A stretch of DNA of 57,015 bases, filler included, from Sluysia triapertura (GCA_046118255.1; 4 parts of 4 records of this genome joined end to end with filler, not necessarily neighbours in it), one strand, 5' to 3'. Positions 1 through 57,015 are shown, counted from the whole stretch's first letter. Notes: generated from the sequence alone by a model not told the origin. Translations and numbers: made by a program.

Positions 1-187
1 TTTATAAAATTAAATATACAAATATGATGAAATGAAAAAAATAATTAAAAGGTGTAAATTGTTCTTACATTATAATATTAATCAATGTTATTCTTAATAT
101 TATGTTATGATGTCTTCGGCAGATCGTTTTCTAGTTAGTCTAAGTCATAAAATTCAGCCCCTTTTAAAGTTTAATAATAAAAATAAA

Positions 188-600
188 ATGAAAATTCATG
201 AATTACTGAAAATTCACTTAATAATGGGTCATAATAGATGAAAGAAACTCTTGGAGTTGAAATAAATCAAGTATGAACGAATGAAACCCTCTATCCTAGC
301 AAATATCATGTAAACTATGTTCATAAGTTTTAATCTGAAGATAAATGATATTGAATACAAATTACTAGAACAATATAAATGTAACGTTTAATGTAACACT
401 GTTTCTGATTTGCAGTTCAGCATGCGAATCTTCAAAATGACATTACGAATATCATTATAATTTTGATTAAGTAAACATTATCATGAAAAAAATTTTGTAA
501 ACAAGAATCAACTGTAAGTTTACTTATTATCACTTTTTACTTTCTTAAAAATTACTTCCATTAGTGAGTTTAAAACTTGGCAACATTATATTCATTCAAC
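188..600 (+). pseudogene. Degenerate LTR-retrotransposon-type integrase N-terminus (HHCC zinc-binding remnant)
   Basis: Manual translation LLKIHLIMGHNR*KKLLELK*IKYERMK... followed after a frameshift by SCKLC gives an H-x4-H...C-x2-C pattern; many stops. Confidence 0.3.
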
Positions 601-2598
601 ATCTACAACTAAAAATTGACCAATCAGATATCACTTGGACAATATTAATATTATTATTATATTTTATATTTTTTTCAACTTGGTTTTAACCGTCTTTTAG
701 TTTATTAAGTTTTTTACAAAAATCACTGATTCTTTCATATGGTATATGACGGAATAATAGTTTTATTGCTATTTTCTAAATCTTTAATTTTATCACTTTC
801 TTTTAAAATTGAAATATTTTTCTTTTCTTTTATTATTTAGCTTACTAGTTTTAGTTTTGCTTTGGAATATTTTGCGATTTTCGTTATTAGTAGTTTTGAA
901 AGTAGTTCTTTTAGCTACATTTGTACGTTGGAAATATGTTTATAAAGAACTATAATGATGGGAAATATGTGCTGATGGATTAGAATGGTTTTGTTTTAAA
1001 TATTTCTGTAGATATCAATATTTGGTGCGTAGTTAAACATGACATATATGGTAGAAGATTTTGTGAGGCATGGTCTACTTCAAACCAAGAGAAGCAACTC
1101 TACGAATCTATTTTTGATGAAAATGAGTATGATCAGGACGTAAAATGCTTAGATGACGATTAATAAAATAAAGTTTTTGTTTTTTTAAAATTTCGTGTTG
1201 AAAAAATGAAAGCACCAAATAATATTACTAAATGTCAAAAATTTTTAGTGATACTATTTGGCGATAACGGTTGTGTATATCTTTTGGTAATAATTTAAAT
1301 TTCGTTACTTGTATAAATTCTTATTCTTTAGTAATAATTTAAACTTCTCTAATAATATTCTCACTTGTATTACTACTTGGATTTGACTAGAGGTACAATC
1401 TTTTATAAATATAAAATTTAAAATTCTTTGGTGTAACAAATTGTTATAAATGCTACTACTAAAACTAATAAAACTTCTTCAGCTAACGATTAAATCTTCA
1501 GAATTTATGTTATTTTTATAAATTTACTAGACTTAAGTTTATAATAATTATACAGTTCATCTGGAAGTGTGAAATCGAATACTCGTTTCGATGTCTGAAA
1601 TGGAAGTGTGAAAAAACTTTATTACTCTATCCCTATTCTAGTTTTTATGAATAATCTAATAATGACTTAGTTGTATTAAATTTGTTCAATTGGTCTTATT
1701 CTAAATCCTTAATTTCAACTTAATATGCGAATAATCACTTGTTTAATTCTACTCAGTGACTCAATTTTCAATCCCCTTTATTAAAGTAAATAAAGTAAAT
1801 AAAAAAGTAAATAAAAAAAGAATATAAGAATACAATTTCTTTATTTATTTTGAAAAATTACGAAAATATAATTTATATCAAAAATAGCCTTTAACTTTAT
1901 ACTGATAATTTTAATAAAAAAATTAATTAGACCACTATAAAATTGTCACTAGACAATATCATCAACTGTTAAACCTTTCCAGTTAGTCACTTCTCGAGCA
2001 GCGATAAATAACAGTTGATTTCCTAAAAATTCTTGAACAATAAATTTCTTAGGCGATAATAAATTTTGATTCGTCAACAGGTAATGTTAAATTATCGAAT
2101 GTTAATCTCTCTTGTTGTTTTTGGTACCGGTATTAAATCGGTATTTATATCATTTTTGATCCGAATAATATTATTATTAAATTATTAGTGAATATTACAG
2201 TATTAATATAATCAAAATAAATAACATTAACATTAAATTATTATTAAGTTAATATAATCCGAATTAAATAATATCATCATTAAAAGTAATTAGTATTAGT
2301 ATTATTAGACATTATTCTCGATCATTTACATAATAATTACTTTTGGTCTATATAAATATTGTTTACATCAATATTAACTTGTACTTTTAATAATAACAAA
2401 AATTTATTTAGAGCTAAAATTTAAATGATTAAAACTTAAATTTAAATTTTTTTAAAATAAATGAATATTACATAAATGAATATTAAATGATTTACAAAAA
2501 TCTAAATTCTCTTTAAATAAATGAATAATTTCAACATTACATAAATGAATACTAAATGATGAATATTACACAATAATAATAGAACCTAATAATTATAC

Positions 2599-3240
2599 CT
2601 GTTTATATAACCAGCTTCTTTAGATAACGTTTTACTAGATTGAGTTTCTGCTTTGATTATATCTTCAAATCCAGCTAAATCACACAAACACATAAAACTT
2701 CGATTAGATTCACCGTGAATTTTCGATAGACCTTGTAATCGAATTAATGTTATTAAATGTGATCTAGAACTGGCTGGATTAAGCGCAGTATGAGCCACTT
2801 TACGCTTAGTACGACAAAGCTGTATGAAAACTTCAGCATCACTTTCACTATTTATCGGAACAGAACGCAGCTTCCATACCACAGTCCACGTATAATTGAA
2901 TACCACCTTCTCCTGATAATAAATCCAAGCAATTATCATTATAAATTTTTACAAGACAAGCTCCTATTTGATACTCCTAATCTCGACTACGCAAGTTCTG
3001 CTCTTTTAACAAAGTTGTAATAGCGTGTTGCATAATTCCATTTTCACTTTCTACATCTGAATTTCTACCAATTAATGTATATGTTTTACTACCAGCTTCA
3101 CTACCATATGTAATAAAACATACATTGAAACCATCAATAAATGGCATAACTAAAGGTCTAAATTCTTCATAAATATCATGTTGTTCCATGGAACTAGAAA
3201 ATACTTTATCAAAATCAAAACGTTCTTGCGGTGAAATAGG
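2599..3240 (-). pseudogene. Kinesin motor-domain exon fragment (kinesin-14/KIFC-like), disrupted
   Basis: Joined frames read ERFDFDKVF...IDGFNVCFITYGSEAGSKTYTL (degenerate P-loop)...RD*EYQIGACLVKIYNDNCLDLL...(frameshift ~2865)...HTALNPASSRSH (switch I)...LCDLAGFE (switch II)...EAGYINR, then a GT donor at 2598. It carries an in-frame TAG and a frameshift. Confidence 0.85.
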
Positions 3241-5129
3241 TAAGTAATAATTCAGAATCCAATTATACTAAGTCGGAATTAAGACTATAAATAAATTCAT
3301 AACATGGATTTTGAAAATATGCACACAGTCGTTAAATTTTTGTGCGATCAATTATCAGAAACTTGGAATATACTAAAAATTTGAGTACTATCCTTTCTTT
3401 ACATGTGTACTTGCATCTGATTTCGATATCAATCAAAACAATTATCACTTAAGGAAACGTACGATTTAGACTTTAAGTTTGGAGAAGGATCGATTTAAGA
3501 TGTATTAGATAATGAAATAAACAATAATTGACTAAATACATTGTAAATAAAGTATTTTTTATTATTTTTGTTATAATTTAATTGGTAAAGGTTAATTGGT
3601 TTGGTACAGCTCAACTTGAAAAATAACTTTAAAACTTTAGTGATGGTAAGACTTGCAATGTACAACCAGATACGCGAAATTGGTGTAAACATTGTTGATT
3701 AATAAAGTGCTTAAGATAGGGCACGTCTAGAAATCCTATAAAGTAGGTAAAAGAAAAAGAAAGCCAAAATTATATTGTTAAATGTAATAGATCAACATAA
3801 AATAAGATTACGAATTAAATTTGGATAAATGAAGCAATAGATCTTGTACAATCCAGTAACATGTATCTTGCATAATATAATAGATTTATATTATACACAT
3901 TTGTTTCCGTTTTCAATAATAATGAATTGAAAATTATAATAGTAATAAAATTATAATCACAGGCAAGTGGCTAAATTTCTACGTACTAAAAAAATTAATC
4001 AATTTGGCTACTAAGTCAATTACATGCACATCCTTTTCAGGTACGCTGATGTGTATATAACTGGCCAAATCTAAAATAGAAAAATGAAAAATTGAGCTAA
4101 TAAAATTAACTGATTAAAATTAAAAAAGATGGTTCCTCTTCACAATTAATAAGTACAGTTTAATTAAATCAACAATTTGATAGATCTAAAAATATGGCTG
4201 TTGACTTTTAACGATGTTGATTATGATGTTAATTTTAATGACATTGAGTAATTCAAAGAAGTAAATGATGATTGAATTAAAGATTATGACGATTTCAGTA
4301 ATGTGGAACATTTTAAACATCTAATAGACAAAGTTGATTTTAGCCAAGCTAAACAAGAAGAAGCTACTAGAAGATTAACTGATCAAGTATATTAAGGAAC
4401 GTAACAATGTTATACACTATAAAGTAATAAAAGTTAAGCTAGTAAAGGGTTTTAATTATTTTAATGGTGATACATGCATTCAAAAAGTTAAAAATACACC
4501 ATACAATTGATCCGGATCAAGCAGGTCCGAACCAGATTGAGTTCATAAACTATCCAATACTATATCGAGATAAATAATACGAGCTTGCCGCCTTACATGA
4601 TCAATTTTAAGTATGTTAATAACCTTTTACAGTTCATTATTTTGTATGCTTCAATTTTGTTAGTTCACCCCATTCAGTTAAATTATAAAATTTTGATCGC
4701 TTTTTGTAAACGCAATGTTATGAATGTTATAAATTTAAATAAAGCTTTACTCTTAGCCCTATAAATATCCTGAGGAAAACTTTCTTTTTGGTAATAACCT
4801 ACAAAACTTTAATATAAAAACTTGTAATAATTTGACTACCAAAATGCCATTCTTTATGAATGGTAGATTACATTACATCCTTAATGTATAATTAGTAATT
4901 GATTATCAATAACTTGTAAATATTCCACTAGAATGAAATAAATTACTTAAAGTCCATAATAGAAGTCTTCTAACGGATCATCTAACACTTATTTGAAACA
5001 CTAAGTTAAAATGCAGAAAGTCCTCTTTAAATATATCGAATAGGTATAGTTTTAGAAGGAACTAATACAGGTCTTCTTGTAAAAGTATAATTCGTGCAAC
5101 CGCACGTTTCTTTTCGTCCAAACTTCGTA

Positions 5130-5330
5130 TAAATGGTTGACTTTCGTTGAACTTATTTATAAGTTCAATAATGAAGAAATTAATGAGTAGTGAACAATGT
5201 AGTGAACGATTTAAGATATTTAGTAATGATTTCATAAATTTGGTTACTGACTCTATTAAGGAAAAATGTAAATCTAGGCAGAGTTATGCAACAGCTAGGT
5301 TGTAGATAAAATTTTAGAAGTATATTTTAT
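5130..5330 (+). pseudogene. Possible gag-like remnant
   Basis: WLTFVELIYKF...ERFKIFSNDFINLVTDSIKEK...SYATAR loosely matches the WF..E..F...F....V.D.I...Y..LK pattern of Ty3/gypsy gag N-termini; frameshifted. Confidence 0.2.
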
Positions 5331-5622
5331 AACAAAATTTTCAGACTTAATATTTTTAAATGACAGAATATTTAGTAAAACTTAATTCATGCAAATAGAA
5401 TTAGTAATGTTCGAAATTATGATAATCAATGTTATTTATATTCAGTATTGTATGTTTTAAAATACAACGATGTGGGGTTATTATGTGTAAACATTATTAA
5501 ATTTGTCTAAACATTTAAATACTAAATTTAAATTCAAATCCTTAACTAATATTATAACAAAATCATGAATAAACACAAAATTTGACTAAAAATTTTATTA
5601 CATAAGTTATACTCTTCATTGT

Positions 5623-6203
5623 TTATGCCACTGGATCAACCTTAAAATTGTTCTTAAATAAAATAAGATAAATAAAATTATGATCATAAACAAAACATTG
5701 GTGACCTTGATCAAGGCGATCTCCAGTGTTGAGAAAATTTATGATATATTCTCTCATCCTAAAATTATCAGGCCTCATGAATAGATATTTCACATAGATT
5801 GGATCATCAAAGTACGTACACTTTTTACAATCCCAACTGACATAGGACGGTGCCATATCATTTACATAATTTTACCATACGTATAATCAATAGGTTTACA
5901 ACTATTTATTCATTTAGGGCATATAAAATGAGGAGACCTTGATTGTAAATTAAAAATATAAAATTCATCTTTAACGTTATCAGACATTTGATGTAATTTT
6001 AATTTTAGTTTATTGGTTGAACATATTTGACAATTCTTACATTCTATATTTCCTTTTGGATTCTCTGGAGGCACTTCTGATGGTAATATCGAGCAGCTCA
6101 TAGGACGTGATTTAGTAACCGATTTGTTTAAAATAGATGGATGAGAAACTTCATTATCAAAAGTTTCATCATCATTTCCAAATAAACATAATAAATCTGC
6201 CAT
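5623..6203 (-). pseudogene. Intronless orphan Cys-rich (CxxC pairs) ORF broken by stops/frameshift
   Basis: ORFs 5910-6203 and 5623-5856 are colinear and carry CKNC/CQIC, ICPK* and WDCKKC motifs; no family recognised. Confidence 0.4.
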
Positions 6204-6409
6204 AAAAATTATTTACTCTAATTCTATAAATTGGATTTAAATAAAAATTTTCATGTATTATACATGGGAAAAATTGCATAAATAATACGCAATTTTTGCA
6301 CAATAAACAATATTAAATTAAATTAAATTAAATTAAATTTTTGAATAAAATAATTAAAATTACTGTCTTATTTGACAGTTTGGATGCTTGGAGACTAAAA
6401 TTAATAATT

Positions 6410-6410
6410 G

Positions 6411-6464
<54 letters not shown>
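6410..6464. repeat. (AAT)n microsatellite
   Basis: Direct reading; similar tracts at ~13903-13953, ~14817-14877 and ~34741-34823, plus (TA)n at ~11218-11250 and (AC)n at ~35393-35415. Confidence 0.95.
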
Positions 6465-6468
<4 letters not shown>

Positions 6469-7912
6469 TGAACAAATTGCATAAACTTATTTTGCATAAA
6501 AGAGTTCTCTTTCTTGATAAATTTCTGTTAAAATAAAATTACATAAAATTATAATGAATAATAATAATAACAATAAAAGTAAATAATAGTAGTGAAATAA
6601 ATAAAACCGACAATAATATTATGAAAAATAAAATCTTTCTAATTTCAAACATGCTTCTCTTAAAATTTTATCATTGTTTTCTTGGAATATAAAACGAAGT
6701 GCATAAAATTCTTCCTTGTAATTTCTATTTCTTAAACTAAATGTTCTTATTAAATAGTCTTTGAAGGAAATAAAGAGCATTGTTCTGAACGAAACAATAT
6801 CATTAATTATTGCAGAATTCTTCTTCTCAACCTATTTCTTTATGTATGTTAAACATGATTTTTATACGAACTTTATACGTATATATGGTTATTCAAAAAA
6901 TATTTTTAGAAAATAGTGTAATTATTTAATTTATATTTAATTAATATTTTTAGAAAATTGTTTAATTTATTTAGTTATAACAAAAATTTTCAATGTTAAT
7001 CGGTTAAGTAAATTAAGAAAATTATTTATACATAATGTAAATTAAGAAATTTGTAATGCAAACTGAGAAAGTAGTTTATCCAATAATTGTCGTTTATTTA
7101 TACGTAATGTAAAGTAATTATTTTGATCGACATAATTTTGTAATATATTTGTAGACATGAATAATATAACTAAATAATTTTCTAAATATAATCATAGACA
7201 TAAACAGGACAATTATCAAATATAAAAGGAAATAACTTTCCTATCATAGACACAAATAAAATATAAATCTTTGCAGCTTGGTTAATTTTTCGAGACAATA
7301 TAACATCTTTTGGAGATTTAATTCAAATTTAAGAAGATTACAGCATTTATCGAAAATCAATTGAAAAGATTACATTACCGAAAGCAGATTAACATAAATA
7401 GTCGAAAGGACTTTATAATTGAGGGATCGATTCTGCGATACCAAATCTTATCAAATTTTTCCATGAATTCTTCCGAACAGTAATAAGCTTATTTCTTTTA
7501 AGGTTTTTCACAATAATATTGTTTGTGTTAAATTAATTACATAAAATCTTTTTAATTTTTGTTAAAAGAACCCCAAACATTCACCTGGATCAATCTAATT
7601 ATAAAATATAACTCTTGTTAACGTAAAAACATAAAATCCTTATTATATCATTTATATACATCATATTAATATTTAATTTTGTGTAACGTTATTTTTATTT
7701 TTACATCTTTTTTAAAAATATATACCGAGTTTGATTTTAATTTATTTTGGTTTTCTTAAAGGTTAATTAAACTTATTGTTAAAAGAAATAAATCATAAAA
7801 TAGACTTTCAAAAAAAGGTTATAGAAATCAGGTTGAAGAATCAATAGTAAACGACCCTCTGACATTAATAAATATTAAATCGTGAAAATTGCTTTAATTG
7901 TAAGGAATCTCT

Positions 7913-7965
7913 CCTATAACTAAGTCTCCCGAGAGAAATAAATCTTAGATTATAGGCGAACCCAG
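7913..7965 (-). repeat. Structured dispersed-module core, copy E
   Basis: Reverse complement GGGTTCGCCTATAATCTAAGATTTATTTCTCTCGGGAGACTTAGTTATAGG aligns with the cores at 21.9, 50.9, 51.5 and 52.8 kb. Confidence 0.6.
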
Positions 7966-9209
7966 TAAGTTAATTATAATTGTTCGGTAAAGTGAGGTAA
8001 CATTTTTAGTAAATTAATCGAACAGGATGGCACTTGAAACAGTGATGAAATGAATATAATGGCTTAGAGCATATAGTAAAATCAAAACTAAAACACTCTA
8101 ATAATAAACTCGATCAGAGGCAAACACCATCACGATTTAATAAGGATCTTAGAAATAAAACCTTAACCAAACTCCAATGCAATCTAATATGAAACACCAA
8201 AGTATCAAAAACATACCTAAAATCACAGAGTTTATAATTAAAAATTGTATGAACGTTTAACGTTTTATTTAAATGATTGTTAATAAAATTATTGTCGTCA
8301 TGTTGTTGTTTTAGCTTAGTGATTTTTGTTTGATGATATATGTAGCCGTTTTCTATATGTGTGCGTTTTTTAGGTGGCCGGCATATAATTAAGGTCCTTG
8401 AGATAATTCAAATGACAGAAGTTTATATTATGTAACCGTTTAATTATAATATCATTGAAAACTCTAATAGAACTTCTATTAAAATTAGAATTTCATAAAA
8501 AACTTTTATTAATAAATCAAGATAAACGCTAAATTTTGTATATATTGAAAAGGTAAGTGTAGGAAATCACATCAAAATTTCAACACTTCATCACATAAAA
8601 CATTTCTTTCATACACAGAACACTAAATAAACTACTTGACTCATTCAATTATCAAGTATATATAATTATCATGAATTATAGTCATTATTATTATAAATCC
8701 AATAATAAATCCAATTGTAATAATAATCCTCATAATAATTTCATTTTTATAATTATTATAATAACATCACATTATCATCAATATCATCGTATTAAAATTT
8801 ATTAATTATATTATGGTTATTATGATTTCTGTTCCTTTTACACTTCACCTTTCTTCTCATTCTTTTGTTTGTCTGAATTTGTATATATTTATGTATGTAT
8901 GAATGTGTTCAATTTACTTCAGCGCTAAATTCGGCATTCTTCTGGTAATTGGTCATCATCAGCTCCATCTGTCTAAAATACATATATTACGAAAATGCCA
9001 TCCTTTTCGCGATCTGAAAATAATAATATTATAAATTTAGTTGGTAACTTTTAAACCACGAATAAGATTGTTGTTGATCAAATTTCATTATTACAATAAA
9101 ACGAATATCTTGTTCGACACTTTCAAACATTACTCAAGAATTAATGTTTAATTTTAATGCTACAAGTATGTTAGAAACATCAAATAAACTCATCGACAAT
9201 CTTAAATTA

Positions 9210-9345
9210 ACAATTCGATTAATGCTTGCTATGTTTGATCGTGATAATAATGGTCAAGTAACTTTTAATGTATTTCAAATGTTATGGAAATATGTAACTG
9301 ATTGGCAAAATGTTTTTAGAAACTTCGATAGAAATAATGCTGCTT
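9210..9345 (+). pseudogene. Penta-EF-hand (ALG-2/PDCD6/peflin-like) fragment covering EF2 to the start of EF3
   Basis: TIRLMLAMFDRDNNGQVTFNVFQMLWKYVTDWQNVFRNFDRNN matches the PEF signature MFD.....F.EF..LWKY..DWQ..FR.FDRD; no flanking exons seen. Confidence 0.85.
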
Positions 9346-9970
9346 CAAGTTATGGGGTATACGTGGTGTGGATATAGTGTCAAGTGGTTTATGTTTTGTG
9401 ATGTTAATTTGTCAGAGATGGCCTTAGACTTAGTCATATCGAATATTAAACGTCTAAGTTTGACATTAACTTTATAGACAACAATTTGTATGAGCAGTTT
9501 TCTTGATTTGAAAGGAAATAAAGTGTTTATGGTTTTCGCCATAGTCACATAGATGATTATTAGATTTAAACGTAATTTTATATTAGAGAATTTGTGATTA
9601 TTTACAATGATAAGCTTATGGATATAAGTCGTGGCTTTTATCAATTTAGCTATTACCTTAATATGTAATTTATGATAGCGCACTAATTCAAAATAAACCT
9701 TTTTGTTTGTTTTACGATCAAATTTAATTTTATAAAAATAACACTTGTAATTATATATTACTAAACTAAACGGAGAATTAATTTTGAAAACTAATTTAAA
9801 AACTGTTAATTCATCTGTGAACATTTTAAAAATTTTAAATTCTTCTGCAAACATTTTCCTTTCACGGATCTCGGTTCCATTGACTTCTTGATTGATAGAA
9901 CTCCTATAACTAATAAATACATAAACAATATAATAGGTACAGTAACGTAATTTTAATATAAAAATATTAC

Positions 9971-11079
9971 TTAAACTAATCCCAAATTTTTCATAACTGT
10001 AAATGGTATAGTTTTATTGAACCACTTAACGTCGTTGATAAACTTCAGAATATTCTTTTCTTTACTTGTACCGGATTGTATCATCGCTATCTCATAATTG
10101 CATATTAATGTTATACCAAATAGATCATCTTTACGCATCTTCGATTGTCTAATGATTATTTCCTTACTATGTATGTCGAACAGCTTCATCATTACTTTAC
10201 GACTACTCAGCATTACTACCCCAAAAACATAATCCTTATGCATCGTAAATTGTTTCATCATTATTCTATAATTATGTACATCAGATTGTCTTGTCGTGAT
10301 TTCATTTTCATCTAATAGTATTAAACTAAGGGTACTATCTTTATATACGTCAGAATATTTCATCATTATTTCACAATTGCATATATCAGATTGTCTTGTG
10401 GTCATTTCATCTTCATTTAATAGCATTAAACTAAGGGGACTATCTTTATATACATTAAATTGTCTCGTTAATATTTTATGATCGTTTAATAGAATAAAAC
10501 TAAATGTATGATTTTTATGCGCATAAAATTTCCTCTTCATTGTTTCATAATTAATTAATATCATTGAATTAAAAACGACAATTTTACATATATTAGAATA
10601 CTTCATCGTTATATCATGATTGTCTTTGGAATTGGGAATGGTTCCTTTATCTAATAATAACTGCAATCTTTCAGTATTATTTCTGATGCAAGCATACATG
10701 AAAGTCGTACATCCCTTATTATCTTGACACTCAATGTTGAAATCATATTCGTCAAGTAACATTTCTGTTATTTCATTGTTACCATAATTAATGGCATAAT
10801 GGAGGATACTTACTCCTCTTTCATCTATTAAATTCTTATTTGCGTGAGATTTCAGCAAAAAACGTATTTTGGTTTTGTTATTAGAGCAGACAGCCCACTT
10901 TAATGGAGTTCTTTTATTATTATCGATAATATGAATGTTAGCATTATATTTTATTAGCAATTCAAAAATTTCTGTTTCGTTCGTATCAGACTTGGATTTA
11001 GTTATATAATGTAATGGAGATGTACCATTAGCATCAGTTAAATTAACGTCAGCTCCATATTTACAAAGTAATTCAATTG
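9971..11079 (-). CDS. Ankyrin-repeat protein with a C-terminal degenerate 23/12-aa repeat; 5' end lost at the contig gap
   Basis: Frame is open from the gap: IELLCKYGADVNLTDANGTSPLHY...LLIKYNANIHIIDNNKRTPLKWA...GVSILHYAINYGN...DNKGCTTFMYAC (at least 4 ANK repeats), followed by ~200 aa of repeats. Confidence 0.85.
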
Positions 11080-11179
11080 NNNNNNNNNNNNNNNNNNNNN
11101 NNNNNNNNNNNNNNNNNNNNNNNTTAATTAATTAANNNNNNNNNNNNNNNNNNNNNNNNNNNNNNNNNNNNNNNNNNNN
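11080..11179. other. Assembly/concatenation spacer N44-TTAATTAATTAA-N44
   Basis: 100-nt spacer carrying a six-frame stop linker. Confidence 0.97.
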
Positions 11180-11214
11180 TTGCTGTCACCAAATAGAAAA
11201 AAATTTCTAATTTT

Positions 11215-11252
<38 letters not shown>

Positions 11253-12049
11253 TATTTTTTGTTTACTTTTTCTCGTAACTAACATATTTAATTCTATGTT
11301 ATACAATAAAACATAGTAAATAAAGTTTTTTATTCAATTAATATTAAACTTCTCATTTTTTAACCTCAAAACTATTTTTTATTTTTATTTGTGTGACTTG
11401 CTACAAAAAGTGATCATATTTTAATGGTCTCGTGTTGAAACATTGACACTTTTGGTTGGTATATCGAAGTATTTACCTTTTCATCATCTGAACATTACTA
11501 CATTTATTGGAAAATAATAAGACACTATCATTAATTTATTGGTTATTCATTTTATTTTTCGTTTTTAAACATCTAATTTTTCTTTTCTACTTATCTTTTA
11601 AAAAATCCGTTCACAAAATTTACATATCATCATGTCTTACTTAAAAATTTTTATTTCTCCTTCATTAAATGTCTAACATCTTTATATGCATTACTTATTT
11701 TTTTATATATTATAAATATTTCTAGTAATGTGAATTGGCACTTGTAATAATGTTAATTTTACTTGTCAGTAACGCAATAATTATTAAAATGAAGTTATAA
11801 TTCCTTATTATGTCAATAATTTAAAAAGGAATTAATAATACTACCTCTGTTCAAAAATGATTGTATCATTTGGCATTTGTTGCTAACTTAACAATATACA
11901 AGATGACAATGAGTCATTTATTTATGAACAATAGAATCATGAAATCAAAAAATAATTTTTGGAAAGTAATTGTTCAGTTTATAATAATTTTATAGATAAG
12001 TATCAATTTCTGAAATTTGTAATTTTAGACTGTGTAATTTTCTTTTCAG

Positions 12050-12235
12050 TCCAGATAACTTTAAGTGATGGAAATCAAACGTTCTGGGGTAAAATACAGC
12101 AATTTAAGTGATGAGATAAATGCCATCCTACAAACACTCTGAGGTGATCTAACAATAGAAAATTGCCAAAAGACACAATTAACATGCAATTTGGAAGCAA
12201 TTGAAACCGATCGCAATGTATTACGAAATATGTAA
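12050..12235 (+). pseudogene. Decayed exon, weakly XRCC4/PAXX-head-like
   Basis: After a tttcag acceptor: QITLSDGNQTFWGKIQQ (cf. XRCC4 ITLTDG..AW.G), then frameshift and stop. Confidence 0.2.
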
Positions 12236-13532
12236 TATAATATAATTTGTAATAAAATATTTTCATAAATAAAAAGGTGTCAAAAGAACTACATTACACT
12301 ACGATCAATTCATATTTGAACATATTTTCTTTTATTGTTAAGACGTTAAGTCCGATATCGTTTCATGTAATTAAAAGTAAAATTAAAAAGTATTTACGGT
12401 CATTATGTAAAGATTAAAAGATATAAGAAACGATACGTTTTTATTTATTTGATTTTTATATTAATTTAAATATTCCATAAGCTAACGTTGGTCTTAGTTA
12501 GTTTTTTAAGTTATTTATTGTTAGTTGACATTATTGTTAAGTTAAGGCAAATAATATTTTTGTACGATTAATTTTGATAATTGTTTTCATGTAATTTTAC
12601 AGGTACGCCATTAGTAAGTTGTATACTGTAAACGAACTCAGAATAATAATTTATTTTGCTGTAGGTTAGGTTTTTAGATTAAGAAAAACGTTATGAATTA
12701 GTTAATTGTAAAAAGTGTAAAGTAAAAGGACCATTTGATTATTTAAAAATGTGTATTGTAATAAGTATGATTACAATTAGTGATTTTGTGCATTATGGGG
12801 TACTTATGTGGTTTGTGCACCATAAACTTAAGTTGAGCCACCATAATGCAAGTATAATTTATTTTCAAATTACATTTAATTATATTATATTTAATTTGTT
12901 TTAATTTTATAACTTTATAAAATTTACAGTTTTTTTGAATTTAATATTAACATCGTACTAATAATTATTCAAAAATATCGAAAGCCAAAAACAAATGCAA
13001 ATGTATTATAATACAACTGAGTTTTATTGCAAAAATTATTAAATCAAAGTCTAAAATTATTTATTAAAATTATTTAAGTTTTAGCAAAATTAAGTGTTTT
13101 AAAATATGTATTTCATAGTATCCGTTGGTAAAAGTTGTAATTCAAGATTTTAACAGTAATATTTTAAATCCAAATAATATAAAAGTATTAATTTTCCCAA
13201 ATTATTTCCATTTTTTAATAATCATAAGCAATCCAACTATCCGAAATAGGTAACTTTTAATGTTAATAAATAATAAAAAATGTAATTAATTAAATAAATA
13301 ATTAAAAAATCATTAAATGCACATTAATTAGCTTGATTTAAAATATCAATATATGTATAATTAAATAGTTTCTAAAGCCTTTAAAATAATATTTATAAAA
13401 TAAACTCAATGTACCTTAAAATTAAAAATATACTTGCTAAGATTGTTAAGGTTGTCAATTTTATTTTATTCAAAAAATAAAAAGATTCAATTTGTTTTTT
13501 ATAGAAAAATATCTGATAAGTAAAAAATTTAT

Positions 13533-13562
13533 TTGTAAGAAAATGGACTGACCATGAATCGA
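13533..13562 (-). mobile_element. Short 3' fragment of the tRNA-bearing LTR family
   Basis: Reverse complement TCGATTCATGGTCAGTCCATTTTCTTACAA resembles TCGATCCCCGGTCAGTCCATTTTACGAA of the LTRs. Confidence 0.45.
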
Positions 13563-13902
13563 TTAAGAAAGTTTTCCTATGTAGTTTGATCCTTTAACCG
13601 CAAAGCAAGGCGAGTTTAACAATTTATTTTCCTTATAGTCAATTGGAATATTTTTTTAATGTGATTTTGATTTATTAATTTTACCTCAATATTCCAACAA
13701 CTCCTCCTTTTATATTTTCGCATCATCCAATCACTTATAGGTTTCCTAACCTAACTTTTCTTGTATAAATCATTAAAACATCTTTTGACGGAATGTCAGA
13801 CTTCAAAAATACAGAACACAAAATTAGATTAATGGTCATATGGTCTTTCACACACTCTGATCGAACTATTTTTATTAAAATTACTTTAAGACAACAAGAA
13901 CA

Positions 13903-13956
<54 letters not shown>

Positions 13957-14731
13957 ATGAGAGTTAAAAATAATGATTTTAGCATTAGTTGTTAGAATTT
14001 AATTAATATTCAATTATTCTTAGCCAATTTTCTAATGGCCGATTATGTATAATGCAAATATTGAGAATTAAATAAATATTAAATATTAAATTTTTACTTG
14101 CATGAACTCAGTCGAAACATATCTCCATCGAAAGTTCTAAGTAAACTGAACTCATGCACAAATACGACTTTATTCTGTGTTTTTCATTAATTAAGATAAT
14201 TAATTAAACAATGGATTTATTTATTTTTAAAATTTATCGTATTTTGTGCTTAAAAGTTTTATCAGTATTCCAAAATTGTTTTATTTTTGAGGTTGTATGT
14301 GTTTTCACCTTAGCCATTTTCATTGCTTCTTCTGCTGACTTATACTAATTATTAACGTTATCAGTAATAATAATATTTCATAAATATCTTAAATATTTTA
14401 AACGCTTATCAAAGTTTACAAGATCTTAAATGGGCTTAAGGTTTACAAGTTCAAAGATGTTTTAATACTTAACATTTCTTCAATAATCTCAAAATACTAC
14501 TAAAGTATTATTTAATACTTTAAATGATATTTTTATTTTTTATTATTATTCCTCAATAATGTTTTATTTTAATAATCCCAAATTTTATATCTCAACAAAA
14601 TTTTAAATAAAATACAAAATATTTAATGAAACAAAATTAATATCTTTAAAAACATTTATTTATTTACAATTTTTTGTAAATTTTCTGTTTTTACTCATAA
14701 AATTTTTCTTTATTTCCTAATTACTAATTTA

Positions 14732-14761
14732 CTAGACTGATAGCCTCGTGATGTCATGAGC
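14732..14761 (-). mobile_element. Helitron-like 3' terminus (hairpin + CTAG|T)
   Basis: Minus strand reads G-CTCATG-ACAT-CACGAG-GCTATCAGT-CTAG|T: an imperfect hairpin ~9 nt before CTAG followed by T. Confidence 0.4.
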
Positions 14762-14814
14762 ATAATGGCTTACAATTAATCATCTAAAATAAATATGATA
14801 ATTTTGTCCATGTA

Positions 14815-14879
<65 letters not shown>

Positions 14880-14925
14880 AAATTTATAAATTTTATATTT
14901 ATATTGATCTTAATCTTATTTTTAG

Positions 14926-17900
14926 ATTATTGTATTAGCTAAAGACAATTCTTTAAACGAATCTCATCACACTGCAACAACTACTGTTATGGTAAAAGTC
15001 ATTGACAAAAATGATTGTGTTCCAATTATAAAAGACAAATCTAAATCATTAAGTGTTTCTGAAAATAAACCTGAACATTATCTTGTGGCAACAATTGAAG
15101 CTGAAGACAATGATGAAGGCCATAATTCTAAACTGATTTTTACTCAGATTCCCAGTATTAACTCACATTTCTTTTCTCTTGAACCAAATGGAACTTTATA
15201 CACTAGAAAATCATTTGACCGCGAAGACGAGGTAATTAAAGTTATTAATTGATTTGTGCATATAATGCTGTAAAATAATGTTAAACTTGTTTAATTTTAT
15301 TTCTCTAATTGCTGGTGTTTTTGCTTAATTTAAACTTAATTTAAACTTTGTATCAGATGTTGAGGTTTCATCCAGTTTCAATTTTAACTCTTATTGTTAA
15401 TTATGAACTAGTATTAATGTGCTTTAATGTAATAGTACCTCTGGAATAGTGTAAACACAATAACAAAAACGTTGAAATTATTTTATATCAAATGTAAAAT
15501 TATATTTACAAAAGATTCAAAGAACCAGAAAAATAAAAAATCAAACAATTGTAAGTTATATAATTTTTTTTATTAATTTTCACAATTCTTCAAAGTTTTT
15601 AAAGTTTATTTTACTTTACTTTACCTGATTCAGTTTATAAGATTTGTTTGCTTTGATATTTTAAATTTTGATTATTATTCAACAATTGTACTTTTGACTT
15701 GTCTCTAGCTTGTCAAAGATTAAAGTGTTAAATTCAGAATGGTTGGAGTCAAGTTTCCTCGTAAAAATCTAAATCAAGATTTTATTTGCTATAACAATTT
15801 TTCACACTTAAGAAAATATTTCTTAAGGTTCGTTATACTATTTGTATTATTTTTTTTATTTTAACAAAATATGCTAAATTACTTAATTTTAATACATCCT
15901 GCCGCAAGTTTACAATATCTCCAAGATTATATCAATAATGTAGCTTCAATAATTTTATGGTTTCATATTACTATATTCTTCTTTATATACTATTTTTTTC
16001 TGTTCAAAATTTGTAGCCAATAATTATTTAACCGTTTTTAAGTTGTAACATAAATATTCGTGAATATTTATGTATTATAAAATAAGTGCCAAATAATAAA
16101 ATATTCATGATTTATAGTTTTTTTTATTTTTTCATTTATTTTAAAAATATTTTAGATTTTATTTTATTTTTTACAAAATTTACAAAATGGATTCTTACAA
16201 TTGTCCATTGATGGAAAAGATTTGACACCTTTATTAATTACAATAATAATAACTCTATGATATCTCTTTGGTCCTTTTTGCTCCTATAGATTGGTTTTCT
16301 TTTTAATTTTATTCTTACATTATATATCTCAATTATATCTTTTGATTTTTACCTATTTTTAATTTTAAAGATTTAAATCCGGCTTAGGACTCGACGAAAC
16401 CAGAATAACAGAATTTAGACTGTTAATTAACTCGATATAATAAAAAAAGAAAAACAAAATCTTCTTCTTTTCTTGATTCTTTATTATGTTTAAAACTTTA
16501 TTTGAAAAATAACGTTCCAAAATCAGTCTTAATCGCATAAAAACGTTTAAAAGTTTTGATTTGATTTGAATATTCATTAATTTGTTTGATTCTTACATTT
16601 AATTCTTCAATTTATGCTAATTTCATAGAAAAAAGATAACTGTTCTACTTCAAAACCGAAATCATATACAAATGTTGACATTTCGAATACTAATTCACTT
16701 TACTTCATTTTAAATGATAATTAAATGTATTGAAGTTGATTGTTTGCTTGAGATATATTTCCAGGATCATTAAAATTAGGAGTACTAATTCGAGTATGAA
16801 GATAAATAAATTATTTATATTTACTGTAGGTTTCACGTTCTTTGGTATTTTCTTACCAAATCTATTAAAATCAAATTCTAAATGGGATAAATTTTTATTT
16901 TTCATTTTCTAGTTCTATTTTTTGAAAGCATACCATGTCAAATTTAATTGCGTTCACTTTTATAGAAATAGCTTTTATTAAAATTATATTCATAATTACT
17001 AACAACCATTGTTTGAATTTCAAATTTAGCCGAAATACGAATTGTTTTTTTCTTTACCGAATGTTAATGGAATATATTCTGTTTTTAAAAATCTAAAATC
17101 AATATTAAATGTCTTTGAATAATAATACACTACTGTTTATCGATATCCATAATTGTAGTATTATATTATTGTTTTCCACAAACACATTAAATATAGATTC
17201 GTTACGTTTGCATTTCGTCCATATTTTCAACAATGCATGATTCGTTATTAAATTAATTTTTTTGTACCAAAACACAAAATTTGTCGTTCAAAATTGTTTT
17301 TATTTATTTATACGTACAAATAATAAATACAAAATACTATTATCCTCTTAAAAATCTATGTTCTATTTATTAACAATAGATACAAATTAACATTCACTCT
17401 AACAAATTATAACTATATAATCCATAATAAAAAACGAATCAATTAATTAACACTAAATCTAAATTTAATATAATACCCATTCTACCAAATAAAATACTCA
17501 ACCAATTAGAACGATTTATGAAAATTCAAATTACATTCGCTCGAGTAACCCGGATAATTTGGAGATAATTTAACGTGGGCATTTATATGAACTGATTTGT
17601 ATATTATTTGCTATTTGTATGGAATTGAGAACAATATACCATAGTTAAAATCCATATTATTAGTTATCAATGATTGAACAATTACTTTAATCATATCTTT
17701 ATTAATAAATTTTCTCTAATTGATATTTACAATTTTAATAATCTCTTTATTATTCATCTTTAAATCGTCTATTGCATACTATTAATTTCACATTTAATTT
17801 AGCGTATCATCAGTTTTTATTATTGAAAATCATAAATTCATCGATCTTTAATACGTTGAATGCCACGCTAATTTTACATTGCTTTCCTGTCTGACCAAAA

Positions 17901-19687
17901 TGAATTTTTCAGTATGTATTTCTAATAATCATGGGCTTCGCCGGTCACCTGTGACTCCCATAGCATATTATTTCATACTTTAATTGCATTAAATGGGAAT
18001 CTCTTGCATCAAAAGCAGATTGACCTAACAACACATTTATTATGACTGAAACTATTTAAAATATAATGTATTCTTAAAATGAATATTAGGCTACAAACTT
18101 TGACAATTATTGTGAAATTACTTTTTCATTCAATTTTTATACATGTTGATAATCATTTCAAAGTAACGGGTAATTTATATATTGTTTATTAGACGGAAAT
18201 TTTAGGTGCTCTGGTGAATTACCAATAATTTTCAATAAAACTGGAAATTATTTTTTCAAAATTAAATATCTTTGATAAATTTGACTGGTGTTGAAGAAAT
18301 AGAATTTATTTTTGACATTTTCAACATAATATTTATTAAATCATCTTCATTAATGTCTTAAATTCAATTTCATTCATGTTCTTCTTTTAGATTCCTAATA
18401 CTTGCTTTATTAATATTATTTCACATTATTTCATTTTAAGTAATTTTATTATTATGTAAATGTTTTTCATTTTTTAAAGGAAATAATTCTCATTTAATAA
18501 TTTATAAATATTCTTAATATTTGATTTATTTATTTTACATGACTCATTGTAAAAGTTTCCTTTTTTGCTTTCTAATAGCTTGGAATAAATTTTATGTTTT
18601 ACTTCTATTTTGCATCATATTCTTTTACACTCCTTTTTTCGTTTTTTGCATCATTTATTCTTAAATTAATAATTTCCGAAATAAACTAAAATAATATCAA
18701 AATTGATCTAAAAATTATTTAATTGAATTACTACAAATAAAGATTTATTCATGTCAGTAATATTTAATTCCAAATGTTCAAATGAATGATATTTGAAATT
18801 AATTTTATTAATTTAATAAAATTAAATTTGCGTCATAATTTTACGCTTATTAATATTTAATATTAAGAGTCAAAGTAAATTGTGCTTACACGTAACAGTC
18901 CGTGATTTAGGAGAAGTGTTTCTCTCTAGTCGATCAGCTGTTTGCGTTCAAATTACCGATGAAAACGATAATCCACCAGAGATTAACATTTCATCGTTTC
19001 TTGCTCCAATAATAAGTAAAATATTTTGAAAATATTTATTTTAGATTTTTAGATTTTACTTTAACTCAAGTTACTTTCTACATTGATTATTATTTTGAAA
19101 TATCAAAATACGAAGCAACTGACACTACTGTATTGAAATATACTGTTTTTGATCGGGATGAAGGTATTAACGCTATTGTAGATATAAAAATGGATCAAAA
19201 TCAAATAACGAAACAGTATAATAAATTTCCTAACAATCAGTTATTTATATTAAACAAAACAAAACAAATTGTTTCGTTATTTCGTAAATGGCGTGGTACA
19301 TCAAAAAGTGGATTAACTTTTGATGATTCTGAAAATGTTATAGTGATTTTAGAAGCCCAAGACAGAGGAAAGCCTCCTCAAATTACAAGAAAAGTATTTT
19401 TACTAATTATTTAAATTCACAATTGTAATTTAGAATATATTATTTCATTTTACGGACATAGCTCCATTACCAACGAATATAGCATTTGTTGAAACAAACA
19501 ATGTATTTGATGATAACAATGACAAAACTGAAAAAATGAGAGACAGCTATACTAAGATTAAAATTTTTATTATATTGGTACCACTGTCAATATTTTTAGG
19601 ATTTTCTTTGCTAGGAGCGATTGCATGTATGACTCTTCCAAAATGCAGGCGAAGATGCAAATACAGATCAAATATGAAATATACAGG
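14926..19687 (+). CDS. Protocadherin/cadherin-like gene, 3' part (exons 14926-15231, 18868-19015, 19053 or 19071-19393, 19434-19687)
   Basis: Phase-compatible GT-AG exons encode cadherin motifs AKD, VIDKNDCVP, AEDNDEGHN, FDRE, VRDLG, ITDENDNPPEI, DRDEGIN and AQDRGKPP, then a TM helix (IFIILVPLSIFLGFSLLGAIAC) and a basic stop-transfer segment KCRRRCK. Confidence 0.9.
16380..18660 (-). mobile_element. Highly decayed APE-type LINE (ORF1 and endonuclease remnants) in the cadherin intron
   Basis: Minus-strand fragments VNLLLMQEIP (APE LLLQE motif, ~18010) and MDFN (GDFN-like, ~17650); coiled-coil and IGNSPE ORF1-like segment upstream; many stops. Confidence 0.45.
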
Positions 19688-21719
19688 GTTAATTATCAAT
19701 TTTTGTATATCAGTTTTGCTCGATATTTATTATAAATTTATTTTGCCTATATATTTTCTTTGTTTTTTATTTGCTAATTTTACATAAATTAAAAATAGAT
19801 TCGGTGATAAAAGTCAGCGTTTTGACATTTTCCTAAAATTAAAATAATAATCTTTCAAAAAATGCGTTTTTCTGTTGAATATATAAAATATTGAGATGCA
19901 CGAAAAAATCATTTGTTTTAATTTTTTAGTTTCAAGACAATTCAAAAATTTCCAGAATAAATTTGAGTAAAAAATGTAAATTAAATTATATGAAAAGTTA
20001 CCTAGTTTAGATATACAAAGAAGCAGCTTTTTCAGGAAATATAATAAAACATTTATGCACAAATTTGTAAATAGTTTACTAAACAATATATTAGATTAAT
20101 ATTATTTTATATTAAATTATAAAATAACTTTTGTTTAAAAATTTCAGTAACAGTTTTAACTCACTTTCTTAATAAATATTGAATATCCTAAGAAAATATA
20201 ACATAATTTTATTTCCGTAGATTTAATTTTTCTTGAATGAATTAATCAGAACTAATTTCATACATAATATGAGTTTAGAAACCTAGATTCAATAAACGTA
20301 ATACATAATATAATAATATAACACTATAATAAATATATTTCTTAATAGAAATTGTCTTATTATTACTTGAGCAATTATCAAGGTCTCTTGTTTCAAACTA
20401 TTATTATCTTAATTATTCTTAAACTTTTAAAATAATTTTACATAACTCTAAAAATTAAGTAAGATTATAATTTTAATAAATATAACAATTTAAATTAATA
20501 TTGATCTACAATATGGTGAGACCTTCTGAATGACATGTTTTGGAATTAGAATTATATAATAGCTCTTGCTTACATTAATATTAAAAATTCTTTTTAATAT
20601 TTAATAAATCGGATTTAACTTCACAACGTTAACTTAAGTAAATCTGGCTTTATAATTATTTAATAAATCTTATTATTCAACTTTTAATTCTCTAAAAACT
20701 GTTTAAGTTTTACCATGTTCTTTAAACTTATTTATAAATCTTCTTTATCTGAAAATCAGAGTTCTACTCGTCTCTGATGTACACAAAATAAATTTATGTA
20801 TTAAATGTTATAATGTGGTAGATTAATGAACGTATAATAATTATAGTACTGAACTAATATAATAAGTATGCTGAATTTATAATATGTAATAACATTAATT
20901 ACAATAAAATACTATTAATAAAAGAATAATAAAATAATAATATAACAATAATAATAATAATTAATATTTAATAATATATTAATAAGATAATAATAATGTG
21001 AGGGAATAATGTAATAAAAACAATTTGTGTTCCATTCTTTAAATATTAATTATTTTATTTTATTCGTAAATATTAATTATATTATTAGACTTAAAAATTT
21101 TTTTATTCTAAAAAAATATTATGAATATTATAATAAATTTAAATATTAGCTAGAAAATATTAAAAATATTTGAAATCAATTTAATTTAAATCAATCAGTT
21201 TAATTTGTTTAAACTAAGTAAATTTGTTTAATGTCAACATTACAAAATGGCGGACATAAAAATAGTATAAAATCTAGAAATTTTAATAACCAAAACACAA
21301 TTTTTGGAACATAAATTTTGATACTCAATTTTTGGGACACAAATATTGGATTATTTGTACAGATTATTTCGTCTTGGAATCAAAACATGTCGCATAACCG
21401 AAACATTCCATGCAACAAGTAATTCGTTTTATATAAGCAATTTCGACTCTACCTTATATAGAAAAGTTTAAATTATTACTTAAAATTCATAACAAACTTG
21501 CAAGAACATAAACAGGCTTGCTTAATTATTTTTTAAAATTATTAAAAATTTGCCAAGATAAAAATTGTCTTAAGTGATCAAATAAAATTAATATCGTTAT
21601 AATTTTATATCAAGCTTTTGTCATATCTTCAGTAAAAGCTTTATTAGTACATTTGTCGAATAAATTTGTGGTGTATAAAGTGTTATTATATTTTTATTTA
21701 AAATCAGTTAAAAGATTTG

Positions 21720-21989
21720 GTAGACTTTACTAAGGCTAGTTTAACGTCAAAAATATATAAAATCTTTTATTAGATACGCTAAACCATATCAGACTAGCTT
21801 AACTGATTACACAACTAGACCATAAGTCAGCTAGTTTAATTTGAATTAAATTTAGTGATACGACGTACTGACTAGGTGTAGGATAACGTCCTTACTTAAT
21901 AAGTTCAATTCTCTAAGCATATTGAAAATCCTAATAGACCGCCTCCTATCAGATATAAGCCGTATCTATTAGGTGAACTCGTTTCCAGA
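21720..21989 (-). repeat. Structured dispersed module, copy B (core 21925-21989 plus 3 hairpins at 21720-21842)
   Basis: Core reverse complement TCTGGAAACGAGTTCACCTAATAGATACGGCTTATATCTGATAGGAGGCGGTCTATTAGG aligns with 52799-52860; it is followed on the minus strand by AACTAG..TATGGTCTAGTT-type hairpins. Confidence 0.8.
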
Positions 21990-24677
21990 TTCATATTTTC
22001 ACGTCATAAGATAGTGAAACTCTGGCATTAATAATAATAATAATAATAAAAATAATGGTAATAATAAAAAAATTAATAATAATATACAACAAATAATATT
22101 AAAAATGTATGTTCAATATTCAGCAGATTATTCTAATTGCTTTTTATTTACTTAATTATTGTTTTATTATTTCAAGTTGAAAATATAGACTAAAATGGTA
22201 AGTGCTTTTCTTTTTGTTTATTTAATTAAAAATTATTTATTTGTTTTGTATATAAGACTATTAAGGTTATTAATTTTTATTTTTTTAATTATTATTATTT
22301 TATTATATTATTCATGTTCTGCATTAATTTTAGATCCGGATTCTGGATTCCTTACACGATATAATTCGATAATACCATCATAAATTTAATCATAATCCAT
22401 TGTAAGTTAAAAAAATAAGTGACATTACACGTTATATAGTTTTCCTATTATAATAAACACATAACTTAAACAAACTATATGTTTTAACTTTTAAGACAAT
22501 TACATCAATTTAATACATAAATTAGAGATAAATATTACTTAAGTATGTTTTATAAAAAACGATAGTATAAGAATTGATAAATGAATCTTTAGTTTTAATA
22601 ACATCTACGATTTTCCTGAATAATATCGTAATTTACGTAGCATTTGACTTTCATCGAAATATACAGCCAAATAAAGTTAATTAACAAAATCAGAATATAA
22701 TTAAGAATAAACTGTTTTAAGTAAACCATACATACGAAAATTAAAATTTCGTCAAATTACTATATTTAGATAGTGCGCAGTAGAAATCAAATGTGAAGTA
22801 TAATAAATAAAATCAGCAAACATTTTTTTCTTTATCGTCATGCAAAATGTTAATTAACTTTTGAGTTAAAACAAAATAACGTTTAAAATAACAAAATAAC
22901 GTAATTCAATGATTATGCTTCTCAATTTATTACATGTTCTTACATTTAAATTAACTTAGCTGACAAAATGAAAAGTCATTGTTCGCACATTAATTAAAAA
23001 CACTCAAAATGAAAAAAATCTTGTTTCAACATATACAAAATTCTATAAATAACGAAGACATTTTCTAAAACTTAATGGCAATATTTAAATTTTTTGTATA
23101 AGTGGTGTGTAATATTTTGTAAACATAATACTCATTTTTACTATTAACATTTTGTAAATAAATAATGTTCATTTTAAATTAAACTTGATTTTAATAAAAT
23201 AATGTTAAAATAATAATGCTCAAAAAATACTAAGATTATAATGCTTTATTATCAATTTAAAATGATTACATGCAGTTAATATAAATTCAAAATTTAGTAA
23301 CAAATAACAATCATATTTAAATTAAATTTGTATAAATAATCATTTTAAAGTGAGATTTTAAAGTTTTTTACAATAGGTAACCTAAATAACATCCTATATT
23401 TCGAAGCTTATTTCCACAATACAGCATGGCAAATGGATGCTGCGGTAATAAATTTATGTATTTTAAAATTGTAGCCTTTAGATCAACACATTTTCTATTA
23501 AGAATCATTTCAAAATTACGATTTGAAGTTAGTGGACGGTTCAATCTGCAAGAATAAAGGTTGCACGAGTTTAGAAAATGTTCAAAAAATCTGTTGCGGT
23601 GTAGTTGATCTTATATCTGATAATAGTGAAGTAGAGGTTAAGGTGAATGACAATTTTTCTGTTGTTTGTTTTATTATTTTGTTAGTGATTGCTCTAATTT
23701 TATAAATGTTAACGAATTTTTCTGCGTTTCATTGCCTAATAAACAATGTCAAGTTTGTTTATTGCTAAATCATTTAATATGTATAACGTTTATTAAATTA
23801 ATAAAATTATTTAGTAATAACATAAACGTTTATAATAAATTTATTAAGTTAATTAATTTGAACAATTTATCATTCAAAGAAGTTAGTAAAATTTATATTT
23901 TATTTTCAAACGTTTCATCTAATGTTAATGAAAAATTTGAGTATCCAAAATAAGTAAGTAGCGCCATAGATCATCAGTTATATAATATCACTTTTGAGTT
24001 AAATATAATTAATACTTATTTCGATAAAGACACTTAGTCCGCAGATAATTCGGCTCATTCTATGTTCTCCATAATAATAAACAAGACATTAAATAAATGT
24101 CTTCCTTTTAATAATAATTTTCTAATAATTATAAATGGTCTAACCCATATCAATAAAATGAGTAGGTATCAAATCAAAGTTTTTAATATATTAAATTTTT
24201 AATTAGGTTGACTCAATGAAATGCGAAATGACGAATATTGTAACCAATTCATATTTCATTAGGTAATTGACAAAGCCACCACACAGTGACTTTTATATTT
24301 TGAACAATGTCAATAATGACATTGAAAATGATAAAAATATAGTTGAAAAAATTAATTTTTATAATTATATTATTGATATTATTATTATTAAAAAGATAAA
24401 ATGAAACTAAAATATCTTAGTAATTTGATAAATTAAAAGTAAAGTCACATTACATCTTACCTTAAAGAATTGTAGTGAAGTTAAAATTCTTTCTGTGGTG
24501 GTCCAACCCATGTCAATAAATTTTATTACAAAATCAATTCATAACAAAATATATATATATATCGCAGCATAAAAACTAAATACTAAATTTAACTCACACA
24601 AACCTTAAACATTCAACCGCTTTTCTTATACTTAATATATTCAACCTCTAATAACTCTAATTGTAATAACAATGGTA

Positions 24678-24920
24678 ATGAAGTTCGCACAAACTTTTGA
24701 ACAAATTATATCTGTAAGATACATATTTATGGATATCAAAAGGATTATCCCGATAAATTTATTAAAAATATAAGTAAACTGATACGGGCTGCTGATAGAA
24801 GTAACAGATTATTATAAAGAAGATATTCGATTATCATTTATTTCATTCTTACCTTTAAATATTAGTGAAATATTAAAAGATCTTCCTCATTTAAAATTAA
24901 TTGATAAATTAATAAAATAA
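24678..24920 (+). pseudogene. Possible gag capsid C-terminal-like remnant
   Basis: YPDKFIKNISKLIRAAD...DIRLSFISFLPLNISEILKDLPHLKL resembles the PS.LL..M..L...FL..LP..I...L pattern of gypsy gag; frameshifted. Confidence 0.25.
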
Positions 24921-26148
24921 TGAAAAATGTGAATATTTGAAAGAAAATGGCTTACGTTTTTTGTTATTACATAAGAAAATTAAAAGTAAAGGTTGATGTT
25001 AATGAATTAAAAAATCTCCGTTTACAATCTAAAGCAAAAATAACAAATTGTTGAGATAAACAATAAAATTTTCCTTAATTATAAGCATGAAAATCACGGT
25101 GCAGAATTCACAAATGATTTTGAAACAAGTGCTGTAAAAAAATTATGACTATGACAACAAAACTAAATAACATAAGTCTAAAAAGTCATTTAAAAATTAC
25201 AATTGTAATCACCAATTATGTGATGATGGCAAAAATGGAGGAAGTAGGTTAAATTCGGTATTATTTTGTAGTCAAAAAATTAAAATATCCATTAGACGTA
25301 TAAAAATATAATGAAGGCAGACCGCACGGAAGATAATGACTCCGTGAAACTAGTTACTGGTGAGGAACATGGTAATTATGCAGCTGTGTTACATTGTTTG
25401 ACTGCTGCAATTGGATATTTAATCGTGTTATAACAATTGTTCTGGGTTATACTTTATGTTATAAAAATATGAACCAGCAATGAATGATGCAAAAAAAGTG
25501 TTGAATAAAACCAAAAAAATATATAAACAGATTAACTAAATGTAAATTACTGCACGTTTTATCATTTGATGATGAAAATATTTGTAATGCTCAATGCTAT
25601 TAATCAAAAATCATTTTAATATTAATCATTTTAACTAAAGTATAAATCTAATGCTTAATGTTAATAATCATTTTAATGTTTGATCATAATGGTTTTATAA
25701 AGATCATAATGTTTCTATAGTGTAGTCTTTTTAAATTGAGATTTTATAGAGACAACATGAAACTAAAATTTATAAACATTAAACTCTACTATCACAGCTG
25801 ATTAAATAAATAAAATCATTCTAAACTGAGATTAAATAGAAATAGTATGATAAATTTTAAGAGCATAATATTCGATCACAATCATCTTTAAAATAAGATT
25901 ACAATATTCTGTAATTATTCTGTAAAATCATGTTAAAGTAGTATTAGATAGAGATAATGTTTGGTTGATAAAAATATTTGAGGGATTAAAAATATATTAA
26001 TCTTGTTAAAAAAAGTTTTAAAGGATATCAAAAATATTTCTTTTAAAGTATTTTCAAACATAATAACTTATCTTAATTGAAATGTAAAATAATTAAAAAA
26101 CCAAAAACCAAAAACTAAAATGTATACATTTATTAATTGACGTTAAAA

Positions 26149-27325
26149 TTAAAATTTTAATTTTTTTGAAGATATTCTATACATCATCTCGAACATCGTT
26201 TTGACTTTAATTTCTGAAATAAAAAGAACATTTAGAAAACTATAAACGTATACAATTAAAATATTTACATTATCAAATTTTACCAATGAATTTATCCTAG
26301 TAATACAAGAATATATACTTGAAATTTGTTGTCTCGGAAGCCACTTGCTTGTAGTCTCGGATATTTTTAGCGTACTGTAATAGGATGGCAGAGATGTTTT
26401 TTTGATATATCGGATATGGTATGTAGTTACTTCCACAACCAATCTTGACAAGAATTGGTGGCTGTTTTTGCTGTAATCTACCGTATATTGTTGATCAAAG
26501 TTTGGTACCATCACAATATTCCGATCATAATTACGTTTTAAAAATTTCATTTCATTAGAATAACAATAATCTAATCTTTTATAAAAAGAATAATAATAAC
26601 AATGATCTATTTCTTTACAAAAATCATAATAACCGTTTATTAAGTTGAAGGATGAATTCACATACATAAGCATAAACAAATTTGAAGAGACATTTGAATG
26701 TTTAAAATAACTTAATCGAAATATGGCATTTATAGAAGTATCAGGTTTAACTAAATCGAATAAAATTTTGGTATTAAATGCTGTTACGAGTAGAAATATT
26801 ATACGAACTATAAAATTATCTAATGATTTTGATAAAACTTTAAAACTCCTTTTGAATTTTTAATTATATCTAATCTAATACTTTGTCTAGCAAGTACTAA
26901 CTTTACGTAAAATAGGTCACGCATAGAACATTTTTTAGTAATATACAGCTTTTGTTGTTCTGAAGGGTTAGACAAAAGAATTCTACTTTCATGGAAACGA
27001 ATTCGGTAGTCTATTTGTTTTAAAGGATCCTTTATTTCAAAATAGTGATATCTACTTAGGATATACTTAATCAATACATCATATACTTTCATCCGAAACT
27101 CTGGTGATTTCAAAGAAATTAAACAAAAGTCAATTTTACTAAATAAAATACTAATTTTCTCATCACTTGTAGAATTACAACCAAATAACTGATATAAAAT
27201 AATCTTTTTGATTTCTGGTTCCAATATATACATATATATGATTTAATTCCTCTTTTATTTTCATATTTAAAATTTTCCTTTTGCCATTTATCTTTATCAA
27301 AATATTTAAAAACATATGTCAGCAT
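26149..27325 (-). pseudogene. Intronless orphan gene (~390 aa) broken by two frameshifts
   Basis: ORFs 27119-27325, 26820-27233 and 26149-26679 chain together; the last frame stays open upstream to ~26820 (DNFIVRIIFLL...); no family recognised. Confidence 0.55.
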
Positions 27326-27425
27326 CGTTTACTAAAATAATATTGAGTCTTTTTGTCACAAAGTTATAAACGAAATTTTTACTCTTTTTACAATCAACAA
27401 AATTCAACACTACAATTTAATTTTT

Positions 27426-27602
27426 CTAGCATGTACTATTTTTAACAAAATTTTATTTTTAGTATTCAAGAAAGTGGTTGGTTATCCAATCAGGGCCTCT
27501 AGTATATAATTAAATGAAATTCAACCTGATTGGATGACAAGCAGTAAATACAAATTAGGTTACAAAAATAATAATCACTGATGATTGGCCATCATCAGTG
27601 AT
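27426..27602 (-). promoter_or_regulatory. Putative promoter with inverted CCAAT-box pair, 29-bp palindrome and ACATGCTAG element
   Basis: GTTATCCAATCAGG...CCTGATTGGATGAC inverted pair (~27481-27538), ATCACTGATGAT-tggcc-ATCATCAGTGAT (27574-27602) and CTAGCATGT (27426), all upstream of the ATG at 27325. Confidence 0.5.
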
Positions 27603-28102
27603 GACACGATAATGAAGATTGTGAAACTTGTGATAGTAGTAACTCATTTTGATTTTAATGAAAATTAAATAATTGTTAAATTTAATAATTTTGTAATAAT
27701 AAGAATAACAATATTGTTATTATTATTAACAAAAAAGAAAAAGTAAAATTGCATGAATTCCTTTTATTATTAACTCACACGAACTTTATATCTTTTGTTC
27801 TTTATTTCTAGACATAAAGAAATAAAAAAAATAAAAGCCGACAACACTAAAAGAAATAGCAACAAGAACAGAGTGCACAATGCTCGAGTTATTGTTATTT
27901 TGTTGTACAAAATAGAATTCTTTAAAAATGTACACGATCTTCCTTTAATTCTTACAGATTTTTAACATGTAATAAATTTAAAATGTGTTTGGAATTAAAG
28001 TTTTGAGTAATAATTGTTTTGAAAGAATTGATAAGTATAATTAACCTTTGAAGATATAATAATTGATTTGAGTCATGAGATGAAATAGAGAATGTTAGAA
28101 TG

Positions 28103-28202
28103 NNNNNNNNNNNNNNNNNNNNNNNNNNNNNNNNNNNNNNNNNNNNTTAATTAATTAANNNNNNNNNNNNNNNNNNNNNNNNNNNNNNNNNNNNNNNNNN
28201 NN
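28103..28202. other. Assembly/concatenation spacer
   Basis: N44-TTAATTAATTAA-N44. Confidence 0.97.
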
Positions 28203-28500
28203 TACTGATGAGGTGCAAATATATACTGAATTTGAAATGAACAACAAAGAAAATACTATTCAAATAACAGAAGAACTAGTATCTGAATTGATAAAATGGT
28301 TTGGAAATAAATACGTGAAAATAATCAATGAAGAAAGGTAATCTTCAGTAATAAAATGGCCACAATACCAAAATAAATGAAACAAAGTTAATTGTAGGTG
28401 GCAAGACACTAAATGCGAAGCAAAAAGTACGAAATATAGGTGTTATATGGATTCAAAAATGAACATGGAAGAAAATATTATTTGTATTGTTAAAAGGTAT
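28203..28500 (+). mobile_element. LINE (CR1/L2-like) reverse-transcriptase C-terminal remnant
   Basis: TDEVQIY...ELIKWFGNKYVKII...KVRNIGV.MDSKMNMEENIICIVKR matches ADDTQLY...W.....L.LN...KNLGV.FD..L....HI..IVK. Confidence 0.65.
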
Positions 28501-29901
28501 TTGTTGTTTTTAGTGGTTACGTTTAAGCCAATGATGTAGAATTAGGGTTCACGGTCATAGCCATCATGCTATACTGAAGTTGTACATCATACTCATTCAA
28601 AATGAGCTTGGAGAATACATTATTTTTGGAAATTTATCTGATTCTCTCGTTATTTGTGCACAGAAAATATCCCTTCATAACACAATGCTTTACTTTTACT
28701 AATACTTAACTGAATTGGAACTTTCATCGTTTAAAGTACGGAATCTTTTACATAGCATTACAACAAGAGTCACTATTTTTCAATAGATGCTGCTGATTTG
28801 ATGATAGATGACCTTGATAAGTCAGTCGTGCAACTATTTTAATGTTATTTCTTTATTAATATCACTCAAACTGCCACACTAAAGTACGTTAACTAATATC
28901 AAATGATTTTAAAAAGTTGAGTCGAGATTGTAATTCGTCGTGACTCATGTTAGTACCAATGACAGTCTCAATTGAAAGAGACTGCGAATTTAATCACAAA
29001 CCTAAGTAATATTTACAAAGTTTGTTTACTTATTTCGATTCGATTGGATATCACACTAATCAATAAAGTGGGGCTCTTTTCAATCAATTGATGATGCTAT
29101 CAAATCTTGACAATAAATTGATGCTGATTCCAAATGTATCAAGGCACTCTTCAATCAATTTGTTTCTTCTGGAAAACAACAAATTGATAATTTCTCTATT
29201 ATTTTATATTATTATACTTTTTATTGATATTATTCAAAGGCAAAATGTTTCTCAATTTCATTGCTTAATGATTGTTGATAAACACACAGTTATAATTTTT
29301 CCCTTATAGCATTCGATTTCATTCTATATTATAATTCTGATCGTATTTATATCCCTATTGTTGATTTGATTTGTTGATTATTTATTAGTTATCCCATATT
29401 ATATTTATATTTACATCTGCTTTGCTTATTAGTGCTCATATTTTCGTATTTTTATAATAATTTCATTTTTCGCTTATTGACACTTAAGTGTATTTATTAA
29501 ACATTTCTTTCCCATTTTCAGATTTGTAGGTTTTTCTTGAAAAAATATTGAAGAAATTTATGTAATGTTTGAGTATTTAAATTATTTTTTATTAATTATT
29601 CTCTTCATTGAATATCGTTATTGATTATTATTATCATCTCCAAAATATGTATGTAACAATGTGTAGGCAGATAAATGCTGAATAGTCAGTAATTAAATTT
29701 TATTTTATTTCTAATTGTATATCAAGTTTCTGTCAATAGAAAATCAGGAAATGACTGTACTGTAGCAGTTAGTTAATTGATATTTATGTGATTTAAATAA
29801 TTATTAAAATTTAAGAAATAAAAGTACATCGGAACGCTTTTGCACTGGGAACATAAAATTACCTGAGGTTGTATCAGAGGTTGCACTTTATTAGAGATTT
29901 A

Positions 29902-30640
29902 TAGCGGTGTCCTAAAAGTAACTGACCCGCAAATTTAAATAAAAATTAAATATCAAAAACGACAAATATAATTTCTTTTTTATATCATTTTATGTTTTCT
30001 TTGCTCTATTAATTTCCTTCTGCGAATAGTAGTCTTTGGAATGACTTGTTGCGTGATCTTGATTTTGTTCTGAAGTCATTGCTTGATTCTTAAAAATGCA
30101 GCGAAGGATTTTAGATTTGAACGAACGTTTCTTCGTTATTAAGAATCACTAGCTACAAGTATGTTGAAGCAAACTTCAGAACACCTGTACCGAGTAAGTC
30201 GACAACCTTGTATTCAAATTTGAAGTAATTGGAAGTGTGTCAAATGCTCCAAATCCGAAAACAGGGATATAGTGGCAGCTGCATTTGTTCATTTTCCTAA
30301 AAAATCTATAGCCAGGCTGAAAATTTCTCGAACTTCACTCTACCGTATCTTGAAGACATTGATCTAAAACCATGCAGACCTCATCTTCTTCATGCTCTTC
30401 ATTATCTAAATGACGCAGATAAACGATTAGAATTTTGTGAAGAATCATCAGATTTTCCAGACTTCAGAGGAAACTTGCCAGAAAGTATGTCGCAGTGTTG
30501 TCAAAGGATGGCGTGCTTGCATTGAAGTTCAGGGTGGACATTTTGAACATTTGTAAATGCGAAATATACTTATTAATTTGTCTTTTTTGATATCTAATTT
30601 TTATTTAAGTTTGCGGTCCGGTTGCTTCTGGGACACCCTG
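29902..30640 (+). mobile_element. Internally deleted Tc1/mariner (rosa/maT-like) DNA transposon
   Basis: ~65-bp TIRs (CAGGGTGTCCC...CCGCAAA.TTAAATAAAAATTA.ATATCAAAAA.GACAAAT) flanked by TA. Transposase remnants VPSKST..KFEVIGSV, ISRTSLYRILK, LKP.RPHLLHAL..DADKRLEFCE are fused directly to the C-terminal CIEVQGGHFEHL*, so the DDE/D core is deleted. Confidence 0.9.
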
Positions 30641-32983
30641 TACAATAGAGCGGTTCATTTTTTAATGAGAATACGAATGAGTTTGTTAATGATAATGATA
30701 GTAATAATAATAATGATATAATAGCCTATAATAATAATAATAATAATATTTGAACTTTCTGTACACATTCAGAACTGTGATCAAGTAAATGAGTTCATTA
30801 GTTACTATTTTCGTTTGACGGTTTTTGTTTCAAAAAGTTGTCACAATAAAATATTTAAATAAATAATTTTTAATTAATTTTATGTTATAAAACAACAAAA
30901 ATCGAAATCTTAAACATAAAGTTTCTCATAAACTTTCAACTCGCTTTTTGTAAATATTACAATCGAGTTTCTTTTTGTTCTGAGTATTTTATTTTGTCTA
31001 TCTTTATCAGCATCTACATCGAGCACATGAGTTCTGATTTCGTCTCTGATGTTTCAAATCAACCAACCAACATCCATTATTATGTAACATTGTTTAAATA
31101 TAAATTTGAATTTTATTATATTGTGACATTATAAAACTACAATAAAATAAAGCAATCTATTTTACCTTATTCGTACTCGTTTCTTCTAAATAATTAATAT
31201 TTATATATTTAGAAATTTCACTGTAACTTAGAGCACTAGTCTTTACAATCTTGTTTGTATCTAAAACACCACTAAATTTAGGATTTATTCAATAATTGAG
31301 TGAATAACAATCACTGTATTACAATAGACATTATGTGAAACTTGTCCAAATATCTATACATAAGAAAGAACGATTTATACACTAATTATAGTTTGACACA
31401 GTAATCCTTACTATAACAACAATAATAATAATAATAATGTTTAATAATATTCTTATCATATTATATCGAATATTCAAATTATATTATTAAAAAATTACTT
31501 CTTAAAATTAGATTAAATGATTTTGAATATAGTTTACGACTAGTAGTAAACTTACGAAATCGCTTGCAAGATTATGATAAAATGATTTAGATTGGTTAAT
31601 AACTGATCCAATGAATATATGAATAGTCTCCAGCAATAATAATAATAATAAATTTCTAGCACCACAATTTTTCCAATTTTCGTTTAAAATTTTATTTCAT
31701 AATAATCTTCAAACTATGTATAAGTTCAATAATATTAAACAATAAAAATTATATATCATTATTGTAGAGGATTTTACACAATTAATTATTTCATTTATAT
31801 TAAATATTTTATCTATAACCTCTTTAACAACGTAAGGATTAACTATCTCATGAATTAACTTTAAAATAACCCTAAGAACTTTTAATTTAGGCTTAATTTC
31901 TTTAACAAAAATTGATCAGAACAAAATAATTAAGCAGGAACGAACAATTTTATATTGAACAATAAAATAACGAAAAAAATCAAACATTCATGAATTAGCC
32001 AAACAAAAAAATACGAGGAACAATAAAAAATATATGTATAAAGATAAACATACATAACAATAAAAAGAACAACCATAAAATTACAACAATTAAAAATTAT
32101 TACTACTTTGTTTATGTTTTGTATGTATATTGAGTAATTTGTTTATGTAAGAAGTGCTTATGTTTGTATGTGATTGTCATGAGTTGAGATTAATTATTTC
32201 GGTATTGATTTTGTAATTATTAAAATTTAATTATTATTGATTTATTGACAAATAATAATTTATAAAGAAGCTGTCTTTCAATAACTGCAGTTACGAAAAT
32301 TGTTCAATAATAATAGTTCAAAGAAAATTTTGTCAATAATCTTAAGATGAAATATCACCTTGACTTTCAAACAGTTCCATATGATTGGGTACTTTGTTTT
32401 ATCAAATCAAATATTGATAATTATATTCATTAATAACTTTATTTAAACATTTAATTATCTTTACACACATCCTTAACTTATATCTTATGTTTTAATGTCA
32501 CTCAATATTACAATATATCTAACACATCTAAAAAATATAACCAAATTTTCTTTGTTTATTTTCTGTGTAAGGTGCTTATGAAGATTTTTCTAAGTTGTAC
32601 AATGAATATTATTAGATTTTTTCATATTTTTAGATATAGCACAGTAAGTGTATTATAGTTTATCATTGTTATCATTTACTTACAATGTTTAAGGTGTTCC
32701 TACATAAATACAGTCCTAAATTCTTCAGTAGTTAATTTTCTCTCTAGTTAATATCATGGTGATATGGCCTATTTCCAATAATATTGTTTTCGTTATTCAC
32801 TCATACAATTAGTTAATGCTGTTGGTCGATTATCATCTCCTTTCTAGGATTTGTTTTCCGTTCTATTTTATTCAAATCTTACGTTATTTCATTGTTATGA
32901 TTCTCCCACTTAATCTTCTCTATTTACTAATTAAATGTGGTGAGTTTAATTCCATGTTCAAGATATCTGTTTTGTTATTTAAG

Positions 32984-33980
32984 ATTTGAAACTCCTTCGA
33001 GTTTCAGTGGTAACAGAATACGAATACGAATAAGAAAATCGAGTACCAGAGTAAATTTAATTTCCCATGTCAACAAAATAGATGGATCCACTTTGATGTT
33101 CGATTATCAAGAAAAGCATTAATAACATTTACTTAGTTACAACGAATCCAACGAATGATAATATGCAGCATCGTTACTTAGCTCTTTGACTACCGAATTT
33201 TTATTTCACTTAGGCTTCACGAAATACAAGAATTATTATAACCTCTTTCGGAATTACACTTTCTTCGACGTATTTGTTTGTGTCCTCCATTCCCATGGAT
33301 ACAGAGGGACCTTCAATATGGTAAGAATTTTGCACATTTAATTTTTTAGATTATTTAATTTAAAAAATACGAATAAAAAAGATGTACCGTTTGACATCGG
33401 TGGTCAACAAGTTGATTGCAATATTTTATTTGACAGCTGTTTCTGAAATACTTAAATATGTCACTAAATTCAAAACTATTTTAATATTATTTTCTAATTC
33501 AAGAAGTGCTCATTGTGATTTGACTGTACTGGAAAAAGTATTTTTACCAATTTAAATTAATCAATATTTCAGACCAATAAGGCAAATCCTCCAGACTCAA
33601 CCAATAAGACAGGTTTGTAAATTTATTCATACATTTCTCATTCTCTCTCTATCCTTGTCTGCCTTCTTTATCATTATTTATTTCACCCGCACAAAGAATC
33701 AAATTCATTTGACCTCATTCTTGGAACTACTTGTTCTTGAAATACTTGGAAATCTTGAATTTGGTATTCCACTGTTTCTATGGTTATGTGAATCAATTAA
33801 AACTGTATCGTCAGAGATCGTCAAACATGAAGTGACACGTGATATGTCCGTATCCATCTGCTGCTTAGGTGAAACTACTGTAACTTTTACAAGGCGAACT
33901 TGAGTGTGAAATGAAATCCTTAGCAACTGTTAACTTAGTCCGACCAAAAGTAGTGGCGAACATTTTCCGCAGCACCAAGT
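32984..33980 (+). pseudogene. Caspase-like pseudogene remnant
   Basis: Colinear fragments FPMSTK..CSII..NN, LFHLGFTKYKNYYNL...DVFVCVLHSHG (33291-33299), KTILILFSNSRS in place of KPK.FFIQACRG, WYSTV/GYV and LATVNLV; stops and frameshifts present. Confidence 0.45.
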
Positions 33981-34330
33981 GACTCATTCCTCAAATTAAT
34001 TTCATTTAAATAAATTCGATAAGATAATTGTTACTCGAGTTGTGAGCAGTAATTCTTCATGTTTCAGAAAATTCTGACTTCGAAAACCTTACATTTAGTG
34101 AAGTTGTTCTTCCATAACAATATGTTAGTGTGATGTGTACGTGAATATTGCTGACATGGTGACATGAATATTTATGGAAAATTATCATAATCTGACACAT
34201 TTAGATCTTGAGAAAGTGACATAAACAATTGATACATTTTATGCATGTTGTGGAAGTTCTGTGTTCAAGCATCAACCACTCAACAATTTGACAAATCACA
34301 AGTCGATTGATAGACTGTAAATAATTTCAG

Positions 34331-35530
34331 ATATTAATGAAGAAATCGAAAAATTGAAATCAGAAATCAACTCCAAGAATAACATTATTTCAGGTTAGAA
34401 CTGTTATTTTCTTACTCCTTGATAATAAATAATCGATCATCGATCATCTTTGTGTGCTGTAATGCACTACCAATTATAATAGATGCCATTCATATTGTGG
34501 TTCTCGGTTCTGTCTGTATAAATATTGTTGTGGTTGATGTGATCGAGTTTAACTTGAATTAGTGAATTTAATGTACAAGTTAGACGGATCAAGCACCTAG
34601 AAATGATAAATGTGTTGCTATTGGTGAGTTTTCTAACAATTAACCAATAATCATAAATGAGTTAATTTAAAAATAAGTTCGCCTGAGATCCAAGTCCTCC
34701 ACACTTAAGGGCTTGTACACATGGTTTTTATTCGCAGAATGATAATGATAGTAATAGTAATAGTAATAGTAATACTAATGGTAATAATTATAATGATAAT
34801 AATAATAGTAATAATAATAATAATGTACTTCTAATAAATAAGAAAAAATGAATTATGTGAGATGACAGATGTTGATAAACATCAAAAATTAAAGAAAATA
34901 CAATTTTATTAATTAAATAATTACTGATTTAAACTTATTATGAATTGTAGTTTTATTTTAGTGTATTACTATTTTAACTGACTTTAAATGACTTGTCTTT
35001 AAAACATCGTAGAATTAGAAAATGTCGAAGGAACTTAGAATTCGAACTTAGTAAGAGAACTTTATGTTGTCGAGAACTCTATGGAGATGTAAGAGTTCTC
35101 GACAACATAAAGTTCTCTTACTAAGTTCTCTTATAGTTGACAATGTCGCAGTTGGATCGCCACAACTACAAGATCAACTTTTAATAAGTGCATAATTAAA
35201 TGATTCATTATTATTAAATGCCTTTAAAACTGAACTCGGTGCAATATCGAAAAGTCGACTTATTTCACTAGTTTTTTATTAAACAGTATTTGTATTTGAA
35301 TGACGATTTAATTTCTATAGCTGGGTTCTTATGTAAGATTTATTTACATCGCTTGATTGTTTTATGTCTTGTGAAATTACTGACCGCAATCTCACACACA
35401 CACACACACACACACTTATGTGATCAATTTAATTGTAGAACAAAAAGAATTGATAGAGAAACTGAAAACAAAATTCGAAGAAATGGCGTCAGTTTCAAAT
35501 GCCAAGTTGAACGAAGTTATGAAACTAATT
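34331..35530 (+). CDS. Coiled-coil protein exons (34331-34393, 35439-35530)
   Basis: AG/GT-bounded, phase-1-compatible exons: INEEIEKLKSEINSKNNIIS|EQKELIEKLKTKFEEMASVSNAKLNEVMKLI. Confidence 0.5.
35044..35128. repeat. Perfect 37-bp inverted repeat with 11-nt loop
   Basis: GAACTTAGTAAGAGAACTTTATGTTGTCGAGAACTCT (35044-35080) and its exact reverse complement (35092-35128). Confidence 0.95.
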
Positions 35531-38500
35531 GTGAGTTTAAATAATTCTAAATTTTATTTTTTACATTGTTTAAAATATTATCTTTTAACAACGTCAGAAG
35601 TGATGCTGAAGAAGAGAAAAAATAATGAATCAAAATGCCAAAACTAACTAGCACTACTTTCTAGGATGCTTAGTTTATGGCCTGTTAAATGCTTCTATGC
35701 AGTTACCAGACCATGAAAAATATCGGGACTATTTATTTCTGCACATTTACTGACAATCTCAGTGCCAGGGTCCCGATAGTTCGGCTACTAAATTGATAAT
35801 AGTTCAAGAACGAATAGCATTTAAACTTGTTTAATGTAGAAACCAGTTCGCAGCCCTTGACTTTTCAACTAATGACGCTACTGTTTCTTCTACTGTGGCT
35901 TGGAACTAAATTTATTATGTTTTTACTACGCACATACAAAACCTTACTGACATAAAGTATTCACAACTTCCGGGACTTCTTGCTTCACACCTGTGCAGTT
36001 CGATGCTATTAATTGAATATACTATCATTATTCTAAATAGCGTCCTGGACCTCTACACTCAGTAAATAAATGAAAATTTTTAGAAAATTTGACAAATTTT
36101 AATGTCATAAATTATCTACAAAACAACTCAGTTTATCTAGTTTTCAGCAAATGAAAGAGATTTTTTACATCATTTCATCACGATTCAAAATCACTAGTTC
36201 GGGAAATGTCTCTAACTCTCTCGTGTGATGTGTTACTGATACTGAAAGCTTAAAGAATAAGTTTTATCGATTCGATTTCGACGTTTTACTTTTCAAATTC
36301 AAGTTTTAAAAGATATTAATATCTCGAGATGTTTAGCATCCCTTGAAATCGGCCGAAATTGAATATTTATGAATCAGTTGTATCACAATTTCGATGTGGA
36401 ATGGAAATGTGTCAAGATCTCTATGACATATTAAATTTATCTGAAGGTCAAAGTTAATTCGTCTCTGACGAAAGACATGGAAGTGCTTTTAAATATAAAT
36501 TCTTAATTCGAATTATAATTCTTAATCTCTAATGAAAACAAGTGTCTGTAATTGTCTAAAATAATTTATTGATAGCACTGCGAGAGGAGCCACACATGTA
36601 ACTAGTAATATTATTAGTAATTACTTTGATAAAATTATTAAGTTGTTTATTTTACAGCTATTATACAATTACTGTAACTCCAGATGGCTAATTTTCCTAA
36701 TCAATAACTTCTTCGATCAATTAATGACTTTGGCCTTGCAGTGAAGGACAGCCCCTTATGACGTAGTTTTATGAATGTTATACCTTGGCCTAACATTTAT
36801 TTATATAATTTCTATACTGATTTCTTTATACTTAAATTATTTTCATAGTTAAAAATGTCATCTAGCCAATAAGTATAGTTACATTACTAGATAACTACAT
36901 TATACTTGATCAATAGCGAACAGCTATTTCTTTGATCAAATTAATTATTTCTGAATTTGTAAGTTTTATTTTATGATTAAGTTCGAACTCAAAATCAATT
37001 TTATTACCATTCATGTCCGATAAGTTTCACTTGTTTTTTCGAGTAATGTGTTACATGAAAATTATTTTGATATCCTCACTCTTGAAATAGTACATAGTAC
37101 ACCAATGTGTTCATTTATGTGGTTGGTTTAAACTTTGTTATTTTATTTGTTAATGCATTGTTGGACTGAGGATGGTGTAGTACGAGTAATTCAGAAAATG
37201 ATTAGTTCGAACTATGAATCTTATTTTTATTGCACGAATTATTATTAATTATTAATCAATAGAGTTAATCAACATTTGACTGTAAATATTTACAAATTTT
37301 ATTTAAATTTTCCGAAAAATGCTTATAAATCAAACTTTATAATCATTTTTATTTAGAACGATGTGACCTAGTTCTCTCATACTGATTCTGATTATTTGGT
37401 TCTTTTTATATTGGTCGATTTGAAAGTGATAATATTGATTTTCTCACTTATTTTATAATCAAATCATTTCGTATTATTTATTACACATTAGACACATTTA
37501 TAAGTAATATCATGTTTATATTTGACCTGGAAGGAAGGTAAATCAGCGAAACAAACAGTCGATATTTAATCCCTTGAGTCCTTGTTTATTTGAACTTTTA
37601 ACATATTGAGGACGGATTTAATTTTAGTGTCATTTTTATTTTATAAACTATCAAAATATAGTTTTATTCAGAAAACAAGATTGAATGAATAATACAAGAT
37701 TGATTAAGATAAACAAACATAAGTTAAATTTTAATAATTTTGAACATTGTGGAACTTTTCAAAGCAGCTTTCATTGTTTGAATTGCCAAGTAGACTCTTC
37801 TATTATAGTGATAACTAACGCGACGACTTTTCGTTGGATGCTGCTTTATTTGGAGGAGGAATATCCGAAAAATGTCTCAAAAATAAAAATATAAACATTT
37901 TGAAATAAATTTATTTTCGCTTGTCAATTGTTACTCGGGCACCAAACATGTTAGGGAAGTGGCGCACAGTACTGCAAGAAAAACACCATACATATGTTAA
38001 ATAACAATGACACAAGTTAGACTCGTCATCTGTAACTTTAATTATTCACATTGATGAAGGATTAATAATGTTTTGATGAATTAACCAAAAATACAACAAT
38101 GGCATTAAGGTGGTAATCACTGCAATATAAATTTCGATTTTATATTCTAAATTTTTCTATGAAATTACACGGGATGTTGTGAAAATAAGGCTATTTTTAT
38201 TCCCAAATATAAAATAATTCTGTTGTGCTTCAAAATTGTACAGTGATTATTTAGAATTTCTTGCAAACAGTAAGGTTGAACTACGTGCATAGGAAATGAT
38301 CACTATTAACAGTATTGATTTGACGGCGATTTTTATTCTTAACATACGTCAAAATAAATTTTAGCAGGGTCTTGTTACAATATACAGTATTCATCTGTAA
38401 CTATAAGTGAACAACTTTATTATGTTACTTAGTTATCAACTTCGTATAGGAGTTGTTAATCGATTGTCCAAGCGTCAAATTATCCAATTTATAGCACTTA

Positions 38501-38549
38501 ATATTGATGAGATTTGTGATGGAAGTGTCAAGACTCAGTGTAGCAGCAT

Positions 38550-39147
38550 AAGGTGAACATTATTTAAGAATTAAAATAGGGTATTATGATTAACTGTAAT
38601 GGTAAGATAAGTATATAAAATACTTAAATCAAGATAAAATAATGAGAGACTATGAAGAAATAACCCTTTGCAGGGTTTTATTTGTTAAAATGTTAAAGTA
38701 CAGTTGTTAATTAACTTAATTAAAATTTGTTTAATTTGATAACCCAGTAAAAATGTTTGCTCATGACAAAATGATATTGGATTTATGCATAATAATGAGT
38801 TTTATTATTGTTTTTAAGGATGAAGTATTGCGAATAATTAATTAATTATTTTAATTAATTTTTATTATTTAAAATTAAAGTTAAATATGTTTCAATGTCT
38901 AAGTATTATAAAGTACATGCTAACATGTGTTGGGATTAGTAAAGAATAAGGGTTGATAGAAGGGTCAAAACTTAGGATAGCGGTGTCAGTGGAACGTTAT
39001 TAAAAAATCAAGTGGAGGCATTATGATGAATTGAAATAGCAAGATAACTATAGAGAATATTTTAATCAATGTAAAATAATGAGAGATACGAAGAAACAAC
39101 CCTGTAAAAGGTTTAATTTGTTAAAACATTAAAGTACATTTGTTAAT
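38550..39147. repeat. Diverged tandem duplication (~440-bp period), cut by the gap
   Basis: 38550-38710 aligns with 38990-39147 (e.g. AAAATAATGAGAGA..GAAGAAA.AACCCT....TTTGTTAAAA..TTAAAGTACA.TTGTTAAT). Confidence 0.75.
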
Positions 39148-39247
39148 NNNNNNNNNNNNNNNNNNNNNNNNNNNNNNNNNNNNNNNNNNNNTTAATTAAT
39201 TAANNNNNNNNNNNNNNNNNNNNNNNNNNNNNNNNNNNNNNNNNNNN
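39148..39247. other. Assembly/concatenation spacer
   Basis: N44-TTAATTAATTAA-N44. Confidence 0.97.
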
Positions 39248-40569
39248 GTTATTCACAAAAACGTACTTTTTCTTAATTAAGTTAATTAAGATTTTTAATT
39301 AATTAATCTATTTTTAGACTTAATGTTATTTTATGTTTAAAGGTCTTATTGAGGTTCTAAAGTTTTTTAGCAGTTTGTAAGTCATTCAGGAGAATCTAGA
39401 TGTTTTCACCTTCACCTCTCTCATTCCTTTTTCTACTTCTTTATGCTAATTATTACTATGTTAAATTTATCTTTATTATCTTGAACAATGATTTTATTTC
39501 TCAAATATTTCAAAGATTTTATACACCTTATAATAGTACTCGAAGATCTTGGATGCATATCAAGGTTGCAAGAATACTTAAAGGTTAATAAGGTCTTAAA
39601 TGATCTAAAGATTCCAAGGTTCAAAAGGTACCTTAATACTTCTAAAGGTCATTCAAGTCCATCAAAAGCTTCCACAAGGTCTTTGGAACTCCAAGGTATT
39701 TTTTAACTTTTAACATTATTTTAGATGTTTTACTTTCATGGTTCTTATTCCAACAATGTTTACCATGTTCAATCCATCACTCTGTATCAGTTTTTTCTTT
39801 ATTTTATGATTTTATATGTTTCTTACTCATCTCCTAATCTACAGTTAGGCAATCCCAACAAGTATAATAAAAATTGATTTAAAATGTACAAAACGTACCT
39901 GTAACGAAAGCACAATGCAACTGAAGTTACACAAACAATGAACAGAGTTTTTACATATTTAATGCAATTGTTTTAATAAGTATGCAACACTTATTTATAT
40001 AAAATATTTGACTATAATCCTGAACAAATAATATATGAATTTGCTTCAATATCCGATATTACTGTATGTTGTTTCTTGCGGATAAAGTTTAAATAGTTTA
40101 ATTTAAGTATTCATTATGATTTTTTAGTAAAAATAAAAGAAAGAAGTCAATTTTAAAATGTGACAAGTTTTTCTTTAGATATTACAATTGCCTATTTTAT
40201 ACCTGTTTTGAGTCCAAAAGTAGAATCATTCAATCATAATTAAGAGTGAATGTAGTTAGTCTTGACTTATAATTAAGAAATTAGTATTACAATTTACAAT
40301 TTACAAAGATTACATTTACAAATTATAAAAATAATTCAGAATGAATATTTTTCAAAGTTCTTACCAAATCTCATGTAAAAAATATAAATGTCTAAATATT
40401 AAATATACCAGAATAAATAAATTTTCTATATTTGCCAGATAATTTTTAAATTTATTAACCAATAAAATTCGAGTGTAACTACATCAGCAATATTAAGTTT
40501 GAAAAATATTTGTATCAAAAAAATTAATTTTCGTTATTTCATAAAATGTTGACCAATATAAGTTATAAA

Positions 40570-40720
40570 GATCGAATGTTAGAGTTGGTTGAATGTTTAC
40601 CATAATATGTAACTATGTTTAGAAATGTAATAACATGGTTATTTTCAAATTTATAAATTTGTAAAAAAAATCAAGATTGGAATAAGTTAATTGGTGTCTG
40701 ACTGTTTGCAATTCAAATGT
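40570..40720 (+). pseudogene. Possible RhoGAP-domain C-terminal fragment
   Basis: DRMLELVECLP*YVTMFRNVITWLFSNL*ICKKNQDWNKL...FAI resembles L..L...LP..N...L..L..HL..V......NKM...LAI. Confidence 0.3.
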
Positions 40721-42454
40721 TGCTTAAATTTATGTAATTATCCAATCGAATTGAATATTTCATGTTCAAACAAAATATGATCCCTTACATGTCAAAGTGT
40801 TTGCTAACTATAATGTAACTGTAATTAGACAAAACATTCTAGAAACATGTATAACCAATAAGATTCAAGCTTCACAAGTATAAATACCATAAAAGAAAAA
40901 CTCTTATTCATTTGTCAAATATAATTTTTAAATATTGTGTATCAAGTGTCTTCAACATGTTGGAAATTCCAATGTCAAATTGATATTACTGATTCAGCTA
41001 CAAATGGCAATAGTAAACTGATTTTGTGTCGCCTTTAATAATTCTTTGTAGATCAAAAAAACGAGAAAAAGAACGCATTCGTTAAATTTCTTGACCACCA
41101 TTTATCTCTACAAAAACAATTAAAACTTCATCATAAATCTTTATCTAATGGTACAAAAAGGTGTTACAAAATCGTACAGAAAAGTCACTTTCCTCACAAA
41201 CGAATAAGTCAAAATTAAGAATAATTTTGTAATATTACAAAATGCATGATGGTGAAAATTACACAAGCAGAAAAGTTAAAATAAATACTTAAAATCAAGA
41301 TTATTAAAAGTCAAAGCTCCAATTATTGGGGGAATATACAACTTGGACTTATTTTTAATTATATCGAATATACCGAAAATTCCAAAATATATAATAGTAA
41401 TAATAGAAAAATATATAATTCCAAAATATATAATATAATAATAGAAAATTCCAGTAATATATAATACTGTATAAACAAATTCAACATACTGCATATTTCT
41501 TTTCTAAAGTAAATTTAACACCAAGTAAACAATAATAATTTTTATAACGATAAAAAATTATCATATATATGTTTGATTTAAATTTTTTGTGTATTAGTTG
41601 TTATATTTATACAAATTCTCGAATAATAATTCCTTAAACAACAAAGAAAATCTTAATTATTCTTTAATTCTCTAAATATATCTTCAAATTATGTTGCTTC
41701 AAACTTTAATTTTCGTCTATTAATAACCTAAGCTCTTTATTTTTCTTATTATTCGATTATTGGCTTATCTATCTTATCTGGAAATCTTAGTTCGAATACT
41801 CGTTCCTATGGCAGGGAATAGAAACGCAAGATCGAACAAAAGTGACTATTAATAATAATAATAAAGTTTAATTCAGTAACTATTATTTCTAAAAAGAAAA
41901 TTTAATTCTTAGGGGTTTCTACCTCAAGTAATTCAAATCAAACAAATTAAAAACACTATTTATTCAACAAAAAAAATTTCAATTTATTAATTGTAGAAAT
42001 AAATTAACAATATAATTACGAATATTAAAAGAATATTTTAGCATAAAATTTAACAAAATTTTAATTGAAAATATACAAATTTCAAATTATCCATAATTAT
42101 GGATAATTCTCTAAATGCTATACAATTTTGTTGCAAAAAGAACGAAATAAAATTTAGACATCCAACGTTACTCTAAGTATATATTTTTTTCAGATTTTTT
42201 GTTCTTTGTTAATAAAAGTATTAAACCTTGTTATAGTTTTAAAATTGTTAATTTTTACAGGCCTTAAGCTTGGTTTGTTAAAGGTTTCGAAATTAAAGTT
42301 AAATTGTTTTTATTTCGTTAATTTTTAAAATTTTTTAATAAAAATTTAAAAATAAATAAAACTAATCATAATTTATTAAAATTAAAGCTCAAAAATTAAA
42401 GGTCTTAAAATTCGTCAAGAAATGATTGTCTTTTCATATGATTCATTACGAAAG

Positions 42455-42522
42455 GATCAGTTAAAAATTCGAATTGGAGTACATTCCGGTAAAGTAGAAC
42501 AGGAGTTGTCGGATACAAGAAG
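42455..42522 (+). pseudogene. Class III nucleotide (guanylate) cyclase catalytic fragment
   Basis: DQLKIRIGVHSGKV/TGVVGYKK matches LKIRIGIHSGPVVAGVVG.K; frameshifted and truncated. Confidence 0.75.
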
Positions 42523-42535
42523 TCCTTGTCTATAG

Positions 42536-42764
42536 AATAATTTTCATGAATTATTACTATCGATGAAAAATGAAAATAAGTCAGATATTCTTATATGTGC
42601 CCAGAAATTACAAAATAAATTTCCAGGAAGCTCGCGAGGAGATGATGCACAGATTTTTCTTGATTTTTTTCCAAAAACTATTTGAAGAATTGAAAAAATT
42701 GAAACATGAAGAAAATATTATCTGAGAATATTTTGATGGAAAACAGAAATATTTTAATTTATGC
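42536..42764 (+). pseudogene. Ubiquitin-specific protease (USP) fragment, QQDAQEF box region
   Basis: FHELLLSM...KFPGSSRGDDAQ/FLDFFQKLFEELK...NII*EYFDGKQKYFNLC matches F...QQDAQEFL..L...L...II...F.G......C. Confidence 0.6.
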
Positions 42765-45495
42765 TAATATCTTTATCCTGACACTTTTCACATATGTTAG
42801 TTATGTACTAATTAATTTCAAAGTTACGTGATAAATACTTTACATGCTTATAAGGATACACTGTTTTCTTGCAATCTTTTATAATTTTTAATGACCATTT
42901 TTATTTATTTATAATGTAGCCTTGGATAAATTATATTAAAAATAATATACTGGAATAAATAATTTATTTTGTTAAATTATGTTCCTTTTGATATTAATGC
43001 TTGTACATTATGGTAATGTATTGTTATTGTAAACCTTGTTATTGTTTTAAAATTGTTAAGTTTTACAGGCCTTAAGCCTGGTTTGTTAAAGGTTTCGAAA
43101 TTAAAGTTAAATTGTTTTTTTAGTTAATTAATTTATTTATTTGTTTTCTTGCAATATTTTATAATTTTTAATGACAATTTTTATTTATTTATAATGTAGC
43201 CTTGGATAAATTACATTAAAAATAATATACTGCAATCAATAATTTATTTTGTTAAATTATTGACTTAAACGACTATTTTTGCCAATTATTATTGAAGTTA
43301 AGGCATTTTGCACAAGTAATCTTAATAGTTATAATTATAATTAATAATTATAAATCTTAAAAAATATAAATCGCTTTTCTAGTAAAATTGGATTGGGGTG
43401 TTGTTTTTAAATTTTACGTGTTTCATACTCCTTAGATTTATAAAAATATGATAAAGAAACTATAATAAGAATTTAGACAAGTAAAATTTATTTAAAATTC
43501 AAAACCAAAAAGTAAAAAATGAAATACAATAAAATTAAGTAGGAAAATTATGACAAATTAAGTTAAAGCAATTATTAAGTATAAGTACACATTTATCTAC
43601 TTGGATGGGCGCGAATTGTTTAAATAAAAAATTATAACATAAAATCTATATTTATTATTATTTGAATATAGTAAATGAAAATAGATTTATATCCCATTTT
43701 TATGTAAATATAAAAAGTCAAGATAATTAACTATTAATTGCCTCGACAATAATAAAATAATTGTTGTAATTTAAGACAATTATAATAAAAATTTAGACTA
43801 GTTAAATTTATCTAAATTATAAATTTTATTTCAACTAAATTAAACAATAATTAAAATATAATTGTAAATAATAAATAAAGCTTATATTATAATAACTCAT
43901 GCGAAGTGACTCTTCATAATGCCATAATTATTATCACAGGAACACAATTTTGTTTATTCATGCATTCATAAAGTATTGATTGCATATAGCATTCTTCCAT
44001 CTATACAGTATATGTTTTGACATTAACATAGTTTTTCTGTCAGATCCAGTTTATTACAGCAAAAAGTACATAATTTCTTTGCTAAATTATTTTTTTATTT
44101 TTAAGTGATAAGTAATAATAATTATACCGTTATTTTAGTATAATATTCTGTTATTTACCAAACGCATGCAGTCACCTTTTTAATCACTTTACAGGGCGAC
44201 AAATCACTGTAAAATTTTTGTAGTCTTTACTTTAGTATAACTTGTATTTTTTAAATAAAAATTAATATGAAATTTTTATATTAAAATAAAAATTTTTCAG
44301 TCAATTCTTTTGATTTATATAATTTGACACATGACCAAGTATTGGATAAGTATTTTCTCTGTTAGACTGCAAAATTGAATCTTTAAATTATAGCTTATAT
44401 TCATTTTATATTTATATTTTATTCATTGAAGACAATACGCTTTTTCTATCTCTTTATTTCATATCTTACTTGAAAGAATCTAGCTTCATGTTATTCATAT
44501 GGTGGTTCAGCCTTTTTATTTAAAATTTATGCTTAAACAAATCAACAAACATCACTCATTACATCAGTACAAACACAAACCAATTTCACAACCCTTTGAA
44601 ACAGCCAAGTACTTTATCATGTAAAATCCTTAAACTTTAAGATAACACCTGACACAATTTTGATTGTAAAGTTCAAAAGAAGCGAGAATTATACGGTTTA
44701 GTTTATGATTTGTATTCAGTACATACATCTTCCATAAGATTGTGCATCTTGAAAAATCATTTTTATGTCCGTCATGGTTCAAACATCCCAATTCCAAAAT
44801 TATAACCTAAGCTGCATAAACTAACTGGTGAAAAGCTGAAAGTAAAGCGGGTTACTCGTGATCACATCTGATGTTTATGTTGCATTTTAGTAACCGTGAA
44901 CGAGAAATAACCATAAACTTAAATTTTGTGATGAAACTTGTCTAGCTCTAATCGAATCTACGTGCACCAGTGTCGCAAAAGTTGATACAAATGCTTCTGA
45001 ACATCTGTTTACATAATAAATCTTGATGTACAACGAGATTGAGTATGTTTTCTTTATTCTTATATGTAATAAATCGATGTTATTGTATAAACATCTAACG
45101 TCTCGTTTTTGGGTAGTTTGTCCATGAAATAAAAATAAATAATATTTAATTTTAATAATGATTTTTGTCTCAATAATTGTATAAGTTTTCATAATGAATT
45201 ATTAAATAAACTTATATGTTGTATAGAACTGAGTTTATGTAACGTTATTTTTATAAAAATTAACAATAAGGTCATCAATGTATTATACAAGATTAATACC
45301 AAATTTAATACCAAAATTTATTTATTTTTATCATAAAATTATTAAAATGACAAATAACGACATGATACAGTCAAACATCATAACTCATACAAAATATTTT
45401 TCATTATCATGAATATAATAGCACACAAACATAATCTCATTCAACCACCTCACACAACCGAAACAATAATATTTTTACGAATGATCGTATTACTT

Positions 45496-45561
45496 TTTTA
45501 GACTTCGTAAATTGGACTGACCGGGAATCGAACCTAGGACCTCTCGCTGCGTAATTCAATG
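45496..45561 (-). mobile_element. 3' half fragment of the tRNA-bearing LTR
   Basis: Reverse complement ..CGCAGCGAGAGGTCCTAGGTTCGATTCCCGGTCAGTCCAATTTACGAAGTCTAA matches the LTR 3' half. Confidence 0.8.
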
Positions 45562-46397
45562 AATTTGAATTTAATGCATTTATTTCAACACGAATAAGGA
45601 TTGTTATAAGAAAATGTTCATAAAAATGCTGCACAAAAGTTTATGCATAATGTGAGTCAACACAAACAAATAAGGGCAAATTAAAATAAAACAACGAATT
45701 ATGAAAAAACTTGAATTAATTAAATTATAAAAGATAGTATAAATAAAGATAAAATTAATCACCCAGAGTAGGGAATATGAAAGCCGGCAAATGTGTAAAA
45801 CAATTTAGAAAAAACACGGTTGCAAAAATTTTTTACAATTCACGGGTTAAAAACATCCAAGAAGTGAAAATGAAAATAAAAAGTATTAATAATTACAAAT
45901 TTGGAAAAGGTGCCTACGGTAAAAGAAAGCTAGCATATAGCGTAGAATAAGATAAAGGAAAATCCCCAGGTGAATAGTATAAAGAGAATAAGGAGTTAGG
46001 AATGCCCGGATAAAAGTACAAGAATTGAGAAATTAGGAGTGCACAAAAAAGGTTTCTACACAATATATACATTTTACAATTATTTACAAAAGAAGGTAAA
46101 AGGAAGGAAAGTCTACAAATAGAACGTCCCCAGAAAGTTAAAGTGTTTACAAAAGAGAGGAATTGCGTGCATAAAAAAGAAGAGAATGGTCCTTATAAAT
46201 GTTAAAGGATGACTCCAATGACAGCTTGATACACTAGCGCGCTAACTCAGTGATATCAGCTTTGCGGAAACTTAACTTTTTATGAGAATGTCATTTTCGG
46301 GATCCCATGAACCAACTACAAAATGTCAAGGTATTGGGATATAGTTCTGAGATGCCACTTAGTATGGTTGACTATTCTAACCTAAACATTGTTAGAA

Positions 46398-46469
46398 GGG
46401 CTGACAGCTCAGTGCAACAGCATTCGAACTGCGCAGCGAAGGTCCCGGGTTCGATCACTAATCAGTCCA
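46398..46469 (+). ncRNA. tRNA-derived (Ala-like) cassette in the 5' LTR; not a canonical tRNA
   Basis: GGGCTGA/TCAGTCC acceptor stem, degenerate A box, GGTTCGATC B box and TTTT downstream; anticodon arm is non-canonical. Confidence 0.7.
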
Positions 46470-46600
46470 TTTTACAAAGTTTAACATTTGGTGAGCCCAC
46501 ATATCGAATACCCTTCTGATGATGTATATGATGTTTGAAGACAAACATAATTGAATTGGGTGAGATATGTTGACTATTCTAACCTAAAACTTGTTAGACG

Positions 46601-46673
46601 AGGCTGATATCTCAGTGGTAGAGCAATCGAACTGCGCAGATAGAGGTCCCGGGTTCGATCCCCGGTCAGTCCA
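46601..46673 (+). ncRNA. tRNA-derived cassette in the 3' LTR
   Basis: CTCAGTGGTAGAG D-arm, CCGGG-TTCGATC-CCCGG T-arm, TCAGTCCA followed by a T-run. Confidence 0.75.
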
Positions 46674-48439
46674 TTTTATGAAGTCTAACAAAGGGAAACC
46701 TAGCATTTAAGTTCCGATTGGAGTTTCTCCCGACGACCAGAGTACTTAGCAATATTAAGTGACCTGGGCGCCATAAATTTGTCACAATCGATAGGTGACT
46801 TGACATCAATGAGAAAGAGTTGGGTCGAATTGGTACCCTGTACATGAATGTCGGGTTTTCGGTAATCATCAGTAAGAGGGTTTTGTGTGTCTTACTTAAC
46901 TGAAAAGCCCTTTGTATAAGTTTACTAGAAAGGCATTACAGTATCTTATTATGACCCACTGCACAGACATAAGACAATCGTTTCACATTCAAACCCGCAC
47001 CAACGACAAGTGACAGGAAGATTAAGCCTAATATTTTGTGGGCAGAAATGTTTTTTGATTGTTTAGTTGTAGGGAAAATGGACGACCAGATAAGGAACTT
47101 TTCATAAAGAAGTCCACAAAACGACCCTAGATTTTGTGGGATTTCCAAGTGCTACTATTAGAAATATTAATCAGTTCATGAAGATATTTCACTACTTTCA
47201 CTTCATCAAAACGATTTAATATGATCTCAAAGTCACCAAGGATGTCGCAAGTAATACAGAGTTTAATATGGTCCTCATAATGAAGGAAGGAGATAGAAAT
47301 TCGATATTTATATTGCAGATTGAGGACAGACCGCCGAATTTTGATCCACCAAGTTTGGATTCAACCATAACAGAGCATTAAATAGATTTTCGACTTTACT
47401 CAGTCTATTAGTGGCAACTCGGACAATTTCATGGGAGGAAATAGCCTATGTAACAAGTCAAAAAACTGGTACGAATAAGGTCGGTACGACTATTGAAAAG
47501 TCTAAAAGCGCAGCCTATGTTCTGGCGTATATAGTCGTCGTAGAAAGAAGTCAAGTCTAATCCCCCGTGATTTTTGTTAAGAGGGAAATTCTTTAAACCT
47601 AAGAAGCCCTTGAAGAGATGGTTGACCTTTTCATCATACCAGACTGATTGGGGAATGTTCTAGGATTGTCTGGTATAAGAACTGCAAAGGGTTTGAGTGT
47701 TTATATTAAGATTGCGCATAAGGAATTTTAAGCGCGAATGGATAAAATTACGAAATTTGTTCCGACAACGTAAAGTGGAATCTTTCACTTTCTCGGTCAG
47801 CGCTAAGTTTTCCTCATGGAGATCAGTCAGGTTGCGCTTTTTTACTTCACCAAACAAAAATAGTATTGATAATACTCAAAGTAGATTATCAAATTATTCA
47901 ATTCTAACTTCTAACAATCAAAATTACAATGTTCAAATCGATCAACCTAAGGAGTTGAAAACTACAAAGCAATCACAAAGAAGAAATTCAGCATTTTATC
48001 AACCATACCAAACCTTACACGATACTTCAATCAATCTTTAAACTAACAAAACATATACTGCAACACAAATAACAAACCCTCATGAAATTCAAACCAGGTA
48101 CAAATAAATAAGTTTTAATCATGAAAATTTTGCAGAATGACACGATTACAATGCGGGCTAGAAACCTAACGTGCAAAAGTTATAATATTAAAAGTCATAA
48201 TATTACCCAACTAAACACTCAAACGTATGGTTTACTTTTAAGTCTCAACCATTACGCTATAATTTAAAATTCAGCAACTATAGCATATTTCAAGGGCCTG
48301 TAATCTTAATAAATCATCAACTACCTGATGGGACAGATGATAATCCGGAATATCCACCTCAATCAACTTCAGAACCACTTACTGACGTCAATATGACGTC
48401 TTCGTCACAATTCTTTTTGTACAATTCAGTTTCTTCAAA

Positions 48440-48615
48440 TACATGGTTTTATGATCGTCAAAGTCATGTTCGAAACAAATTCAATTAAACACCAAAATGC
48501 GAAATTCAGTCATGTTTTAGCTACTTCCAAGCAAATTAAGCTCTAAAATCCAGGTGTGCTTTGCTTCAAAGACACAGCATACGACATCAAACAGACAGTC
48601 ATTCAACAATACCGT
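48440..48615 (+). pseudogene. Ty3/gypsy CsRN1-like gag N-terminal remnant
   Basis: WF/IVKVMFETNSIKHQNAKFSHVLA/LPSKLSSKIQ...AYDIKQTVIQQY matches WF...E..F....I.....KF.HV...LP.......Y..LK..LI. Confidence 0.6.
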
Positions 48616-50595
48616 CCCATTGAGGCTCCTTATCGCCCTCATGCGGTATCTTAAGTAAATCTATTTTCGCGAATTATATTCTATTATTAAATACAATATT
48701 ATTACAATTATTAAAACAAAATTTGAGAAAATAAATTATTTTTATTTTCTGTTTTGTTTTGATTTATTTAATTTATTTTAAAAATTTATTTTATTAATTT
48801 TACATATCTTACATTATACTTTTGACTAATGAAGCTTTTTCAATAATGTCATTATTTATAAGTAGATGAAAGTATTTTTCATAAAAGATAAAATAAACAA
48901 TAAGTTAATTGAAAAAGAAAATATTCTCATAAAATATTATGTTTATAAATATGCATGATATACCAAAATTATAAATTGTAAATTTAATAATATCGATAAT
49001 GGATATAACTAGTTTATTGATATAAGATTTTCCGAAACTCAGAAATTTCTACTGAAAATATATAACATTAAAATGATATCTACGTAATTTATAAAAAATT
49101 AAATTAATTTGGGTTGATTATAAAATCTGAATAAGAAATTGCTTTTTTAATTTTTTTGGTTGGTTGAGATTTATAATTTAAATTATGTAATAATTTATAT
49201 AATAAAATAATCACAATTTTACAATTCTCGAGAATATAGTACATGAATTATTTATATATTTTAAATTAGTAATTAAGATTACAAACTGTATACTTAAATT
49301 CAAAAAATTAAATTAAACAATATGTAAAAATTATTTTTTATTATATTTTTAGTTATTTTCTTTTATAAGTAGTTAATTTTTAAATTAATTATTTTGCATT
49401 TGAGCTAATAATAATTTGTAATTGTATATTATATATAGTAGTTATATAAATGTTATATTATTTTAATTGAACATGTTAAGACAATATCCAATTCAATATC
49501 TTTACAAAATCCATCGAAAGCTGACTCAAATTAATTGCTTGAAAATCCCGAAATGATCTTTTATGAGTTATTTATATCAATTTTTGTATGTGCAGGTTAA
49601 ATGCACGGTTTAAGTATAATGTAAAGTTATCAATTGCAAAAATATCAGAATAATTGCTACGAAGTCGGAAATTCGACTTAATTAATATGAATTTCGGTTT
49701 TATGTCGACTAATATAGTAATAAAAATTTAACAGTAACTTACGTTTTGCTATTATTCAGCAATTATCTAAAAATAATGAGTTTTGTGACAAACTAACTCT
49801 TACCCCTTCAGAATAATAAAATCAATTTTATAACACATTAATTATATCAATGCTTAATGATGCAATAATACATGAACTTAAATAAAAATATAAATCTAAA
49901 CACAAAAATTATTTCCAAATAATAACTTCTGTTACAATGGGTATGTCATGTCAATTTCAATAAAATGTTTAAAATGATTTCTTAATGAACATTAATGAAG
50001 GTATGATTACTATAACATACAGAAATTTATAAATATGAAAATTAAATAAAATTAATTTTTTTAGGTCGACTTGTTCCGTATTTTTCGGTCTTCGCAACAA
50101 TTAATACACAAAATTATTTAGCAAAAATGACTTAAATAATTTTAATTGCATTAATTAGTAAATGTACTTAAATTTTTTTCGTAAAAACGTAAAACTTTAG
50201 AAATTCTTGGATCCTTCACTTTACAAATTACGATAATCTTATATATATACCTCATACGTTAACCACCCCAACATTATAAATATCATTTTCATACACGATA
50301 ATATATTTATTAATATTATTATATGAATACAATTATAATATGTAAATTAGTAATAAAGAAACTGATAGAGGTATTGCTTACTTAAAAAATAACTTACGAT
50401 TATAAATGAAAAATAATTCACTTTATAAACGAATAAAGTTTCATTATGACTGCATTAATGACGAGTGAATTTTTCATTAACGTTCGCTAACAACAGTTTT
50501 TGCCATGATGAATTAATTTTGTTTCTATATAGTTTTTTTTTCTTATTATAATTAAGAATAAAAAAGTCTAACTTAAGCTATTTAAAAACTTGTAT

Positions 50596-51005
50596 TAGAC
50601 TTGTATTGGCTAGCTTAATTTAAAGTTAAATTATTTATAAACTTAAAATCATATTTTCTTAAATACATTTTAATTGAATATTATTATATTTTTTTGTCAT
50701 TCTCCCTTGAATTAATATAATTTTGTTATTTCAACAATCTTTTAATTTACTCTAAAAGCGTAATATAAATTTAAATTCAATTAATTTTTAAAACTGGACC
50801 ATAAATGCTAGCTCAACACAATGGCTAGTTCAATCTTCATAATAAAATTAATGAAATTAAGATTGAGAGCTATATCATGCAGTAAGATTACCGAATTAGC
50901 ATAAGTTATCGTTAACGTAAAGTCACGCGCATTCGATAAAAATTCTAATAAGATGTCTTCCGAGTTGATATAAATAGTTCTTATTAGGCGGACATAACCT
51001 CCAGA
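50596..51005 (-). repeat. Structured dispersed module, copy C (core 50941-51005 plus hairpins at ~50596, ~50794, ~50820)
   Basis: Core reverse complement TCTGGAGGTTATGTCCGCCTAATAAGAACTATTTATATCAACTCGGAAGACATCTTATTAGA; hairpins such as AAATTAAGCTAGCCAATACAAGTCTA on the minus strand. Confidence 0.75.
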
Positions 51006-51510
51006 TATTTCGTAAGATTAAGTTTTAGCTCTTGCATAGCGACTATAAACATAATTTCTTACGCTTCTTTGTTTTCCTGCAACTAAATAAATAAATAAAT
51101 TGATTTGATTTATGACATTAGTTGGATTAGTTATGTAATGAGTCCCGCAAAGTAGCAATTGCACTGAAAATCACTAAACTCATGTACATAATAAACCCGA
51201 AAATTACGAAATGTTAAACTACACAAACATTCGCATCGACTATGACGATATTTTTCAAAAAAATACACAAATGATAAACGGCTATTTGGCATGGTAAAAT
51301 ACTGTTAAAACATCTGCAGAAAAATTCATTATGATGCTAAATAATTTATCACAAAGGCACGTCATATTTAAAACATTGCACCGGTTAGAGTGCTCAGATA
51401 AATCACAATCTAATTTAAAACATTCGCTATATTGACAATGTTATGGAAATGATTTAAACAGTCAACTTCCATATCAATATTTTTTATCAAAATATACTTA
51501 CAAAATAAAA

Positions 51511-52010
51511 TGAGGGTCAAGTTCACCAAATAAGCACGATTTATCTCTGCGAGGAGGATTAGGCTTTTTACAATTTTGAGTTAGATATTTAATCGTCAAT
51601 TATGTAGTTTCGTGAGTTACTGGTCAAAAGACGTCAGGTAGCTACTTATTGAGTTACTTAAAGTTACGCAATAATATTGAAACTTTACAAATTAAGCTAG
51701 CCGTTATGGTGAAGTCTGTAATACAAATTGAGCTAGCCTTTATAATTCATTGAATTTTATGCTATTTTAAACCTTACAAATTAAGCTAGTCCTTAAGGTC
51801 TAGCTTATAATCAAAGATTTTAAATGAAAATTAAGACTATGTGACACAAGTTCAATTAATCAAATCTCTTATAAGTCCAATTTGTCTTGTACAAATAAAA
51901 TAAAATACAATTATAATAATAGCAAAAATTTAACAATATTTAAGGAATAGAAATCCTTAATATAATCTAATGATATTAAAAAATTAAATTAAGCTAGCCG
52001 TTATGGTCTT
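51511..52010 (+). repeat. Structured dispersed module, copy D (core 51511-51569 plus 4 hairpin units)
   Basis: Core GTTCACCAAATAAGCACGATTTATCTCTGCGAGGAGG-ATTAGG (short deletion); AAATTRAGCTAG units at ~51689, ~51725, ~51778 (TAAGCTAG-T-CCTTAAGG-T-CTAGCTTA) and ~51986. Confidence 0.75.
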
Positions 52011-53004
52011 CACAAAATTCAATGAATTAAAGTAGTAGATTAACTTCTTATAAATGTAAGAAAAACCATCAAAAACAAAATTACTTTGACATGGATTGAA
52101 ATCTTCTTATCTTGATGATTAAAATAACTTCTGGTTGAAATAATGTGTATGGAAAATTTTCATTATGGTTACCATTGTTTATTTAAAGAAAATAAATACT
52201 TTTACTTTATTTAAACAAAAATTATTTAAAATTAATTAATTTTAAATTTTATGATCATCAATTTTAATTTATTTATACAAATTAAATTTTAATGTATTAA
52301 TTTTAATGTTATTTAATTTTACAAATTCAATATTATATTTTTAAATTATAAATTAAATATTATTTAATTTTAGAATATTTAATTACAATATTTAATAATA
52401 TTTATAATATTTATGATAAAAATTACAGTTCATAGTTAAAAAAATTATAAATTATAAATATGCATTTTAATTTTAACTCAAAGATAAACTCAACACAAAT
52501 TTTTGAAAAATTAAAGTATTACTCTTAATGTATTGCTGTTAGTATTGCTGTTGTTTTCTTAATTCCTAATCTACGGCAAAAGTAAAATCGAGCAGGGCCG
52601 GTTACAGTAAAAGACTTATGATGTAAAGTTGGCGTTCCTGTAACTATTATCTGACGATATTAAAATATTTACTTTAAAAATACCTTCGAGTTGCTCACAA
52701 AATTCTACTTTAAATATGTTTAATCAAAAAAACTTCTTAAGAGGGTCTTAAAATATTAACTCTGCGAAGATTTTCAATTAAACTTGCAAAAATATAATTC
52801 TGGAGATGAGTCCACCTAATAGAAACGTCTTATATCTGATCGAAGGCGGGCTATTAGGTTTTTAATATTAATCAGAGTGACTAAGATTGATCGTGCAATT
52901 CTAGTTTAAATTGGTCACGTACAATTAGTAATCTTTCAGTAATTTTGTAAACAGTCACGTAAGCAATACTATTCGTTGTGTAACTGTTAGTTATGTAATC
53001 GTTA

Positions 53005-53160
53005 TGTTGGGGTAAAGAGGCCTAAAGTGCCATTTGGTAAAATTGACTATAATTAAATAAAATATTTAGGTGGGCAGATAGCTCAGTGGTAGAGCAACCG
53101 AACTGCTCAGCGAAGGTCCCGGGTTCGATCCCCGTTCAGTCCATTTTACGAAGTCTAACA
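53005..53160 (+). mobile_element. Solo LTR of the tRNA-bearing TRIM family
   Basis: TGTTGGGG...CTAACA, 156 bp, flanked by GTTA/GTTG (4-bp TSD, one mismatch); aligns end-to-end with 46332-46486. Confidence 0.85.
53072..53143 (+). ncRNA. tRNA-derived cassette in the solo LTR (intact A and B boxes)
   Basis: GGGCAGA-TA-GCTCAGTGGTAGAGC...AGGTCCCGGGTTCGATCCCCGTTCAGTCCA-TTTT; TGC sits at the anticodon position but the anticodon stem does not pair. Confidence 0.75.
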
Positions 53161-53859
53161 GTTGGAAGGATTTAACTAATAATAATAATTTACAAAATTT
53201 TAAGTTAGCCTTTTTACAGTCTAACTTTGAAACTAGTATTTTAAATTAGCCTTTACGTTCTAATTGTAAAATTTCTTTTTATATTTTAATATATTTAGCT
53301 AGCCTTATTATGGTCTAGCGAGAATAAATGATATTTTATTTATTTAATAAATAAAGACGAACATATTTAAAGCATATTACCAAATTATTAAAAGAACATA
53401 ATAGGAATTTTTACAGATAAAATAAATATAATAATGATAATTAGATTAGCACTTAAATCTATTGATTTAGTGCGATAAATTTAAATGAAAATTGACTTAG
53501 CCATTTACGGTCTAAGTAAAAACAAATTTAATAATTTTGCATGGATTTTACATTCTCTCGTTTACAGTAAAATTCAATAGATAAGGTCGTAAATTCTCAA
53601 TTAATCTTTTCTAATATATTGTCAACTTATAGAGTTTCAAGTCAACTTATTGATTAAGGAACCACCAATTTTATACCGGCAGTAATATCTTTAACTTTTA
53701 CAGATTCCATTTAAGGAAGATTAAGTATAAAGTATAGAAGATTTTATGTTATAAATTTAATTAGAAGATTTTAGTCCTTGTAACAATCTAATTACAAACA
53801 TTTTAGACTATCAATACAATTAAACATTAAAGTCGATTTAACCTCCATACGTTTTTTGA

Positions 53860-54150
53860 AGTTTAGAAAATCCTAAGAACTAGCTCTTTAGTGAGTAAGA
53901 ATATGATCATGCGCTGACTGGTAAATGAAACCTATTTATTGATACGTATTTATATACAAACCACGTCAATCTTTTTTTGAAATAAACTTTCTCTAACTAA
54001 ATTAGTGCTTCTTTAATTTTCTTGTATTAATAATACATGGTTTTATCTTTCTATCAAAAATAATGTCGATACCAAGTATTTTGAAGTATGTTGACGTTTT
54101 TATAGAAAAATTGCGTGCTGCTATCAATGATTCAACAATAATACCGTCAA
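53860..54150 (-). pseudogene. Tubulin-tyrosine-ligase-like (TTLL polyglutamylase-like) fragment
   Basis: GIIVESLIAA...YFKILGIDIIFDRKIKPCII matches II.K.LI.A...CFEILGFDI.LD..LKPWLLEVN; downstream KIKEALI and YGG fragments; disrupted. Confidence 0.65.
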
Positions 54151-55014
54151 TACCATGTAGTGGATAACTGTTATAACTCTTAAAATTTTAAAAGAAAAAT
54201 TTAATTAAACCACATACACCCGCACTAAAGAGTTCATTTGCCTAAACTAAACCATATTCACAATCTCATAATATGCAAACCACAGTCACATCCAATACCA
54301 TTAACTTTCACCAACAAATCTACCAAAAACATGTAACGCAACATCCACTACAACCAAATAATTTCCACATTTAAAATTATTTACTTTACACTTTCGAATC
54401 AATTACAACACCTTAAATTCACCATTTGTCTCAGCATATTCACCAACAATACCACTCAAAAACAACAAATAAACAAATCACATAAAACATTACACAATAA
54501 TATTTCAAGTATACCAAGATTTTCATTGTAATATATCTTTTTACACTACCCTACAACACTCTTCGCAATAACCTTTCAATATTTAAATATTACTTTCAAT
54601 CAAGAACTTAAATCAACATTTAAGAAATTCACTCTAACATTCTACATTTTACTTCATAACAAAAGCATTCTTACCATATCATATTACGACAAAGATATAC
54701 GCAAAGATCTTTAGTTTATATGTATGTCAATTTTATTTCTCTGTTAATTTAAAATATGTTAAGAATTAAAAGAACAAAACAGAAAAGTCGTGTATACTTA
54801 TTACAAGAAATTTATGCATTTTGTTGTCATTATTACTATTATTATTTTATCTTTTTATTATCATTTTTCATTTTTTAATTAATAAAAATTTAAGCTCAAA
54901 CAAATTAGTAACTACCACGATCAGCAACCAACTGATTACATTTCATTTTAATTAACTTTATTACTGATAGTGGTTAGTTTGTTAGTTTACTAGTTTACTA
55001 ATTTATTAAATTTG

Positions 55015-55110
55015 CACTGATATTACTGGCCATCCAACCAGAATCGTATTCATTTTTTGTCAGACAAACAATTCTGGTTGGATGACCAATATTCGTATAA
55101 CATGCTAGAG
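55015..55110 (+). promoter_or_regulatory. Putative promoter similar to 27426-27602
   Basis: GGCCATCCAACCAGAAT...ATTCTGGTTGGATGACC inverted repeat (~55028-55087), then ACATGCTAG (~55101), just upstream of the ATG at 55145. Confidence 0.5.
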
Positions 55111-55144
55111 GTATCAATATTGACGCAATGGTGGCCACAATATT

Positions 55145-56176
55145 ATGAATAATTACTTTTATGATACAATGAACAAATCACTCCTTGCTAATCACAAAGA
55201 AATAGCTATAAACTGCATTTACAATTTATCCGATATATTGGAAACCAGCTTATATCTTAGTAATATATTGTTTATCGAATTCTACAAGGAAACAGTACAG
55301 TCTAACGGTTTTAGCAGTGCATTCACCGCCGTAAAAGATTTCACTGTTGCTAATATGTCATTCGAAGATGAACGTCGGAAAGATTATAAACAAATATCAA
55401 CAACTAGTCATCACATGTTTATGAATCGATACTATGTGTTCGTTGAAAAGCATAATCGAAGTCAGAGATTAAGTCCGAAATTCAATTTATAGCCAATCAG
55501 GTTGTTTATATTTGTTAATCCCAATTTCAAATGTTCGTAACATGAAATTAAATGCTAAACCAGACCAATTTGTTTGACTATACTCTGATAATGAAATTCA
55601 ACTTGAAAACTCGGTCTACTCAAAAAATGTTAATGATCGTTCACTTCTGGTCATGACCAACAACAAATTTAAAGTAAAATTCTTTATGCTCATTTTTCAA
55701 AAAATGTAAAGTTAACAAGTATAGTAATTCTAATTTTATATTTGTTTCATATATATGTTCATTTATGAATTTTGATATTGAATTACTGGATTCACTTAAT
55801 AATCAGGAGTTTTGTCACATTTTCTACTTTTAGTTCAGAAGTTGATCATATTAATGTATACTTTGTTTTTGGAATCGATTTTAAATTAGTTGATAGAGTC
55901 ATAGTGTACACGCCCAGATTATTAGTTTCGGTGAAGAATTCTAGTCTCAAAAGACATCACATCTCTAAAGGATGTATGAATATTATTGTGAACAAAGTTA
56001 AGTCTTTTGTAGACGTTTTTAGAAATAATTTTAAAGGCCTGTATATAACGAATCATGAGAGTAACGTTAAATCTAAACATGTATATGAATTACCTAACTA
56101 CGATGAAATAGTGATACTTAATAAATTAAAATTATATTTATTCGAAATAAAAATAGATCTGTCATATAGAATTTAA
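55145..56176 (+). pseudogene. Intronless orphan gene broken by stops; possible distant paralog of 26149-27325
   Basis: ORFs 55145-55492 and 55772-56176 are colinear; C-terminal RLLVSV...LYLFEIKIDLSYRI compares with RLVVEV...LFISEIK...MYRI. Confidence 0.45.
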
Positions 56177-57015
56177 ATGTACTTATCAAACTTTGTTTGA
56201 CTTTCCAGATACATCGGTTTGGAAGTATCCAATAAATAAATAATTAAACGACGTAAATTTTATTTTTATTCATTTTTTTATAAATTAAACTGTTATTTAT
56301 ATTCAGATGATCTTTGTAAAACTTGGCGAAATGATAAGCGTCAGGATACTGCAATTAATCTAACATTTTATGTTTTTCCACTAGATATAGAGTCTTTATG
56401 TATTATAGTCTTATTAATGGTAATGTATAATTACGCTACAAATAAATTAGGTTTTAATTTTAATAGTATCAAATACAATGAACTTAAAATTAGTAATATG
56501 AATAAAGACACAATGAGAATTAATTATAAAATGAAAAGATTTTATTATCACTCAAGGTTAAGGTTGAAGTTCTATCCTCAAGTATTATCAAATGTACTGA
56601 AGTCTAATACAATAAATTTAAACACACTAAATACCATTCCATATCTTTTAAATAATATATTTAATAATATATTTAATTCTTCGTAATTCGTCTTTTCTTC
56701 ATTCACGTATGAAATTGTAAAATATTGATTATTTAATTTGGCTTTTCATGGATTTTGTGATTAAATTTGATTTGATTATAACGTTGTGATTATTTTTAAA
56801 TAACTGAATATTGATTCTAAATTTAATTACATATTGTGATAATTTTATTAATAATTTTAATATTTGGAAAACTTTATTCAACTTATTTAATTTTTGGAAA
56901 TTTTATAATAATGGACATGATAAAGGTATTTTGTAATAATTTTATTGAATTTTAATAATATGTATGTAATTATTTTTTAATTATTAAAATTATTGAATTT
57001 TAATAATATGTAATT

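What the first reader, a model, noticed from the sequence alone, without database searches (positions are those of the whole stretch)
50596..53520. Unrecognised non-coding module: covarying ~60-nt stem-loop core followed by an oriented array of hairpins (5 copies on 3 contigs)
Seen in sequence: five diverged copies of a core GT(T/C)CRCCTA(A)TA(A)G...YTTATNTC...RRRG...CT(T)ATTAGG lie at 7913-7965(-), 21925-21989(-), 50941-51005(-), 51511-51569(+) and 52799-52860(+). The closing stem is kept by compensatory change: CCTAATAG/CTATTAGG, CTAATAAGA/TCTTATTAG (matched indel in both arms) and CCTATAA.CTAAG/CTTAG.TTATAGG. Four copies are preceded by an A-rich CTT...AAATA motif and followed ~100-350 nt downstream, on the same strand, by 3-4 hairpins of one family. 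Copies C and D are head-to-head ~500 bp apart and copy A is in tandem with D. No ORF explains the conservation, and the motifs do not match tRNA, hammerhead, twister or histone stem-loop consensus as I know them. Inference: a structured RNA or ssDNA cis-element of an undescribed mobile element or endogenous virus (packaging signal, origin or LTR sub-structure), or a new ncRNA family.
Basis: partly seen in the sequence, partly recalled or inferred. Interest (0 to 1): 0.8.

Follow-up and report, generated by a model that had tools for sequence, protein, structure and literature searches.

The report
Structured mobile repeat with hairpin array
An AT-rich animal genome carries many decaying copies of a protein-free repeat built from a conserved folded head and a row of small bulged hairpins; it is most likely an undescribed mobile element whose hairpins dock borrowed proteins, but its class, expression and function are not shown.

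Summary
The observation mostly holds. Four cores are true homologues (61-86% identical, flanks at background); the fifth (7.9 kb) is not above chance and has no array. Each of the four is followed, on the same strand, by 3-5 bulged hairpins. The hairpins covary (0/500 shuffles); the core's closing stem is mostly invariant, not covarying (88/500). An unreported 4-bp hairpin precedes it. Contigs of one public run show a dispersed repeat: 24-90 contigs on the cores against 3-19 beside them, other copies joining core to array, and majority letters that pair where the window's copies do not (6 of 6). So these are decaying copies of a well-folded master element, not unique genes. Rfam, ribozyme descriptors, Pol III boxes, LTR and Helitron termini all failed or were inconclusive, and RNA versus single-stranded DNA is open (G-U 8, A-C 8). 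Best reading: a non-autonomous mobile element, probably moved through RNA, class unassigned. The tRNA-like piece inside copy D is a separate Helenus-type solo LTR.

The parts
51006..51016 (-). Module A: A-rich CTT...AAATA lead-in motif
50939..51005 (-). Module A core: small hairpin P1 (50989-51003), long stem P2 (50944-50988), T-run
   Evidence: 25-35 contigs laid here
50788..50837 (-). Module A: two overlapping bulged-hairpin units
50547..50624 (-). Module A: one decayed unit (50592-50624) and one weak unit (50547-50578, E 0.55)
51497..51508 (+). Module C: lead-in motif; another copy's match begins at 51496
   Evidence: table 8, record 4
51509..51569 (+). Module C core: P1 (51511-51525), P2 (51526-51563, 7 nt of 3' arm missing), T-run
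   Evidence: 24-52 contigs
51690..52017 (+). Module C array: units 51690-51720, 51722-51743 (half unit; its 3' arm is present in another copy), 51779-51809, 51987-52017
   Evidence: tables 5 and 5c (joint 51743>51812)
52576..52650 (+). Separately repeated segment 150-220 nt upstream of core D; may belong to D-type elements (inferred); limits approximate
   Evidence: 101 contigs at 52612; fold not significant, z -0.7; one copy in the window
52783..52798 (+). Module D: lead-in motif
52799..52863 (+). Module D core: P1 (52801-52814), P2 (52815-52858), T-run
   Evidence: 90 contigs
53005..53160 (+). Secondary insertion, not part of the module: 156-bp tRNA-containing solo LTR (Helenus-type), TG...CA, 4-bp target duplication with one mismatch
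   Evidence: loose ends at 53005 and 53160 and a joint skipping exactly 160 nt
53198..53521 (+). Module D array: units 53198-53230, 53239-53269, 53292-53324, 53490-53521
53754..53797 (+). Possible further D unit (weak, E 0.65)
21925..22010 (-). Module B lead-in motif and core: P1 (21974-21987), P2 (21930-21973), T-run; best preserved copy, 86% identical to D
21441..21841 (-). Module B array: units 21809-21841, 21773-21804, 21714-21746, 21498-21527, weak 21441-21473
7912..7964 (-). Copy E: core-like hairpin, membership doubtful; no P1, no T-run, no array

Best explanation
The module is the conserved part of an old, multi-subfamily, non-autonomous mobile element of about 0.5-0.8 kb. SHOWN: it is dispersed and multi-copy; core and hairpin array belong to one unit; core and hairpins are conserved while the linkers are not; the hairpins keep pairing, a fixed one-base bulge and a 2-bp cap while loop length varies; genomic copies decay after insertion. 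INFERRED: because pairing rather than spacing is kept, the signals work on a single strand. The element is most likely transcribed through the core into the array, the repeated hairpins bind several copies of a protein borrowed from an autonomous retroelement (capsid or reverse-transcriptase complex), and the core serves as the 5' processing, initiation or dimerisation signal; new copies arise by reverse transcription, and the array gains and loses units by recombination. Selection acts on the few active masters, not on each copy. I put 'mobile element of some class' at about 0.85 and this RNA-mediated version at 0.45.
For: Multi-copy: 90, 24-52 and 25-35 contigs on cores D, C, A against 3-19 in their flanks; summed depth 1,100-10,000 against 18-20 for single-copy contigs (the tool warns that depth is no copy number, so only the order, tens to hundreds, is meant). 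One unit: 6 of the 15 joints shown (of 80) link the D core region to just before the first hairpin, and another copy supplies the missing 3' arm of C's half hairpin and lacks one unit. Islands of conservation: cores 0.61-0.86, flanks 0.48-0.59, background 0.53. Hairpin covariation, same-strand arrays. Decay: all 6 of the 40 listed variant positions (of 327) that fall in a defined stem change a mismatch or wobble to a Watson-Crick pair in 86-99% of the depth. P1 pairs 4 of 4 in all four cores with different letters. The genome has active-type retroelement machinery nearby in kind: a TRIM and a broken non-LTR element.
Against: No class-defining feature was found: no primer-binding site, paired LTR, target duplication, poly(A) tail or common 3' end. 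No strand bias in the hairpins: G-U 8, A-C 8, so RNA is not shown. The core stem does not covary significantly; whole modules fold no better than shuffles (z -0.2 to -1.3). No autonomous partner ORF adjoins any core. Paired changes in near-palindromes can also arise by template switching during DNA replication (own knowledge). The repair of pairs by majority letters is expected for any decayed copy of a palindromic master and does not itself prove function. The one run laid may be the window's own source.
Confidence: 0.45

Rival explanations
1. Non-autonomous rolling-circle element (Helitron/Helentron-like): the core is a terminus read as single-stranded DNA by a Rep/helicase, and the hairpins are central tandem repeats or stacked CTRR-type stop signals.
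For: Conserved end with variable interior and internal tandem repeats are typical of these elements (PMC4067079, PMC11417382, passages). Three of 4 cores begin with TC, two of them after an A; most units carry CTAG or CTAA at the foot of the 3' arm; no target duplication found; no strand bias.
Against: The lead-in motif is conserved upstream of the TC, and C lacks the TC; no subterminal inverted repeat of the head within 3 kb that is shared between copies; CTRR lies inside the hairpin rather than about 11 nt after it; no common 3' end; no RepHel domain detected near the cores.
Confidence: 0.23
2. A multigene family of host small RNAs (polymerase III type, 50-70 nt, ending at the T-run) with many pseudogenes; the downstream hairpins are separate regulatory or RNA elements.
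For: A-rich motif upstream and T4-T6 straight after the stem in 4 of 4 cores; flanks diverge as around RNA genes.
Against: Three of the 4 confirmed copies carry stem-breaking private changes; no A or B box in any core; no Rfam match; core and array travel together.
Confidence: 0.12
3. End region of a cut-and-paste DNA transposon: the units are palindromic subterminal transposase sites in double-stranded DNA, and the apparent covariation comes from palindrome correction.
For: Units are near-palindromes with no strand bias; a hAT-like (recalled label) CAGGGCCGG motif lies 190 nt upstream of D.
Against: Spacer length varies from 4 to 7 nt while the bulge is fixed; no inward-facing partner module on any of the 3 contigs; the CAGGGCCGG motif has no inverted partner in the window.
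Confidence: 0.1
4. Remnants of an endogenous virus (terminal hairpins, origin or packaging region).
For: Only the general look of repeated hairpins.
Against: No viral ORF nearby; 0 of 41 pattern hits in viral contigs have the closing arm or the upstream box; nothing for the unit or in phage records.
Confidence: 0.05

Closest known systems
Non-autonomous LTR elements (TRIM/LARD; Helenus, Ajax, Cassandra)
   Same: Protein-free, multi-copy, many families, small-RNA-like structured parts; a Helenus-type TRIM is present in this very window (PMC10886601, parts 2-3 and section 3.8 read).
   Different: The module shows no TG...CA ends, primer-binding site, paired LTR or 4-5-bp duplication, and no tRNA or 5S match.
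DINE-1 / HINE non-autonomous Helentrons and non-autonomous Helitrons
   Same: Conserved core near one end, central tandem repeats, stem-loops, no duplication (PMC4067079, PMC11417382, passages).
   Different: No subterminal inverted repeats found; the repeats are themselves covarying bulged hairpins; termini undefined.
Non-LTR retrozymes / Penelope pseudo-LTRs
   Same: Structured non-coding monomers of a few hundred bases, dispersed or tandem, in animals (bioRxiv 10.64898/2026.07.22.740005, parts 1-2 of 5 read).
   Different: No hammerhead core in any module; no tandem monomers of high identity.
SINEs with a conserved domain
   Same: Conserved short domain shared by diverged subfamilies, fairly fixed 5' edge.
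   Different: No polymerase III boxes, no tail.
Repeated coat- or capsid-binding hairpins (MS2-type operator, retroviral psi stem-loops; recalled, not tested)
   Same: Stem, single bulged base, 2-bp cap and short loop, repeated in one orientation.
   Different: No sequence match claimed; no cognate protein known; may act as DNA.

Membership tests
LTR retrotransposon / TRIM (the module) | Primer-binding site (TGG) just after a CA end | tested here: not met
   No CA(N0-3)TGG in 250 nt after cores A, B, C, E; D's two hits lie inside the inserted LTR
LTR retrotransposon / TRIM (the module) | Two near-identical LTRs in direct orientation | tested here: not met
   Only same-strand pair on one contig is C-D, 68% identical, both with arrays
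LTR retrotransposon / TRIM (the module) | TG...CA ends with 4-5-bp target duplication (solo LTR) | tested here: inconclusive
   Ends not defined; only AT-rich shared words at inconsistent distances
Helitron (HLE1) | 5' TC inserted after A | tested here: inconclusive
   TC at the start of 3 of 4 cores, but homology continues 15-25 nt upstream
Helitron (HLE1) | 3' hairpin followed by a CTRR end | tested here: inconclusive
   CTAG/CTAA lies within the hairpin arm; no common terminus
Helentron / HINE (HLE2) | 12-15-bp subterminal inverted repeats at both ends | tested here: not met
   No shared inverted copy of any head 11-mer with at least 3 G/C (1 mismatch) within 3 kb; none at all for A and C; copies may be truncated
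Helentron / HINE (HLE2) | Central tandem repeats | tested here: met
   3-5 homologous units per module, variable in number
Helitron or Helentron | Autonomous RepHel partner sharing the termini | not testable with these tools
   No genome held
SINE | Internal polymerase III promoter (A and B boxes) | tested here: not met
   Box patterns (recalled) hit only the inserted tRNA-like LTR
SINE | 3' poly(A) or simple-repeat tail with target duplication | tested here: inconclusive
   No common 3' end in 4 copies
Retrozyme / hammerhead | CUGANGA box, helix II and GAAA | tested here: not met
   2 of 22 boxes in the window fall in modules, outside the cores, neither with GAAA within 45 nt; no Rfam hammerhead hit
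HDV-like, twister, pistol, hatchet, hairpin ribozymes | Family fold and catalytic residues | tested here: not met
   Own HDV descriptor 0 hits in 5 modules, twister motif 0 (descriptors recalled); Rfam to E 5-10 gives nothing on the cores
Any self-cleaving RNA | Self-cleavage in vitro | not testable with these tools
   Needs an assay
Helenus TRIM (the inserted 53005-53160 piece, not the module) | tRNA-like sequence with A and B boxes in the LTR, not a working tRNA | tested here: met
   Rfam tRNA 36 bits with unpaired anticodon arm, no ARAGORN gene, boxes at 53079 and 53122
Helenus TRIM (the inserted piece) | TG...CA LTR, 4-bp duplication, tRNA primer site, short internal part | tested here: met
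   Solo LTR with 3-of-4 duplication and an empty site; full element 46332-46690 with perfect 4-bp duplication and TGG two bases after the first LTR; the second LTR is shortened at its 5' side

The most novel reading that the evidence does not exclude
The core is a new kind of functional RNA domain, for example a self-cleaving or self-priming RNA of an unknown fold, that defines the 5' end of a new class of non-autonomous animal element, in which a tandem row of bulged hairpins recruits a borrowed capsid or polymerase like a natural multi-copy coat-protein tag. Fixed loop letters on both core hairpins, conservation across subfamilies whose linkers have lost all likeness, and failure of every known class test leave this open.
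Probability: 0.12. Interest if true: 0.85.

Novelty: new variant of a known kind. Interest (0 to 1): 0.45.

Why it matters
Undescribed repeat families are routine in unstudied invertebrates, which caps the interest. This one stands out because its anatomy points to selected single-strand signals: a head kept across subfamilies and a repeated hairpin with a fixed bulge. With hundreds of copies in one assembly, covariation and termini can be settled at once by computation, and cleavage or protein binding by simple assays. If the head is catalytic or the array is a capsid-docking tag, it would add a new RNA motif and show how protein-free elements hijack partners in animals. The Helenus-type TRIM found on the way seems far more abundant than the families counted in PMC10886601 (at most 5,575 LTRs), if depth is a fair guide.

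Tried and rejected
Whole genome: none held, so no genome-wide model search. Rfam: nothing on cores or units, window-wide to E 5 and locally to E 10 for A, C, D. Pattern scans: viral contigs 41 hits, 0 of 41 with closing arm or upstream box, judged chance; unit pattern 0; tRNA-like repeat 0 in viral and metagenome contigs; core 0 in metagenome and prokaryote genome contigs; phage records 0. Exact patterns would miss diverged relatives. Sequencing runs: one holder, no RNA holder listed; no evidence on expression either way. Ribozyme, promoter, Sm-site and histone stem-loop patterns: none informative. Likenesses to 5S rRNA, 7SL/Alu, Y/sbRNA, spliced-leader RNA, SECIS and group II domain V were considered from memory and dropped: short, not collinear, and not picked up by Rfam. 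A as 5' region of the broken non-LTR element at 46.7-48.6 kb: rejected, 2 kb of AT-rich DNA lies between and the ORF is cut in the RT domain (read by eye). A and C as the two ends of one element: rejected, they face outwards and are 61% identical. Shared 3' motif: only 3 of 100 shuffles reach the count, but positions are inconsistent. Taxon: PDCD6 exon best hits 67% to a brachiopod and a snail, cadherin exon no hit, atlas uninformative; left at 'animal, possibly spiralian'. Read-through Pfam scans covered 3.3-9.3, 19.8-28.1, 46.7-48.4 and 55.0-56.8 kb only; 48.4-55.0 kb was scanned as open frames only. Literature: 8 searches (listings seen) showed no description of this module; Repbase and Dfam could not be searched, and supplements of PMC10886601 were not opened, so 'undescribed' is limited to these searches. 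Earlier scan notes: none on this genome or sequence.

Full report
Setting. The window is four contigs joined by spacers, about 25% GC, from an animal: exons of a kinesin, PDCD6 and a cadherin and an ankyrin ORF are present, and the PDCD6 exon is closest, at 67%, to brachiopod and snail proteins. No whole genome is held. One public run holds the stretch, as contigs only, and may be the window's own source.

The cores. Leave-one-out profile searches recover four (A 50939-51005 minus, B 21925-21989 minus, C 51509-51569 plus, D 52799-52863 plus) at E 2.6e-5 or better, but the 7.9-kb copy only at E 1.3; a covariance model of A-D ranks it among chance hits (E 0.43). Among A-D the cores are 61-86% identical while 54 nt upstream of the lead-in motif and 80 nt downstream are at background (0.48-0.59 against 0.53+-0.05). 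P2 is mostly invariant: 5 of 8 pairs never vary and 88 of 500 shuffles reach the covariation score. Folding z-scores of the cores are -0.2 to -2.5 and of whole modules -0.2 to -1.3.

The hairpin array. Fifteen units, plus three weak ones in line with them, lie 84-890 nt downstream of A-D, all on the core's strand; E has none. A unit is a 5-7-bp stem topped by TAG/CTA, one bulged T, a CC/GG cap and a 4-7-nt loop. In 13 aligned units (two half or overlapping units left out) 78% of cells pair and 8 cells change on both sides; no shuffle of 500 reaches this and slid registers fall to 18-47%. The shuffle ignores relatedness; by eye there are about five independent paired changes. G-U and A-C mismatches are equally common (8 and 8), so the working strand, and RNA versus DNA, cannot be read from these copies.

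The family in the genome. Laying the run's contigs on 50400-53700 at 80% likeness gave 25-35, 24-52 and 90 contigs on cores A, C and D against 3-19 in the adjoining flanks, with summed depth of about 1,100, 1,400 and 10,000 against 18-20 for single-copy contigs. The tool warns that depth is no copy number; I take only the order of magnitude, tens to hundreds of close copies per subfamily. Of 15 joints shown (of 80), six link the D core region to just before the first hairpin through other sequence, so core and array go together elsewhere. One other copy begins to match at 51496, the start of C's lead-in motif, carries the 3' arm that C's half hairpin has lost, and lacks one unit. Of 40 variant positions shown (of 327), six fall in defined stems (50944, 51514, 51528, 52850, 53218, 53258); at all six, 86-99% of the depth has the letter that makes a Watson-Crick pair. 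The window's copies are therefore decayed versions of better-paired masters. The very high depth at 53218 may include cross-mapping from the LTR end, which looks similar.

The insertion in D. The tRNA-like piece is a 156-bp solo LTR at 53005-53160: it starts TG and ends CA, loose ends pile up at both places, a 4-bp duplication (3 of 4 matching) flanks it, and one contig skips exactly 160 nt. A full element with two such LTRs, a TGG primer site and a perfect 4-bp duplication lies at 46332-46690. These features match Helenus TRIMs as described in PMC10886601. It explains why D's array lies further from its core.

What it is not. No Rfam family matches cores or units. Hammerhead, HDV-like and twister descriptors, polymerase III boxes, primer site, paired LTRs and subterminal inverted repeats were tested and not found; target duplications and a common 3' end were inconclusive. 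Nothing comparable was found in viral, metagenome, prokaryote or phage collections, nor an adjoining transposase or viral ORF.

How it most likely works. Shown: a dispersed unit whose folded parts outlast its linkers and whose copies decay. Inferred: the signals act on a single strand, because loop length varies while pairing and the bulge stay fixed. The simplest mechanism is a non-autonomous element copied through RNA, with the array binding several molecules of a borrowed capsid or polymerase and the core acting as 5' processing, start or dimerisation signal (0.45). A rolling-circle element read as single-stranded DNA is the main rival (0.23; features from PMC4067079 and PMC11417382, passages), then a host small-RNA family with pseudogenes (0.12), a cut-and-paste transposon end (0.10) and a viral remnant (0.05). 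Two earlier scan notes report hairpin arrays in non-autonomous animal LTR elements of other genomes; they are unchecked leads and no support, and those elements had LTRs that this one does not show.

Verdict. A real, apparently undescribed structured repeat (8 literature searches, Rfam; Dfam and Repbase not searchable), working like a non-autonomous mobile element but a member of no tested family. Interest 0.45; a new catalytic or capsid-docking RNA system remains possible at about 0.12.

Noticed in passing
window 46332-46690 (+), 53005-53160 (+), 45493-45560 (-): Helenus-type TRIM: tRNA-containing LTRs, primer site, 4-bp duplications; one full element, one solo LTR, one fragment. Summed depth over 20,000 times single-copy suggests tens of thousands of LTRs (rough).
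   Followed up: partly
window 46700-48650 (-): Broken non-LTR retrotransposon fragment, judged by eye from a cysteine knuckle, a restriction-like endonuclease motif and RT-like motifs (labels recalled); no Pfam hit. Its 3' end abuts the TRIM.
   Followed up: partly
window 52576-52650 (+): A second conserved island upstream of core D (101 contigs), holding CAGGGCCGG and a GTTACAG/CTGTAAC stem; resembles both a hAT-type end and Gypsy LTR ends (recalled). 52636-52705 resembles the last unit region of module C (72% over 71 nt).
   Followed up: partly
window 53140-53160 and 46585-46600: The ends of the tRNA-containing LTR resemble the arms of the hairpin unit (TTAGAC ... GTCTAA), which may point to a shared origin or shared binding protein; untested.
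   Followed up: no
window 35044-35128: Near-perfect 85-bp palindrome; Rfam mir-196 match below the gathering score on both strands, more likely a MITE-like foldback.
   Followed up: no
window 9971-11077 (-): Intronless ankyrin-repeat ORF with a low-complexity 35-residue repeat tail, cut by the contig end.
   Followed up: no
window 55124-56686 (+) and 26149-27242 (-): Runs of 120-240-codon open frames with no Pfam match, possibly decayed transposon ORFs.
   Followed up: partly
window 42222-43260 and 38517-39147: Local duplications (94-96% and 77% identical).
   Followed up: no
window 2586-3267 (-): Divergent kinesin motor exons with a non-canonical P-loop-like stretch.
   Followed up: no
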